Source of the DNA: a bacterium | GTDB taxonomy: Bacteria > SZUA-182 > DTGQ01 > JAFGSM01 | NCBI GenBank assembly: GCA_049472355.1 | Contig: JBLIRP010000009.1 | Span: 1 to 61,454 of the forward strand | Direction: 5' to 3' | DNA: 61,454 bases | Part shown: piece after piece, positions 1 through 61,454 of the stretch | Numbering within the stretch: the stretch's first letter is position 1 | How the letters are laid out: every line of letters begins with the position of its first letter | Position numbers and translations under genes: made by a program | Notes under the pieces: model-generated | The model's database searches: none | What the model saw: the letters and a program-made list of their open reading frames with translations, nothing else | What the model was told of the DNA's origin: nothing

Positions 1-1
1 T

Positions 2-688
2 GCAAAGGATTATCTGGAGCACCTGGAGGAGCGGGTGGAGCCCTGGAGCTTTATGAAGCTCCTCTACCTGAAAAAGGTGGGATGGAAGGGATTCGTGGAT
101 GGAAAGGAGAGCGGGATCTACCGGGTTGCCCCGCTTGCCCGCTTGAATGTCGCATCCGGCATGGCTACGCCCCTGGCACAGGCGGAATACGAGCGCATGT
201 ATGACACCCTGGGGGGGAAACCCGCGCACAGCACCCTCGCCTACCACTGGGCACGGCTCATCGAGGTGCTCTATGCCGCGGAGAGGATGGATGAGCTGGT
301 GAGGGATCCGGAGATTACCGATCCGAAGGTAAGGAATATCCCCGAGCAGACCCCGGTCGAAGGGATGGCTGCCGTGGAGGCGCCCAGGGGAACCCTGTTT
401 CATCACTATACCACCGACGAGCGGGGGATCATTCAGAAGGCGAACCTGCTCGTTGCCACCCAGAACAACGGGGCGGCGATATGCATGTCCGTTGAAAAGA
501 CGGCCCGGGGGCTTATCAAGGATGGGGAGGTTTCGGAGGGTTTTCTCAATATGATCGAGATGGCCTTCCGGGCCTATGATCCATGCCTTGCCTGCGCCAC
601 TCACAGCCTGCTGGGAGAGATGCCCCTGAAGGTAGGTATCTATGACAGGGCAGGTAATCTGATCCGGATGGTTGGGAGGGATTCATGA
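2..688 (+). CDS. mvhA: [NiFe]-hydrogenase large subunit, C-terminal part (group 3c MvhA-like); 5' truncated by window edge
   Basis: Frame is open from position 2. Motifs RVAPLARLN, EAPRGTLFHHY and the L2 motif RAYDPCLACATH, followed by a cleavable C-terminal tail. Confidence 0.85.
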   Translation, partial: AKDYLEHLEERVEPWSFMKLLYLKKVGWKGFVDGKESGIYRVAPLARLNVASGMATPLAQAEYERMYDTLGGKPAHSTLAYHWARLIEVLYAAERMDELVRDPEITDPKVRNIPEQTPVEGMAAVEAPRGTLFHHYTTDERGIIQKANLLVATQNNGAAICMSVEKTARGLIKDGEVSEGFLNMIEMAFRAYDPCLACATHSLLGEMPLKVGIYDRAGNLIRMVGRDS

Positions 689-809
689 ATGAGAATCCCT
701 TGCCCACGAGGTATCGAGCGATTACAAAAACCCGATACGGGGGTTGAATTTTGGAAGAGGTTGTCATGGTTGGAGCCTGGAAATTCAATACGGGGTACTC
801 GTTGCATTT

Positions 810-1358
810 ATGAAGAGCTTATTGATTTTGGGCATAGGGAATCCCATCCGGGGGGATGACGGCGTGGGTATTGCGGCGGCGGCGAGGCTGAGGGATCGTA
901 TTGCGTGCGAAGCAGCGGATATCGGGGAGACCTCGGAGGGGGGATTCGCCCTCTTGTCTCTCATCAGCGGTTATGAAGCGGTCATCATGGTGGACGCCAT
1001 TCGGACACGGGAGGGGAGGCCGGGCGACGTGCATCGATTTTCACGGGAAGATCTCGGATGTCTTCAGACAGTGGAGGTCACCCATAATGCGGGGATCCCC
1101 GCCGTCTTGACGTGGGCGGAACACATGGGGATCCCGCTGCCCACCAGAATGATTGTCTATGCCATAGAAATCGAGGGCGGGGACACCTTCTGCGAAGGGC
1201 TCTCCCATGAGGTGGAGAATGCAATCCCGAGGGTCGTGGCATTGATCGAGAAGGATATTGATGCGATGCTGAGCCAACCCGGTCGGGGGTCTTTATTCAA
1301 ACCATATGTTAAGGAGGGGAAACAATGGCGGTTCAAACACTTGATGCGCGCGGTCTGA
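810..1358 (+). CDS. Hydrogenase maturation protease (HyaD/HycI family)
   Basis: LILGIGNPIRGDDGVG, VDAI and THN motifs; directly follows the hydrogenase large subunit; start set at ATG 810. Confidence 0.88.
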   Translation: MKSLLILGIGNPIRGDDGVGIAAAARLRDRIACEAADIGETSEGGFALLSLISGYEAVIMVDAIRTREGRPGDVHRFSREDLGCLQTVEVTHNAGIPAVLTWAEHMGIPLPTRMIVYAIEIEGGDTFCEGLSHEVENAIPRVVALIEKDIDAMLSQPGRGSLFKPYVKEGKQWRFKHLMRAV

Positions 1359-1549
1359 AATGCCCTCAACCGGTCCTCAGGGTTGCCGCAAAGGCCCGGG
1401 AGATGAAGGGCGGGGACATCCTCGAGGTTTCGGGTGACTGCGCGACATTCGAGCAGGATATCCGTAACTGGGCGGAGAGAAACAGCAAGGTCATCCTTTC
1501 CGTCAAAAAGGATGGCGGCACCGCGCTCAGGATCCAGGTGCAGTTTTAG
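1325..1549 (+). CDS. tusA: TusA/SirA-family sulfur carrier protein
   Basis: 74 aa; LDARGLKCPQPVL contains the CPxP motif; SD AAGGAGG upstream. Confidence 0.88.
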   Translation: MAVQTLDARGLKCPQPVLRVAAKAREMKGGDILEVSGDCATFEQDIRNWAERNSKVILSVKKDGGTALRIQVQF

Positions 1550-1604
1550 CCGCGAGGTATTTGCCGTTACGTTTTAATCACAGAATATCATCTTCGGGGA
1601 TCAT

Positions 1605-1640
1605 GGGAGGGATCCGAAGTATCCGGCCATGATCCCTCCC
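1605..1640. terminator. Hairpin between convergent tusA and HD genes (possible terminator)
   Basis: Perfect 10-bp inverted repeat GGGAGGGATC...GATCCCTCCC; no clear U-tract. Confidence 0.3.
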
Positions 1641-1665
1641 GCATCCTCACGCACACCCGAATCGG

Positions 1666-2247
1666 TTATCGATTCTTACCCCCATTGACCCACCATTCGT
1701 CATCCTTGTCCTGGAACCACCAGTCCATGGTATTGGTCTCCAGGATCGCCTCGACCAGGGTGCGTCCGATAGCCGTGCGTATCCGCTTTTGGGCATTTCG
1801 AATCCAATCCGCCGCATGAGGGCTCCCCAGATCCATGCATTCCTTTAATTGGAGAATGTGCTCGATCTGGTCGGCATCATTTGCCAGTTGCGCCTCTCTG
1901 GTGCATCCCTCGTTGAATTCCTTCGACAACGCCGTTATCTCCGGACCAAAGGACAAATCCGCGGCAAGGTCACGGGTTGCCTTCTCCTCATCCACGGTTA
2001 CGTACCGTTTATGGACATAGTTGTGGTCACCCGTTCGCGCCTCAGCGAGATCGTGGACCAGACACATCTTGATGAGCTTGCATTCATCGGCCTGCGGGTC
2101 GAGTTTCGCCATTACATAGCCGATGGACGTCATTCTCATGACGTGCTCCGCAACCGACTCCTCCCCCGACCCCAGGAAAAAATAGCCGCTTCGGGGGGTC
2201 TTTTTGAGCATGCCGATCTCGAAGAGGAAATTGACAATGGATTTCAT
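1666..2247 (-). CDS. HD-domain phosphohydrolase (YfbR/HD_3-like)
   Basis: LKKTPRSG, ESVAEH, LVHDLAEARTGD and DAD motifs. Confidence 0.85.
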   Translation of the reverse strand: MKSIVNFLFEIGMLKKTPRSGYFFLGSGEESVAEHVMRMTSIGYVMAKLDPQADECKLIKMCLVHDLAEARTGDHNYVHKRYVTVDEEKATRDLAADLSFGPEITALSKEFNEGCTREAQLANDADQIEHILQLKECMDLGSPHAADWIRNAQKRIRTAIGRTLVEAILETNTMDWWFQDKDDEWWVNGGKNR

Positions 2248-2357
2248 TGGGGGCCCCCTTTTGTTTTATTTTGCCATGATGAACCAGAGGGATTCGTGGA
2301 TTAATGTACCATTATTGTAACAGGTTTACCATCCATGCGAAATATGATAAGGATTTC

Positions 2358-2386
2358 TTGACAAAAATAAAACGCTGTGTTATTTT
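2358..2386 (+). promoter_or_regulatory. Sigma70-type promoter for the IclR gene
   Basis: TTGACA (2358-2363), 17-nt spacer, TATTTT (2381-2386) preceded by an extended -10 TG. Confidence 0.6.
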
Positions 2387-2426
2387 CAATGGGTGCACCA
2401 ACCAGCTTTCTCAAAGGACAAACGTC

Positions 2427-3221
2427 ATGGTCGGGAAGATGATCAAAAAGGACGCCTCCGAATATATAGTGCATTCTGTTTCGCATGCCATGGACATACT
2501 CGAGAGCTTTTTGGGGGATGATGCAGAACAGGGTGTTACCACCCTCAGCATGAAGCTGAAATTGCCTAAGAACAACATATTCCGCCTTCTTTCCACGCTC
2601 CAGTGCCGGGGGTATGTGGAGCAGAACGAGAATACCGGCAATTACCGGCTGGGAATGAAGACATTCGAGCTGGGACAGGCATTTCTGCGGCGCATGGGAT
2701 TGGTGAATCAGGCGCATTCGATCCTCGACCACCTGGTGCTTCAGACCTCTGAAACCTCCTACCTCTCCGTGTACGAGGATGGAGAGGTCATATACGTAGA
2801 CATGGTGGAAACAAAGCATCCGGTAAGGATCATCCCCATGATCGGTAAACGGGTGCCCGCGCATTGCACTGCCGTGGGCAAGGTGCAACTGGCGTATAAA
2901 TCCCGGGAGGAGATCAAGAGGATTATCAAGGAGAGGGGGCTCAAGCCGTACACACCCAATACCATGATCGATGAGGATGCGTTCCTGGCGCATCTGGAAG
3001 AGGTGGGCCGAAACGGCTACGCCATCGACAATGAGGAGTACGAAGAAGAGGTCAGATGCGTTGCCTGCCCTGTATGGGATTATACAAACAGTGTGGTGGC
3101 GGGGGTCACCATATCGGGGCCCACGCTCAGGATGCCCGAAGAGCGCATAAAGGACACCCTCATCCCTATTCTCAAGCAGGCTGCCTTGGAAATTTCTCAC
3201 CGTTTGGGTTACCATATTTAG
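2427..3221 (+). CDS. IclR-family transcriptional regulator
   Basis: N-terminal HTH (GVTTLSMKLKLPKNNIFRLLSTL) plus PAHCTAVGKVQLA and GYAIDNEEYEEEVRCVACP; alternative start 2439. Confidence 0.9.
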   Translation: MVGKMIKKDASEYIVHSVSHAMDILESFLGDDAEQGVTTLSMKLKLPKNNIFRLLSTLQCRGYVEQNENTGNYRLGMKTFELGQAFLRRMGLVNQAHSILDHLVLQTSETSYLSVYEDGEVIYVDMVETKHPVRIIPMIGKRVPAHCTAVGKVQLAYKSREEIKRIIKERGLKPYTPNTMIDEDAFLAHLEEVGRNGYAIDNEEYEEEVRCVACPVWDYTNSVVAGVTISGPTLRMPEERIKDTLIPILKQAALEISHRLGYHI

Positions 3222-3503
3222 ATGCCGAGATGAGGAATGAATGGTACGATTCACAGCGGGATAGTTATGGTGACGCTGCCAAGGGGGACATTTCTTCATG
3301 GGTCTGGTCAATGAGGCGGAAGGGCGAGATAGTGGCGCAGTACTACATAACGATGCAGAAGGCATTCCCTGCTGCTGAGGTCCATCCGGTACACGAGATA
3401 CGCTCCTGATTGTCAATGAAGGGGCCGGAGACATTTGCTGGTGACGAGACCTTTGTGGCGTATGGAATGTCTGTTTAATCATGTATAAGGTTTGAGGATT
3501 ACC

Positions 3504-4283
3504 ATGAAGATAGCGGTATCGGGAAAGGGCGGCGTAGGCAAGACCACATTCAGCGCCCTTTTGGCATTGGGTCTCTCCCGGCGTGGGATCAAGGTGATTG
3601 CCGTGGATGCGGACCCTGACGCCAACCTGGCCGCCTCCCTTGGAGTGCCCGCCGACCGTATCGCACAGGCACGGCCGCTCACCGAGATGAATGACCTGAT
3701 CGAGGAGCGGACCGGCGCCAAGCCGGGTGAGCGTGGGGGATTCTTCAAGCTCAACCCCTATGTGGATGACATTCCGGAACGGTTCGGCCTCACGGTCGAG
3801 AATGTGCTCGTCCTGACCCTCGGCAGGTGCAAGAGGGGAGGGTCCGGCTGCTATTGCGCAGAGAACGTCATGATCAAGCGGCTCATCGAGCACCTTCTTC
3901 TGAGAGAGGGTGAGGCGCTGGTGATCGATATGGAGGCGGGGATCGAGCACCTGAGCAGGGGCACCGCCTCCTCCGTGGGGGCGCTCATCACGGTTGTCGA
4001 ACCCGGGATGAGGAGCGTGGAGACCGCCCACAGGGTGGAGGGCCTGGCCAAGGACCTGGGCATTCCCCGTCATTTGGTGGTGGGGAACAAGGTCAAGGGG
4101 GATGAAGATCGGGAATTCCTTAATGCGCAGCTTTCCGGGTACGAATTCCTGGGATTCGTGCCCTTTGATACCAGGCTGATGGATGCCGACCGTGAAGGAA
4201 GGTCGCCCTTTATGCGGTCACCCGAGGTCATGGCACAGATGGAGGATATCATTACGCGCCTGATGAACACAACAAAGACGTGA
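3504..4283 (+). CDS. cooC: CO dehydrogenase/ACS nickel-insertion ATPase (CooC/AcsF)
   Basis: GKGGVGKT P-loop, DADPDANL, GSGCYC and DMEAGIEHLSRG. Confidence 0.92.
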   Translation: MKIAVSGKGGVGKTTFSALLALGLSRRGIKVIAVDADPDANLAASLGVPADRIAQARPLTEMNDLIEERTGAKPGERGGFFKLNPYVDDIPERFGLTVENVLVLTLGRCKRGGSGCYCAENVMIKRLIEHLLLREGEALVIDMEAGIEHLSRGTASSVGALITVVEPGMRSVETAHRVEGLAKDLGIPRHLVVGNKVKGDEDREFLNAQLSGYEFLGFVPFDTRLMDADREGRSPFMRSPEVMAQMEDIITRLMNTTKT

Positions 4284-4288
4284 GCTGA

Positions 4289-4840
4289 ATGGACCTTGAA
4301 AAGATAGAAACGGGAATCGAAATGGTGCTCGAAGGTCTCGGGATAAAGGGACGTCCCGGGGTTCTGGAGACCCCCCGCCGGGTGGCCCTGCTCTACAAGG
4401 AGATCTTCACTGGACTGGAGACGGACCCGAGCCAGATCATCACCCCAATCAAGGGGGAGAGCTACGACGAGATGGTTCTGGTGAGGAATATCCCCTTTTA
4501 TTCCATGTGCGAGCATCACTTGCTTCCCTTTATCGGCGAAGCCAATATTGCCTACATCCCCAGCAAGGGGAATATCGTCGGCATAAGCAAGCTTGCACGC
4601 GCGCTGGAGGTGCTGGCCAGCAGGCCCCAGGTCCAGGAGCGCCTGACAACGGAACTTGTCGATCTGATTACCAACAGCATCAAACCCCTTGGGGCCATGG
4701 TGGTTATCAAGGCCGAGCACCTGTGTATGTCCATGCGCGGGGTAAAGAAGCCCCACGCCCATGTCATTACCTCTGCGGTCAGGGGCGCCTTTCGGACCAA
4801 TGAAACCACAAGGGCTGAGATGCTCGAGCTGCTGAAATAG
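4289..4840 (+). CDS. folE: GTP cyclohydrolase I
   Basis: ETPRRVA, SMCEHHLLPF, GISKLAR, RPQVQERLT and HLCMSMRGV. Confidence 0.95.
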   Translation: MDLEKIETGIEMVLEGLGIKGRPGVLETPRRVALLYKEIFTGLETDPSQIITPIKGESYDEMVLVRNIPFYSMCEHHLLPFIGEANIAYIPSKGNIVGISKLARALEVLASRPQVQERLTTELVDLITNSIKPLGAMVVIKAEHLCMSMRGVKKPHAHVITSAVRGAFRTNETTRAEMLELLK

Positions 4841-4841
4841 T

Positions 4842-5234
4842 ATGAGCGCCCCTGAAGATCTCTTATACTCCGTTGATCATCTCTGGGTAAGGGTTGAGGA
4901 GGACCGGGCAACGGTCGGGATGGCTGAGGCCGCACTCCGCGATATGGGAGAGATCCTCCTGGTGGATCTCCCGGAGGTTGGTGTACAGATCAAGGAAGGG
5001 GAACGGTGCGCTGTGGTGGAGAGCGCAAAGGCAATCACCGATATCATGGCTCCCCTTTCCGGGAAGGTGGTGGCGGTCAACCAGCCCCTGGAAAAGAGAT
5101 CCCAGACGATCAACAAGGATCCCTTCGGAGAGGGGTGGCTTGTGGTGTTTCACATAGATCCCGCCGCGCTTCCGGGTCGCCTTATGGACATTCGGCAGTA
5201 TCAGGAACATTTAGAAAAAGAGGGGGCTCGGTGA
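4842..5234 (+). CDS. gcvH: Glycine cleavage system H (lipoyl carrier) protein
   Basis: LLYSVDHLWV, VESAKA with the lipoyl-Lys retained, INKDPFGEGWL. Confidence 0.88.
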   Translation: MSAPEDLLYSVDHLWVRVEEDRATVGMAEAALRDMGEILLVDLPEVGVQIKEGERCAVVESAKAITDIMAPLSGKVVAVNQPLEKRSQTINKDPFGEGWLVVFHIDPAALPGRLMDIRQYQEHLEKEGAR

Positions 5235-5246
5235 GCCCGGAAGTCT

Positions 5247-5900
5247 GTGATCATATCCAGGCAAAAATCGTTAGATCAAATCATTGATGCCCTTGCGGGA
5301 TATCAGAGGCTCTTCCTTGCGGGATGCAGCCTGTGCGCAACCCTTTGTCAGTCGGGCGGGGAACAGGAAATCCTCATCATGAAGAAGGACCTGGAGGCCG
5401 CCGGAAAGCAGGTGGTCGGCTACGTGGTTGTGGAGGCCGCCTGCCATCTATTGGAGACCAAAAAGGCATTCGGCGAGATCGAGGAGACGCTGGAGACCGC
5501 CGACGCGATCCTCTCCCTCGGATGCGGTGCAGGCTCGCAAACCCTCGCCTCCTTCCTGGAAAAGCCGGTATTTACCGCCGTTGACACCCTGTTTCTGGGA
5601 TCCATTGAACGATGGGGCAGGTTCTCCGAGGTATGTGCCATGTGCGGGGAGTGCATGTTGAATCTGACCGGCGGCGTCTGTCCGATAACCCGGTGTCCGA
5701 AGGGGCTTCTCAATGGTCCCTGCGGGGGTATGAACCGGGGAAAATGCGAGAGCGATCCGGAGCGGGAGTGTGCATGGGTCTCCATATACACCATGCTGAA
5801 ACGTCAAAACAGGTTGGAGGCAATGCGTCGCATCATCCCTCCCCGGGACCATTCTATCGGTCAGAGGCCCGGCATGCTGATCCTGAAGAGGGAGAAATGA
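5247..5900 (+). CDS. metV: Methylene-THF reductase small Fe-S/Zn subunit MetV
   Basis: GCSLCATLCQSGG, CGAG and CAMCGEC...CPITRCPKGLLNGPCGG; directly upstream of metF. Confidence 0.88.
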   Translation: MIISRQKSLDQIIDALAGYQRLFLAGCSLCATLCQSGGEQEILIMKKDLEAAGKQVVGYVVVEAACHLLETKKAFGEIEETLETADAILSLGCGAGSQTLASFLEKPVFTAVDTLFLGSIERWGRFSEVCAMCGECMLNLTGGVCPITRCPKGLLNGPCGGMNRGKCESDPERECAWVSIYTMLKRQNRLEAMRRIIPPRDHSIGQRPGMLILKREK

Positions 5901-5962
5901 TAGTGAGCACATATGGACATGATTCAGGCGGCATGGATCATCATGGATGAAGCAGCAACCGG

Positions 5963-6868
5963 ATGGTGAAGGGAACGGAAACATTCAGAGATGCCCTGGC
6001 ATCGAAGGGATTTGTGATCACCGCGGAGGTGGGCCCCCCCAAGGGCACGAACACGCAGTCGTTCCGTGGGCATGTTTCCATGCTCAAGGGACTGGTGGAC
6101 GGGATCAATGTCACCGACAACCAGAAATCGGTCATGCGCTATTCATCCCTGGGCGGGTGCCTCCTTATCAGGGAAGCAGGGGAGAGGCCCATTCTTCAGA
6201 TGACCTGCAGGGACAGAAACCGGCTGGCCCTGGGCGCCGATCTGCTCGTTGCCGCATCCCGGGGCATCGACACGGTTCTTTGTCTGACCGGAGACTCCAT
6301 TACCTCGGGTGACCAGCCCCAGGCAAAACAGGTATTCGACCTTGATTCGGTGCAATTGATTCACATGATAAGGGAATTCGAGAAGGGCCGGGACCTGGGC
6401 GGGAATGCCCTTGAGGAGACGGATTCATGGTGTGTGGGGGCGACGGTGACCCCGGAGGCAGACCCCATAGAACCCCAGCTTATGAAGTTTGAGAAGAAGA
6501 TTGAGGCAGGGGCGGAGTTCTTTCAAACCCAGGCAATATACGATCTGGATAATTTCAGGCGGTTTATGAAGTATGCGCGGGGATTTCCGGTGAAGGTGCT
6601 TGCCGGGATCGTGCTTCTCACCTCTCCCGCTATGGCGAACTATATGAACAGCAAAGTGCCGGGCGTTTTTGTACCGCAAGGGCTCATCGATGAGCTGACA
6701 GCGGCGCCCAAAGGGGAACGCCTTGCCGCCGGCATACGGATCGCCGTACGGATGATACGCACCATCAGGCAGGAAGGGCTTTGCGACGGGGTCCATATCA
6801 TGGCCATCGGCAGGGATGCGGTGATACCGGAAATTATAAGACTGACAGGTGACGCGGCATGTCCATGA
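5963..6868 (+). CDS. metF: Methylenetetrahydrofolate reductase
   Basis: TAEVGPPKG, NVTDNQ, QMTCRDRNRLAL, LTGD, KIEAGAEFFQTQ and GVHIM. Confidence 0.93.
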   Translation: MVKGTETFRDALASKGFVITAEVGPPKGTNTQSFRGHVSMLKGLVDGINVTDNQKSVMRYSSLGGCLLIREAGERPILQMTCRDRNRLALGADLLVAASRGIDTVLCLTGDSITSGDQPQAKQVFDLDSVQLIHMIREFEKGRDLGGNALEETDSWCVGATVTPEADPIEPQLMKFEKKIEAGAEFFQTQAIYDLDNFRRFMKYARGFPVKVLAGIVLLTSPAMANYMNSKVPGVFVPQGLIDELTAAPKGERLAAGIRIAVRMIRTIRQEGLCDGVHIMAIGRDAVIPEIIRLTGDAACP

Positions 6869-7638
6869 CCATAGCGCTGGCAGGGAAAGGGGGCACCGGG
6901 AAAACCACCCTGGCCAGCCTGATCATACGATACCTGAGGGAAGGGGGGAAAACCCCGGTGCTGGCGGTGGACGCGGATGCGAATGCAAACCTCCACGAGG
7001 CCCTCGGGGTGGAGATCGGGGAAACCATCGGCCACTTGCGGGAAAAGGCCCTCGAAAACATCAAGGACCTCCCGGTGGGGGTAACCAAGGACCAGTATAT
7101 AGAATACAAGATACACGAGACGCTGGTGGAAGGCGAGGGCTTCGACCTGATGACCATGGGCCGCCCCGAGGGGCCCGGGTGTTACTGTTACGCCAATCAC
7201 CTCATCCGGAAATACTCCGAACGGATCGGTCTCGGGTATCCCTATGTAGTGATGGACAACGAGGCGGGGCTCGAACACCTGAGCAGGAGGACGACCAACG
7301 ATGTGGACCATCTTCTGGTCACCTCCGACCCTACGCAGCGGGGCCTGCGCACGGTCAAGCGGATACTGGATATCTGCGAGGAGCTGAAGCTTCAGATCAA
7401 GCACCGGGGATTGATCTTGAACCGTGTGCCCGGTGACGGTCAGGGCGGGGCGGCCTGGCCCGGCCTGGGCGAGCTTGCCGGCACGATAGCGGGGCTCGGT
7501 GTCGAACTGCTCGGCTCCATCCCCAATGATCCGCTGGTGGAGGAGTTCGACCGGCAGGGAAGGCCCTTGATCGATCTCCCCCTGGATTGTGCCGCGTACA
7601 GGGCGGTTGACCGGATCATGGGCCCGCTGGGAATCTAA
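6859..7638 (+). CDS. cooC: Second CooC/AcsF nickel-insertion ATPase
   Basis: GKGGTGKT, DADANANL, GPGCYC and DNEAGLEHLSR. Confidence 0.9.
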   Translation: MSMTIALAGKGGTGKTTLASLIIRYLREGGKTPVLAVDADANANLHEALGVEIGETIGHLREKALENIKDLPVGVTKDQYIEYKIHETLVEGEGFDLMTMGRPEGPGCYCYANHLIRKYSERIGLGYPYVVMDNEAGLEHLSRRTTNDVDHLLVTSDPTQRGLRTVKRILDICEELKLQIKHRGLILNRVPGDGQGGAAWPGLGELAGTIAGLGVELLGSIPNDPLVEEFDRQGRPLIDLPLDCAAYRAVDRIMGPLGI

Positions 7639-7665
7639 TGCGTATAGAAAGTGAAGGGAGGAACT

Positions 7666-8448
7666 ATGCTCATCATTGGTGAAAGGATCAATGTGAGGAC
7701 GAAGGTCCTTGGTGAGGCAATGCGGAACAGGGATTTCGGTCCCATCAAGGAGATGGCCCTCAAACAGGTCCAGGCGGGGGCGCACACCCTCGACATAAAC
7801 ATCGGGCCTGCCCGCAAGGACGGCCCGGAACTCATGGAATGGATGGTTACCAACCTGCAGAAGGTGGTGGATTGTCCCCTCTGCCTGGATACCACCAATC
7901 CGGATGCCATGGAGGCGGGGTTGAAGGTGCACAAGGGGCAGGCGATCATCAACTCGACCTCTGCCGAGCCCGAGAGGCTGGCGGCCTTTATGCCCCTGGC
8001 AGCCAGGTACGATGCCCAGATCATCGCCCTGACCCTGGCAAAGGGAGGGCTCCCCCGGGACGCGGCGGAACGGTGTGCGCTCGCTGCGGAGATCATGTCC
8101 GCGGCAGCCGAACACGGGGTGCCTTTCGAAAACATCTATCTCGATCCCATCGTGGTGCCGATCAACGGGCAGCAGGAGCAGATACCCGAGATCCTCGAAT
8201 CGGTGAAGATGTTCAAGGAACTGAACGACCCGCCAATGAAGAGCGTGGTTGGCCTGAGCAATGTATCGAACAGTTGCCCTGAGGAGTTGCGCCCTCTCCT
8301 GAACCATACCTTTGCCACCATGCTCATCACGGTCGGGCTCGATGCCGCCATCATCGACCCCCTGGACCGGGAGATGATCAAGGCGGTAAAGACCACCGAT
8401 TCCCTGCTTAACCGGACCCTTTATTGTCATTCCTATTTGGATACTTGA
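7666..8448 (+). CDS. acsE: Methyl-THF:corrinoid Fe-S protein methyltransferase
   Basis: MLIIGERIN, LDINIG, IINST and GLSNVS pterin-binding motifs; SD GGAGG; acs context. Confidence 0.92.
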   Translation: MLIIGERINVRTKVLGEAMRNRDFGPIKEMALKQVQAGAHTLDINIGPARKDGPELMEWMVTNLQKVVDCPLCLDTTNPDAMEAGLKVHKGQAIINSTSAEPERLAAFMPLAARYDAQIIALTLAKGGLPRDAAERCALAAEIMSAAAEHGVPFENIYLDPIVVPINGQQEQIPEILESVKMFKELNDPPMKSVVGLSNVSNSCPEELRPLLNHTFATMLITVGLDAAIIDPLDREMIKAVKTTDSLLNRTLYCHSYLDT

Positions 8449-8465
8449 GAGTGGAGGACACGACC

Positions 8466-9407
8466 ATGGCATTTGTGGTACCGAAAGAGACATATAACGG
8501 AAGGATCAACCAGGTGACCGTAGGTCGGGACGGCACAACGGTACAGATGGGAGGGGCTGAGGTGCTTCCATTCCTCGCGTTCGAAGGGAAGGTGAGCCCT
8601 TCCGTCCCTATCGCCCTTGAAATAATGGATATCGTTCCGGATGACTGGCCTGCTGAGCTGATGGGATTGTACAAAGGGGTAATCGAGGACCCTGCGAAGT
8701 GGGCGCGTTTCTGCCAGGATGAGTTCAAACCGGACATGATCTGCCTGCGCCTCCTCGGCACCCATCCCGACCGGGGCGACCGGACCCCGGAAGAGGCCAG
8801 AAAGACCGTGGAGGCGGTGCTGGGGGCCATCGACATCCCCCTGATGGTGTTTGGAAGCAACAGTGTGGAGAAGGATGCGGAGGTCGTCAAGGTGTGCGCC
8901 GAACCCCTTGCAAACACCGGTTCGGTTATCGGCAAGGCCCAGGAGAAAAACTACAAGGTCTTCGCAGCGGTGGCGAACTCCTTCCAGTTGAAACTGGTCG
9001 CACTCTCCGATCTGGACATCAATCTCTCCAAGCAGCTCAATATCCTCCTGACCCAGGCGGGCTTCGACGCCTCGAACATCATCATCGATGCGATGCCGAG
9101 CACGCTCGGATACGGGCTGGAATATACCTACTCGGTAATGGAGCGTATCCGCCTGGCATCGCTGCAGCAGAATGACACCATGATGCAGATGCCCATGATC
9201 GCCGATGTGGGCGAGGTCACCTGGAAGGTCAAGGAGACACGGGCATCCCTGGAGGAGCAGCCTGCGTGGGGAGACCCCGGAAGAAGGGGGGTCATATGGG
9301 AGACCACCACCGCCCTGGCATTCCTGATGGCTGGGGGTGACCTGGTGGTGGTGCGCCACCCGAGGACACTGAAGACCCTGAAAAACGCCCTTGCCGATCT
9401 TGCTTGA
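8466..9407 (+). CDS. acsD: Corrinoid Fe-S protein small subunit
   Basis: DINLSKQLNILL and LGYGLEYTYSVMERIRLASL. Confidence 0.93.
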   Translation: MAFVVPKETYNGRINQVTVGRDGTTVQMGGAEVLPFLAFEGKVSPSVPIALEIMDIVPDDWPAELMGLYKGVIEDPAKWARFCQDEFKPDMICLRLLGTHPDRGDRTPEEARKTVEAVLGAIDIPLMVFGSNSVEKDAEVVKVCAEPLANTGSVIGKAQEKNYKVFAAVANSFQLKLVALSDLDINLSKQLNILLTQAGFDASNIIIDAMPSTLGYGLEYTYSVMERIRLASLQQNDTMMQMPMIADVGEVTWKVKETRASLEEQPAWGDPGRRGVIWETTTALAFLMAGGDLVVVRHPRTLKTLKNALADLA

Positions 9408-9523
9408 ATGGACGGCAATAAGCGTGTGATGGATGAATGCGTGCGGGTGACCTCGGCCGGGATACACTCCACATGATTCGTATCCCCGCGGGTGAGGCCC
9501 CATAATCGAGAAGGAGACAAACG

Positions 9524-10864
9524 ATGGCGTTAACCGGCATTCAGATATTTAAATACCTACCGAAAACGAATTGCGGTGAGTGCAAGTTCCCCACCTGCCT
9601 GGCCTTTGCCATGCGTCTTGCCGCCGGTCAGGCACGGCTCTCGGACTGTCCCTATGTATCGGACGAGGCAAAGAAGGTCCTCAGCGAGGCGTCGGCACCC
9701 CCCGTCCGGCTCGTCAAGCTGGGTGAGGGGGATGCCACGGTTGAACTCGGAGACGAGACCGTGCTGTTCAGGCACGAAAAGCGTTTCAACCATCCCACCT
9801 GCCTGGCGTTGAATATCCCCGACACCGCCCCCCCCGCAGACATCGACAGCAAGGTGGCGCAGGTGGAGTCATCGGCCATGGAGCGGGTGGGGCAGACCCT
9901 CAAGGTGAATATGATCTGCATCTCCTGCGCATCAGGGTCGGCGGAGACCTTTGCCAAGGCGGTTTCCCAGGTGGCAGGTAAGACCAGCCGCCCCCTCATC
10001 CTCGCCTGCACGGACCCCGCGATCATGGGCAAGGCACTGGAGGCATGCGGTGCACGCAAGCCCCTCCTGTATGCGGCAACGGCTGAAAACATGGATGCCA
10101 TGGCCTCCCTTGCAAAATCCAAGGGATGTCCTCTTGCGGTAAAGGCCGAGGGGCCGGATGCCCTTGCGGACCTTGCAGAGAAGGTCGCCGCCGCCGGCGT
10201 GGAGGATATCGTGCTCGATCCCGGCCATAGGAAGGCAGGGGCAATGCTCCAGGACATGACCCAGGTCCGAAGGGCTGCCATCAAGAAGAAGTTCAAGCCG
10301 CTGGGGTACCCCTCCATCGCCTTCCCCGGCGAGAATACGAATGACCCTGACCTGGAGGTGGCACGGGCCGCCGTCGGCATCATGAAGTACGCGTCGATCG
10401 TGGTGTTGAACAGCATCCCCGGAGAGGTGCTTCTCCCCCTGTATACCCTGAGGCAGAACATCTTTACCGATCCGCAGCAACCCATGCAGGTGGAGGAGAA
10501 GCTCTACAAGATCGGCGAACCCACCAAGGAATCACCCCTCCTTATCACCACCAACTTCTCCCTCACTTACTTTATCGTGCAGGGTGAGATCGAAAACAGC
10601 AAGGTGCCGAGCTGGCTGCTGGTTGCCGACTGCGAGGGCATGTCCGTGCTCACCGCATGGGCGGCGGACAAGTTCAATGCGCCCAAGGTCGCGAAACTGG
10701 TGAAGACGAGCGGCATCGAGGATATGCTGGGCCATCGGAATCTGGTTATCCCCGGGTATGTGGCCATTCTCTCCGGTGAGATCGAAGAGGAACTCCCGGG
10801 CTGGACGATCAAGGTGGGGCCCCGGGAGGCGGCCAACATTCCAAAGTTCCTGAGGGAGATATAG
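9524..10864 (+). CDS. acsC: Corrinoid Fe-S protein large subunit
   Basis: LPKTNCGECKFPTCLAFA, LRQNIFTDPQQP, TTNFSLTY, SVLTAWAA and VGPREA. Confidence 0.95.
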   Translation: MALTGIQIFKYLPKTNCGECKFPTCLAFAMRLAAGQARLSDCPYVSDEAKKVLSEASAPPVRLVKLGEGDATVELGDETVLFRHEKRFNHPTCLALNIPDTAPPADIDSKVAQVESSAMERVGQTLKVNMICISCASGSAETFAKAVSQVAGKTSRPLILACTDPAIMGKALEACGARKPLLYAATAENMDAMASLAKSKGCPLAVKAEGPDALADLAEKVAAAGVEDIVLDPGHRKAGAMLQDMTQVRRAAIKKKFKPLGYPSIAFPGENTNDPDLEVARAAVGIMKYASIVVLNSIPGEVLLPLYTLRQNIFTDPQQPMQVEEKLYKIGEPTKESPLLITTNFSLTYFIVQGEIENSKVPSWLLVADCEGMSVLTAWAADKFNAPKVAKLVKTSGIEDMLGHRNLVIPGYVAILSGEIEEELPGWTIKVGPREAANIPKFLREI

Positions 10865-10865
10865 A

Positions 10866-11309
10866 ATGTCCTCCCTTCAGGCGATCCTTGAAGAGGCCAG
10901 GAACAAGCCGGGGACCCTCATCCCGGTCCTTCAGAGGGCACAGGAGGCGCTGGGATATCTCTCCCCGGAGACCCTCCGGGACATCGCCCGGGGGCTGGAT
11001 ATCCCCATGAGCGACATATACGGGGTGGTCACCTTCTATGCCCAGTTTCGGCTCAAGCCAAGCGGCAAAAATATTGTCAAGGTGTGTCACGGCACCGCCT
11101 GCCACGTGGGCGGCAGCGAGAGGCTTTCGGAGGCATTGGAGGACGAGCTGAAGATCAGGCACGGGGAGACCACCCCGGACGGCAAGTTCACCCTGGAGCG
11201 GGTGGCATGCCTGGGCTGCTGCAGCCTGGCCCCCTGCATCATGATCAACGGTGAAACCTATGGACGTCTGAGCCCGGAGAAGGCCAGACAGATTGTCAGA
11301 GGCATATGA
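10866..11309 (+). CDS. NuoE/HydC-like [2Fe-2S] subunit (StnA-like)
   Basis: VVTFYAQF, VCHGTACH and ACLGCCSLAP. Confidence 0.9.
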   Translation: MSSLQAILEEARNKPGTLIPVLQRAQEALGYLSPETLRDIARGLDIPMSDIYGVVTFYAQFRLKPSGKNIVKVCHGTACHVGGSERLSEALEDELKIRHGETTPDGKFTLERVACLGCCSLAPCIMINGETYGRLSPEKARQIVRGI

Positions 11310-13090
11310 GTACGTCACGGATACAGGGTATACGCATCGGACTCGGCTCCTGCGGCATTGCAGCAGGGGGCCAGAAGGTCCATGACGCATTGCAGGAACT
11401 GCTGGCGCGGAAGGGGATTCCCCTCCGTATCGGAAAAACCGGGTGCAACGGCATGTGTTTCAACGAGGTGCTGGTGGAGTTGGACGACCCGGACCACGGC
11501 AGGATCATCTACGGCCAGGTTACCCCCGAGATGCTCGAACGGCTGGTGGACGAGCACATCGATAAGGGAAGGGTGATTCCCGAGTGGGTGACATTCGCCG
11601 AGGCCATCGATGCGGAGCACAACGATTTTATCGGCTCGCAGCAGCGCATTGTATTGAGCCGCTGCGGCCTCATCGATCCGGAGTCCATCGAGGATGCCAT
11701 GGGCCACGGCGCCTACCAGGCGCTTGACAAGGCGCTCACCCGGATGACCAGGGAAAAGGTCGTCGAGGAGATCAAGGCATCCGGTCTCAGGGGGAGGGGG
11801 GGCGGAGGGTTTCCCACCGGATTGAAGTGGGAGTACACCGCAAAGAGCCCTGGTACGGACAAGTACATGATCTGTAATGCCGATGAGGGGGACCCCGGTG
11901 CATTCATGGATCGCAGCGTGCTGGAGAGCGACCCTCACAGCGTGCTGGAGGGGATCACCATCGCCGGATACGCCATCGGCGCCACTCACGGGTATATCTA
12001 CTGCAGGGCGGAATATCCCCTCGCCATCAAACACCTCAAGGAGGCCATAGCCCAGTCCACGGACAAGGGATTCCTGGGTGATCGGATCATGGGCACCGAT
12101 TTCTCCTTCCATATCACCATCAAGGAGGGGGCAGGCGCCTTCGTGTGCGGTGAGGAGACGGCGCTCATTGCCTCGATCGAGGGAAAGCGGGGAATGCCAC
12201 GCTACCGCCCGCCGTTTCCGGCCCAGTCAGGCCTGTGGGGAAAACCTACCTGCATCAACAACGTGGAGACCCTCGCGGCCGTCTCCTGGATCATCAGAAA
12301 CGGTGCACAGGAATACGCTGCACTGGGCACCGAAAAGAGCAAGGGGACGAAGGTATTTGCCCTTGCAGGCCGTATCAAGCGGGGCGGATTGATCGAGGTC
12401 CCCATGGGCATGACCATACGGGAGGTGATCACCAGGGTGGGGGGAGGAAGCTCCTCCGGCAGGCGCATCAAGGCGGTGCAGCTCGGAGGGCCGTCCGGGG
12501 GATGCATCCCCGAGAGGCTCTTCGACACCCCCATCGACTATGAGTCCGTGACCCGGACGGGCGCCATCATGGGCTCCGGCGGGATGGTGGTGATGGACGA
12601 GGAGAGCTGCATGGTGGATGTGGCCCGCTTCTTCCTGAGCTTTACCCAGCTCGAGTCCTGCGGCAAGTGCACCTTCTGCCGCATCGGCACCCTCCGCATG
12701 CTCGAGATACTGGAGCGGATCACCAAGGGTGAGGGAAGGGAGGAGGACCTCACAACACTCGATGACCTCGCATACAAGATCAAGGACTCCGCCCTGTGCG
12801 GTCTCGGTCAGACCGCGCCCAATCCGGTCCTCACCACAATCAAGTACTTCCGCGATGAATACGAGGCGCACATCCGTGACCGGCGATGCCCTGCGGGCGT
12901 GTGCAAGTCACTTATCACCTTCAGGATTCTCGATGATGCCTGCGTCGGGTGCGGCCGGTGTATCAAGCTCTGTCCAGCGGGCGCCATTTCAGGCACGAAG
13001 AAGGCGCCCCATACCATTGATGTCAACCTGTGCATAAAGTGCGGTGCATGTTTCGACGGATGCAAATTTGAGGCGATTGTAAAGGAATGA
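11306..13090 (+). CDS. NuoF/HydB-like NADH/FMN subunit of electron-bifurcating type (StnB-like)
   Basis: N-terminal thioredoxin-like Fe-S domain; GLRGRGGGGFPTG, NADEGDPGAFMDRS, CGEETAL, GGPSGGC and ESCGKCTFCRIG; C-terminal 2x[4Fe-4S] domain (CVGCGRC, CIKCGAC). Confidence 0.92.
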   Translation: MSTSRIQGIRIGLGSCGIAAGGQKVHDALQELLARKGIPLRIGKTGCNGMCFNEVLVELDDPDHGRIIYGQVTPEMLERLVDEHIDKGRVIPEWVTFAEAIDAEHNDFIGSQQRIVLSRCGLIDPESIEDAMGHGAYQALDKALTRMTREKVVEEIKASGLRGRGGGGFPTGLKWEYTAKSPGTDKYMICNADEGDPGAFMDRSVLESDPHSVLEGITIAGYAIGATHGYIYCRAEYPLAIKHLKEAIAQSTDKGFLGDRIMGTDFSFHITIKEGAGAFVCGEETALIASIEGKRGMPRYRPPFPAQSGLWGKPTCINNVETLAAVSWIIRNGAQEYAALGTEKSKGTKVFALAGRIKRGGLIEVPMGMTIREVITRVGGGSSSGRRIKAVQLGGPSGGCIPERLFDTPIDYESVTRTGAIMGSGGMVVMDEESCMVDVARFFLSFTQLESCGKCTFCRIGTLRMLEILERITKGEGREEDLTTLDDLAYKIKDSALCGLGQTAPNPVLTTIKYFRDEYEAHIRDRRCPAGVCKSLITFRILDDACVGCGRCIKLCPAGAISGTKKAPHTIDVNLCIKCGACFDGCKFEAIVKE

Positions 13091-16000
13091 AAACGGTCAG
13101 ATTGAAGATAGACAACCAAAATATCGAGGCCCCGGAGGGCCGGACCATCTTTCAGGCGGCACGGGCACACGGGATCGACATCCCCCACCTGTGCTTTGAT
13201 CCCCGGCTGGATCCCTTCACCTCCTGCTGGCTGTGCACCGTGGAGGTGAAAGGGTTTCCGCGGCTTGTACCCTCCTGCACCGCCAAGGTGGCGGAGGGCA
13301 TGGAGGTGTTCACCCGCAGCGAACGGGTGAAGAGCGCGCGGAAGACCTGCCTGGACCTGCTGCTTTCGGACCATTACGGGGACTGCATTGCACCCTGCCA
13401 GCAGGCCTGCCCCGACCATATCGACATCCAGGGATACCTTGCCTTGATCGCCCTGGGACGGCACCGGGAGGCGCTCGAGCTGATCAGGGAGGTAAATCCC
13501 CTGCCCCTGTGCGTGGGCAGGGTATGCCCCCGGTTCTGCGAGAAGGAGTGCCGCAGGAACCTTGTGGATGAGCCGGTGGGGATCAATTTCCTGAAGCGGT
13601 TTGCCAGTGAGCATGGGTATGAAGGGATCGACCCCTCGTCATCGGTCGCTCCTGACACCGGTTCTCGGGTGGCGATCATCGGCGCCGGTCCTGCGGGGCT
13701 TACCGCCGCCCATTTTCTCAGGCTGCAGGGCCATCGGGTTACCATATTCGAGGCGAATCCGAAACCGGGCGGCATGCTCCGCTACGGCATCCCCGAATAC
13801 CGTCTGCCCAAACAGGAGATGGACAGGGAACTCGACCTCATCCTCGATATGGGGGTGGAGATCGAATACGGCGTCAGGCTGGGAAGGGACATGGATATCC
13901 AGGCGCTTCATGCGAAGGGTTTCAATGCCATCCTCCTTGCCATCGGTGCATGGGCGGAGCGTAAGCTCGGGTGCGAGGGTGAGGCCCTGGCCGGGGTGGA
14001 ATCGGGCATCGGGTTCCTCTACCGGATTGCCTCGGGCGAAAAGGTCCGCGTTGGGAAGAGTGTGAGCGTTATCGGCGGAGGGAACACCGCGATCGACGCA
14101 GCCCGCAGTTGTCTCAGGCTGGGCGCCCGGGAGGTGCACCTCATCTATCGGCGATCCAGGGAGGAGATGCCCGCGAACGAGGAGGAGATCAAGGAGGCGG
14201 AGCACGAAGGGGTGCGGATCCATTTCCTGTCCGCCCCGGTCCAGGTTGCCGGGAGCGAAGGGAAGGTCTGTTCGGCGTGCTGCATACGCATGGAGCTCGG
14301 CGAGCCGGACGCGAGCGGACGACGGCGTCCGGTGCCGGTGAAGGGCTCCGAATACGCATTCGAGACCGACATGGTCATCGCCGCCATCGGCCAGTTCATG
14401 GGGGATCAGGATACCCTGAAAGATATGGGGATTGAGCTTACCCGCCGGGGAACCGTGGCGATCAACGAAAAGACTGCGGAAACCTCTCTCCCCGGGGTAT
14501 TTGCAGCGGGGGATTGCGTGCTCGGTCCGGCCACCGTCATCGAGGCCATTGCAGGGGGACGGCGAGCCGCTGCCGCCATCGACGGCTATCTGCGGAAGGC
14601 CTCGGCAATGGTTGAAGAACGCGTGCCATACAATCATTCCAAGGGAGACCTCAAAACCATTGACCGCGCACCGTTTGAGGACTATGAGAAGATCCCCAGG
14701 GCAATAATGCCCTCACTTTCAGCCCAGGAGCGGCTGAAGGGATTCGAGGAGGTCGAGCGCGGCATCACCGAAGAGATGGCCCTACAAGAGGCGGGCCGGT
14801 GCCTGAGCTGCGGGTGCGAGGCGGTATTCGATTGCAAGCTCAGGGAATATGCCACCGAATACGGCCTTGCCCGTCCTGAGGTCATGAAGGGCCGGTACAA
14901 TCGCTACCGGGAGCGGGAGGAGCATCCCCTCATCGTCAGGGACCGGAACAAGTGCATCCGGTGCGGGTTGTGCGTAAGGATGTGCGCGGAGGTGGAGGGC
15001 GCCTCCGCATATGGGTTCGTGAACCGGGGATTTCAGACCATCGTCGACCAGCCGTTCGATCTTCCCCTGCACGAGAGCTCGTGCGACTCCTGCGGCCTCT
15101 GCCTGTCCACGTGTCCGACCGGCGCCCTGGAGTATCGTCCCCGGCTTCCCAAACCAGGCCCCTGGTTGCCCAGGGAGACGGAGACGATTTGCACCCTGTG
15201 CGGCATGGGGTGCGAGGTAGTGGTGAAGACACGGGCAGGGCATTGCCTGGAGGTGTCGCCGCGACCCAACGGGGGCATCAATCAAGGGAAGCTCTGCTGG
15301 CGGGGCACCTTCGGCGGGGAGATGATCCACTCACCGCTGCGGCAGCGGGATCCGTTCAGATGGCGGAATGGCCGCAAGACCCCCTTGGACTGGGATGAGG
15401 CGATTGCATCTGCCGGTGCCTCCCTGAAGGAGAAGGCATCGGCAGGGGCCCTTGCCGTCATTGCCTCCCCGAGGCTGACCCTGGAGGAATTTGTCCTGAT
15501 CCGCCATCTGGCCGCAGCGGGTGGTATCGGTGAAGTGTATATGCCCGGCGTAAGCGGGAAAAGGGTTGGCCTGCTGTCGCACGGAAGGGGCGCCGACTAC
15601 CGGATGGCGCAGGAGAGTGATTTCATCCTTTGCCTGGGTTCCCGGATCGTGCAGGACTTTCCCGTTGCCTCATACATGATCAAGGATGCCGTACGGCACG
15701 GGGCCGAACTGGGAATCATCGGCACGGAATCGAGAAGGCTCTCGGATCGGGCTGCCGTATGGCTGGATGCTGACCGGGATACGCTCGGCACCCTCCTTTC
15801 ACTTCTCAGTGCATGCGCGGTTGAGGAGGGACTCATCCGAACGGCGCACAACAAAGGGGGCAGGAAGCCTCCCTCCCTTGGCGCCAAGGACCGGGATATG
15901 CTGGATCGATCGGTACGCAGGGGTACGACAGCGGGATTGATCCGGAATCTTCTGGATGCACGGCAGCCGGTGGTGGTGGTGAACTCCTCGATTGTATCCG

Positions 16001-16605
16001 CAGCGCAGCTTGCCTGGCTTTTTGAAGGGATCTGGGGAAATCTGCGTTTTCTCCCCCTCTCCCTTTTCGGCGGTGATGCGAAGGATGTACAATCCCCCCC
16101 CATGGAGGGTTTGGAGAAATCCATAAGAGATGGTATAATGACCGGGCTTTTGGCCTTTGGGCACTGGAAGGGGCTTGAGCGGATCAAACAGGCCTTTCCG
16201 GGGCTGATGATCGTACAATCAGCGGTATTCGGGGGAAGGAACGGGTATCAGCCCGATTTTTTTCTTCCTGCGAGCCTGCCGTTTGAATCATCGGGAAGCT
16301 TTATCAATGCCGAGGGCCGCATGCAGAAACTCACGCCGGTTGGTTCCTCGCCCTCGGGAATGGAAAACGGGGCGCTGATTATCAGGCTGGCCGATGCCAT
16401 GGGCGTCTCTTTGCCGTACACAAGGATCAAGGATGCCGCTCAGGCGTTGAGCGAGTCACCGGATATTCCCTCCAGGGAAGTATCGGACGAGTGCATGTCG
16501 CTGGAAGTCGAGTCCGCCACGCGCACGCCCTCCGGGTGGGATACGGATGAGATCGAGGATTTTTTACAAACCGAGATAGGCGCGCGTATATTCAGAAAGG
16601 GGTAA
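13087..16605 (+). CDS. Multidomain flavoprotein: NuoG-like Fe-S N-terminus, GltD-like FAD/NADP(H) domain, ferredoxin, degenerate molybdopterin-oxidoreductase fold (StnC-like)
   Basis: IPHLC...CWLC, APCQQACP, GRVCPRFCE, IIGAGPAG, GGGNTAIDAAR..YRRS, CIRCGLC, CDSCGLC and CTLCGMGC...LC; no FDH-type catalytic Cys/Sec-His motif in the C-terminal part. Confidence 0.85.
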   Translation: MKTVRLKIDNQNIEAPEGRTIFQAARAHGIDIPHLCFDPRLDPFTSCWLCTVEVKGFPRLVPSCTAKVAEGMEVFTRSERVKSARKTCLDLLLSDHYGDCIAPCQQACPDHIDIQGYLALIALGRHREALELIREVNPLPLCVGRVCPRFCEKECRRNLVDEPVGINFLKRFASEHGYEGIDPSSSVAPDTGSRVAIIGAGPAGLTAAHFLRLQGHRVTIFEANPKPGGMLRYGIPEYRLPKQEMDRELDLILDMGVEIEYGVRLGRDMDIQALHAKGFNAILLAIGAWAERKLGCEGEALAGVESGIGFLYRIASGEKVRVGKSVSVIGGGNTAIDAARSCLRLGAREVHLIYRRSREEMPANEEEIKEAEHEGVRIHFLSAPVQVAGSEGKVCSACCIRMELGEPDASGRRRPVPVKGSEYAFETDMVIAAIGQFMGDQDTLKDMGIELTRRGTVAINEKTAETSLPGVFAAGDCVLGPATVIEAIAGGRRAAAAIDGYLRKASAMVEERVPYNHSKGDLKTIDRAPFEDYEKIPRAIMPSLSAQERLKGFEEVERGITEEMALQEAGRCLSCGCEAVFDCKLREYATEYGLARPEVMKGRYNRYREREEHPLIVRDRNKCIRCGLCVRMCAEVEGASAYGFVNRGFQTIVDQPFDLPLHESSCDSCGLCLSTCPTGALEYRPRLPKPGPWLPRETETICTLCGMGCEVVVKTRAGHCLEVSPRPNGGINQGKLCWRGTFGGEMIHSPLRQRDPFRWRNGRKTPLDWDEAIASAGASLKEKASAGALAVIASPRLTLEEFVLIRHLAAAGGIGEVYMPGVSGKRVGLLSHGRGADYRMAQESDFILCLGSRIVQDFPVASYMIKDAVRHGAELGIIGTESRRLSDRAAVWLDADRDTLGTLLSLLSACAVEEGLIRTAHNKGGRKPPSLGAKDRDMLDRSVRRGTTAGLIRNLLDARQPVVVVNSSIVSAAQLAWLFEGIWGNLRFLPLSLFGGDAKDVQSPPMEGLEKSIRDGIMTGLLAFGHWKGLERIKQAFPGLMIVQSAVFGGRNGYQPDFFLPASLPFESSGSFINAEGRMQKLTPVGSSPSGMENGALIIRLADAMGVSLPYTRIKDAAQALSESPDIPSREVSDECMSLEVESATRTPSGWDTDEIEDFLQTEIGARIFRKG

Positions 16606-16732
16606 CCGCACAAGGCATCCCCTTTGTTGCATGGTATCGTGCACACACAGCGAAAGGAATACGAAGACCGTATGAAACAACCAAAAGAAAGTGCCCTGTC
16701 TTTCAATACAAGGAGGTTTCGAGGAGGAATTC

Positions 16733-18670
16733 ATGGATAAGAAGAGCATTGATGCTGCCAGTTGTTCTATGATAGTCAAGGCCGCCGAACAAAGGGTGGA
16801 AACGGCGTGGACACGGCTGGATGAACAGTCCCCCCCGTGCGGTTTCGGGGAACTCGGCATCTGCTGCCGGAACTGTTTTATGGGACCCTGCCGGATAGAT
16901 CCGTTTGGTGAAGGCGCCCAGCGGGGTGTGTGCGGGGCGACCGCAGAGACCATTGTTGCGCGCAATTTCATACGCATGATCGCCGCCGGTGCAGCGGCCC
17001 ACTCCGATCATGGCCGGGGCGTGGCCCAGACATTCCTGGCCACCGCGCGCGGCGAGATCCCCGGCTACGAGATCAAGGACGTCAGGAAGCTGATGGCCCT
17101 TGCGCAGGAGCTTGGGGTACAGACGGAGGGGAAGAACAAGAACCAGATCGCCGAGGAGGTCGGGAAGATATGCCTGGGAGAGTTCGGCAGGCAGGAGGGA
17201 TCCCTGCCCTTCTTGCGGAGGGCGCCCAAGGCCAGGCAGGAACTCTGGAAGAGCCTGGGGATCGCCCCCCGGGGCATCGACCGGGAGATCGTGGAGATCA
17301 TGCATCGCACCCACATGGGTGTTGACCAGGAGTACCGGAACCTGATGCGGCAGGGGAGCCGAGCGGCCCTCGGCGACGGCTGGGGAGGGTCCATGATCGC
17401 CACCGAACTGCAGGACGTCATGTTCGGCACCCCGATCCCGGTCAGGGCGAAGATGAACCTGGGAGTGCTGAAAAAGGACGAGGTCAACGTCATCGTCCAT
17501 GGGCACGAACCCCTCCTTTCCGAGATGATCGTAAAGGTCGCCCAGGACAAGGAGATGGTGAAGAAGGCAAAGGAGAAGGGCGCCAAGGGGATCAACATCG
17601 CCGGGATCTGCTGCACCGCCAATGAAATCCTGCTGCGGCACGGCATTCCCGTTGCAGGCAATTTTCTCCAGCAGGAGCTCGCCATCATGACCGGAGCGGT
17701 GGATGCCATGATCGTGGATATCCAGTGCATCATGCAGTCCCTTCCCGAGGTGGCGCAATGTTTCCACACCAAGGTCATCACCACCACGGAAAAGGCCCGG
17801 ATGCCCGGTGCGATCCACCTCGAATTCAACGAGCACGATCCCATCAACACGGCCAAGGAGATCGTCAACGTGGCCATCGAGAACTACCCGAACCGCGGCG
17901 AGGTCAATATCCCCAAGGAGACCATGGACGTGGTGGTGGGATTCAGCCACGAGACCATCAACTACATGCTGGGCGGCATGTTCCGTTCCTCGTACCGGCC
18001 GCTGAACGACGCCATCATCGACGGCAGGATCCTGGGGGTGGCGGGCGTGGTGGGGTGCAACAATCCCAAGTCATGCCATGACGATATTCACATAACGGTG
18101 GTGAAGGAGCTTATCAAAAACAACGTGCTGGTGGTTCAGACCGGCTGCAGCGCCATTGCCTGCGGCAAGGAAGGGCTCTTGACGCCTGAGGCCATTGAGT
18201 ATGCGGGCCCCGGACTGCGTGAGGTATGCGAGGCGGTGGGAATGCCCCCCGTGCTGCACAGCGGGTCCTGCGTGGACAACAGCCGTATCCTGGTGGCCGC
18301 CTGCCACATGGTTGCCGAGGGGGGACTGGGAAAGGACATCAGCGATCTTCCCGTTGCCGGCGCCGCACCCGAGTGGATGAGCGAGAAGGCCATATCCATC
18401 GGCCACTACTTCGTGGCAAGCGGCGTCTTCACGGTATTCGGCGTGGGGCTTCCGGTCATGGGAAGCAGGGAATTCAGCGATTACCTCTTCAATGAATTGG
18501 GAAAGGAACTGGGGGGCAATTGGGCGGTTGAAACGGACCCGTACAAGATGGCCCAACTGATGATCGATCACATCAACAAGAAGAGAGAAGCCCTTGGGAT
18601 CCAGCAAAAGCGGGAGAGGGTCTTGTATGACATGGCTATGAGGAGGGAACTGGAAAAATGTCAAAAATAA
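16733..18670 (+). CDS. acsA: Anaerobic Ni-CO dehydrogenase catalytic subunit (CooS/AcsA)
   Basis: CGFGELGICCRNCFMGPC, AAAHSDH, VHGHEP, ICCTANE, DIQC, GCNN, GSCVDNSR and PEWMSEKA; SD GAGGAGG. Confidence 0.96.
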   Translation: MDKKSIDAASCSMIVKAAEQRVETAWTRLDEQSPPCGFGELGICCRNCFMGPCRIDPFGEGAQRGVCGATAETIVARNFIRMIAAGAAAHSDHGRGVAQTFLATARGEIPGYEIKDVRKLMALAQELGVQTEGKNKNQIAEEVGKICLGEFGRQEGSLPFLRRAPKARQELWKSLGIAPRGIDREIVEIMHRTHMGVDQEYRNLMRQGSRAALGDGWGGSMIATELQDVMFGTPIPVRAKMNLGVLKKDEVNVIVHGHEPLLSEMIVKVAQDKEMVKKAKEKGAKGINIAGICCTANEILLRHGIPVAGNFLQQELAIMTGAVDAMIVDIQCIMQSLPEVAQCFHTKVITTTEKARMPGAIHLEFNEHDPINTAKEIVNVAIENYPNRGEVNIPKETMDVVVGFSHETINYMLGGMFRSSYRPLNDAIIDGRILGVAGVVGCNNPKSCHDDIHITVVKELIKNNVLVVQTGCSAIACGKEGLLTPEAIEYAGPGLREVCEAVGMPPVLHSGSCVDNSRILVAACHMVAEGGLGKDISDLPVAGAAPEWMSEKAISIGHYFVASGVFTVFGVGLPVMGSREFSDYLFNELGKELGGNWAVETDPYKMAQLMIDHINKKREALGIQQKRERVLYDMAMRRELEKCQK

Positions 18671-20862
18671 TTGCCAGTGCCGCCATCAGGGGCGCGCATA
18701 CGATTGCCGGGCGGGCGGAAAAGGCCCTTGCGGGGGCCGTCAAGGAGTTCGGTACGGACAAGAAGGTGGAATTCCCCAATACCGGGTATTACCTGCCCAT
18801 TATCTACGGCATTCTTGGGATCAAGGTGGAGAAGCTGGGGGATATGGAACAGGTGATGGAGCGTATCAAGGGGCTTCTTCCGCCGATACCGTCCGAATCC
18901 CTGTGGCTTCCCTACCTGGGCCATACTTTGGACGCGGGAATGGCCACCCTGTTCGCCGATGAGATCATCGAGAGCATCAAGTACCTCCACAATCCCGTAC
19001 CTTACTCCATCACGGAAAACTGTCCCGAAGAGGGTCCCCTATGGCTGGGTGCCGCGGATGACATCATCATGCGCAAACGCGGCATCGAATTCGTGGACGG
19101 GTCTGCCCCGGGGTTTGCCGCATGCGTAGGCGCTGCGCCCACCAACGAGATTGCGGTGAAGATCGCACGAGAACTCCAGGAGAAGAACCTGTACGTGTTC
19201 ATGGCCGGAGAGACGGATGGAAGGAATATGGCGGAACAGTTGCGGGAAGAGGGCGTGCAGATGGGGTGGGAGACCAGGCTGGTGCCCTTCGGCAAGGACA
19301 TCACGGCGGCCGTGTTCGCCATTGGGTTCGCCACCAGGGCGGCGATGTCCTTTGGCGGGGCCAAGGGAGGAGATTTCAGGAAGATCCTGCACTACAACAA
19401 GGACCGTATATTCGCCTTTGTCCTTGCCCTGGGCGAGGTGGACGACGAGAAGTATGCCCAGGCCGCAGGGGCCATCAACTATGGGTTTCCGACCATCGCC
19501 GACACCCCGATCCCGGAAATCCTCCCCACCGGCGTATGTACCTACGAGCACGTGGTCTCAAACATCCCTCACGACCAGATGGTCGCACGGGCCATCCAGG
19601 TGCGGGGGCTCAAGATCACCATCGCCAAGGTGCCTGTTCCCGTGGCATACGGCCCTGCCTTCGAGGGGGAACGGGTCCGCAAGGAAGACACCTACGTGGA
19701 GATGGGAGGCACGAAGACCCCTGCCTTCGAGTACCTGCGCATGAAGGAAATGGATGAGGTGGAGGACGGAAAGATCGAGGTGGTCGGCCCTGAGATCGAC
19801 GACGTGAAGGAGGGGTCTCAACTACCCCTTGGCGTAGTGGTGGATGTGGCGGGCAGGAAGATGCAGCAGGACTTCGAGCCCATCCTGGAGCGGCAGATTC
19901 ACAAGCTCTTCAACGAGGCCCAGGGGGTGTTCCACATGGGACAGCGGGACATCGTCTGGGTGAGGATCAGCAAGGAGGCCCACAAGAAGGGGTTCAAGCT
20001 GCACCACATCGGGTCCTTCATCCACGCCAAGCTGCACAACGACTACGCAGCGATACTCGACAAGGTGCAGGTCACCGTCTACACCAATGAGGAGGATGTG
20101 CTCAGGCTCAAGGACGAGGCGAAAAAGACGTATCATTTCAGGGATGACCGAATCAGCGCCATGACGGATGAAACCACCGATACCTATTATTCCTGCACCC
20201 TGTGTCAATCCTTCGCCCCCAATCATGTGTGCGTGATCACCCCGGAACGAAGCGGCCTGTGCGGCGCCTACAACTGGTTGGACGGAAAGGCCGCCCATCA
20301 GATCGATCCCACCGGGCCCAACCAGCCCATCAAGAGAGGGGATACCATCGACAGCGAAAAGGGGCAGTGGAAGGGGGTGAATGAATTCCTCCTTACCGCA
20401 TCCCGGGGCAACCTGGAACGATTCAATGCTTACAGTATCATGGAGGATCCCATGACCTCCTGCGGGTGCTTCGAGTGCATCTCCGGCGTCCTCCCGGTGG
20501 CAAATGCGATCATGACGGTCAACAGGGAGTTCGCCGGCATGACCCCGGTGGGGATGAAGTTCTCCACCCTGGCTGGATCGGTGGGAGGAGGCCTGCAGAC
20601 CCCCGGTTTCGTAGGACATAGCAAACACTACATCGGGAGCAAGAAATTCATATCCTCCGAAGGCGGGCTGCTCAGGATCGCCTGGATGCCGAAGATGCTG
20701 AAGGAGGAGATCAAACCGATCCTGGAGAGAAGGGGCAAGGAATTGGCTATCGACTTTTTTACGGTGATTGCCGACGAGGACATCGCCACCACCGAGGAAG
20801 AGGTCATGGAGTACATGCAAAAGGTCAACCATCCGGCCCTCAACCTGCCGCCGCTCATGTAG
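18658..20862 (+). CDS. acsB: Acetyl-CoA synthase
   Basis: EFPNTGYYLP, YSCTLCQSFAPNHVC, GLCGAYNWLD and PMTSCGCFEC. Confidence 0.96.
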   Translation: MSKIIASAAIRGAHTIAGRAEKALAGAVKEFGTDKKVEFPNTGYYLPIIYGILGIKVEKLGDMEQVMERIKGLLPPIPSESLWLPYLGHTLDAGMATLFADEIIESIKYLHNPVPYSITENCPEEGPLWLGAADDIIMRKRGIEFVDGSAPGFAACVGAAPTNEIAVKIARELQEKNLYVFMAGETDGRNMAEQLREEGVQMGWETRLVPFGKDITAAVFAIGFATRAAMSFGGAKGGDFRKILHYNKDRIFAFVLALGEVDDEKYAQAAGAINYGFPTIADTPIPEILPTGVCTYEHVVSNIPHDQMVARAIQVRGLKITIAKVPVPVAYGPAFEGERVRKEDTYVEMGGTKTPAFEYLRMKEMDEVEDGKIEVVGPEIDDVKEGSQLPLGVVVDVAGRKMQQDFEPILERQIHKLFNEAQGVFHMGQRDIVWVRISKEAHKKGFKLHHIGSFIHAKLHNDYAAILDKVQVTVYTNEEDVLRLKDEAKKTYHFRDDRISAMTDETTDTYYSCTLCQSFAPNHVCVITPERSGLCGAYNWLDGKAAHQIDPTGPNQPIKRGDTIDSEKGQWKGVNEFLLTASRGNLERFNAYSIMEDPMTSCGCFECISGVLPVANAIMTVNREFAGMTPVGMKFSTLAGSVGGGLQTPGFVGHSKHYIGSKKFISSEGGLLRIAWMPKMLKEEIKPILERRGKELAIDFFTVIADEDIATTEEEVMEYMQKVNHPALNLPPLM

Positions 20863-20959
20863 CGGGTACCCGGGAGGGACAGTGCACGTCATGCGCATGG
20901 CGCCATGGTAACGAGGCAGGCCCCAGGAATGTCTGCCCTCACCCTATCGAGGATGCGGC

Positions 20960-21514
20960 ATGAACAAGGAATCGACTGATCAGACGGGGGATACCAAGCG
21001 AAAGTGCGGGTGTTTTCCCCTGCTTCCTCGTATCATACTCGATCCCGACGACCCCCAACACCAGCAGTTGAGGGAACTGGTTGAACGCTATCGGGGGAAG
21101 GAGGGGGCCTCCATTCCCATCCTCCAGGGGGTCCAGGAAATCTTCGGATATGTGCCGGAGATGCCGGTTTCGTATATCTCTCAGGAGTTGGGCATTCCGT
21201 CGGCGACCATCTACGGGGTGGTTACCTTTTATGCCCAGTTCCATACCGAACCACGGGGGAGATATGTCATCCGCGCGTGCAGGGGAACCGCCTGCCACGT
21301 AAAGGGTGGAAAGGCCGTGTTGAAGGCCATCCAGGACAAACTGGGTCTCTGTGACGGGGAGACCTCGCCGGATCTCAAATTCACCCTGGAGACGGTTGCC
21401 TGCCTCGGTGCCTGCGCATTGGCACCCGTTGTGATGATCAATCATAACTATTACGGGAAGCAAAATCCTCAGAAGATCCTGCGTATCCTGGAACAGTACG
21501 AGGACGAGGGGTAG
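20960..21514 (+). CDS. NuoE/HydC-like [2Fe-2S] subunit of the formate dehydrogenase complex
   Basis: VVTFYAQF, ACRGTACH and ACLGACALAP. Confidence 0.9.
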   Translation: MNKESTDQTGDTKRKCGCFPLLPRIILDPDDPQHQQLRELVERYRGKEGASIPILQGVQEIFGYVPEMPVSYISQELGIPSATIYGVVTFYAQFHTEPRGRYVIRACRGTACHVKGGKAVLKAIQDKLGLCDGETSPDLKFTLETVACLGACALAPVVMINHNYYGKQNPQKILRILEQYEDEG

Positions 21515-21570
21515 GGTATCATCCCGCTCGATGTAACGTATTAATATATTGATGGAGAGAGGGAAGGGCG

Positions 21571-21782
21571 GCATAGTAGCTTCGCCCTGGCAAGGTTGGG
21601 TGGCAAAGTCGCGGGCCGTCTTGGTGGCCGGATGGGCAGCATAGAGGCTTCGCTTCGCTTCGCCCTGGCAAGCTTGGTTAGAGGCTCCGCTTCGCGAAGC
21701 TTGGCTGGTGCAGTCGCGGGCCGTCTTGGTGGCCGGATGGGCAGCATAGAGGCTTCGCTTCGCTTCGCCCTGGCAAGCTTGG
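21571..21782. repeat. Intergenic direct repeat: two identical 71-bp units (21607-21677, 21712-21782) plus a partial unit; REP-like family
   Basis: AGTCGCGGGCCGTCTTGGTGGCCGGATGGGCAGCATAGAGGCTTCGCTTCGCTTCGCCCTGGCAAGCTTGG read twice; partial copy at 21571-21599. Confidence 0.9.
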
Positions 21783-21831
21783 GTGATGGATCACCCTTTG
21801 CTCACGATATAGAACAAGACATGGGCATAGA

Positions 21832-24800
21832 ATGACACGGATCACCTCACGAAAGGAATTTGACGCCTTCACCAAGAAGCTGAAGGGGCGCCAGGACCCC
21901 AAAAAAAGGGTCGTCTCGGTCTGCGGGACCGGATGCAGCGCAGTGGGAAGTTTGGAGGTCATTGATGCCCTTAGAAACGAGGTGGCGAAACGCGGCCTCG
22001 CCGATGCGGTGGAGGTCAGAAAGACCGGATGCCACGGCTTTTGCGAAAGGGGTCCCATTGTCACCATCCTGCCTGAGGACTACTTCTACAATAAGGTCAC
22101 TGTTGAGGACGTGCCCGAGATCATAGAAAAAACCATCCGGAATGGCGAGCTTGTGGAGCGGCTCCTCTATCTGGATCCTCAGACAGGCAAGCGGTGCGCC
22201 CATACCAACGACGTCCCCTTTTATGCCGGGCAGATGAGGAAGGTATTCAAGCACAACGGCAGTATCGATCCCACGGACATAGAGGCGTATATCGCCGTTG
22301 ACGGGTACCAGGGCCTGGTCAAGGCGCTTTTCGAGATGGAGCCGGGGGATGTCATCGAGGAGGTAAAGGATGCAGGGCTCCGGGGCCGGGGCGGGGGGGG
22401 ATTCCTCACCGGACTGAAATGGGAATTCTGTAGAAAGGCCCATGGCGAGCCCAAGTATGTCATCTGCAATGCGGACGAGGGTGACCCGGGTGCATTCATG
22501 GACCGAAGCATCCTGGAGGGGAACCCCCATGCGGTCATCGAGGGGATGCTCATCGCTGCGTATGGGATCGGCAGTGAGCATGGCTATATCTATGTGCGGG
22601 CGGAGTATCCCCTCGCCATTCGCTACCTGCTGATTGCCGTCGAGCAGGCTGAATCCATAGGCCTGCTCGGGGAGCATATCCTGGGCACGGATTTCTCCTT
22701 TGACCTGAAAATAAAACAGGGGGCAGGGGCATTCGTGTGCGGCGAGGAGACCGCGCTGATCGCATCCATCGAGGGGAAAAGGGGGATGCCCCGCTCGCGC
22801 CCGCCGTTTCCCGCCCATCAAGGTGTATGGGGAAAACCGACCAATATCAACAATGTGGAGACCTTCGCCAATGTGCCCCTCATCATCCTTGAAGGGGCCA
22901 AGAGCTATGCCGAGGTCGGCACCGACAAGAGCAAGGGCACCAAGATATTCGCCCTGGCGGGGAAGATAAACAATACCGGGCTCGTGGAGGTCCCTCTCGG
23001 CACGAGCCTCAGGGACGTGATCTACACAATCGGGGGCGGTATTCCCAAGGGAAGGAAATTCAAGGCGGTGCAGCTTGGCGGGCCGTCGGGCGGGTGCATC
23101 CCCGCGCAGCACCTCGATACGCCCATCGACTACGATTCACTGCAGGACCTCGGCGCCATCATGGGGTCCGGCGGCATGATCGTCATGGATGAGAACACCT
23201 GCATGGTGGATATCGCCCGCTATTTCCTCGAATTCGTCCAGAGCGAGTCGTGCGGGAAGTGCATACCATGTCGTGTGGGCACCAAGAGGATGCTGGAGAT
23301 CCTCATCAAGATCACCGAAGGACGCGGGCAGATGAGCGACCTCGACCTGCTCGAGGAACTCGCCGTCCACATCAAGAACACCGCCCTGTGCGGGCTGGGG
23401 CAGACCGCCCCCAACCCGGTGCTCTCCACGCTCCGCTATTTCCGTGACGAGTACGAGACCCACATTCTCTATCAGAAATGTCCCGCGGCATCCTGCGAGA
23501 TGCTCTTTCTCTCCCCCTGCGAGCACGTATGCCCCCTGGGGACCGATGTGCCCAACTATGTGAATCTCATTGCGGAGGGACGGTTTTCCGAGGCGCTTGC
23601 GGTGGTGCGGGAGAAGAATCCCTTCCCCGGTGTGTGCGGGAGGGTCTGTAACCATCCCTGTCAGGTGAAATGCCGGCGGGGCGAGATCGACGACCCCATC
23701 GCCATCGCCGATCTCAAACGGGTGGCTGCAGACTACGGAGAGACGCAATCTGCGGTGCCCACCGCGAATATCCGATGGAAGAACGAGAGGGTGGCGGTGA
23801 TCGGCGGTGGTCCTTCGGGCCTCACCGCGGCCTATTTTTTGGGGCAGTTGGGATTCAGGGTCACCCTGTTCGAGGCGATGCCCGTGCTCGGCGGGATGCT
23901 TGCCTGGGCCATCCCGGAATACCGCCTTCCCAAAAAGACCCTTGATCATGAGATACGGCTCATTCTCCCCTGGATCGCGGAGTTGAAGACCTCCACGAAG
24001 ATCGGCAAGGATGTCCCCTTTGAATCGCTGTTGAGTGGCGACTTTCGGGCCCTCTATATCGCCGTCGGCGCACCGGTGGGCATTCCCCTCACCATCCCCG
24101 GGAGCGATCTGGACGGGGTATGGGACGGCCTCTCCTTTCTCACCCAGGTGAGCTTCGGCAAGAGGCCGGCGATTGGAGATCGCGTATGCGTGATCGGTGG
24201 GGGGAACGTGGCCACCGACGCGGCGCGGACCGCCCTCCGTCTGGGGGCCAGGGAGGTGACCATCTGCTACCGGAGGGAACGGGAGGACATGCCCGCATTG
24301 GATGAGGAGATTCTGGAGGCAGAGGAGGAAGGGGTCGCATTCCTCTTTCTCACCATCCCCCTGGAGATCAAGGGAACGAAGGGGAGAATGACCGGCCTGG
24401 TTTGCCAGAAGGCGGTTTTGGGTGAGACGGGTCCGGATGGCAGGAGAAGGCCGGTCCCCTCGCCGGGCACCGAGTACCTGCTTGCCTGCGATACGATCAT
24501 CGGGGCGATCGGGCAGCGGCTGGATCTCGCCTTTCTGCCCGAGGCTATTCAGCGGGAGATATGCAGCGGGAACAGGATTGCCGCTGAAGTTACCAGCGGA
24601 AGGACCTGCAATCCGATGATATTCGCAGGAGGGGACGTGGTGACCGGCCCCAATACGGTCATCGATGCCATTGCCGCAGGCAGGAAGGCGGCCCTTGCCA
24701 TAAGCGAATGCATATCGCCCCATTCGTCACGGCACCTGAGGGTCATATCGAACGAGCGCATACTGTATCATGAGGTGGAGGTCGACGAATCGATGGGCGA

Positions 24801-24954
24801 TGCCCGGAGGGAGCCGATGCCGCACACGAGCGCACGGCAACGGATAAAGGGGTTCAGCGAGGTGAAGAAGGGCTACACCCCCCAGAAGGCGATTCGTGAG
24901 GCACGACGATGCCTCAAGTGCAATTTCGAAAAGATGATGGGATACGAGCGATGA
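21832..24954 (+). CDS. NuoF/HydB-like NADH subunit fused to a GltD/NfnL-like FAD/NADP(H) domain
   Basis: NADEGDPGAFMDRS, GGPSGGC and ESCGKCIPCRVG, followed by SPCEHVCP, GRVCNHPCQ, IGGGPSG, GGGNVATDAAR..YRR, FAGGDVVTGP and EARRCLKC. Confidence 0.9.
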   Translation: MTRITSRKEFDAFTKKLKGRQDPKKRVVSVCGTGCSAVGSLEVIDALRNEVAKRGLADAVEVRKTGCHGFCERGPIVTILPEDYFYNKVTVEDVPEIIEKTIRNGELVERLLYLDPQTGKRCAHTNDVPFYAGQMRKVFKHNGSIDPTDIEAYIAVDGYQGLVKALFEMEPGDVIEEVKDAGLRGRGGGGFLTGLKWEFCRKAHGEPKYVICNADEGDPGAFMDRSILEGNPHAVIEGMLIAAYGIGSEHGYIYVRAEYPLAIRYLLIAVEQAESIGLLGEHILGTDFSFDLKIKQGAGAFVCGEETALIASIEGKRGMPRSRPPFPAHQGVWGKPTNINNVETFANVPLIILEGAKSYAEVGTDKSKGTKIFALAGKINNTGLVEVPLGTSLRDVIYTIGGGIPKGRKFKAVQLGGPSGGCIPAQHLDTPIDYDSLQDLGAIMGSGGMIVMDENTCMVDIARYFLEFVQSESCGKCIPCRVGTKRMLEILIKITEGRGQMSDLDLLEELAVHIKNTALCGLGQTAPNPVLSTLRYFRDEYETHILYQKCPAASCEMLFLSPCEHVCPLGTDVPNYVNLIAEGRFSEALAVVREKNPFPGVCGRVCNHPCQVKCRRGEIDDPIAIADLKRVAADYGETQSAVPTANIRWKNERVAVIGGGPSGLTAAYFLGQLGFRVTLFEAMPVLGGMLAWAIPEYRLPKKTLDHEIRLILPWIAELKTSTKIGKDVPFESLLSGDFRALYIAVGAPVGIPLTIPGSDLDGVWDGLSFLTQVSFGKRPAIGDRVCVIGGGNVATDAARTALRLGAREVTICYRREREDMPALDEEILEAEEEGVAFLFLTIPLEIKGTKGRMTGLVCQKAVLGETGPDGRRRPVPSPGTEYLLACDTIIGAIGQRLDLAFLPEAIQREICSGNRIAAEVTSGRTCNPMIFAGGDVVTGPNTVIDAIAAGRKAALAISECISPHSSRHLRVISNERILYHEVEVDESMGDARREPMPHTSARQRIKGFSEVKKGYTPQKAIREARRCLKCNFEKMMGYER

Positions 24955-27638
24955 TCAGTCTGACCATAGATGGCAAGAGGGTTTATGCGGAACCGGGATC
25001 AACCATCCTTGATGCTGCGCGGGGCAATGAAATCCATATCCCAACCTTGTGCCAGTACCGCGATCTGACCCCCTTCGGAGGGTGCCGGATCTGCCTTGTG
25101 GAGGTCGAAGGGATACCGCGACTCCTTGCGTCGTGTGTCACCCCGGTGGTCGACAAGATGGTGGTGCACACGCAATCAGAGAGGATTTATGCGGCGCGAA
25201 GGATGAACCTGGAGCTGATCTTTTCCGCCCATTCCGGGGATTGCCTCACCTGCGAGCGCAGCGGCCAGTGCGAGCTGCAGGACCTGGCCTACGAATATAA
25301 ACTCTCAGGGATACGGTTCGAAGGGGATAAGGTGTTTCCTGCGGTCGATGATAGCAACCCTTTCATCGAACGGGATCACAGCCGATGCATCCTCTGCGGC
25401 CGGTGCGTCAGGGTCTGCGACGAGGTTCAGGGGGTCAGGGCGATCGACTTTCAGGGGCGGGGATACGATGCGAAGATCGGGACCGCATTCAACCGGCCCC
25501 TCAACTGCGAGTTCTGCGGCCAGTGCATCGCGTCCTGCCCCACCGGCGCATTGATCCCGGCAATGTCGAGGTTCAAGGGACGGCAGGTGCAGACCGACAG
25601 GGTGCAGACCACCTGCCCTTACTGTGGGTGCGGGTGTCAGCTCACCTTGCACGTCAGGGAGGGCCGGATTGTGGGGGTAACCTCCCCCGAGGAAGGCGTC
25701 AACAGCGGGTATCTATGCTCGAAGGGGAGGTTCGGGTATGAATTCGTGCATGCCGACACACGGCTTCTCTCACCCAAGGCGAAAACCTACAAGGGATTCA
25801 AATCCATTGAATGGCGGCAGGCCTTGCGGGTGGTGAGCTCGAGACTCAAGGAGATCAAGGAACGGTACGGCCCGGATGCCATTGCCGGCCTGAGCTCCGC
25901 CAAATGCACCAATGAGGAGAATTACCTCTTCCAGAAGTTCATGCGCGCGGTGATCGGCACCAATAATGTGGATCACTGCGCCCGTCTCTGACACGCCCCC
26001 ACGGTGGCCGGTCTGGTCGCCACACTGGGAAGCGGCGCAATGACCAATTCCATTGCGGATATTACGGAGGCGCGATCCATCCTGGTGATCGGCTCCAATA
26101 CCACCGAGGCGCATCCCATCATCGCGCTCAAGATCAAGGAGGCGGTCAGGAGGCGGGGGGCCTCCCTTATCGTTGCGGACCCCCGGTCCATAGATCTCGC
26201 ACGGTGGGCCACACTCCACATCAAACAGAGGCCCGGCACGGACATCGCCCTGCTCAACGGCTTCATGTACGTCATGCTGCACGAAGGGCTCCAGAATCGT
26301 GATTTCATCGCGGCACGGACCGAGGGGTTTGATGCGATCGAGAAGGTTGCTGAGCACTATCCCCCTGAAAAGGTGGAGGAGATCACCGGGGTGCCCAGGG
26401 AGGAGATCATCAAGGCGGCGCATCTTTTTGCTGCGGGAAGGCCCGGCGCGATATTTTACGCCATGGGGATCACCCAGCACATCACCGGCACCGACAATGT
26501 CAAGGCGGTGGCGGACCTGGCGCTTTTGACCGGAAACCTGGGAAAGCCGGGCAGCGGGGTCAATCCCCTCCGGGGGCAGAACAACGTGCAGGGGGCATGC
26601 GACGTGGGATGCCTGCCCAACGTGTTCCCCGGATATCAATCGGTGGAGGACCGGACGGTCAGGGAGCGGTTCGAAAAGGCGTGGAACGCGAGTCTGCCGG
26701 CCAAGGCGGGGCTTACCGTGCTCGAAATGATCGATGGGATCGAAAGGGGGACCATCAAGGCGATGTACATTATGGGGGAGAATCCCCTCCTTTCCGATCC
26801 GGATATCAGCCATGTGCGCGAGGCCCTGAAAAAACTCGAACTGCTCGTAGTGCAGGACATCTTCATCACGGAAACGGGCGAACAGGCGGATGTGGTGCTC
26901 CCCGGTGCCTCCTTTGCTGAGAAGGACGGCACCTTTACCAACACCGAGCGCCGGGTCCAGCGTATACGAAAGGCGTTCCCCCCACCCGGGGAAGGCCGGC
27001 CTGACTGGCGTATCATCCAGGACCTGTCAAACGAAATGGGGTACCGGATGCAGTATGCCCATCCCGGTGCAATCATGGATGAGATCGTCTCCCTGACCCC
27101 CATCTATGGGGGGATACGTTATGATCGGCTCGACGATAACGGCCTGCAGTGGCCCTGTCCCGACGTCGAGCATCCGGGGACCCCCATCCTCCACGTGGAT
27201 CGCTTCCCGCGGGGAAGGGCCAGGTTCATCCCCGTGGAGTATGTTCCCCCTGCCGAGGTAACCGATACGGAATATCCCTTTATCCTGACCACCGGCAGGA
27301 TGCTCTTCCATTTTCACACCGGGACCATGTCCCGTCAATCCAAAGGCCTGAACCAGGTTTGCCCTGCACCCTATATTGAAATAAATACGGAGGACGCACT
27401 GAACCTCTCCCTGCAGGCCGGCGATCGCGTCCGGGTGACGTCACGCAGGGGGTCCCTGGAACTGGAGGCGAAGGTCACGGAGAGGATCACCAGGGGGATG
27501 GTGTTCATCCCCTTTCATTTCAGGGAGGCGGCGGCAAACCTTTTGACCATCGGCAGTTATGATCCTGTCGCGAAGATACCGGAATACAAGGTATGTGCTG
27601 TTCGCATTGAGCCCATCAAGATGGGAGGAATACGATGA
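24951..27638 (+). CDS. fdhF: Selenocysteine-containing Mo/W formate dehydrogenase alpha subunit with N-terminal NuoG-like Fe-S domains (joins ORFs 24909-25991 and 26004-27638)
   Basis: [41 protein letters not shown] and [10 protein letters not shown]; in-frame TGA at 25989-25991 sits at the catalytic Cys/Sec position. Confidence 0.93.
25989..26030 (+). promoter_or_regulatory. Sec codon (UGA) plus bacterial SECIS hairpin
   Basis: GGTGGCCG-GTC-TGGTCGCC stem-loop (26003-26021) begins 11 nt after the UGA and has GU in the loop, resembling the E. coli fdhF SECIS. Confidence 0.8.
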
Positions 27639-28102
27639 TTGATGTCGATATCGTAAGAAATCTGCCCATTTTTTATGACCTCAATCCCGCGGAGATGGAG
27701 GAAGTGGCGCGCATCTGCGACCTCCAGGAGTACCAGCCGGGCGAGGTCATTATGCGTGAGGGCGAGCCGGGCGGGACCCTCTATGTCATAAACAAGGGGG
27801 ATATCAGGATAACGAGAAAGGTCCACGGCCACGGGGAAGAGGATATGGTGCTGACCATTCTGAGGCAGAATGATTTCTTCGGAGAGCTTTCGCTGATGGA
27901 CGGACGTGCGCGGTCCGCAACCGCCACGGCAATTAACACCACGGAACTGGTGATCCTCACCAAGGAGGCGTTCGACGCGCTTGCAGAGCGCAATCCCGCG
28001 TGCGGATACAAGTTCATGCGGAGGATCGCCCTGGTCATCGGGTCCCTTCTCAGGGACATGAACGAGAAGTTTTCGGGCATGCTCGACTACATGTGGCGAT
28101 AA
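27635..28102 (+). CDS. Stand-alone cyclic-nucleotide-binding (Crp-like) domain protein
   Basis: [17 protein letters not shown] and [17 protein letters not shown]; no C-terminal HTH; ATGA overlap with fdh. Confidence 0.88.
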
Positions 28103-28212
28103 GTGTCAAATAACATCCCTTCCCTTTCATGTACCTTCCTTCGGATGAAGCCCCCTCCCCGGCGCGAGCCCGCTGCGGACAATGAGGCAGCGGAATGTCG
28201 CCCCTTTTCAGG

Positions 28213-28250
28213 AATAAAAAACCGGAGGGACCTGTAAGCGATCCCTCCGG
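28213..28250 (-). terminator. Rho-independent terminator of fhs
   Basis: CCGGAGGGA/TCCCTCCGG 9-bp stem followed on the minus strand by TTTTTTATT, just past the fhs stop. Confidence 0.75.
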
Positions 28251-28275
28251 CGTGCGTGTGCCTGTCTATAACGGA

Positions 28276-30039
28276 TTAGAACAATCCCTTCACCTTGCCG
28301 GTTTTCACATCCACGTCGATCCGGCGGAAGGCCGGGTCGGAGGATGTTCCCGGCATCAGCTTGATGGCCCCCGCCACCGGCACCACGAATCCCGCTCCCT
28401 TGTACATCAGGATGTCGCGGATGGGGAGGGTCCATCCCTTGGGCCGGCCCTTGAGATTCGGGTCATGGGTAAGGCTCAGGTGGGTCTTCACCATACAGGT
28501 GCCCAGCTTCGAGATCTCCGGGCTTTTCTGTATCCTCTCCACCTTGGCCATGGCCTCGGGGGTATAGGTGACATCCGATGCGCCGTATACCTCGGTTGCA
28601 AGGAGCCTTATCCTTTCCTCGAGCGGCGTGTCCTGCTCGTAGAGGAACCTGAAGTGATTCTGCTCCTTGCATGCCTCGATCACCGCATCCGCCAGCTCGA
28701 GTGCCCCGGCGCCACCCTTGAGCCAATGCTCTGACAGGGCCACCCGCGCGCCTGTTGCCTCGGCTATGCGCCTGATGGCGGCGATCTCCGTCTTGGTATC
28801 GGTGTGGAAGGAGTTGATGCAGACCACCGGATTGATCCCTGCCTTTTTTACGGTCTCTATGTGGGCGATCAGGTTCTCACACCCCTTTTCAACGAGTCCC
28901 ACGTTCTCTGAAATGTACTCATCATCGAGCGGCTTTCCGGGAGCCACCCTCGGTCCTCCGCCGTGCATCTTCAACGCCCTGACCGTGGCCACGATAACGG
29001 CGCAGTGAGGCGTGAGGCCGCTGAACCGGCACTTGAGGTTCCAGAACTTCTCGAACCCGATGTCGGCGCCGAAGCCGCTTTCGGTAATCAGATAGTCGGA
29101 GAGCTTCAACGCCACCTGGTCCGCGACGATGGAGGACTGGCCAATGGCGATATTGGCAAAGGGGCCGGCGTGCACCAGCACCGGCTGCCCTTCAAGGGAT
29201 TGCATCAGGTTCGGATTCAGGGCCTGGACCATCCATGCGGTCATGGCCCCATCGACCTCCAGGTCGGCGGTGGTAATGGGATCTCCCTTCTTGTTGTAGG
29301 CAACCACGATCCTGCCCATGCGCTCCCGCATATCCTTCAGGCTGGTGGATACGGCGAGTATTGCCATGATCTCGGAACTCACCGAGATGGCAAAACCGGA
29401 TTGCATCAGTACCCCGTCCATCTTCCCGCCGTGCCCGATAGTGATGTCCCGCAACGCCTGGGCGCAAAAATCCATGATCCAGCGCATCTCGATGTTTTTG
29501 GCATCGATATCCAGCCGCTTCAGGTTTCGCTTGGCGAGCTGCGCGTTGTCGTAGTTTTCCTCGTGCTGCATACGTGAGGTCAGCGCCACCATGGCGAGAT
29601 TATGGGCGTTGGTCACCTTGTCAATATCCCCGGTCAGCCCGAGGGAAAAAGGGGTAAGGGGGATGCATTGCGCCAGGCCGCCCCCGGCTGCGCTTCCCTT
29701 GATGTTGAAGGTCGGTCCTCCCGACGGCTGGCGGATGGCGCCCATGACCCTTATCCCCTTTTTCCCGAGCCCCTGCACCAGCCCCATGGTGGTGGTGCTC
29801 TTCCCCTCGCCGAGCGGGGTCGGGGTGATGGCGGTTACATCGATGTATTTGCCGTTCGGCTTGTTTTGTAACCTTTTGAGTACGGCGGCGAAGTCCACCT
29901 TTCCCAGGTAATGCCCCATGGGGATGAGCTCTTCTTTTTCCAGGCCGAGTACGTCTGCAAGCTCAAACACAGTTTTCATTCTGCCTTCTGCTTCTTCCGC
30001 GATTTCCCAGTCCTTATGATTTCTCGGATCTAAAGGCAT
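28276..30039 (-). CDS. fhs: Formate--tetrahydrofolate ligase
   Basis: [55 protein letters not shown] and KTHLSL. Confidence 0.96.
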
Positions 30040-30542
30040 AGCATCCCTCCATTTTTAGAACGGTATTTTAATTAAAGAGCACAGCGTTTAGAAATTCTGT
30101 GTCAGACCCTGTAAACCCGGTCGCAAATCCTGCCCGACGATCGCACATTGGGCATGTCTATTTTCTAAAATAAAACTATAGTATCATAAATAAATAGCCC
30201 GAACAATGCCGGATTCGTTATCCTGATGTGCATGTATCTGTAATATGCTCATTTTTTTGGAAATTATAACGCATTTTTAGAATTACTGATACGTGCTCGA
30301 TCCATTCGGGCAGGGAATGAATAAGGCTGCCCTATCTCGTAATTTTCGTCATTGCGCAGGGGGGACTGATGATTGGTGGCGGGGTAGGTGCGGAGGATGC
30401 CGCCTCCTGCATAAAGTATATGATATACCGAGGGATTTCCCGATGGGCACCACAGGCCCCCTGCCCCTCTGCATTATAGAAAATCCCTTGAAAATGAGGG
30501 ACTTTCGGCGAGATTTATTTTTTCGATGGATAGAGAGAAAAA

Positions 30543-30570
30543 TTGCATAAAATGTGCATTATGATATAAT
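30543..30570 (+). promoter_or_regulatory. Sigma70-type promoter upstream of the ECF sigma gene
   Basis: TTGCAT, 16-nt spacer, TATAAT with extended TGn. Confidence 0.55.
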
Positions 30571-30609
30571 TTGCTCGAACAATTTTATTAACCCGGAGGT
30601 TGCGAGAGC

Positions 30610-31227
30610 ATGAACACGACACAGACGGATATCGAATTTCTTGAATTCCTGAATAGTTGCGCCAATAAGGAAAAGGATGCCTGGGATACCTTTATCGGTA
30701 AGTACTCCAATCTTATATACAACTATATCATACGCACGCTCAAGAGGTACAATTATTTTTTTCAGAATGACGAGGTGGACGAAATCTTCAATCGAATCTT
30801 CCTCGCCCTTTTGGATAAAAAATGCCGTCGATTGAGAAATTTCCGCGGTCAGAATGAACGATCGTTCGGCGCCTACCTGAGGGAGATCAGCTTCCATATC
30901 TCCATAGATTTTCTCAGGGAACAGAAGAACTTCATAGAATTGGAGCAAATAGAATACTTCGTTTCAGACGATGATAAATATGAGGGTCTCGATCGCAGAG
31001 AGCTCAAAGAAATCATCGCATGTTTGAAAAATGAACTTCCTGAACGACATAGATACATCTTCAGGTTGATTTACGAGGAGGGGCACGAGTTGTCTCAGGT
31101 TGCCGAAATGCTTGATTTGAAGCTCAATGCAGTTCATCAGTTGAAATTCCGCATGATTAACAACCTTATTAAAATAGCAAAGAAAAAGAATTTATATTAT
31201 GAGCTTAAAAAATTCATAAGTGAATGA
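30610..31227 (+). CDS. ECF-type sigma-70 factor
   Basis: Region 2-like AWDTFIGKYSNLIY...EIFNRIFLAL...SFGAYL and region 4-like LPERHRYIFRLIYEEGHELSQVAEMLDL; SD GGAGGT. Confidence 0.82.
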   Translation: MNTTQTDIEFLEFLNSCANKEKDAWDTFIGKYSNLIYNYIIRTLKRYNYFFQNDEVDEIFNRIFLALLDKKCRRLRNFRGQNERSFGAYLREISFHISIDFLREQKNFIELEQIEYFVSDDDKYEGLDRRELKEIIACLKNELPERHRYIFRLIYEEGHELSQVAEMLDLKLNAVHQLKFRMINNLIKIAKKKNLYYELKKFISE

Positions 31228-31278
31228 TAATGTGCTGCGTCTATACAGATGAAACGCTCATGAGCCGGATGAAACTGC

Positions 31279-31309
31279 GAATGTAGAATGTAGAATGTCG
31301 AATGTAGAA
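31279..31309. repeat. Heptamer tandem repeat (GAATGTA) x4
   Basis: GAATGTA GAATGTA GAATGTC GAATGTA GAA read directly. Confidence 0.8.
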
Positions 31310-31609
31310 GTGAAACGCAGATGAGCCTTCGGCTCACAAGGAAGCATGAAAATCCTGGGGGATTTTCAGATGAAACGAGAAAGAACGACAGGGTTAGTGA
31401 AACATTTCATGACAAAAGAGGCGCATTATGTCGAAAGGTTCAGAAAGGAATTGGTTAGCAATGGGTCTTTATGAGGCCTGTTATATAAAGGTTTGTAAGG
31501 ATTGCAGAGATTTTCAGGATTTTACAATCTTAACCGATGTGAGGAGATATGGTATGCAGTGTTCCTTCAAACGGAGGCATTGATACCCTATTCCTCGTGG
31601 AGAAACCCA

Positions 31610-32323
31610 ATGAACAAGGAGCTTGAGAAGTTAGACGCCTTGATAGCCGGGGTCCAAAAAAGGAAGCCATCGCTCAGAACCCCCGCCCTTCCCGACCGCA
31701 ACTGCATTCCTGAAGAAGTGCTCGAGGATTACCTTGACCATCGCTCACCACCCGAACAGAAGGAAGAGGTTGAGGCACACCTTGCCGATTGTTCCATATG
31801 CTTTGACAGGATGATGATCCTGAGGGCCATGCGCTCCGAGGAACAGGTTTCCCTCCCGCAGCGATTGTTGGACAGGGTACGAGATCTCGTTCCGGAAACC
31901 AGGCCGAATTGCCTGGAGCTGGTGCTCGGTTTCGCCATTGATACGATCCATATCATTCGACACACCGGTATCATGCTCTCTCCCGCGCTTATACTCGAAC
32001 CGGTCAGGGGGGAAAATCAGACCGAGGTACGGGGAAAGACGGATTATGTCGAGGTCAGGAAGCCCTTCGGCAACATTACGGTCAATGTTCAGGTCGAGCG
32101 CGTGAACGGGTCGTATAAGCTGATGGTGAACACCCTCGATACCAAAAGCGATTCCGCACCTGTCAATATGAGATTGATCCTTTCTTCACTGAGCCGGGAA
32201 TTGAATTCGGTTGACGATAGTGAGGCCGTCTTTTACATCAAGCTCAAGCAATATGTCATTAAAGTCATCCATGAAGGCCAAGAGATCGGGACGGTGAGCC
32301 TGGATTTACGGAAGGAAGAGTAA
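31610..32323 (+). CDS. Zinc-finger (zf-HC2/ZAS) anti-sigma-like protein, soluble
   Basis: C...LEDYLD...VEAHLADCSIC (HxxxCxxC); no obvious TM helix; beta-rich C-terminus; next to the ECF sigma. Confidence 0.78.
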   Translation: MNKELEKLDALIAGVQKRKPSLRTPALPDRNCIPEEVLEDYLDHRSPPEQKEEVEAHLADCSICFDRMMILRAMRSEEQVSLPQRLLDRVRDLVPETRPNCLELVLGFAIDTIHIIRHTGIMLSPALILEPVRGENQTEVRGKTDYVEVRKPFGNITVNVQVERVNGSYKLMVNTLDTKSDSAPVNMRLILSSLSRELNSVDDSEAVFYIKLKQYVIKVIHEGQEIGTVSLDLRKEE

Positions 32324-32384
32324 CCCAGGGCTGATGCGGCGCAGTCTCGATATGATCGGCACGTTCCATCTCATGCAATGAAAA

Positions 32385-34634
32385 ATGATAAAAAAGGACG
32401 AGTCTCTTATGAAACAGGTCGTCTATTTAGAAATTATACGAAAGGGGCCACACCTCGAGAGCAGTCTCTCAAAGGGTGAGCAAACCCTCACCCACTACGA
32501 GGAGTCCCCGGTATCACCCGATGAGTTGAGCAAGAGATGCAATGAACTCATGCATCTGTTGAATATGGTGTCCCGCAGGGGCGCCATCCCCACCTCCGTC
32601 ATCGAAGAGATGCAGCAGATGGGGAGGGTCCTCTATAACGAGATATTTCCCCTTTCCATAAAGACGCAACTCTTTGACTGTCCCCCTTCCGACTTGGTAT
32701 TGAGGATCGACAACACCCTGGTGCACGTGCCCTGGGAATTGCTGTTTGACGGAGAGCATTTCCTGTGCGAGAAGTTCAATATCGGCAGGATGGTCAAGAC
32801 GCAGCAGATCGTGGACAAGCGGAGGGAGTCACGCCCCAGTTTTCCGCTCAGGATCCTCATCATCGCCGATCCCCGAAGCGACCTCAGGGCCTCCTATGAG
32901 GAGGGGAAGAGGATCCGCGACCAACTGCAGAGCGACACGGTCAAGGTCACCCTGGTCACCAGCGAGGTGAGCAGGGATTTTCTCAAGAAGCGGCTGTTCA
33001 ACTATGATCTCATCCACTATGCAGGGCATGCCGACTACGATCTTGAAAGTCCCAGCAAGAGCGGATGGCTCCTGGAGGATGGAAAATTTGCCACCCTCGA
33101 TATCAGAAAGATGGGAGGAAGTAATCCGCTGCCATGGATGGTGTTTTCCAATGCATGCCAGTCCGGTCAAACCGAGGAGTGGAGGGTTGACGAGGAAGGA
33201 GAGCAGAAGATCTATGGCCTGGCAAACGCCTTTCTCCTCTCAGGCGTGCAGCATTATATCGGAACCTTCTGGAAGGTGCTGGACGAGCCGAGTACGAATT
33301 TCGCCATGGAGTTCTATAACCACCTCATAGAGGGTGCCTCCATAGGGGAATCCATGCGCTCCGCCCGGCTGGCGCTTCGGGAAAGGTATGGCGAGGGGAA
33401 TATCCTCTGGGCCAGTTACCTCCTGTATGGGGATCCGGGTGTGCGCTATTTCAAAAAGGAGGAGGAAGAGCAGGAGGGCATCCTGGCCGGTGCCGGGGCA
33501 AGCACGCCGTCTCCCCAAAGGATCCCGGAGACCTATATACAGAAAAACGGCCTGCGTACCCGTTCGGCTGCCAAGGGTGATAACGGGGCATACGGGTGGC
33601 GCTCAAAGAAAGGCGTGAGCGATGGTGCCGAACGCTCCCGAAGGGCCCTTTCGAAAAGGCTTTTTTGGGCTGCTGCAGGGATTTTCATAGGGCTTTTTCT
33701 CGTTTTCGGCGCTATTCAGTATACGATTCGCGCGAGAAATTCCCGGTCCGGAAACGTCATTTCATCGCCTGTACACGGGACTGAGGAATTGCAGAACCTG
33801 AAGGCCTTGGTTGAGGCAGGGATGGCGTCGGATGATCAGATGGCGGATTTTTTCCAGCGGTTGATGGAGAAATATCAGGGCGATGCCGCTCAACCGCAGA
33901 ACGAACAGGATATGTGGACATCGAGGCCGGTTGCCCTGTTTTTTGTTGCCACGGAACCGGGCGGTGATGACAATGTCAGGAACAGTGCAACGGCAGAGAG
34001 CCTGGTGCACAGGCTGATGCAACGTCTGGGTCAGGATTCCCGTATCACCATTATCGAAAGGGAATACCTGTTGACGCTTCTCAAGGAATTGGACATCGGT
34101 TCCTCGCGCCTTGCCGATCCTGACCATACGCTTAAATTAGGGCAGATCATATCAGGGAACCTTTTCACCATATTCAGTATCGGCCGGATGGAGAATACCT
34201 GGCAGGCGAATGTCAGGATCATCGCAAGCGAGACATCAAAGGTCGAGGCCGCCCTGAGCGAGACCTGGACCGAATCGCGCGATCTGGATATGGTGGCAAA
34301 GGGATTGGCGGAGAAATTCCTCGCAGCGATAGGGGAGGCATTCCCCTTGCAGGGCAGGATAAAACATTTCTTCAGCGATCAAAAGGTTATGCTCAACATC
34401 GGGTACCGTCAGGGGGCGAAGGAGGGAATGAGACTGTCAGCGCTGAAGGATCGGAAGATTCTCAGTTCCCAGGGAGAGTCCCTCGCCACCGACCAGGTAT
34501 CCGTTGCCTCTTTGAAGGTTACCGAGGTCAGGGAGGATTTCTCCTATGCCGAGGTTCTCAATCGCACGGACGATCTCGCCTCAGGGATGAAGGTCACCGT
34601 GCAAAGGATGCAACCGGTGCAATCGTCCGGATAG
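32385..34634 (+). CDS. CHAT (caspase/separase-like) protease with a single TM helix and periplasmic CsgG-like plus FlgT-C-like domains
   Basis: VPWELL, LIHYAGHA (His), VFSNACQSG (Cys), GLANAFL, YIGTFW and WASYLLYGDP; TM LFWAAAGIFIGLFLVFGAI; IIEREYLLTLLKELDIG...LGQII. Confidence 0.85.
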   Translation: MIKKDESLMKQVVYLEIIRKGPHLESSLSKGEQTLTHYEESPVSPDELSKRCNELMHLLNMVSRRGAIPTSVIEEMQQMGRVLYNEIFPLSIKTQLFDCPPSDLVLRIDNTLVHVPWELLFDGEHFLCEKFNIGRMVKTQQIVDKRRESRPSFPLRILIIADPRSDLRASYEEGKRIRDQLQSDTVKVTLVTSEVSRDFLKKRLFNYDLIHYAGHADYDLESPSKSGWLLEDGKFATLDIRKMGGSNPLPWMVFSNACQSGQTEEWRVDEEGEQKIYGLANAFLLSGVQHYIGTFWKVLDEPSTNFAMEFYNHLIEGASIGESMRSARLALRERYGEGNILWASYLLYGDPGVRYFKKEEEEQEGILAGAGASTPSPQRIPETYIQKNGLRTRSAAKGDNGAYGWRSKKGVSDGAERSRRALSKRLFWAAAGIFIGLFLVFGAIQYTIRARNSRSGNVISSPVHGTEELQNLKALVEAGMASDDQMADFFQRLMEKYQGDAAQPQNEQDMWTSRPVALFFVATEPGGDDNVRNSATAESLVHRLMQRLGQDSRITIIEREYLLTLLKELDIGSSRLADPDHTLKLGQIISGNLFTIFSIGRMENTWQANVRIIASETSKVEAALSETWTESRDLDMVAKGLAEKFLAAIGEAFPLQGRIKHFFSDQKVMLNIGYRQGAKEGMRLSALKDRKILSSQGESLATDQVSVASLKVTEVREDFSYAEVLNRTDDLASGMKVTVQRMQPVQSSG

Positions 34635-34662
34635 AATTATAAAATTTGGATAAACACATGAC

Positions 34663-36708
34663 ATGAAGGCACCATATAATGCAAAACGAGTTTCCCTTTC
34701 CATACTCCTATCGATCCTTTCGCTGTTAGTCCTCCACTGTGCTGTTCCGCCGGGCCCAGTCTTTCAGAAGGATGGTAAGCTTTACGGGAAAACAGAGGGA
34801 CAGTGGGGGGGGCGATGGTGGAACTATTACCAGCGAGGCCTCTCCTATGCCCAGGGCGAATATTGGGAACACGCTATCAGGGACCTTCAGGAGGCAATCA
34901 CGCGGAGATTTGAGGATCAGCGGAGGGCGAGGACCTATGGCCTCCACATCATGGATGACTATTTTCCCCATCGTGAACTCGGGATCGTATACTATCGACA
35001 GGGGAGATTCAACGAGGCGATAGCGGAGCTTGAGGCATCCATCGGTCAATTCGAATCGGCAAAGGCGAAATATTTTCTGAATGAGGCGCGGCGCGGACTT
35101 TTACAGGAGACAGGGGCCGATACGTCATCGCCGAGGCTGTATATTGCGTTTCCCAAAACAGGGCATTTGACCAGGTTTTCCAGCCTGACCATGTCCGCGG
35201 AGGCGGTGGATGACCAGTTTGTTGAGGCAATCTCGGTCAATGACCGGAAAATTCCCGTGGAACTTTCCAGCAGCACCATCACCTTTAACACCGACATACA
35301 GCTCAAAAGGGGAGAGAACAAAATCGCGGTGCAGGTAAGGGACCTCGTCGGCAGGAAGAACCGGAAGGAAATCGTGGTCTGGTGTGATCAGGAGGCGCCG
35401 GTGATCTATGTCGATCAGATCGTGGGTGACGGTCTGGGCCAGGGATATACCATTGACGGGTATATTGCGGATATGAGCGGTGTCGCAGGTTTTTGGCTCA
35501 ATGAAATCCGTGTTGAGTGTGCGGAGACCGGGGGGAGTGAATTCTCGGTGTATCTTCATGCCGCCGATATGAAACCCAACCTCACCTTCCAGGCGGTGGA
35601 CGGGCTGGGGAACAGTACCTCCGGTGAGATCAGGATTGCGGAGATCCTTGGCGCAGGGCGTACGGAGGGCTTTCTCCGGCCTCGCCTGGCCTATTGCGGG
35701 AGTGACCTGAGGGGGATGCTTGCCGCCCTCGCTGAAGGGGAATCCCCTTCAGCTCAGACCGGGCCGTTCATCCGGCTGAAGGACCTCCCCGATCGCATTA
35801 CCGTGGACTGGGAGGAATGCTTTCTGGAAGGAGAGGCACGGGATCAGGCCGGGATCACCGGGGTGATTGTCAACGGCATCCCCCTGGTGACGAGGACCGC
35901 CAAGGTGGTGTTTTTCAATTTTGTGCTTCCCCTGGAGGTGGGGGAGAACGTGATCACTGTGCAGGCCGAATCCGAGTCAGGGCAGGTGCGGACCACCACG
36001 GTCCATGTTGAGCGAACGCTCAATTGCGTGCAAAGGATCGGCACGCGTCTGAATATGGCCATTTTCCCGTTTAAATATCTGGGTGAGAGGAATGAGATAA
36101 AGGACCTTCTCTACAATGCGATCATTCAGGGATTCGTGGAGCAGCGGCGGTTTCAGATTGTGGACCGGGAGCGGATTGACGGGCTCCTCGCGCGCATCAC
36201 GGAGGAGAAAGACGATCCCTCCTGTGTGGAAATGGGCAGGCTGGTCACCGCCGAGGGGGTCATCGCCGGAAGCGCCTATTTTTATGACGGCTATCTGGAG
36301 ATCATCGCCAGGGTGGTTGATACGGAAACCACCGTCGTCCTGGATGCCGAAGAGGTCTTCGGCCCGATATCCTCCCTCAAGGATGTGCAGCTCCTGGCCC
36401 AGGGGTTGTCCCTCAAGTTCAAACAGGCATTTCCCCTGGCGGAAGGCAGTGTCGTGAATATTCTTTCGGATGCCGTGCAGATCGATCTCGGGAACAGGGA
36501 CCGGCTTCTCCCCTATATGAAGGTCATATTCTTCAGGGAGGATCAGCCGGTAAAGATCCCCGGTTCGGAAAGGATTGCCGAGAGGCGTTTCACCATCCTT
36601 GGAGAGGGGAGAATAAAGAAGCTGTATGAATCAACCGCCGATGCGGTGCTTGCATCGCAGAAGGACATCCCTCGAGTGGAGGTAGATGACCGGGTGATTA
36701 CAAAATGA
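34663..36708 (+). CDS. Probable exported (lipo)protein: TPR, Ig-like repeats, CsgG-like and FlgT-C-like domains
   Basis: Signal peptide ending LVLHC (atypical lipobox); TPRs (YYQRGLSY, RELGIVYYRQGRFNEAIAEL); LKRGENKIAVQVRD and LEVGENVITVQA; MAIFPF...FQIVDRERID. Confidence 0.75.
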   Translation: MKAPYNAKRVSLSILLSILSLLVLHCAVPPGPVFQKDGKLYGKTEGQWGGRWWNYYQRGLSYAQGEYWEHAIRDLQEAITRRFEDQRRARTYGLHIMDDYFPHRELGIVYYRQGRFNEAIAELEASIGQFESAKAKYFLNEARRGLLQETGADTSSPRLYIAFPKTGHLTRFSSLTMSAEAVDDQFVEAISVNDRKIPVELSSSTITFNTDIQLKRGENKIAVQVRDLVGRKNRKEIVVWCDQEAPVIYVDQIVGDGLGQGYTIDGYIADMSGVAGFWLNEIRVECAETGGSEFSVYLHAADMKPNLTFQAVDGLGNSTSGEIRIAEILGAGRTEGFLRPRLAYCGSDLRGMLAALAEGESPSAQTGPFIRLKDLPDRITVDWEECFLEGEARDQAGITGVIVNGIPLVTRTAKVVFFNFVLPLEVGENVITVQAESESGQVRTTTVHVERTLNCVQRIGTRLNMAIFPFKYLGERNEIKDLLYNAIIQGFVEQRRFQIVDRERIDGLLARITEEKDDPSCVEMGRLVTAEGVIAGSAYFYDGYLEIIARVVDTETTVVLDAEEVFGPISSLKDVQLLAQGLSLKFKQAFPLAEGSVVNILSDAVQIDLGNRDRLLPYMKVIFFREDQPVKIPGSERIAERRFTILGEGRIKKLYESTADAVLASQKDIPRVEVDDRVITK

Positions 36709-36770
36709 TGCGCACCGGCCTCATGAGTGGTCGCACACGTGACGCGGTTACGGAAGGGATTGCATAGCGT

Positions 36771-38102
36771 ATGATGCACATGCGACGATACATTGCAGTA
36801 ATGAGTATTTTCGTTGCCCTTGCAGCGGGATGCATAGGCAGTGGAATGCTCGGAGGCCCTGTCTGCGCGTATGCCCAGATGGAATCCTTCAGTGTTGCAT
36901 CGCCTCCCAATCCGGTAGGGTCCGGGGCACGGGCCATGGGCGTCGGCGGGGCGTTCGTGGCGGTGGCAGATGACGCAACCGCTGCATCGTGGAATCCCGG
37001 CGGGCTTCCCCAACTGCAAAAACCCGAGGTCTCGGTGGTCTTTGCACTCGAAAGGCGGACAGAGACCCGAAGCTCCTTGTCTCTGCCCGATCTTGAAGGT
37101 GAGGAGACAACCACCCTGTCCGATCTGAACTACCTCAGCATGGTGTATCCCTTCAGCCTCGCGCGGAGGAATATGGTCTTTTCCTTGAATTATCAAAGGC
37201 TGTATGATTTTAACAGGGAATTCACGATACACTTGAGCGACGGTTCGATCGAGGCATTTCAATCAGACGGGACCCTCTATACCGTTTCACCGGCGCTGGC
37301 AATGCGGGCAACGGAGGATCTCTTCGTCGGCCTGACGATCAATATCTGGTCCGACTCATGGACCGGAAGGAGCGATTGGGTAAACAACTACTCCCTCAGC
37401 ATAGATGCAAACCATGTCCAAACGGCGAAGGAGTCCTATAAAAATTTCAGGGGGGTGAATGCCAATCTCGGGTTCTTGTACCGGATCAATCCCCGATGGA
37501 CCATCGGCGCGGTGTACAAGACGCCGTTTCGTGCCCGTCTCGACTACGGGTATTACAACAAATCGACACCGGCAGAGACCGAGAGCCCGGCGTATGGAAG
37601 GATCGAATCGATGGACTTCCCGTCCGCGCTCGCCCTGGGGGTCTCATGTCGCATCTCCGATGCGTGGACCATTTCCGCCGATGTCACGAGAAGGGACTGG
37701 GATGAACTGGTGTGGCGCAATACACGGGGGCAGAGCTACGGTCTTTTTACCCATTTCGACCCGAATGTGAACCCCGTTGAGTTTCCGCATATCGATCCGA
37801 CCTATTCCTTGCGGGTGGGGGTGGAATATCTCAGGATACTGGAAAGGACGGTTGTCCCTGTCAGGGCTGGGATCTTCTACGATCCCGTACCCTCCGTCGG
37901 CAGCCCGCAAAGTGAATACGGAATGAGCCTCGGATCGGGGATAAGCCTCGGCGATCTCATCGTGGATTTCGCCTATGAGTACAGGGTTAGGTTTGATGTG
38001 CCGGGAACTGAGACGGGATTGGCTGAAAAGTCATGGGGCCATTTGGTGTATGAGGATAAAAAACAACACAAGTTTTTGTTGTCTGCAATCTATCATTTTT
38101 GA
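36771..38102 (+). CDS. Outer-membrane beta-barrel, FadL/OmpP1/PorV-like
   Basis: Signal peptide, GSGARAMGVGGAFVAVADDATAASWNPGGL, amphipathic strands and C-terminal aromatic YHF. Confidence 0.82.
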   Translation: MMHMRRYIAVMSIFVALAAGCIGSGMLGGPVCAYAQMESFSVASPPNPVGSGARAMGVGGAFVAVADDATAASWNPGGLPQLQKPEVSVVFALERRTETRSSLSLPDLEGEETTTLSDLNYLSMVYPFSLARRNMVFSLNYQRLYDFNREFTIHLSDGSIEAFQSDGTLYTVSPALAMRATEDLFVGLTINIWSDSWTGRSDWVNNYSLSIDANHVQTAKESYKNFRGVNANLGFLYRINPRWTIGAVYKTPFRARLDYGYYNKSTPAETESPAYGRIESMDFPSALALGVSCRISDAWTISADVTRRDWDELVWRNTRGQSYGLFTHFDPNVNPVEFPHIDPTYSLRVGVEYLRILERTVVPVRAGIFYDPVPSVGSPQSEYGMSLGSGISLGDLIVDFAYEYRVRFDVPGTETGLAEKSWGHLVYEDKKQHKFLLSAIYHF

Positions 38103-38130
38103 TACACAGGGATGATTTTTGGAATGATTA

Positions 38131-38158
38131 TTGCATAATTTTTTGTTGGTGATATAGT
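38131..38158 (+). promoter_or_regulatory. Sigma70-type promoter upstream of the Gly-rich protein gene
   Basis: TTGCAT, 16-nt spacer, TATAGT with extended TGn. Confidence 0.45.
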
Positions 38159-38353
38159 GGTATAAGGATACGGAACAATCATGAGCGGAGGTGTTGCGCC
38201 CCGCGATTCTTTAAATAGTACTATAATCAGTTGCTTTCGCGAGGACAACCACACGAGGAACCCCTGAGTGCGGATGTCTCTTCGTGTGTGCAGCACGTAC
38301 AGTATATAAGCGGTTAGCGTAAAGAAATTTACCATTTTTCGAGGTTGGTGAGA

Positions 38354-40210
38354 ATGAGGTTATCATTGAGGAGCATACCCTGTATCGTTTTCCTCATCTT
38401 CCTGTTCATTGCCCTGCTCGTGGCGACGGCCCTTTTGTACCCCGGCAGGATTTATGCCCAGGGTTCGGGGCAGACCGGGCTCGGCAGCCTCGGCATGGGC
38501 CTGGGTCTTGGCGGTCTTGGCATGGGTGGACTGACCGGGATTTCCAGCCTTGGCCTGGGAGGACTGACGGGAAGCCTTGGCCTGGGAGGACTGACGGGAA
38601 GCCTTGGCCTGGGAGGACTGACCGGGATGTCCAGCCTTGGCGTGGGTGGGTTGACGGGGGGCCTGGGCATGGGCGGGCTGACCGGGATGTCCAGCCTGGG
38701 CCTGGGTGGGTTGACGGGCGGCCTTGGTATGGGTGGCTCGGCACTGGGGCTCACGGGCATGGGCCTCCCCTTACCAGGCGGCCTCGGTATGTTCATGGGC
38801 GGAGGTATAGGCGGGGGGGCCAGTCTGATGTCTCCGATGGGGATGAGCAGTCCCTTCATGGGCCTCTCCATGCCGATGATGGGAGGCCCCGGCATGTTCC
38901 TCGGCATGATGCCGATGATGCCCGGAATGTTCCCCTTGTACCAGGCCGGAGAACCCTACGGTGGGCTGGGGGCCACGTACAACTATAATGCCGCCGCCTA
39001 TGGGAATTTGATACGGCAACAGATGTCCAATACATCGAATTTTCCCGGCATTCCAGTATTTGAGGGCGCCGGTGGGTTTCAGTTCATCCCTCCTCCGCCG
39101 ATCTATCTGCCGGGGCCACTCAGCGCAACCATTACAGGCTTGGTGTATGACGAGGACGGCAATTTCTTGGAGGAGGTTAAGGTCTATGTGAGGTCCGACT
39201 CATCGATCAGTGATCTCACCGATCAATACGGTCAGTACTCCCTGCGTGTGTTGGGGGGGATCTATACCCTCGTTTACCAGAAGGATGGGTATGAAACAAA
39301 GTACAGGGAAAAGATCAATGTCCTTGGCGGGAGGACCTACCCGCAGACGCCGGTAATCTTGAAGGAGGATGTGACGAAACCGCCGGCAAATGATCCCCCT
39401 GTCCTGCTCCCCATGGGGCCGATCGAGGTCATCGCGGGCTTCGAGATCGAGCTCGATATCCATGCGCAGGACCCCGACAACGACGAGCTTACCTACTCCT
39501 ATTCCGGATGGAAGGCCGAGCACTGGGAACAGGACCTGGTCTATGTCACCACCGAGGATGACATCGGCGAACATGAGGTTACGGTCACCGTGCGGGACCC
39601 GGGAATGCTCGAAGACAGCGAAACGATCGTTATCAGGGTGTATCCGGGGCATGAGCTGATTCTTACGGAGGGATTCAACCTGATAGGCTATCCCTTTGAG
39701 AACGGCGATCCGAATTTTTCCGCCTTCGATCTCCTGCAGGTTCTGGGTGACGCCTCTCAGATCGATTCCGTCTGCTATTATTCGAACAATGGGGACCGCT
39801 ATGTGAGCGCCTGGTACAACGAAAGCGGAGATCCGGAAGGCACGGATTTCATCATAGAGATCAGCCGGGGATACATCGTGTATGCCAATGAGGATATGAC
39901 GAGGATCGTAAGAAACCTCTATACCCAGGGGACCCAGGACATATATCTCTACGAAGGCATGAACCTGGTCGGGTTCGCATCATTGCCGTTGGGGTATACC
40001 GCGTTCGACCTCTTGTGGGGCCTGGGCCGTGATTATGTGTTGGCGGTGTATCGCTACAACACCTTCTGGGGGGATTGGGACTCCGCCTACTGGTTGAACG
40101 GAAGCTCCTCGGGGGTGAATTTTCCCATCGTCTTTGGCGAAGGATATCATGTCCAGATGAAAGTGGGGCACAGTCTTGCCCTCTCCCGGTTCCGTATGCT
40201 CGCATGGTGA
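38354..40210 (+). CDS. Secreted protein: Gly/Leu/Met low-complexity repeats, carboxypeptidase-regulatory-like domain, cadherin/Ig-like domain and duplicated C-terminal domain
   Basis: Signal peptide (IYA-Q); GGLTG repeats; ITGLVYD...TDQYGQYSL..GGIYTLVYQKDGY; NDPPVL..AQDPDNDELTYS; two LxEGxNLxG...AFDLL...GY repeats. Confidence 0.75.
   Translation: MRLSLRSIPCIVFLIFLFIALLVATALLYPGRIYAQGSGQTGLGSLGMGLGLGGLGMGGLTGISSLGLGGLTGSLGLGGLTGSLGLGGLTGMSSLGVGGLTGGLGMGGLTGMSSLGLGGLTGGLGMGGSALGLTGMGLPLPGGLGMFMGGGIGGGASLMSPMGMSSPFMGLSMPMMGGPGMFLGMMPMMPGMFPLYQAGEPYGGLGATYNYNAAAYGNLIRQQMSNTSNFPGIPVFEGAGGFQFIPPPPIYLPGPLSATITGLVYDEDGNFLEEVKVYVRSDSSISDLTDQYGQYSLRVLGGIYTLVYQKDGYETKYREKINVLGGRTYPQTPVILKEDVTKPPANDPPVLLPMGPIEVIAGFEIELDIHAQDPDNDELTYSYSGWKAEHWEQDLVYVTTEDDIGEHEVTVTVRDPGMLEDSETIVIRVYPGHELILTEGFNLIGYPFENGDPNFSAFDLLQVLGDASQIDSVCYYSNNGDRYVSAWYNESGDPEGTDFIIEISRGYIVYANEDMTRIVRNLYTQGTQDIYLYEGMNLVGFASLPLGYTAFDLLWGLGRDYVLAVYRYNTFWGDWDSAYWLNGSSSGVNFPIVFGEGYHVQMKVGHSLALSRFRMLAW
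38546..38622 (+). repeat. 27-bp in-frame tandem repeat (SLGLGGLTG), about 2.9 copies
   Basis: AGCCTTGGCCTGGGAGGACTGACGGGA at 38546 and 38573, partial at 38600. Confidence 0.85.
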
Positions 40211-40270
40211 CGTGTACATAGGAATCGCCTGCCCACAGCTTGATCTTACCTCGAATCCACGATACAACAT

Positions 40271-41914
40271 ATGAGTATGCACAGAAAATTACGAGAGGCG
40301 TACCATACGATTCTGGCCCAGGAGGAAGGGTATGTTCGAAAGGACCCCGGGGGGAGGATCATGGTCGCCCTTGCCTATCCCAATACCTACTACGTGGGCA
40401 TGTCGAACCTCGGTCTGCATGCCATGTATCGCCTCTTCAATGCCCGCCCCGATACCCTGTGTGAAAGGGTTTTCATTCCTTCTCCCGAGGTGCACCTGAT
40501 GCGCGGGGGCTCCGCCAAGCCCCTGGTAACCCTGGAATCCCGGACCCCGGTCAGGGAATTCGATATCCTCGCCTTTTCCTGTTCATTTGAAAATGATTAC
40601 CTGGGTTGCCTGGGGATATTGGAGATGTCGGGCATCCCCCTTCGTTCATCCGACCGGGATGATACGCACCCGCTCGTTGTCATGGGAGGCGCGTGCACCT
40701 TTTTCAATGTGGAGCCCATGGCATCGTTTATCGACTGTTTTCTATGCGGGGAAGGGGAGTTGCTCGGGCAGGAATTTCTGGATGCATACCGGGAATGGGT
40801 GGAGTCCGGTGGGGGGAAGGAGGACCTTCTCCTCGGACTTCGCAGGATCGAAGGGATGTACATCCCGAGCCTTTACGAATACGGCTACGACGGCAAGGGC
40901 CGCATCAGCGGCATACATGTGCTTAGGGATGCCCCGGATCGGATCCATGCGAGGATTACGGGGGACCTCGACCGATTTGAGACATCCACGGCAATTTTCA
41001 ACCGTCACTCTGAATTTTCAGGGATGTTCCTCGCGGAGGTTTCACGGGGATGCCCGAGGGGGTGCAAATTCTGTCTTCTGAGCACGATTTACAGGCCGTT
41101 TCGCCAGAGGGGGGTGGATTCCCTTCTCGCCATGGTGAGGAACGGGGTGACCCGCAGGGAGAGGATCGGCCTTGTCGGCGCATCGCTCACCGATTATGCC
41201 GATCTGGAGGATCTGTGTCAGGGAATACGCGCCCTCGGGGGGAAGGTCTCTCTTTGTTCGCTTCGGGCCGACCACCTTACGGACGGGTTGCTCGATGTAT
41301 TGGTACAGAGCGATATAAGGACCGTTACCCTTGCACCGGAGACGGGCAGTGAGCAGCTTCGGGCATCAATCGGCAAGGCGGACATGACCGATGATAGAAT
41401 TATGGATGGGGTGGAGAGGCTCGTCCATCGGGGGATTCCCCTTCTCAAACTCTATTTTATGGTGGGGCTTCCGGGGGAGACCACCCGGGATGTGGAGGCG
41501 ATTGTCCGGCTGGTGAAGCGAATCAGACACTGCGCAGTCCAGGCCGGTAAAGGGAAAAGGGGTTTCCGGCAGATAGCCCTGAGCGTGAGCAGCTTCGTTC
41601 CCAAGCCGCTTACCCGTTTCCAGTTTCATCCAATGGAATCAACTGAACAGCTTGCCGGAAAGATCAGGTACATTGCCAGGGAGACCCGGTCCATCCGGGG
41701 GGTCACCTGTACCCATGACGTTCCGAAGTGGTCGTATATCCAGGCCCTTTTATCCAGAGGCGATCGAAGGGTGGGGGAAGTGCTGCTGCAGGCGCACCAG
41801 GAGCATGGAAACTGGCACAGGGCCTTTCGTTCGATCAACCTGAGCCCTGATTTTTACCTCTTCCGGGAGATGGATGAGCAGGATACCCCTCCCTGGATGC
41901 TGTGGATGCCATGA
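40271..41914 (+). CDS. Radical SAM protein (YgiQ/TIGR03960-like, with B12-binding-like N-terminus)
   Basis: YPNTYYVGMSNLG, CERVF, SRGCPRGCKFC (CxxxCxxC), APETGS and YFMVGLPGET. Confidence 0.85.
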   Translation: MSMHRKLREAYHTILAQEEGYVRKDPGGRIMVALAYPNTYYVGMSNLGLHAMYRLFNARPDTLCERVFIPSPEVHLMRGGSAKPLVTLESRTPVREFDILAFSCSFENDYLGCLGILEMSGIPLRSSDRDDTHPLVVMGGACTFFNVEPMASFIDCFLCGEGELLGQEFLDAYREWVESGGGKEDLLLGLRRIEGMYIPSLYEYGYDGKGRISGIHVLRDAPDRIHARITGDLDRFETSTAIFNRHSEFSGMFLAEVSRGCPRGCKFCLLSTIYRPFRQRGVDSLLAMVRNGVTRRERIGLVGASLTDYADLEDLCQGIRALGGKVSLCSLRADHLTDGLLDVLVQSDIRTVTLAPETGSEQLRASIGKADMTDDRIMDGVERLVHRGIPLLKLYFMVGLPGETTRDVEAIVRLVKRIRHCAVQAGKGKRGFRQIALSVSSFVPKPLTRFQFHPMESTEQLAGKIRYIARETRSIRGVTCTHDVPKWSYIQALLSRGDRRVGEVLLQAHQEHGNWHRAFRSINLSPDFYLFREMDEQDTPPWMLWMP

Positions 41915-42086
41915 GAGAATTTTATAAAAACATCGTATTATGGTATACTTCTTGAATACAAAGAGATGTATGCTCGAGTGGGCAGCACGGGTATTTCATA
42001 GCAATCAGGAAGCACCGGGGCATCATCGCATGCTGCATGAAGCCCTCGGGGATACGCGATTATGAATTCGCGTGTGAAAGGAGATC

Positions 42087-43856
42087 ATGAGCTTGTTGAA
42101 GAAAACCGTTTACCTGCGTTCAGCCATCCTGCTTCTCGGCTTGATCCTCATGGGGTGCCTCCTTTTTTCTCCAAGGGCATTACCGCCGATGGCAGGGAAC
42201 GGGGCAGCGGAGGCCATTTTTGGAGGAAATGCTGAGGAGACCGGAGAGGGAGCCTCGGATGATATGTTCGAACGGAGTGCCGATGCGTACTACCATTTTT
42301 TGGTTGCTGAAATCGCCCTCCGAACCGACAGGGATGAGATGGCATTGGAGGCATACCGGAAGGCGGTCGAATATGACCCCACCTCCGCATACCTCCGCTC
42401 CAGACTCGCCCGCGTTCTGACGAAGTACGGGCTTTTGGAGGAGGCCGCACTGCACCTCGAGGAGGCGCTCCTTCTTTCCCCCGAAAATCTCACCCTGCAC
42501 CTTTTTTTGGGCCAACTCTACATCCAGATGAGAAAATTCTCCGATGCAAAGGCCATATTCATGGAGATCATCACGAAGGACCCGGAGAATTTGAAGGCCC
42601 TTACCATGTTGGGACGGTTATATCTCGACACGGATAATCCCGAAGAGGCCACCCGCATCTATGAACAGATACTCGAGAAGAATCCCGATTCCTACCTGAC
42701 ACGGTATCACCTTGCCCTCACCTATATGGAGATGGAACATTGGGATACCGCACTCAGGTATCTCAAGGAGGCCGTCGAGATCAGGCCGGGATTCAAGCCG
42801 GCCATGGAATCCATGGTCACGGTCTATATAAAGAGCGGTGCATATCAGGAGGCGATAGACCTGCTCGACCATCTGATCGAGATGACACCCTACGATCTTT
42901 ACTACAATGAACAACTCGCCAAGATCTATATTCTCAAGAACGATCTTGCCGGGGCATTGGAGGAATACCGGAAGATTCAGGAACAGGACCCCAACAACGC
43001 CAACGTCGCCCTCAAGATCGGGATCGTTTTGTTTGAACGGGAACGATACGAAGATGCTGCTGAACAGTTTGTACGGTATCTGGAACAGAACCCCGGCAGC
43101 GACGAGATAAAATTCTATCTTGGCACCGCCTACGAGGAGATGCGCGCGGATGAGAAGGCGATTGCCATATTCAATCATCTGAAGGAGACAAATCCAAAGG
43201 ACACCAGGAGCCGGATACACCTTGCATACATCTTCCAGCGGCTCAACAGGATGGAGGATGCCATTGCGGAATTGAACGAGGCAAAGAAGGTTCAGCCTGA
43301 CGTCGTTGACTTTCGTATCTATCTTGCCCTGGCCTACAATCAGACCGGCCAGTATTCACGTGCAATCGACGAACTCTCTTCAGGCATTGCAATGGACCCC
43401 AATAATGACGAACTGCACTTTTATCTGGGCGTCGTCTATGAAAAGGCGGATCGCTTCGACGAGTCGATTGAATCCTTCCAAAGGGCCCTGGCTTTAAATC
43501 CCTATTACGCCGATGCCTACAACTACATCGGCTATTTGTATGCGGAAAAGAACATCCACCTCGATGAGGCCGTCATTAAAATCAGAAAGGCCCTGGAGCT
43601 GGACCCCAACAACGGAGCATACCTTGACAGTCTCGGCTGGGCCTTTTTCAGAAAGGGTGAGATCGACGTAGCGCTTGAGTATCTCAGTCAGGCTGCATCG
43701 TTGATCAGCGACGATCCGGTCATTTATGATCACCTGGGCGATGTCTATGCACATAAAAAGGAATGGGGAAAGGCCCGGCAAATGTGGCAAAGGGCCCTCG
43801 AACTTGATCCAGGCAAGGAAGCCCTTCTGAAAAAGCTTCGGAACATCCCCCAGTAG
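42087..43856 (+). CDS. Exported multi-TPR protein
   Basis: N-terminal hydrophobic segment and many TPRs, ending in YLDSLGWAFF and IYDHLGDVY; typical position upstream of lolB-like/ispE. Confidence 0.88.
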   Translation: MSLLKKTVYLRSAILLLGLILMGCLLFSPRALPPMAGNGAAEAIFGGNAEETGEGASDDMFERSADAYYHFLVAEIALRTDRDEMALEAYRKAVEYDPTSAYLRSRLARVLTKYGLLEEAALHLEEALLLSPENLTLHLFLGQLYIQMRKFSDAKAIFMEIITKDPENLKALTMLGRLYLDTDNPEEATRIYEQILEKNPDSYLTRYHLALTYMEMEHWDTALRYLKEAVEIRPGFKPAMESMVTVYIKSGAYQEAIDLLDHLIEMTPYDLYYNEQLAKIYILKNDLAGALEEYRKIQEQDPNNANVALKIGIVLFERERYEDAAEQFVRYLEQNPGSDEIKFYLGTAYEEMRADEKAIAIFNHLKETNPKDTRSRIHLAYIFQRLNRMEDAIAELNEAKKVQPDVVDFRIYLALAYNQTGQYSRAIDELSSGIAMDPNNDELHFYLGVVYEKADRFDESIESFQRALALNPYYADAYNYIGYLYAEKNIHLDEAVIKIRKALELDPNNGAYLDSLGWAFFRKGEIDVALEYLSQAASLISDDPVIYDHLGDVYAHKKEWGKARQMWQRALELDPGKEALLKKLRNIPQ

Positions 43857-43868
43857 ACCATCCCTGCC

Positions 43869-44702
43869 ATGCCTATTCCATACAGGTACAAGGCTGAACT
43901 GATCCTCATTGTTGCCGGCCTCTTCATCGGCTGCAGGGCAGCCTTACCCGTTTCAATGCCCGGCGGGATCGATCATGCCCCCTGGACGGCAACCCGGATT
44001 GCCCAGTGGGCATCTGCACGGAGGGCGGATATCAGGCATATCAAGGCATGGGCGAGGATAGGCGTGGCCGCCGGAGGGGAAAGGAGCGGGTTCGATGCGT
44101 TCATCCTCCTCACCGGCAATGGCAGTGGAAGAATGGATGGGCTGGGCCCCTGGCGGTCCCCTCTCTTTTCGCTCATCTTTGATCAGGATCGGATCTATCT
44201 CTACCTTCATAACCAAGGGAGGTTGTATTGGGGGAAGAATACCCCCGGGCACGTACGGCAATTCACCGGGCTGCACCTCGATTCCTCCATCCTTTTCGAT
44301 GCCTTGGCAGCGAACCTGCCTGAGGACCTTGCCGCCTGTTCCCATGCGGTTTCCGCTGCAGGTATCCATTGCTTCTCCTGCATGGGTAAGGAAGGTCCCT
44401 GCACGGCGCGGGTGGCCATTCGTGCCCTCCCTGTCGTTGAGGAAATTACTTGGCAGCGGGGGGGGATGCACGAGAATATGCGCATTGTATATGGAGAGTG
44501 GGGGGTGCATGACGGCTGTGCATTTCCCGATGCCGTACATCTCTATTGGCCGGAAGGAGACGAAGGGCACATCCGCCTGAATGCGGTAAAGGTGAATGCC
44601 CCGTATGACGAGGGGATGTTTCTGCCGGATGCATCCTGGTTCGAAGGGGAGGTCGTTCATCTGGATAACGATTCTTCAAAGGGATTGGATGATGCAGGAT
44701 GA
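43869..44702 (+). CDS. Putative lipoprotein (LolB/DUF4292-like)
   Basis: Lipobox-like FIGC, beta-rich body, located between the TPR gene and ispE. Confidence 0.55.
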   Translation: MPIPYRYKAELILIVAGLFIGCRAALPVSMPGGIDHAPWTATRIAQWASARRADIRHIKAWARIGVAAGGERSGFDAFILLTGNGSGRMDGLGPWRSPLFSLIFDQDRIYLYLHNQGRLYWGKNTPGHVRQFTGLHLDSSILFDALAANLPEDLAACSHAVSAAGIHCFSCMGKEGPCTARVAIRALPVVEEITWQRGGMHENMRIVYGEWGVHDGCAFPDAVHLYWPEGDEGHIRLNAVKVNAPYDEGMFLPDASWFEGEVVHLDNDSSKGLDDAG

Positions 44703-45559
44703 TCACCATCAATGCACCTGCCAAAATTAACCTTGGGCTCCATGTCGTGGGACAGCGTGAGGACGGCTATCACACGATCGAAACCCTTTTCCAGGCGGTC
44801 GATCTTTGTGATGAGTTGCACCTTTCTCCTGCTGAATCAGGTGTATCGCTCCGTGTCGAAGGGATCGATCTCGATGGGGGGGAAGGGAATCTCGTGCATA
44901 GGGCGGCAACCAGGCTCCTGGACACTGCCTCCTGTCACAAGGGGGTTGCCGTTCGTTTGGTCAAAAGGATCCCGGTGGGTGCGGGACTGGGAGGGGGGAG
45001 CAGTGACGCCGCCGCCACCCTCAAGGGACTCGTTGATCTGTACAACATTCCCCTGTCGACCGGGGCCCTGGTTGAACTGGCCTCCTCGCTCGGGGCGGAT
45101 GTCCCCTTTTTTCTGAACGGGCCAACCGCATTCGGTCGTGGAATCGGAGATATCCTCGAGAGTGCACCCCCCTTGCCCCCCTTCTGGGTGGTCATTGTAA
45201 AGCCGGATTTTCCCATCGCCACGGGATGGGTGTATCAGGAATATGATTCAGGATTGACAAAAACAGGGAATAAAATTAAAATATTAAAGTCCGCAGTTGC
45301 AAGTGGAGATGCCTGGAGGATAGGGGAATCACTATTTAATGATTTAGAATCAATATGTTTTAAACGATTCCCTGTACTCGCCGAGATCAAAAAAGGCCTG
45401 CTGACCTTGGGCGCATGCGGGGCCTTGATGTCGGGGAGCGGGTCATCGGTTTTTGGGCTTTTCATTGATAGTGGTGAAGCCCGGCGCGCGTGCCGATCAA
45501 TAATAAAATGTGGGAGGGAGGATCGGGAGGTGTTTCTATGTCGCACTATTCTTAAGTAG
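44699..45559 (+). CDS. ispE: 4-diphosphocytidyl-2-C-methyl-D-erythritol kinase
   Basis: APAKINLGL, KRIPVGAGLGGGSSDAA, LGADVPFF and MSGSGS. Confidence 0.95.
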   Translation: MITINAPAKINLGLHVVGQREDGYHTIETLFQAVDLCDELHLSPAESGVSLRVEGIDLDGGEGNLVHRAATRLLDTASCHKGVAVRLVKRIPVGAGLGGGSSDAAATLKGLVDLYNIPLSTGALVELASSLGADVPFFLNGPTAFGRGIGDILESAPPLPPFWVVIVKPDFPIATGWVYQEYDSGLTKTGNKIKILKSAVASGDAWRIGESLFNDLESICFKRFPVLAEIKKGLLTLGACGALMSGSGSSVFGLFIDSGEARRACRSIIKCGREDREVFLCRTILK

Positions 45560-45687
45560 GCCCTTTGATGACGATATATTGGGGGGGGGATTAAAGGGGC
45601 TTATTCAAGAGTGAGCCGTTTAACCTTCAACTTTTTTCCCCTTTGCACCATGCCTGTGGAGGGATTACGAAAGAATGGTGAGGCACC

Positions 45688-45948
45688 ATGGAAATTACAG
45701 ATGTCAGTATTTTTAAGGTTGATGGCGAACGATTGAAAGGGTATGCTACGGTTATCTTTGATAATGTCTTTATTGTGAGGGACCTGAAGATCATATCAGG
45801 AAACAACGGCCTTTTTGTAGCGATGCCGAACAAAAAGGGAAAAAACGGCACCTATCGAGATATCGCCCACCCACTCAATCAAGAAATGAGGGAGAACCTT
45901 GAGCAAAGGGTAATAGAAAAATATCTGGACGGTGCCGAAACGTCCTAA
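45688..45948 (+). CDS. spoVG: SpoVG-family nucleic-acid-binding protein
   Basis: MEITDV...FDNVFIVRDLKIISGNNGLFVAMP...YRDIAHPLN. Confidence 0.92.
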   Translation: MEITDVSIFKVDGERLKGYATVIFDNVFIVRDLKIISGNNGLFVAMPNKKGKNGTYRDIAHPLNQEMRENLEQRVIEKYLDGAETS

Positions 45949-45954
45949 AGTCAC

Positions 45955-46029
45955 TGGGGCGTCGACAAGCGGTAAGTCACAGGACTTTGGCTCCTGCATT
46001 CGGAGGTTCGAATCCTCCCGCCCCAGCCA
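45955..46029 (+). tRNA. tRNA-Gln (anticodon UUG)
   Basis: TGGGGCG acceptor stem pairing with CGCCCCA, anticodon arm CAGGA-CTTTGGC-TCCTG, GGTTCGAATCC T-arm, encoded CCA. Confidence 0.95.
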
Positions 46030-46170
46030 ATGAGGGCCGATGAAATTGCCGCGCGATAGTTGTGCGAGAATGCTCCCCTTTACAGAGACGGCGGGTACGT
46101 GAAGTATGGTTTCTCATTCGTCGAGCAGTTCATCTTCTAACTGATATTCATAATCCACAGAAGGAATAAA

Positions 46171-47106
46171 ATGGAACTGATGGTAATTTCCGGTAATTCA
46201 AATCGGCAACTTGCCCAGGGAATCGCAAAATATCTCAGGGTTGACCTGGTGGACTGCGAAGTAAAGGATTTCAGCGATGGAGAAATCTTTGTCCAGATAC
46301 ACGACAATGTACGCGGTGCGGATGTCTTCGTGGTTCAGTCCACCTGCCCGCCGGTCAACCACAATCTCATGGAACTCCTCATCATCATTGATGCCCTCAA
46401 ACGCTCCTCGGCCGCCAGGATAACCGCGGTGGTTCCCTATTATGGCTATGCGCGGCAAGACAGAAAGGTGCAGCCGAGGGTTCCCATTTCCGCAAAGCTG
46501 GTCGCGGACTTGATCACCACCGCAGGCGCCGACCGGCTCCTCACCATGGACCTTCACGCAGGGCAGATCCAGGGTTTTTTTAACATCCCCGTGGACAATC
46601 TCTTCAGCACGCCGGTAATGATCGATTACATACGACAATTGAACTGTCAGGATCTGGTCATTGTATCCCCTGATGCGGGAGGGGTGGAACGGGCGCGCGC
46701 CTATGCCAAACGCCTGAAAGCGACCCTCTCCATTATCGATAAAAGGAGGGATGCCCCCAATCAGTCCGAGGTGATGAACATCATCGGGGACGTCGAAGGT
46801 AAGGAAGTGTTTATTGTCGATGATATTGTGGATACCGCAGGGACCTTGACCAAGGCCGCCCGTGCGCTTAAGGAGGCAGGGGCGGAATCCGTGTGCGCCT
46901 GCTGCACCCATCCGGTTCTGTCCGGTGCGGCCATAGAAAGGATTGTAAATTCGGAGATAAAGGAGTTGATCGTGACCGATACGATTCCACTCACCGAGGC
47001 CGGAAGGGCATGCGAGAAGATCATGGTGCGTTCCGTTGCGGAGACCGTCGGCGAAACCATACATCGCATCAATGTCAATGAATCGGTCAGTTCACTTTTC
47101 ACGTAA
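46171..47106 (+). CDS. prs: Ribose-phosphate pyrophosphokinase
   Basis: FSDGEI, PYYGYARQDRK, DLHAGQIQGFF, VSPDAGGVERA and VDDIVDTAGT. Confidence 0.97.
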   Translation: MELMVISGNSNRQLAQGIAKYLRVDLVDCEVKDFSDGEIFVQIHDNVRGADVFVVQSTCPPVNHNLMELLIIIDALKRSSAARITAVVPYYGYARQDRKVQPRVPISAKLVADLITTAGADRLLTMDLHAGQIQGFFNIPVDNLFSTPVMIDYIRQLNCQDLVIVSPDAGGVERARAYAKRLKATLSIIDKRRDAPNQSEVMNIIGDVEGKEVFIVDDIVDTAGTLTKAARALKEAGAESVCACCTHPVLSGAAIERIVNSEIKELIVTDTIPLTEAGRACEKIMVRSVAETVGETIHRINVNESVSSLFT

Positions 47107-47136
47107 CGGTTGATTGCTGAAAGGTAGGAGGAAGCG

Positions 47137-47805
47137 ATGGCAATTCAATTTACCCTCGATGCACAAAAGAGGGAGGCAGGGGGAAAAGGGGCCGCCAGGA
47201 GATTGAGGGCGGAGGGATCAACCCCTGCCATCATCTATGGCAAACGAGAAACACCCTTAGCCATCTCGTTTAATACAAATGAGTTTCTTAAATTGGTGCA
47301 CGGTGAGGCCCATGAAAATGTGCTCTTTAAGGTAAAGATAAAAGGACATAAGGGGAAAGATGTGCCCAATGTGGTTATCAAGGAGATGCAATTAGATCCC
47401 ACCAAGGGGAACCTCCTTCATGTCGATCTTTTCGAGGTATCCATGGATAAGGTCCTTGAGGTCCATGTTCCCGTGGAAACAATCAATGAGGCAATCGGGG
47501 TCAAGGAGGAGGGCGGTCTCCTGGACCATGTGGCGCGGGAAATCCTCGTGGAGTGCCTCCCTGATGATCTGCCCGAGAGCATAGAGATCGACGTGTCGCC
47601 ACTGAAGATGGGAGACGCCGTACATATCAAGGATATCGTATTCCCTTCGGGGGTAAAGCCGCTTGAGAGTCCCGACAAGGTGATCGTCACCATCATCCAT
47701 AAATTGAAGGTCAAGGAAGAGATCGTCACCAAGGTGCCGGAAGAGGAAGAGGAGGCACCGGAGGTTTTGACCCAGAAGTCCTCTAAACCCGCCGAAGAGG
47801 AATAA
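47137..47805 (+). CDS. rplY: 50S ribosomal protein L25/Ctc
   Basis: GKGAARRLR..G..PAIIYG, LLHVDL, GVKEEGG and acidic tail. Confidence 0.95.
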   Translation: MAIQFTLDAQKREAGGKGAARRLRAEGSTPAIIYGKRETPLAISFNTNEFLKLVHGEAHENVLFKVKIKGHKGKDVPNVVIKEMQLDPTKGNLLHVDLFEVSMDKVLEVHVPVETINEAIGVKEEGGLLDHVAREILVECLPDDLPESIEIDVSPLKMGDAVHIKDIVFPSGVKPLESPDKVIVTIIHKLKVKEEIVTKVPEEEEEAPEVLTQKSSKPAEEE

Positions 47806-47815
47806 GGTCGAAACG

Positions 47816-48379
47816 GTGCTCTGGCTGATCGCCGGGCTGGGAAACCCGGGCTTGATGTATCGTTTTTCGAGGCATAACATAGGGTTTTGGGCAATTGACC
47901 TTATTTCGAAAAGAATGGGAATAGCCCTTTCCCAAAAAAGCCATCAGGCCTTATGGGGGGAAGGCCGAATGGGGCGAATCCCTGTTATTCTCAGCAAGCC
48001 CCAGACATTCATGAATATAAGCGGTCTTTCCGTGCAATCCCTGGCATCCGCCAAAGACATAGACACCTCACACCTTGTTGTTATCCACGACGATATGGAC
48101 CTCCCCCCCGGCGGGATAAAGATAAGGACGAGGGGGGGCAGCGGCGGCCATAAGGGTGTACAGTCGGTGATCGATCATCTGGGGAGGGATGATTTCTTAC
48201 GTATCCGGATTGGTACGGGGCATCCGGGGCCGGAAGAGGATGCCACCGGCTTCGTCCTTTCCCCTCCGACGCCCGCCGAATTGGATGCGCTTCAGCCGGT
48301 CATTCATTCCACCGAACTGATGATCACCGCCATTATCAATGATGGCCCTCATGCGGCCATGAATCTCTTTAATCGGTAA
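47816..48379 (+). CDS. pth: Peptidyl-tRNA hydrolase
   Basis: AGLGNPG, RHNIGF, KPQTFMN, HDDMDL and GGHKG. Confidence 0.95.
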   Translation: MLWLIAGLGNPGLMYRFSRHNIGFWAIDLISKRMGIALSQKSHQALWGEGRMGRIPVILSKPQTFMNISGLSVQSLASAKDIDTSHLVVIHDDMDLPPGGIKIRTRGGSGGHKGVQSVIDHLGRDDFLRIRIGTGHPGPEEDATGFVLSPPTPAELDALQPVIHSTELMITAIINDGPHAAMNLFNR

Positions 48380-48641
48380 CCAAGCTTGCCAGGCGAAGCG
48401 CAGCGAAGCACAAACCAAACTTGTGAGGCGGAGCGAAGCGAAGCTACTATGCTGCTCCTTCATGTCACATAACGGGCCCGGGACTTCACACTTCACCCTT
48501 TCCAGGCGGATCGAAGCTGCCAAGTTGCCCCTACAGGTCACCTTTGCACAAAGGGCTCCCTTCGGGATCAAGGGCGAAGCAAGCCTTTCGGAATATCAAA
48601 AGAAGGTGTATTATAGTAGCTCCGCTTCGCTTCGCTCTAAC
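48380..48641. repeat. REP/MITE-like element, copy A (core 48415-48641, extra terminal unit 48380-48410)
   Basis: Ends GCGAAGCGAAGCTACTAT ... ATAGTAGCTCCGCTTCGC are inverted relative to each other; both ends are homologous to the reverse complement of 53169-53425. Confidence 0.75.
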
Positions 48642-48667
48642 AACGTTTGGTTGCAGGGGGGTATACG

Positions 48668-49777
48668 ATGGAAGAACATGTGGTATGGGTCGATTTTGAC
48701 ACCGTGGAACGATTCATGGTGGATGTGTTCAAGGGGGTTGGGGTCCCTGAGGACGATGCCAGGATATGCGCCGATGTACTGATCACCGCCGATAAACGGG
48801 GAATCGATTCACACGGGGTAGGCCGCCTCAAGACCATTTACTATGACCGGATCAGGGCAGGGATTCAGTCGCCGGTCACCGATTTCGAGATTGTACGAGA
48901 AGGCCCGACAACCATGGTCGTCGACGGCCATAACGGCATGGGGCACCTTATTTCCAAGAAGGCCATGGATCTGGCCATACAGAAGGCCGGTACATACGGG
49001 ATGGGAATGGTTGCCGTGCGCAATTCCACCCACTACGGCATTGCGGGATACTATGTGCTCATGGCAGCCCGGGCCGGCATGATCGGCATCACCGGAAGCA
49101 ACGCCCGTCCCTCGGTCGCCCCCACCTTTGGTGTGGAGAATGTCCTGGGCACCAATCCCTTGACATTCGGGATGCCCACCGATGAGGAATTCCCCTTTGT
49201 GCTCGATTGCGCCACCTCCCTTGCCCAGCGGGGAAAAATAGAGTTGTACGGCCGGGCTGAGAAGGAGATCCCTCCGGGATGGGTCGTCGATCGGGAAGGG
49301 AAAACGAGGATCGACACCCATCAGATCCTCAAGGACCTGGTTGAAGGGAAGGCCGCCCTTGCCCCGCTCGGCGGCATTGGCGAGGAGACCGCCGGATACA
49401 AGGGATACGGGTATGCGACCGTCGTGGAGATGCTCTGTGCAGCCCTCCAGGGGGGGAGTTTCCTGCGGATGCTCTCGGGGGTGCGGGATGGAAAAAAGGT
49501 CCCCTGTCCCCTCGGGCATTTCTTCATTGCCATCAACATCGCCCACTTTACCGACGTAGCCTCCTTTGCCAAGACCGCCGGTGATATCCTTCGGGAAATC
49601 AGGGCGTCCAGGAAGATGCCCGGCCAGGAAAGGATCTATACGGCGGGTGAAAAGGAATTCCTGGCCTGGAAGGAGCGGAAGGATAAGGGGGTTCCCATCA
49701 ACAAGAATCTTCAACGGGAAATCCTGCAGATGCAACAGGACCTGGGTCTCACCGGGTACCATTTCCCCTTTCAGTGA
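48668..49777 (+). CDS. Type 2 malate/L-lactate dehydrogenase (Ldh_2) family oxidoreductase
   Basis: RGIDSHGV, RNSTHYG, GTNPL, LDCATS and YKGYG. Confidence 0.9.
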   Translation: MEEHVVWVDFDTVERFMVDVFKGVGVPEDDARICADVLITADKRGIDSHGVGRLKTIYYDRIRAGIQSPVTDFEIVREGPTTMVVDGHNGMGHLISKKAMDLAIQKAGTYGMGMVAVRNSTHYGIAGYYVLMAARAGMIGITGSNARPSVAPTFGVENVLGTNPLTFGMPTDEEFPFVLDCATSLAQRGKIELYGRAEKEIPPGWVVDREGKTRIDTHQILKDLVEGKAALAPLGGIGEETAGYKGYGYATVVEMLCAALQGGSFLRMLSGVRDGKKVPCPLGHFFIAINIAHFTDVASFAKTAGDILREIRASRKMPGQERIYTAGEKEFLAWKERKDKGVPINKNLQREILQMQQDLGLTGYHFPFQ

Positions 49778-51015
49778 GGCAGGCTGATCTTTACCTGGGC
49801 GATTTTCTGCCGTCTCATGGCATTGACGCTGATGCGATATCCCTTGTATTCCAGGGATTCCCCCGGCTTCGGGATGTGGCCGAGCTCTTCCATGATCAGG
49901 CCGGCGAGTGATTTGTTCTCCTCATCCCCGAGGTCGAGGTTGAGGTGCCGCCTCAGGTCCCTGAGGGTGATATTCCCGTTGACCTGGATCGCACCGTCCG
50001 GAAGGGTTTGAAAGGGAGGCCCGGAGATCACGTCAAATTCATCCCTGATCTCCCCCACGATCTCCTCCAGGAGATCCTCAAGGGTGACCATCCCCTCCAC
50101 CCCGCCGTATTCATCCACCACGATGGCCAAATGGATCCACCCCTTTTTGAATTCACCCAGGAGACGATGGATCTTCATCGACTCAGGCACAAAAAAGGGC
50201 CGCTTCATGATCGCGGCGAGCGAGAAACCCGTGCCGGTCTCCCAGATGAGGTCCTTGGAATGGATCACCCCCACAATGTTGTCTATAGTGTCCTGAAAGA
50301 CCGGAAAACGCGAAAAGCCCGTCTTCATTATCGTTTGTATCACCTCGTCCTTTGACGCACCTATATTCAAGCCCACCATGTCCGTACGGGGCACCATCAC
50401 ATCCCTTACCGTGGTATTGGTGAGTTCCAGGATGCTCTGGAGCATCTTCCGCTCGTTCTGCGCCAGGGCGCCCACCTGTTCACCGAGGGTGATCACGCTC
50501 TTGATTTCCTCACTGGTCACCAGGCGCCTCGATGCGGAGAGCCGCTTCTGCCCGAGGATGCCGAGCAGCAGATCGGAGATCCTCACCACCATCCACACGA
50601 TGGGCCTGAGCACATACATTGCCGTTTCGATGAGCCAGGCAACCTTGCCGGCGATCTGCTCCGCGTGGGAAGTCGCATACATCTTGGGGGTAATCTCGCA
50701 GAAGATGAGCAGAATAAAGGTCATCAGGATGGTCACATAGAGCAGTCCCTCCTGTCCGACAAGCATAATTCCCAGAAGAGAGGCAATGACGGAGGCGGCA
50801 ACGTTCACGAAATTGTTCCCTACCAGAATGGTCCCGAGCATGGCGTGCTGGTTGGCCAGTATCCGGTTCACCTTTTTCGCCCTTTTATCCCCCTTGTGAA
50901 CAAGGTGAAAGAGCCGCAGGCGATTGATGGACATAAGGGCAGTCTCCGAACAGGAGAAGAATGCGGAAAATAATAACAGGATGAAAAGAAGGCATACCAG
51001 TAGATAGGTATTCAT
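49771..51015 (-). CDS. CNNM/CBS/CorC (HlyC/CorB-like) membrane protein
   Basis: FSAFFSCSETAL, ILVGNNFVN, EITPK, FSRFPV and VVDEYGGVEGMVTLEDLLEEIVGEI. Confidence 0.92.
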   Translation of the reverse strand: MNTYLLVCLLFILLLFSAFFSCSETALMSINRLRLFHLVHKGDKRAKKVNRILANQHAMLGTILVGNNFVNVAASVIASLLGIMLVGQEGLLYVTILMTFILLIFCEITPKMYATSHAEQIAGKVAWLIETAMYVLRPIVWMVVRISDLLLGILGQKRLSASRRLVTSEEIKSVITLGEQVGALAQNERKMLQSILELTNTTVRDVMVPRTDMVGLNIGASKDEVIQTIMKTGFSRFPVFQDTIDNIVGVIHSKDLIWETGTGFSLAAIMKRPFFVPESMKIHRLLGEFKKGWIHLAIVVDEYGGVEGMVTLEDLLEEIVGEIRDEFDVISGPPFQTLPDGAIQVNGNITLRDLRRHLNLDLGDEENKSLAGLIMEELGHIPKPGESLEYKGYRISVNAMRRQKIAQVKISLPH

Positions 51016-51086
51016 ACGGGCTGTTCAATCATAAGGGGTAGTCGATCCGGCGTTTTGTATCCATGATTCCCTCTCGGTATCCCTGC

Positions 51087-51114
51087 ATTATACACCCTTT
51101 TTCCCCTTCGTCAA
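51087..51114 (-). promoter_or_regulatory. Sigma70-type promoter for the CorB-like gene
   Basis: Minus strand TTGACG, 16-nt spacer, TATAAT. Confidence 0.55.
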
Positions 51115-51262
51115 AAAAATTGCCTTGCAGGAATGATGTGGTTGAATCATACCCTCCGGCGACTGCCCATGGCCGATGAGGTGCAGGGATTTGTTGTCAT
51201 GGAGGGAAGGGGGTATAATAACGTAGGACAAAGATGTTCATGCACCCTAATGAGATGGAATC

Positions 51263-51757
51263 ATGGAGATCGTTATCCATACAGGGATTGAGGGTATCCT
51301 CTCGGTGCAGCTCCCCTTCATGGACGAGGGCCCGTGCGGGGATGACACCATCGATGGTGTGGTGTCCCGGCTGGAGATCACCGTATCGGGTCCGCATCCA
51401 TCCGGGGGTATCCTTGCCCGCGCATTGATGCGCTATTTTGATGGCATCCAGGAGGACCTCTGCGGGTATCCCCTGGTGTGGGGAACCCGAACCGATTTCG
51501 AACGATGGGTCCTCGAACTTGCAGGGCGCATACCATACGGCGAGACCATGAGCTATGGCGAGCTTGCACGGTGCGCGGGATCTCCGGGTGCAGCGAGGGC
51601 GGTCGGACAGGTGCTGAAGGGAAATCCCTGGCCCATTGTGATACCCTGCCACCGGGTGATCGGTGCACACGGGCAACTCAACGGGTTTTCTTCCGGCATC
51701 GGCTGGAAAAAAATGCTGCTTGTGTTGGAAACGAGGTCACTGGGGGAAAGGGGATGA
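51263..51757 (+). CDS. ogt: Methylated-DNA--protein-cysteine methyltransferase
   Basis: IPYGETMSYGELA, ARAVG and NP..IVIPCHRV. Confidence 0.9.
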   Translation: MEIVIHTGIEGILSVQLPFMDEGPCGDDTIDGVVSRLEITVSGPHPSGGILARALMRYFDGIQEDLCGYPLVWGTRTDFERWVLELAGRIPYGETMSYGELARCAGSPGAARAVGQVLKGNPWPIVIPCHRVIGAHGQLNGFSSGIGWKKMLLVLETRSLGERG

Positions 51758-52221
51758 GGGTTGTGCTGCAGCGGGTGAGGGAGGCCTCGGTCGAGGTGGA
51801 TGGCGCGGTGATCGGACATATCGGGACCGGCCTGGTGGTGCTCCTGGGAATTGCCAAGGGCGACTCCGCAGACGAGGCGGCCTTTCTGGTGGATAAGATC
51901 TGCAACCTCAGGGTCTTTGAGGATGAACGGGGCAGGTTCGATCGCTCCCTCATCGATATTCGCGGTGCGCTGCTTATCGTGTCACAATTTACCCTTCTCG
52001 GCGATTGCCGCAAGGGGAGAAGACCGGGATTCGATGCGGCGGCCGCGCCGGATGCGGCGGAGGGACTCTACGATCACTTCGTGGCCTTGGCGCGGACAAC
52101 GGGGCTCGTCGTGGAAACCGGGCGTTTTCAGGCCCATATGATGGTGAATATCCTCAATGAGGGACCGGTCACCCTTATCCTGGATCGACCGCCCAAGGGC
52201 ATGGGGCATGCCGACGGGTGA
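51754..52221 (+). CDS. dtd: D-aminoacyl-tRNA deacylase
   Basis: MRVVLQRV, VSQFTL, KGRRP and NEGPVT; start ATG 51754 overlaps the ogt stop. Confidence 0.95.
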   Translation: MRVVLQRVREASVEVDGAVIGHIGTGLVVLLGIAKGDSADEAAFLVDKICNLRVFEDERGRFDRSLIDIRGALLIVSQFTLLGDCRKGRRPGFDAAAAPDAAEGLYDHFVALARTTGLVVETGRFQAHMMVNILNEGPVTLILDRPPKGMGHADG

Positions 52222-52383
52222 GCCGACGGCGTTCGGGATTACGATGACTGGTGCGATGAGGCAATTCGCGCCTTGAATCGTTTGTCGCTCCGTAAACATG
52301 CCTGCCCATGAGGGTGTACCGTCGCAATGAGAGTTGACCGAAGATATATCAGGTGGTTTCTCGAATGAAAGGGGTATCGAGTA

Positions 52384-53031
52384 ATGGCTGCTGAAGGGAT
52401 CGCGCGTGACGGCAATGCGCTCATCAAGACACTGGCATGCGGGCCATTAGGGGTGAATTGCTACATTGCGGGTAGCATCGAGGAGAGGAAGGTCGTTATC
52501 ATCGATCCCGGGGGCAATGCACCGGAGATTACTCAATTCATCGAGCAGGAGGGGCTCGTACCCACGCTTATCATTGCCACCCACGGACACCTGGACCATA
52601 TCATGGCCATACCGGAACTCTCCGAACGGTGGGGAGTGCCGGTTGCCTGCCATACGGATGAGATCCCCGTGTTTCTCGAACCGGACCCGCTGTTGAAGGG
52701 ATTTTTCGGTGGAGGCTACACGCCGTTTAAACCCGAAAAGGCCCTCAATGATGGGGACATGATTCGAATCGGGACCCATACCCTGGAGGTGATCCATACG
52801 CCCGGGCATACCCCGGGGAGCATCTGCCTCCTGTGTCCTCCCCTGCTTTTTTCCGGCGACACCCTTTTCAGACAAGGGGTGGGCCGCACCGATTTCTCCG
52901 GCGGCAGTTATAACGCCCTTGTTCATTCCATCCGGAATCGTCTGTGGACGCTGCCCGACGAATTGATCCTTCTTCCCGGGCATGGTGAACCCTCCGTGCT
53001 CGGCGAAGAGAAGGCCCATGGCTTCTTCTGA
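52384..53031 (+). CDS. MBL-fold metallohydrolase (glyoxalase II/YcbL-like)
   Basis: THGHLDH, TPGHTPG, SGDTLF and PGHG. Confidence 0.9.
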   Translation: MAAEGIARDGNALIKTLACGPLGVNCYIAGSIEERKVVIIDPGGNAPEITQFIEQEGLVPTLIIATHGHLDHIMAIPELSERWGVPVACHTDEIPVFLEPDPLLKGFFGGGYTPFKPEKALNDGDMIRIGTHTLEVIHTPGHTPGSICLLCPPLLFSGDTLFRQGVGRTDFSGGSYNALVHSIRNRLWTLPDELILLPGHGEPSVLGEEKAHGFF

Positions 53032-53168
53032 TCCCCCCGTCTGCGATGCAGTATATTGGGCCGTTCAATACTTCGGGGCTGATGGGGAAGGGGGGTGCGC
53101 CTGTGTGCCTGCGGACGAGCACTACAGCCTGTGGGCGAAGCTGACGGTTAGCACACCAACCGAACTCT

Positions 53169-53425
53169 GTTAGAGCGGAGCAAAGCGAAGCTACTATAAT
53201 ACAGCTTTTTCTGTAAAGCCCGAAGGCTTGCTTCGTTTTCGAGCCCGAAGGGCGAGTTGATGTGTGCCCGAAGCGAGCCATACAGATAAACGGGTAATTG
53301 GAAGGCGGGGAATTAGCGGCTGCTCTGTGCTTCGCGTGACAAGGGAGGATTGCGCAGTCGCGATCGTTTTGAATGACCGGAAAGGGCAACATAGTGCTTC
53401 GCTGCGCTCCGCCGGACAAGTTTGG
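53169..53425. repeat. REP/MITE-like element, copy B (opposite orientation to copy A)
   Basis: Reverse complement of 53169-53252 matches 48558-48641 ungapped (67/84 by hand count); reverse complement of about 53385-53425 matches 48415-48456. Confidence 0.75.
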
Positions 53426-53492
53426 ATTGCGCCCCCCCTCTCCGCTGGATATTGACCAATTCCGGGGGGCAGATCCCGGCAGAGGGAACTCC

Positions 53493-54380
53493 ATGGAAGG
53501 GCTTCTTGACACCTTTCTCACCTACCTGGTCACCGAAAGGGGCCTGGCCGAAAACACCATTGCCGCCTACGAGCATGACCTGCGGTGCTACCTTCACTAT
53601 ATGCGGCATGCGGGCATCCCTTGCATCGAGCAATCGTGTACGGAGCACGTCCTCGACCATCTCGGCCGCCTCAAGGAACAGGGACTCTCTCACCGCACCA
53701 GGGCGCGCCACCTCTCCTCCATTCGTCATTTCTATGCCTTTTTGACCAGAAGGGGGATTCTCAAAAAAAACCCCACCCGCCTCATGTCCATGCCGCGGTT
53801 ATGGAGGCGTATTCCGATGGTACTCACCTATGAACAGACAGAGGCCCTTTTGAACCAACCGGATGTGACGACCCCCCATGGCCTTCGGGACAAGGCCCTC
53901 CTCGAAATTTTGTACGCGACCGGTATGCGGATAACGGAGGCACTGCAGGTCTGTCTCGAGGATTTGAACCTTCAATCAGGCTTTTGCATCTGTACGGGAA
54001 AGGGGGGGAAACAGCGGGTGATCCCCCTCGGGCATGAGGCGCTTCATTGGTTGGAGGAGTATTTGGCACGGGGAAGGCCTCGACTGGCGCGGGCAAACAA
54101 GGGAGGGCACCTGATCCTATCGCAAGTGGGAGGGGCCATGACACGGCAGGGCGCCTGGAAGATCCTCAAGCAATACGCGCTCAGGGCGGGGCTTCCGCCG
54201 GAGGTAACCCCCCACACCCTGCGCCACTCCTTTGCAACCCATCTCCTTGAAAACGGCGCAAACCTGCGGGTTGTGCAGATACTTCTCGGCCATTCGGATA
54301 TCGCCACCACGCAGATTTATACCCACGTCACCATGGAGAGGATCAGGCAGGTGTATAACCGCCACCACCCCCGGGCATAA
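53493..54380 (+). CDS. xerD: Site-specific tyrosine recombinase XerD
   Basis: ERGLAENTIAAY, LYATGMRITE, GKGGKQR, TRQGAW, TPHTLRHSFATHLL and LLGHSDIATTQIYTHV. Confidence 0.92.
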   Translation: MEGLLDTFLTYLVTERGLAENTIAAYEHDLRCYLHYMRHAGIPCIEQSCTEHVLDHLGRLKEQGLSHRTRARHLSSIRHFYAFLTRRGILKKNPTRLMSMPRLWRRIPMVLTYEQTEALLNQPDVTTPHGLRDKALLEILYATGMRITEALQVCLEDLNLQSGFCICTGKGGKQRVIPLGHEALHWLEEYLARGRPRLARANKGGHLILSQVGGAMTRQGAWKILKQYALRAGLPPEVTPHTLRHSFATHLLENGANLRVVQILLGHSDIATTQIYTHVTMERIRQVYNRHHPRA

Positions 54381-54392
54381 TACCTCGCGCAC

Positions 54393-56351
54393 CTACTTGA
54401 TAATGAAGGTCTCCTGCGGGGTCACCGGAAGCTCCACAAAGAATTCGGTCCAGTTTTCGGGTTCGCTTTCCACCCAAATCTTTCCTCCATGGCTGGTGAC
54501 AATCCTGAAACAGATACTCAGGCCGAGGCCTGTTCCCTCGCCGATCTCCTTTGTGGTGAAGAAGGGGTCGAATATCTTGGGGAGCATTTCCTCGGGTATC
54601 CCGGGGCCGTTGTCCCGAATGGAGACCCTTACCCGTCCGTCGGCGCCGGAGGTGGTGATCCTGATCTCCCCCTTGTGTCCCAACGCCTGGGAGGCATTGA
54701 GGAGGATATTGGTGAATACCTGATCGATCTGCTGGGCATTGCAATACACCGGCGGCAGTTCAGCGTAATCCCTGACCACCGTAATCGCATGGTTGAACTT
54801 GATGAGCTTCAGGCAGGCATCCAGTCTCTGGTTCAGGTCGGTCATCTGGAGCTGCCCGACATCGATGTGGATGAAGTCCCTGAGATCCCTGACGATATGG
54901 GTGATCCTTTTTGCCGCCTCCTTGCTCTCCTCCATGAGACAATCGAGGTCTTCGAGGATGTAATCGATATCGGACTGTTCCTCATAGCCTCTGATCTCCT
55001 CGAACAGGGCCTGCCGTTTCTCTTTGGAGTCTTCTTGAGAGACGGCGTGGTATTTGACGAGCAGGTTTCGTATCACCTCCATGTATTCGGAGAGGGCGAT
55101 GATATTGCTATGGATGACGCCGGTGGGATTATTGATATCATGGGCGATCCCCGAGACCATTTGCCCCAGTGCCGCCATCTTGTCCGCCTGGATGAGCTGC
55201 TTCTGCAGATCCTTGAGCTCCGTCAAATCCTTGAATACCTCCACCGCTCCGATAACCCTTCCTGATTCATCCTTCAGGGGCGAGGCGCTCGCGTTGATGG
55301 GGATCCGTTTACCCTCCTTGTTTTTAACGTAAAAGTCATGGCTGAGGATACAGGCGTCTGCCTGGAGGGCCTTCTCCATGGGGCATTCGTTGGGACATGC
55401 CTCACTGTGGAACACCTCTTCGCATTTTTTCCCCAGTACCTCCTCCTCCTTGAATCCCGTGATGCGCTCGGCAGCCCTGTTAAAGGAGGTGATGCGCCAT
55501 TCCTTGTCGATGGTGAACAGGCCGCTTCCCATGCTGTCGATGATGGCCTTGATTTCATTGTTCTGGTTGAGGATTCGCTCCCGGTACTGACGGACAGTGC
55601 CGGCCATCTCCACAAAGAACCGGGCCAGGAGTCCGATCTCGGTTCTCGATGCGGTAGGAGGACCCACCTCGGAGCATCCCTCGCGAATCCTTTCGGATGC
55701 CTTGACCAGGGCGAGGATCGGCATTGTAATGGATTTCGAAAGGAAAAGGGATAGTACCATCCCGATCAGGGCGATGAATGCGATCAGGAAAAGGATCCCA
55801 TTCCTAAGGGTGGACATGTCCCGGTGCATCGTGCGGAAGGAGATAATGGTTGTGCTCATGCCCATCAGGCCATCGGCGGACACGATACCCATCGATGCCG
55901 TATACCCCTCCCTCCTGCCCTCTTCATTGAAGAAGGGGGTCAGGAACGGAGCGGACGAGATCGGCTGAAGATTGCCGATATCCGGTGTTGATCCATGGCG
56001 AAAACCGGCAGGGGCCTCTGCGACGACGCGACCATCCGCGTCCAGGACCGCGGCGTAGAGGATGTCCTCGTCGATGGCCAGGTCCTCGACATATCCCTGT
56101 ATGCGGTCGTATTCGCGGGTGGCGAGGTGGGGGATGGATTCCCTGTTCAACATGCGCGTCACGAATATCCCCTTAGATCGAATGAAGTGCTCGATCGTCT
56201 TCGCATGAAGTCGCAGGAAGAGGATATAACTACTCGCCGCGATGAAGAGAACCAGGCAGATGAGTGATATCGAAAGGATTCTCCGGATGGAAATGCGTAC
56301 CCCCGGCGCGCCTTCCCTGTACTCATCAAACGCTTCGTGTTGCGGGGTCAT
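54393..56351 (-). CDS. Membrane sensor histidine kinase (HAMP-PAS-HisKA-HATPase, NtrB-like)
   Basis: Two TMs, PAS (FNRAAERITG), GIAHDINNP, NASQA, DNGPGI and FFTTKEIGEGTGLGL. Confidence 0.92.
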   Translation of the reverse strand: MTPQHEAFDEYREGAPGVRISIRRILSISLICLVLFIAASSYILFLRLHAKTIEHFIRSKGIFVTRMLNRESIPHLATREYDRIQGYVEDLAIDEDILYAAVLDADGRVVAEAPAGFRHGSTPDIGNLQPISSAPFLTPFFNEEGRREGYTASMGIVSADGLMGMSTTIISFRTMHRDMSTLRNGILFLIAFIALIGMVLSLFLSKSITMPILALVKASERIREGCSEVGPPTASRTEIGLLARFFVEMAGTVRQYRERILNQNNEIKAIIDSMGSGLFTIDKEWRITSFNRAAERITGFKEEEVLGKKCEEVFHSEACPNECPMEKALQADACILSHDFYVKNKEGKRIPINASASPLKDESGRVIGAVEVFKDLTELKDLQKQLIQADKMAALGQMVSGIAHDINNPTGVIHSNIIALSEYMEVIRNLLVKYHAVSQEDSKEKRQALFEEIRGYEEQSDIDYILEDLDCLMEESKEAAKRITHIVRDLRDFIHIDVGQLQMTDLNQRLDACLKLIKFNHAITVVRDYAELPPVYCNAQQIDQVFTNILLNASQALGHKGEIRITTSGADGRVRVSIRDNGPGIPEEMLPKIFDPFFTTKEIGEGTGLGLSICFRIVTSHGGKIWVESEPENWTEFFVELPVTPQETFIIK

Positions 56352-56380
56352 CGAATCAAATCCCCTTATGAGACGGAGGG

Positions 56381-56794
56381 TTATTCATCTTTTTTTTCGG
56401 CTGGGTCTTCCGTGGCCTTATGGTCGTAATCCTTGAGCGCCTCTCGAATGATGTCCTTCAGTTCCTGGGGTTCCCATGGTTTGGTGATGAAACGACTGAT
56501 CCCTCCCTTTTTTACCTCATACATCAATTGATCAAGATCGATCTGGGAGGTGATGAGTAACCGGATGGTATGAGGCTGCCGTTCCCTGATCAGGTTCAGC
56601 AGGTCGATGCCCTGCATGTCCGGTAACCGGTAATCAGACAGCACGAGATGACACCCGAAGGCCTCCGCCTTGGCGAGGGCTTCGCTGCCGCAGTGAGCGG
56701 TCAGGATGCGGTACCCTTCCTTCCACAGAACCCTCTTCAAGGCGTTTGTTACTGAATTTTCGTTGTCCACGATTAAAATTGTATAGGATGTCAT
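56381..56794 (-). CDS. Single-domain response regulator
   Basis: ILIVDNE, VLSDYRLPDMQG (phospho-acceptor Asp) and FITKPW. Confidence 0.88.
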   Translation of the reverse strand: MTSYTILIVDNENSVTNALKRVLWKEGYRILTAHCGSEALAKAEAFGCHLVLSDYRLPDMQGIDLLNLIRERQPHTIRLLITSQIDLDQLMYEVKKGGISRFITKPWEPQELKDIIREALKDYDHKATEDPAEKKDE

Positions 56795-56823
56795 TGGGCG
56801 CCTCAACAGGAAAAGCCACCCAA

Positions 56824-56852
56824 ATTGTATAGTAAATTGGGCAGAAAGTCAA
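56824..56852 (-). promoter_or_regulatory. Sigma70-type promoter for the RR-HK operon
   Basis: Minus strand TTGACT, 17-nt spacer, TACAAT. Confidence 0.6.
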
Positions 56853-57410
56853 GAAAATCATATTGCTATGTCAAGCCAAAATAGAAATGGCCCATTTTTA
56901 CCAGAGTGGAAATGTCCATTGTGGTGGTGAAGACCTCGATTGCGAACGGCTACAGGTAACCAAACGATAAATAAAGAAAAATAAATACATACATATGATC
57001 AGCAGCCGCCGGGATTGCGGGCACCCTTATGTACGAAGCAATAGGGGGATGCCCTTTGTAAATTTTTTGCATATTGTGATATTGCCTTCCATGAGGTATC
57101 GTAATGTCGTATACTGCCTGTGTGCGAAAATGAGACCATGAATGCATCCGTCGCATGGGGCAAGGCCTTCCCGGGCTTTTCTGATCGGAAGGGGCGGGGA
57201 AAGGTCCCGTGGAGACATGCAGGCGGCGCGGGTTGAGTTGATAGCGCCGTTCTTTTTTGTCGATGAAACTGATATAATCGTTCCCTTTATTACGACAGGG
57301 GAATGGATGTGCGGCCGATTTGCCGATAAAGAGATAACATTTATTATCGTGCGGAGGGTCGTGCCCTCTTGCAGGGGCGCCGTTTATTTATTATTTTATG
57401 GGATGGAAGG

Positions 57411-58511
57411 ATGACTATGGACGCGAGGGATTCTTGGTTGGCTTTAAATCTCATACCCGGCATGAACATTTCCGTGGTGCGGAGGCTGTGTCAGGTTTTC
57501 GGTTCCGTTGATATGGTGCTGAAGGCCTCGGCTGAGCAACTCTCAAAGGTTGAAGGGGTGACCCCCGAGCTGGCAAAGAACATGTCCTCCTTTCATGCCG
57601 AAAAGGCACTCAAAAAGGAAAAGGGCCTCATGGCCCAACACAAGGTGGATTTCCTGACCATTGAAGATCCCGGCTATCCCGAATCCCTTAGCCAGATATT
57701 TGATCCTCCACTGGTCTTGTACATAAAGGGACGCATCATTCCTGACGACAAGATGAGCGTGGCGATCGTCGGCTCAAGGCGTCCGACCATCTATGGAAAG
57801 ACCGTGGCGGAGGATTTTGCGGAGCGACTGGCGTGCCGGGGGATAACCATCGTGAGCGGGCTCGCGCGCGGGATCGATACCAAGGCACACCGGGGGGCGT
57901 TGAAGGGAGGGGGAAGGACCATTGCCGTTCTGGGAAGCGGCATGGATCGGGTGTATCCCAGGGAGAACAAGCCACTGGTCGGGGCCGTCGTGGAAAACGG
58001 TGCGGTGGTCTCGGAGTTCCCTATGGGCACCGCCCCGCTTAAACAGAATTTCCCGATGCGAAACCGGATAATCAGTGGCTTGGCATTGGGGACCATGGTT
58101 GTGGAGGCAGGGGACGTGAGCGGCGCCCTCATCACCGCGCGGCTTGCCCTCGAACAGGGCAGGGATGTCTTTGCAGTGCCCGGCCCCGTCAATTCACCGC
58201 TGAGCAAGGGGACGAACGGCCTCATTAAGCAGGGGGCGAGACTGGCGGATGATGTCGAGGACATATTCGAGGAACTCGGTCCGCACCTCGGTCCGCTTAT
58301 GACGCGGGAGGCTCCTCCCGTCCGCAGGCGGTCTGTGCACAGCGATGGGGATGATCCGGTATTGTCGGTACTCACCGGCACTCCCCAGCATATCGATGCA
58401 CTCGTTGAAAAGACCGGGCTCACTGCGCGGCAGTTAGGATCGCGGTTGGTCCATCTTGAAATGAAGGGAATGGTTACCAAGCTTCCCGGCAACATGTATG
58501 TAAGGGGTTAG
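57411..58511 (+). CDS. dprA: DNA-processing protein DprA/Smf
   Basis: AIVGSR, VSGLARGID, FPMRNRIISGL, VVEA..SGALITA and C-terminal wHTH. Confidence 0.95.
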   Translation: MTMDARDSWLALNLIPGMNISVVRRLCQVFGSVDMVLKASAEQLSKVEGVTPELAKNMSSFHAEKALKKEKGLMAQHKVDFLTIEDPGYPESLSQIFDPPLVLYIKGRIIPDDKMSVAIVGSRRPTIYGKTVAEDFAERLACRGITIVSGLARGIDTKAHRGALKGGGRTIAVLGSGMDRVYPRENKPLVGAVVENGAVVSEFPMGTAPLKQNFPMRNRIISGLALGTMVVEAGDVSGALITARLALEQGRDVFAVPGPVNSPLSKGTNGLIKQGARLADDVEDIFEELGPHLGPLMTREAPPVRRRSVHSDGDDPVLSVLTGTPQHIDALVEKTGLTARQLGSRLVHLEMKGMVTKLPGNMYVRG

Positions 58512-58556
58512 CGGCGCACGCAGATTGTGTCGTCCCTGAAGGAAGTGAATGACATC

Positions 58557-60962
58557 ATGGGACAAGCTCTTATCATAGTCGAGTCTCCTACCAAGGCAAA
58601 GACATTAAAGAAAATTCTCGGCTCCCGGTATCTTATCAAGGCATCCGTGGGCCACATCAAGGATTTGCCGAAGAACAGGCTGGGTGTTGACATCCCAAAA
58701 GGGTTTCACCCGGAATACATCACCATACGGGGCAAGGCCAAGATCCTCAGCGAGATCAAGAATACCGCCCGCAGTGCCGAGAAGGTCCTCCTCGCCCCGG
58801 ACCCCGACCGGGAGGGTGAGGCGATCGGGTGGCATATTGCCAATGAACTGGATGTCCCCAAGGACAGGATCTACAGGGTCATGTTCAACGAGTTTACCAA
58901 GATGGGGATTCAAAAGGGGCTGGAAAGCCCCCAGCGGATCGACCTCAACAAGGTGAATGCGCAGCAGGCCAGACGGATACTGGATCGTCTGGTGGGGTAT
59001 CAGATCAGCCCCATACTCTGGGAAAAGGTGAAGTGGGGGCTGAGCGCGGGAAGGGTCCAGTCGGTGGCGGTACGCCTCATCTGTGAAAGGGAGAGGGAGA
59101 TAACCGCCTTTGTGCCTGAGGAATACTGGAGCATTGATGCCCTTCTTGAGGGGGACACCCCGCCGCCGTTTTCTGCAAAGGTTCATCAACACAAGGGGAA
59201 GAAGCTTTCCATACCGGACAAGGATCATGCGGATACGATCCTGAAGGTGCTGAGGGAGGCAACCTATAGCGTTAAAAAGGTTGTCACCCGAGAGCAGCGG
59301 AAGCATCCCCTCCCCCCCTTTATCACCAGCACCCTCCAGCAGGAGGCCTCACGCGCGTTTCGATTCTCCGCCAAAAAGACCATGTCCATTGCCCAGGGGC
59401 TCTATGAAGGCAAGGACATCGGGGCCGAGGGAAGCGTGGGCCTCATCACCTACATGAGGACGGACTCGACCAGGCTCGCCCACGAGGCGGTGGAAGAGGC
59501 CAGACGGCTTATCAGGGAAGGGTTCGGAGACGACTACTGCCCGTCGAAATCCATTGCATACAAGAGCAGAAAGGGCGCGCAGGAGGCACATGAGGCGATT
59601 CGCCCCACCTCCGCGGCGAGAGACCCTGAATCCGTGCGCCAGTATCTGGGAGCCGACGAATACGCCCTTTATTCATTGATATGGCGACGCTTCATTGCCT
59701 GTCAGATGTCCGACGCCGTTTTCGATGTTACCACCGTCGATGTGCAGGCAGGGGATTACACCCTGCGGGCATCCGGATCAACCATGAAATTTGACGGCTT
59801 CCTGAAGCTTTTTCCTCAGAAAACGAAGGGATCTTCGCAGAACGGAGAGGAAGGCCGGGAACGGGAGGACATGAATCCCCTCCCTTCCCTTAAGGAAGGA
59901 GAGCGCCTTTCGCTCAAGGAGCTTACCCCCAAGCAGCACTTCACCCAGCCGCCTCCCCGATACACCGAGGCGACCCTGATCAAGGAGATGGAGGAGAAGG
60001 GGATAGGGCGGCCGAGCACCTATGCCACCATCCTTGGCACCATCCTCAACCGGGAATATGTGGTGGGCAAGGATCGACAGCTCCATCCGACCGAGCTCGG
60101 GTTTATCATCACCGATCTTCTGGTGGAGAATTTCCCTGAGATTCTCAATGTCAAGTTCACCGCTTTGATGGAGGATCGCCTGGATCAGATAGAGGATGGG
60201 AGGGAGGACTGGGTCAAGATCCTCGATGCCTTTTATGATGCCTTCCACCAAGCCCTCGACAAGGCGAAACATGAGATGAAGGATGTAAAACACGAAGGAA
60301 TCAAAACCGACCTCACCTGTGAATCGTGCGGATCACCCATGGTGATCCGATGGGGACGCAACGGGCAGTTTCTGTCCTGTTCGCGATATCCCGCATGCAA
60401 AACCACAAAGGAATTCAAGAGAACCGAGAACGGCGAGATCTCCATCGTCGAACCCGAGCCCGCCTCCAGGAAGTGCGAAAAATGCGGCCGGGATATGGTG
60501 GTCAAGCACGGCCGCTATGGCGCCTTTCTCGGGTGCAGCGGATATCCGGAATGCAAGAATATCGTCTCCCTCAACAAGTCGGGCACAGGCGCACAGGAGG
60601 CCGAGCCCACCGAGGAAAAATGTGAAAAGTGCGGCAGCCCCATGGTCATAAAGAACGGCAGGTATGGCCGATTTATGTCCTGTTCGAATTATCCGAAATG
60701 CAAATTCGTCAAACCCTTGGGTATCGGCGTCCCCTGCCCCAGGGAGGGATGCCAAGGGGAATTGGTGGAACGACGTTCCAAGCATGGTCGGGTCTTTTAC
60801 AGTTGCAGCACATATCCCGAGTGCGATTTTGCCTGCTGGGAGAAACCGATACCGGTTGCCTGCCCCAAGTGTGGATACCCGATTATGCTCGAGACAAACG
60901 GAAAAAGACCCAAGAAAAAATGTGGCCGCAAGGAATGTGATTACACCGAGGAACTGGAATGA
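58557..60962 (+). CDS. topA: DNA topoisomerase I
   Basis: IVESPTKA, DPDREGEAI, SAGRVQS, ITYMRTDS, AQEAHEAIRP, GIGRPSTY and C-terminal zinc ribbons. Confidence 0.97.
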   Translation: MGQALIIVESPTKAKTLKKILGSRYLIKASVGHIKDLPKNRLGVDIPKGFHPEYITIRGKAKILSEIKNTARSAEKVLLAPDPDREGEAIGWHIANELDVPKDRIYRVMFNEFTKMGIQKGLESPQRIDLNKVNAQQARRILDRLVGYQISPILWEKVKWGLSAGRVQSVAVRLICEREREITAFVPEEYWSIDALLEGDTPPPFSAKVHQHKGKKLSIPDKDHADTILKVLREATYSVKKVVTREQRKHPLPPFITSTLQQEASRAFRFSAKKTMSIAQGLYEGKDIGAEGSVGLITYMRTDSTRLAHEAVEEARRLIREGFGDDYCPSKSIAYKSRKGAQEAHEAIRPTSAARDPESVRQYLGADEYALYSLIWRRFIACQMSDAVFDVTTVDVQAGDYTLRASGSTMKFDGFLKLFPQKTKGSSQNGEEGREREDMNPLPSLKEGERLSLKELTPKQHFTQPPPRYTEATLIKEMEEKGIGRPSTYATILGTILNREYVVGKDRQLHPTELGFIITDLLVENFPEILNVKFTALMEDRLDQIEDGREDWVKILDAFYDAFHQALDKAKHEMKDVKHEGIKTDLTCESCGSPMVIRWGRNGQFLSCSRYPACKTTKEFKRTENGEISIVEPEPASRKCEKCGRDMVVKHGRYGAFLGCSGYPECKNIVSLNKSGTGAQEAEPTEEKCEKCGSPMVIKNGRYGRFMSCSNYPKCKFVKPLGIGVPCPREGCQGELVERRSKHGRVFYSCSTYPECDFACWEKPIPVACPKCGYPIMLETNGKRPKKKCGRKECDYTEELE

Positions 60963-61325
60963 GCAGGGCATGGGGCGACATGACGGTGTATAGTAAAATA
61001 TACAATCTATTCTATTGTTTTTTAATGGAATTTCAGCATTTATCCCTCCCGGCCAGGGGAGTAAGGTCGAAACTACACAGAAACAGGACGGTGATCGGCC
61101 GTGGCTCGGCATCGATGCGAGGTTTTATTGATAGTAAAATCAATTAGTTATAATGAAAACTCATTGTCAGGGAGTCATGTGGTATGGGGATTGCTTTATA
61201 AAAATAGCTTTATTGGTTTATTTGTGTCACGCAGGGCGTCGAAGCCGCCTGTATAAGGGCATAACCGTAGGGGATACAAAGGAAAAAGGGGAAGGATAGG
61301 GATTCCTAACAGCAAAGGAAAAGCA

Positions 61326-61454
61326 ATGAACGTGTACCAACAAACGATTAAAACGGACATAGGATGTTCGGGCATCGGCCTGCACAGCGGGAAAAAGGTC
61401 AGAATGAACCTGAAACCGGCCCCGGCTGATACCGGCATCATATTCAAACGGGTC
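61326..61454 (+). CDS. lpxC: UDP-3-O-acyl-N-acetylglucosamine deacetylase, N-terminal fragment (runs off window)
   Basis: [43 protein letters not shown] matches the LpxC N-terminus; not in the ORF track. Confidence 0.88.

Follow-up and report, generated by a model that had tools for sequence, protein, structure and literature searches.

Five genes lie in the same orientation at positions 30610-38102 of the window (the whole stretch of 61,454 nucleotides that was analysed), as the list of open reading frames confirms for an earlier note made from the letters of this DNA: an ECF-type sigma factor, a soluble anti-sigma factor with a zinc anti-sigma (ZAS) domain, a membrane protein with a CHAT protease domain, a TPR protein and an outer-membrane barrel, all on the forward strand, like the promoter-like sites, the domain features and the possible sixth gene located below. 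The window is core genome, with a Wood-Ljungdahl cluster and housekeeping genes; an integrase-family ORF (53373-54380) is situated 13 kb past the cassette, with no defence genes beside it. The earlier note was also right to report that cas genes and arrays are absent: none of the 38 other ORFs of the window matches a Cas family of Pfam at E<=1e-8, and no CRISPR-like array was found in the window. The order sigma/anti-sigma/CHAT/TPR/barrel is retained at every one of the 11 orthologous loci, which represent three families within a single order of uncultured bacteria (the window's own), with anti-sigma identity down to 34-36%; counts out of 12 given below comprise these loci and the window. No description of the five-gene cassette was found in the literature, and this conserved bacterial cassette appears to be undescribed.

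The sigma factor (205 aa, 30610..31227) scores 64.9 bits on the TIGR02937 sigma70-ECF model (cut-off 42.9), matches Sigma70_r4 (8e-9) and r4_2, and is 51-95% identical to its orthologues in all 11 loci; the 2-kb composition bin around its gene is low in G+C (0.44). Upstream of the gene, a sigma-70-type promoter-like site, TTGCAT-N16-TATAAT with TG before the -10 (30543..30570), is its putative promoter; 10 of the 12 orthologous loci have a match to TTGnnn-N16-18-TAnAnT no more than 300 nt upstream of sigma, and an ECF-like motif lies within that distance in none of the 12. An ECF-like bipartite motif, TTCATAAG-N17-CGTCTA (31213..31243), overlaps the sigma stop codon. Both blocks are present in 12/12 orthologous loci with a spacer of 16 or 17 nt, the second block reading CGTCAT in one of them, and the motif is kept although the stop codon shifts. 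The exact motif occurs once in the 3.49-Mb genome, so that no regulon beyond the cassette is visible; a loosened form, its regular expression picked after the data had been seen, occurs in 19 of the 23 cassettes, drawn from two phyla, compared with 278 of 9200 shuffles. The motif is the predicted promoter of the four genes that follow (anti-sigma, CHAT, TPR and barrel), and we infer that it is recognised by the cassette's own sigma factor. Contigs from the RNA libraries of two studies cover these four genes, one of them bridging the anti-sigma/CHAT junction, which is weak support because such libraries can contain DNA.

The anti-sigma factor was assigned 237 aa (31610..32323) from an ATG at 31610 that is conserved in 12/12 orthologues, the mechanical ORF having begun at TTG 31502. 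It consists of an N-terminal helix, a CHCC zinc anti-sigma domain (zf-HC2, 5e-6) with C32, H57, C61 and C64 invariant in the alignment of 12 orthologues, and a C-terminal beta-sandwich (residues 101-235), and was modelled by AlphaFold2 at a mean pLDDT of 87; its profile matches solved anti-sigma domains of RsiW (4.5e-5), RsrA, ChrR and DdvA (PDB entries 8rlz and 8rot). At E<=1e-3 the family numbers 1450 representative clusters; a threshold of E<=1e-10 leaves 263. The claim that the anti-sigma factor has no transmembrane helix agrees with hydropathy: no 19-residue window exceeds the threshold in this protein or in 14 of 14 relatives, and the RseA/RseP route therefore cannot apply as such. Inside the beta-sandwich, residues 122-145 (31973..32044) form a low-confidence loop (mean pLDDT 49 over residues 131-140) that contains Arg133 (codon AGG, 32006-32008) in the pattern P-[AV]-x-[LV]-R-[GS]. 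Of 118 aligned family members 117 have this arginine, and apart from the zinc ligands conservation is highest here; in orphan and paralogous members the residue is Arg or Lys and the next one Gly or Ser. The loop is a candidate site of cleavage or docking, and Arg133 could serve in binding or folding instead of cleavage. RsrA is a zinc anti-sigma factor responsive to oxidants, and by analogy the CHCC protein could respond to oxidants by itself.

The CHAT protein (32385-34634; PF12770, 8e-37) begins with a predicted cytoplasmic module (residues 1-385, 32385..33539) that consists of a conserved head of approximately 100 aa and the CHAT domain, and that is found in more than 1500 proteins with varied C-termini. 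Both catalytic motifs and the cysteine codon named in the earlier note are in place: HYAGHA at residues 211-216 (His215, CAT, 33027-33029) and SNACQSG at residues 255-261 (Cys258, TGC, 33156-33158), and all of 70 diverse homologues have C258 and at least 90% of them H215. Since no signal peptide is predicted and a single helix (approximately residues 426-447, 33660..33725; Kyte-Doolittle maximum 2.39) follows the CHAT domain, the topology is predicted to be as first proposed, with the CHAT domain on the cytoplasmic side and the C-terminal module in the periplasm. Of 14 relatives, 13 likewise have a single hydrophobic segment, placed after the CHAT domain, and in the relative from another phylum (G037) a class III cyclase (64-223) and the CHAT domain (334-607) are both N-terminal of a single helix (657-686). 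The linker between CHAT domain and helix carries a conserved IQ..GL..(K/R)TRS patch.

The periplasmic module (residues 478-749, 33816..34631) has two domains in its AlphaFold2 model (mean pLDDT 77.7), which is of the FlgT, TolB-N and LpoB type of periplasmic fold: the best Foldseek matches are FlgT structures 3w1e and 8z5n (E 1.4e-12), followed by the TolB N-domain (~1e-5), LpoB (6e-5) and CsgG (2e-4), and Pfam FlgT_C scores 27.6 bits (cut-off 27). The identification of this module as CsgG had to be given up, the Pfam score being 17.4 against a cut-off of 20.8 and the Foldseek match just 2e-4; the module is not a pore. FlgT, from the flagellar H-ring of Vibrio and, by the title of PDB entry 8z5n, a member of the periplasmic LPHT ring assembly, is the best match across both domains; it differs in that identity is 9-10%, no flagellar genes are found beside the cassette, and the module of the cassette stands behind a membrane helix in a fusion with a protease and has a second copy on the TPR protein.

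That protein (34663..36708) has a signal peptide, TPR (TPR_2), two Ig-like domains (Glucodextran_B, Big_13) and the CHAT-type C-terminal module, its residues 483-612 being 23% identical to residues 540-675 of the CHAT protein (E 5e-5). Its description as a lipoprotein is likely to be right: the signal peptide is there and the lipobox cysteine is kept in 11 of 12 orthologues (the N-terminus of the twelfth, L022, stops short of the position), but the lipobox of the window is atypical (LVLHC); in five orthologues of the second family Gly precedes the cysteine, which is the canonical arrangement. In each of the three paralogous or foreign cassettes annotated, the gene after CHAT encodes a TPR/CsgG-like partner. 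The FadL/Toluene_X-family barrel (36771..38102; PF03349, 52.8 bits, cut-off 29.7), which scores below the cut-offs of the BamG and PorV models, was matched in 10 of the 10 orthologous loci with DNA to that position, cut by the contig end in one; the eleventh contig stops inside the TPR gene. Because it is missing from both paralogous cassettes (C117 and C73) of the window's genome and from the examined cassette of another phylum (G037), the barrel, which the earlier note had counted as a component, is accessory rather than core and confined to this orthologue group. A possible sixth gene (38345..40210) encodes a membrane-anchored or secreted Gly-rich repeat protein (CarboxypepD_reg, Big_9) with 27/33-nt coding repeats. 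Its C-terminal half was matched after the barrel in nine loci, with the full ORF callable in eight, and its distance from the barrel gene is 242 nt in the window and approximately 1 kb in the second family; its membership in the operon is uncertain.

The conserved neighbourhood that had been suggested as a check is found within the order, as described above, and its anti-sigma/CHAT pair extends to a second phylum. The 20 genomes of the window's own phylum yielded 36 full-length anti-sigma relatives: 27 are encoded 27-244 nt upstream of a CHAT-module match on the same strand, four are within 4 kb of one in another arrangement, and five have none on their contig. In 13 genomes of the second phylum, all ten anti-sigma matches are directly upstream of the sole CHAT-module match of their genome; two genomes possess neither, and one has a CHAT gene at a contig edge. 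The pair also recurs in paralogous cassettes: the window's genome encodes three, each with a sigma factor, ZAS protein, CHAT protein and TPR partner of its own. There are exceptions to the linkage. Same-family sigma/anti-sigma pairs adjoin glnA (G010:C597) and a beta-helix/FadL fusion (G009:C17), with no CHAT gene within the 6 to 7 kb fetched, and 18 of 48 strong CHAT-module matches have no adjoining full-length anti-sigma gene, five of the 18 having partial matches and three being at contig ends. A search for anti-sigma-CHAT fusion proteins found none, which is weak evidence. Distances among sigma, anti-sigma and CHAT proteins are correlated (r 0.93-0.97), but shared descent confounds this, so that it adds no independent support.

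Taken at roughly even odds (a probability of about 0.5), the cassette is a self-contained sigma switch gated by a membrane-anchored CHAT protease, in which predicted cleavage of the anti-sigma factor would free the ECF sigma factor. Sigma made from the housekeeping-type promoter would be held by the zinc domain; some envelope state would be reported by the FlgT-like modules that CHAT protein and TPR lipoprotein have in the periplasm, joined here by the FadL-type barrel; and the cytoplasmic CHAT domain, thereby activated, would cut the anti-sigma factor, most likely at Arg133 in the exposed loop of the beta-sandwich. Degradation of the N-terminal fragment, as proposed for Csx30, would then liberate sigma to transcribe from 31213-31243, renewing both the anti-sigma factor (a negative feedback) and the sensor proteins. 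Cleavage of the soluble anti-sigma factor by the CHAT protease is likely; that clustering activates the protease and that an envelope signal is the trigger are speculations. The interpretation of the earlier note is retained in its neighbourhood, topology, anti-sigma solubility and craspase precedent, and is revised as to the barrel as a core part and the CsgG identity.

The craspase precedent is as that note described it: according to the part of PMC10028731 available, the C-terminal domain of Csx30 is where the TPR-CHAT protease Csx29 cuts, and the fragment left to hold CASP-sigma, the N-terminal one, seems to be unstable. Both systems place a CHAT-family protease beside a sigma inhibitor together with an ECF-like sigma factor, and in the cassette too the cut is predicted to fall C-terminally in an inhibitor whose N-terminal part would hold sigma; the cassette differs in having no Cas7-11, crRNA or array, a proposed envelope sensor rather than target RNA as activator, a zinc anti-sigma-domain protein rather than Csx30 as inhibitor, and a membrane-anchored protease, and its sigma factor scores 27.8 bits on the CAS_III-E_sigma model, below the cut-off of 100. 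DdvA of Myxococcus xanthus, a precedent that the earlier note does not name, is in the available text of PMC11506125 a ZAS anti-sigma domain fused to TPR-CHAT, with CHAT proposed as a site-1-like protease, and is reported solely from Myxococcota and one Comamonas species. As in DdvA/DdvS, a CHCC zinc domain that holds an ECF sigma factor is functionally tied to a CHAT domain; unlike DdvA, a single transmembrane protein with periplasmic TPR-CHAT that needs RseP, the cassette has a soluble, separate anti-sigma factor, a predicted cytoplasmic CHAT domain and a FlgT-like periplasmic part. [quoted passage not shown] In the ECF54 group, compared by genomic context, CHAT-domain proteins are conserved nearby and proteolytic control has been proposed; the section of the review consulted (PMC8999054) describes it without an anti-sigma factor, whereas the dedicated ZAS protein is the tightest-linked partner in the cassette.

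An alternative that we consider unlikely is that the sigma/anti-sigma pair merely controls how strongly an envelope machine (CHAT protein, TPR lipoprotein, barrel and Gly-rich protein) is expressed, that the CHAT substrate is elsewhere (its own linker, a partner or cytoplasmic targets), and that the anti-sigma factor answers another cue, such as redox via zinc. In its favour, the sole exact copy of the promoter motif precedes the anti-sigma/CHAT operon, so that the cassette seems to form a regulon by itself; the CHCC motif is intact, the linker patch could be a self-cleavage site, and there are the 18 CHAT-module genes and two anti-sigma genes without the other partner. Co-regulation, however, leaves unexplained why an anti-sigma family with a beta-sandwich and an invariant loop arginine tracks CHAT over two phyla and paralogous duplications, and why the anti-sigma factor is soluble when all candidate sensors are in the envelope. 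The linkage is explained as well by a partner switch without cutting, to which we give a small chance: sigma factor and membrane protein would share the anti-sigma factor, the beta-sandwich docking on the CHAT protein with the exposed Arg133 loop as a pseudosubstrate, in the manner of securin, whose inhibition of separase is mentioned in the available text of PMC11506125, and an envelope signal would alter that binding. Against this, strict retention of the catalytic dyad points to genuine proteolysis somewhere. The reading as an anti-phage or abortive-infection system, with phage attack detected by the envelope sensor, CHAT as effector and sigma as accessory, is very improbable: the CHAT/sigma links known from the available parts of PMC10028731 (craspase) and PMC11506125 (DdvA/DdvS) are defence-related and the CHAT region weakly matches BovA of PADLOC (E 4.8e-4), but the other five proteins match no PADLOC family, the locus is core genome with no defence genes by the distant integrase, and order-wide synteny with up to three copies is more in keeping with ordinary signalling than with a mobile defence island.

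The sigma switch gated by CHAT proteolysis is best set against the DegS/RseP/RseA/sigmaE pathway, in which, according to the available parts of PMC10028731 and PMC11506125, the membrane protein RseA receives a periplasmic cut followed by one in the membrane. Both would lead from an envelope cue through anti-sigma proteolysis to a freed ECF sigma factor, a sequence that in the cassette is a proposal. Because the anti-sigma factor of the cassette, unlike RseA, has no membrane helix, a single cytoplasmic cut would, if this reading is true, stand in for sites 1 and 2.

ORF listing and Pfam/TIGRFAM searches confirm the five co-oriented genes that the earlier note had described at 30610-38102 of the window, with their domains: an ECF sigma factor, a soluble ZAS anti-sigma factor, a CHAT protein, a TPR lipoprotein and a FadL-type barrel, separated by gaps of 382, 61, 28 and 62 nt, in a MAG that is 87.5% complete. 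The cassette sits in the core genome, with a Wood-Ljungdahl cluster on one side and housekeeping genes on the other. The Wood-Ljungdahl-type cluster (9524-30039) encodes CODH/ACS subunits, NuoF-like and formate-dehydrogenase-like fusions and formate-tetrahydrofolate ligase; a formate dehydrogenase-like frame is apparently split (24909-25991 and 26004-27638), which could be due to a selenocysteine TGA or a real split, and two adjacent 104-nt direct repeats, 88% identical, are intergenic at 21574-21782, before the gene at 21832. The sigma protein matches TIGR02937 over residues 23-188 (64.9 bits; cut-off 42.9) and exceeds the cut-offs of Sigma70_r4 and r4_2; having sigma2 and sigma4 regions only, in about 200 residues, it is a group IV (ECF) sigma-70 factor. 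Pfam Sigma70_r2 on its own gives no match at E<=0.1, and a search of PDB sequences with the sigma protein as query found nothing. The G+C content at 30001-32000, the sigma gene region, is 0.44 versus 0.52-0.63 elsewhere in the window.

The mechanical ORF of the anti-sigma gene begins at TTG 31502; an ATG equivalent to that at 31610 occurs in 12/12 orthologues and gives a protein of 237 residues. This protein matches zf-HC2 (26.9 bits; cut-off 22.2), and its C32, H57, C61 and C64 are invariant in 12/12 orthologues; the H-x3-C-x2-C motif with an upstream Cys, the helical domain and the position beside an ECF sigma gene identify it as a ZAS protein, and on these features it is predicted to bind the neighbouring sigma factor. 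The family profile matches the solved anti-sigma domains of RsiW, DdvA, RsrA and ChrR. A CHCC zinc domain could sense oxidants unaided, which we count against the proposed proteolytic control of the anti-sigma factor. No 19-residue window reaches the hydrophobicity threshold in this protein or in 14/14 relatives; the anti-sigma factor is therefore soluble. An AlphaFold2 model based on 118 diverse relatives (mean pLDDT 87) comprises an N-terminal helix, a helical anti-sigma domain (residues 35-93) and a beta-sandwich (101-235) broken by a low-confidence loop (122-145); Foldseek of the whole model against PDB returned none at E<=1e-3, just generic Ig-like sandwiches. Within the loop, in the context P-[AV]-x-[LV]-R-[GS], lies Arg133 (AGG, 32006-32008), the most conserved residue outside the zinc ligands, kept in 117 of the 118 relatives; paralogous and orphan members of the family have Arg or Lys at this position, then Gly or Ser. 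The Arg133 loop is a candidate cut site. A full HMM search places 1450 representative clusters in the anti-sigma family at E<=1e-3 and 263 at E<=1e-10, and most of the 150 best listed clusters are about 210-250 aa long, with the match covering most of the profile. A word-indexed profile search returned only 21 relatives at E<=1e-10, annotated at most as 'zf-HC2 domain-containing protein', 'anti-sigma factor family protein' or 'hypothetical protein', and yielded no further taxonomic information. Fusions of the anti-sigma factor to a CHAT domain are absent among the longer relatives within the lengths searched, which is weak evidence.

The CHAT protein (749 aa) matches PF12770 at 8e-37 (127.6 bits; cut-off 24) and contains the motifs HYAGHA and SNACQSG, with the TGC codon of the catalytic Cys at exactly 33156-33158, as the earlier note had placed it. 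The H215 and C258 dyad is conserved, as expected of the CHAT caspase-fold family, and from this intact dyad the domain is predicted to be catalytically competent; the CHAT profile found nothing among PDB sequences. The sole hydrophobic helix spans about residues 426-447, there is no signal peptide, and in 13 of 14 relatives the sole hydrophobic segment is likewise C-terminal to the CHAT domain, the segment of the remaining one being under threshold. A G037 relative, from another phylum, has a class III cyclase domain (64-223) and a CHAT domain (334-607), each N-terminal to a single helix (657-686); class III cyclases use cytoplasmic ATP. Because the protein has no signal peptide and its helix comes only after the CHAT domain, because the cyclase of the G037 protein precedes the helix, and because the C-terminal fold is FlgT-like, the CHAT domain is assigned to the cytoplasm and the C-terminus to the periplasm, as originally proposed. 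The linker between CHAT domain and membrane helix (residues 380-410, about 33523-33614) is variable except for a conserved IQ..GL..(K/R)TRS patch, and I385, Q386, G389 and W405 are nearly invariant in 12 orthologues; the patch may serve for self-processing or docking.

The periplasmic part (residues 478-749; AlphaFold2 model pLDDT 77.7) had been called CsgG, an assignment that fails: the Pfam CsgG match scores 17.4 bits, under the cut-off of 20.8, and extends only over profile positions 33-93 of 210. Foldseek ranks FlgT best (3w1e and 8z5n, E 1.4e-12 over about 281 columns), then the TolB N-domain and LpoB, with CsgG at only 2e-4; thus the periplasmic part is an FlgT-like module, with a TolB-N-like domain and a C-terminal beta domain, and not a CsgG pore. 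This is a resemblance of fold only and implies no flagellar role; Pfam FlgT_C is weakly matched (27.6 bits; cut-off 27). A CsgG secretion channel is rejected, given the ranking of FlgT, TolB-N and LpoB above CsgG and the location of the module behind an inner-membrane helix. The N-terminal CHAT module (residues 1-400) is shared by more than 1500 proteins with differing C-termini. Among these are FlgT/CsgG-like forms (about 690-750 aa), forms with a cyclase, TPR and a CsgG-like part (about 1050-1130 aa), and forms with trypsin and DUF4384 (about 1020 aa). Named sources include Deltaproteobacteria, Desulfobacterales and Desulfatiglandaceae MAGs.

The fourth protein combines a signal peptide with TPR and Ig-like domains, and its C-terminal module is homologous to the periplasmic module of the CHAT protein (23% identity, E 5e-5). 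The fifth belongs to the FadL/Toluene_X family (PF03349 over residues 54-416, 52.8 bits; cut-off 29.7) and has an N-terminal hydrophobic segment; BamG (63.7 bits versus a cut-off of 250) and PorV (45.5 versus 90) were rejected as identities for it. Downstream, a Gly-rich protein (38345-40210) contains six copies of a 27/33-nt coding repeat (GLGGLTG-type) followed by CarboxypepD_reg and Big_9; its C-terminal half is conserved 3' of the barrel in orthologous loci, and it may be a cargo or a sixth operon member. RNA-library contigs from two studies give patchy cover from the anti-sigma gene through the Gly-rich gene, and one contig spans the anti-sigma/CHAT junction; in four runs no contig covers the sigma gene (30154-31215), an absence that carries no evidential weight. 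This cover is compatible with expression of the cassette, short of proof. An Rfam scan of 30000-32400 gave no match, and a terminator/promoter consensus scan was uninformative (8 terminator-like sites versus 11.8 expected).

A genome search gave full-length orthologues of the CHAT protein (46-94% identity) in 11 genomes, spread over three families of the order to which the window belongs. The conserved neighbourhood anticipated by the earlier note is there: the order sigma, anti-sigma, CHAT, TPR is kept in 11/11 loci, with the barrel too where the contig reaches, even as anti-sigma identity falls to 34-36%. The genome of the window possesses three cassettes, on contigs C138 (the window), C117 (G000:C117, L024 3855-9519) and C73 (G000:C73, L025 3141-9100), each with its own sigma factor, ZAS protein, CHAT protein and TPR/CsgG-like partner; the barrel being absent from C117, C73 and G037, the core is therefore four genes. 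A divergent M48-peptidase/zinc-ribbon gene adjoins the C73 cassette (L025 9594-11672). Genes flanking the cassette are unstable; for example, a radical-SAM gene is on the opposite side in G006. A contig scan for two peptide patterns from the anti-sigma alignment, which misses distant relatives, found 10 loci, all in MAGs of the same order.

Anti-sigma and CHAT form the tightest pair. A profile search of the 20 genomes of the window's phylum yielded 36 full-length anti-sigma matches, 27 of which lie 27-244 nt upstream of a CHAT-module match on the same strand; four more are within 4 kb of one in other arrangements, and five have no CHAT match on the contig. One of these five is cut by the contig end, and two that were fetched have no CHAT gene nearby: orphan L052 (G010:C597 3898-5343) has a recognisable sigma gene upstream and glnA beside it, and the anti-sigma gene of orphan L053 (G009:C17 3940-4602) is convergent to a 1077-aa beta-helix/FadL-barrel fusion and preceded by an ORF with no family match. 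Conversely, 30 of the 48 strong CHAT-module matches in this phylum have a full-length anti-sigma match beside or near them, and five more have partial matches. Across the 13 genomes of a second phylum, all 10 anti-sigma matches are directly upstream of that genome's single CHAT-module match; two genomes have neither gene, and in one a CHAT gene lies at a contig edge. Strong as it is, the linkage falls short of absolute, given the orphan anti-sigma genes and the CHAT genes without an anti-sigma partner.

Among known systems, DdvA is described as a transmembrane ZAS anti-sigma factor with a periplasmic TPR-CHAT region (PMC11506125), and the cleavage considered here echoes the proposal made for it there; unlike DdvA, which is one polypeptide, the cassette encodes an anti-sigma factor without a hydrophobic segment, with the CHAT domain on a separate protein and N-terminal to the helix. 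In craspase, the precedent cited in the earlier note, Csx29 cuts Csx30 in its C-terminal domain, and the N-terminal domain of Csx30 binds CASP-sigma and appears unstable once exposed, as published in PMC10028731; a CHAT cut of the anti-sigma factor would mirror this arrangement. The cassette is not a type III-E craspase module within the window: in agreement with the claim of CRISPR independence, no Cas family has a Pfam match among the 38 other ORFs at 1e-8, the repeat search found no CRISPR array, and the sigma protein scores 27.8 bits versus a cut-off of 100 against the CASP-sigma model NF041236. The RseA-type route, in which site-1 and site-2 proteases cut a membrane-spanning anti-sigma factor, was rightly set aside at the outset, as a membrane helix is absent from the window protein and from 14/14 relatives. 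PADLOC yields a weak BovA match only, and the cassette matches no other known defence family.

We give a probability of roughly 0.3 to the tentative reading that the cassette represents a widespread CRISPR-independent trans-envelope pathway, in which a periplasmic FlgT-like complex acts through the CHAT domain on a dedicated soluble zinc anti-sigma factor cut at an invariant Arg, with sensor heads swapped. On this reading, the CHAT domains in the cytoplasm would become active when the periplasmic FlgT-like complex (CHAT protein, TPR lipoprotein, sometimes a FadL barrel) is assembled or disturbed, a single cytoplasmic cut would stand in for the successive site-1 and site-2 cuts of classical ECF systems, and FlgT-like, cyclase-TPR and trypsin-DUF4384 sensor heads would be exchanged on one protease core. 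For the mechanism itself, the best reading, which parallels craspase, is that the CHAT domain would cut the anti-sigma factor, probably at the Arg133 loop, and that the N-terminal fragment holding the sigma factor would then be destroyed. An envelope-spanning complex is suggested by the paired FlgT-like modules and the TPR lipoprotein, joined in this lineage by the barrel; that clustering is the means of activation is speculation.

A promoter-like motif at the sigma/anti-sigma junction (31213-31243), conserved in orthologous loci, comprises TTCATAAG and CGTCTA. The latter lies just after the sigma stop codon in 12/12 orthologous loci (CGTCAT in one), 16 or 17 nt downstream of TTCATAAG, which sits in the last sigma codons; the stop position shifts. 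ECF promoters typically have a CGTC-type -10 element and a spacer of 16-17 nt. Paralogous and foreign cassettes have the variants TGTAAG-N17-TCTCTA, TGTAAT-N16-GGTCTG and GGGAAG-N16-CGTCTA, and the motif falls entirely inside the spacer in three second-phylum loci. A loosened regex, chosen after the data were seen, matches 19/23 cassettes versus 278/9200 shuffled regions. The motif is found upstream of the sigma gene in 0/12 loci, and TTGnnn-N16-18-TAnAnT is found there in 10/12. We infer that the sigma gene has a housekeeping-type promoter and that the anti-sigma and sensor genes have a sigma-dependent one, an arrangement that would give negative feedback without positive autoregulation. The spacer (31228-31609) is 382 nt long versus 261 nt in a 94-95%-identical relative (L013), and short tandem repeats of the GAATGTA type (about 31279-31310) are part of the additional ~120 nt.

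The visible regulon is the cassette alone. The 3.49-Mb genome has a single exact copy of the motif, with 4 one-mismatch matches versus 9 for a reversed control, and a PWM scan for further sites found nothing convincing. CATAAG-N16-CGTCTA is present at G000:C99 19835-19863 (L051 2837-2864), upstream of a Mutator-type transposase-like ORF, a site kept in G001 (C56) with three spacer changes, and at G004:C2 33888-33915 and G006:C27 145264-145291, upstream of small secreted Tyr/Gly-rich proteins; the 785-aa G006 protein has no similarity to the Gly-rich protein of the window. These copies are possibly further regulon members, or chance.

A literature search for CHAT domains with an anti-sigma and an ECF factor found only the DdvA, craspase and SAVED-CHAT/Lon papers and a review that places CHAT proteins near the ECF54 group, which has no anti-sigma factor (PMC8999054); searches for CHAT with CsgG, or with a sigma factor, adenylate cyclase and TPR, gave no result. 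'CHAT' is absent from the main text of the ECF classification paper, though its supplementary group descriptions may show whether this sigma group and its context are already catalogued (PMC7826278). We file the cassette as a new variant within protease-gated ECF signalling. In bacterial signal transduction, ECF sigma factors constitute the third main mode, and to our knowledge the sensing of extracytoplasmic events by soluble anti-sigma factors is largely open. The answer that the cassette offers is concrete and testable, a membrane receptor with a caspase-fold protease as its cytoplasmic output, and it comes with three bench-ready handles: catalytic Cys258, the candidate site Arg133 and the 31-bp promoter element. 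It joins the two isolated published cases of CHAT with sigma factors, craspase and DdvA, into a broader theme, and the families concerned are large (1450 anti-sigma representative clusters and more than 1500 CHAT-module proteins) and common in uncultured anaerobes.
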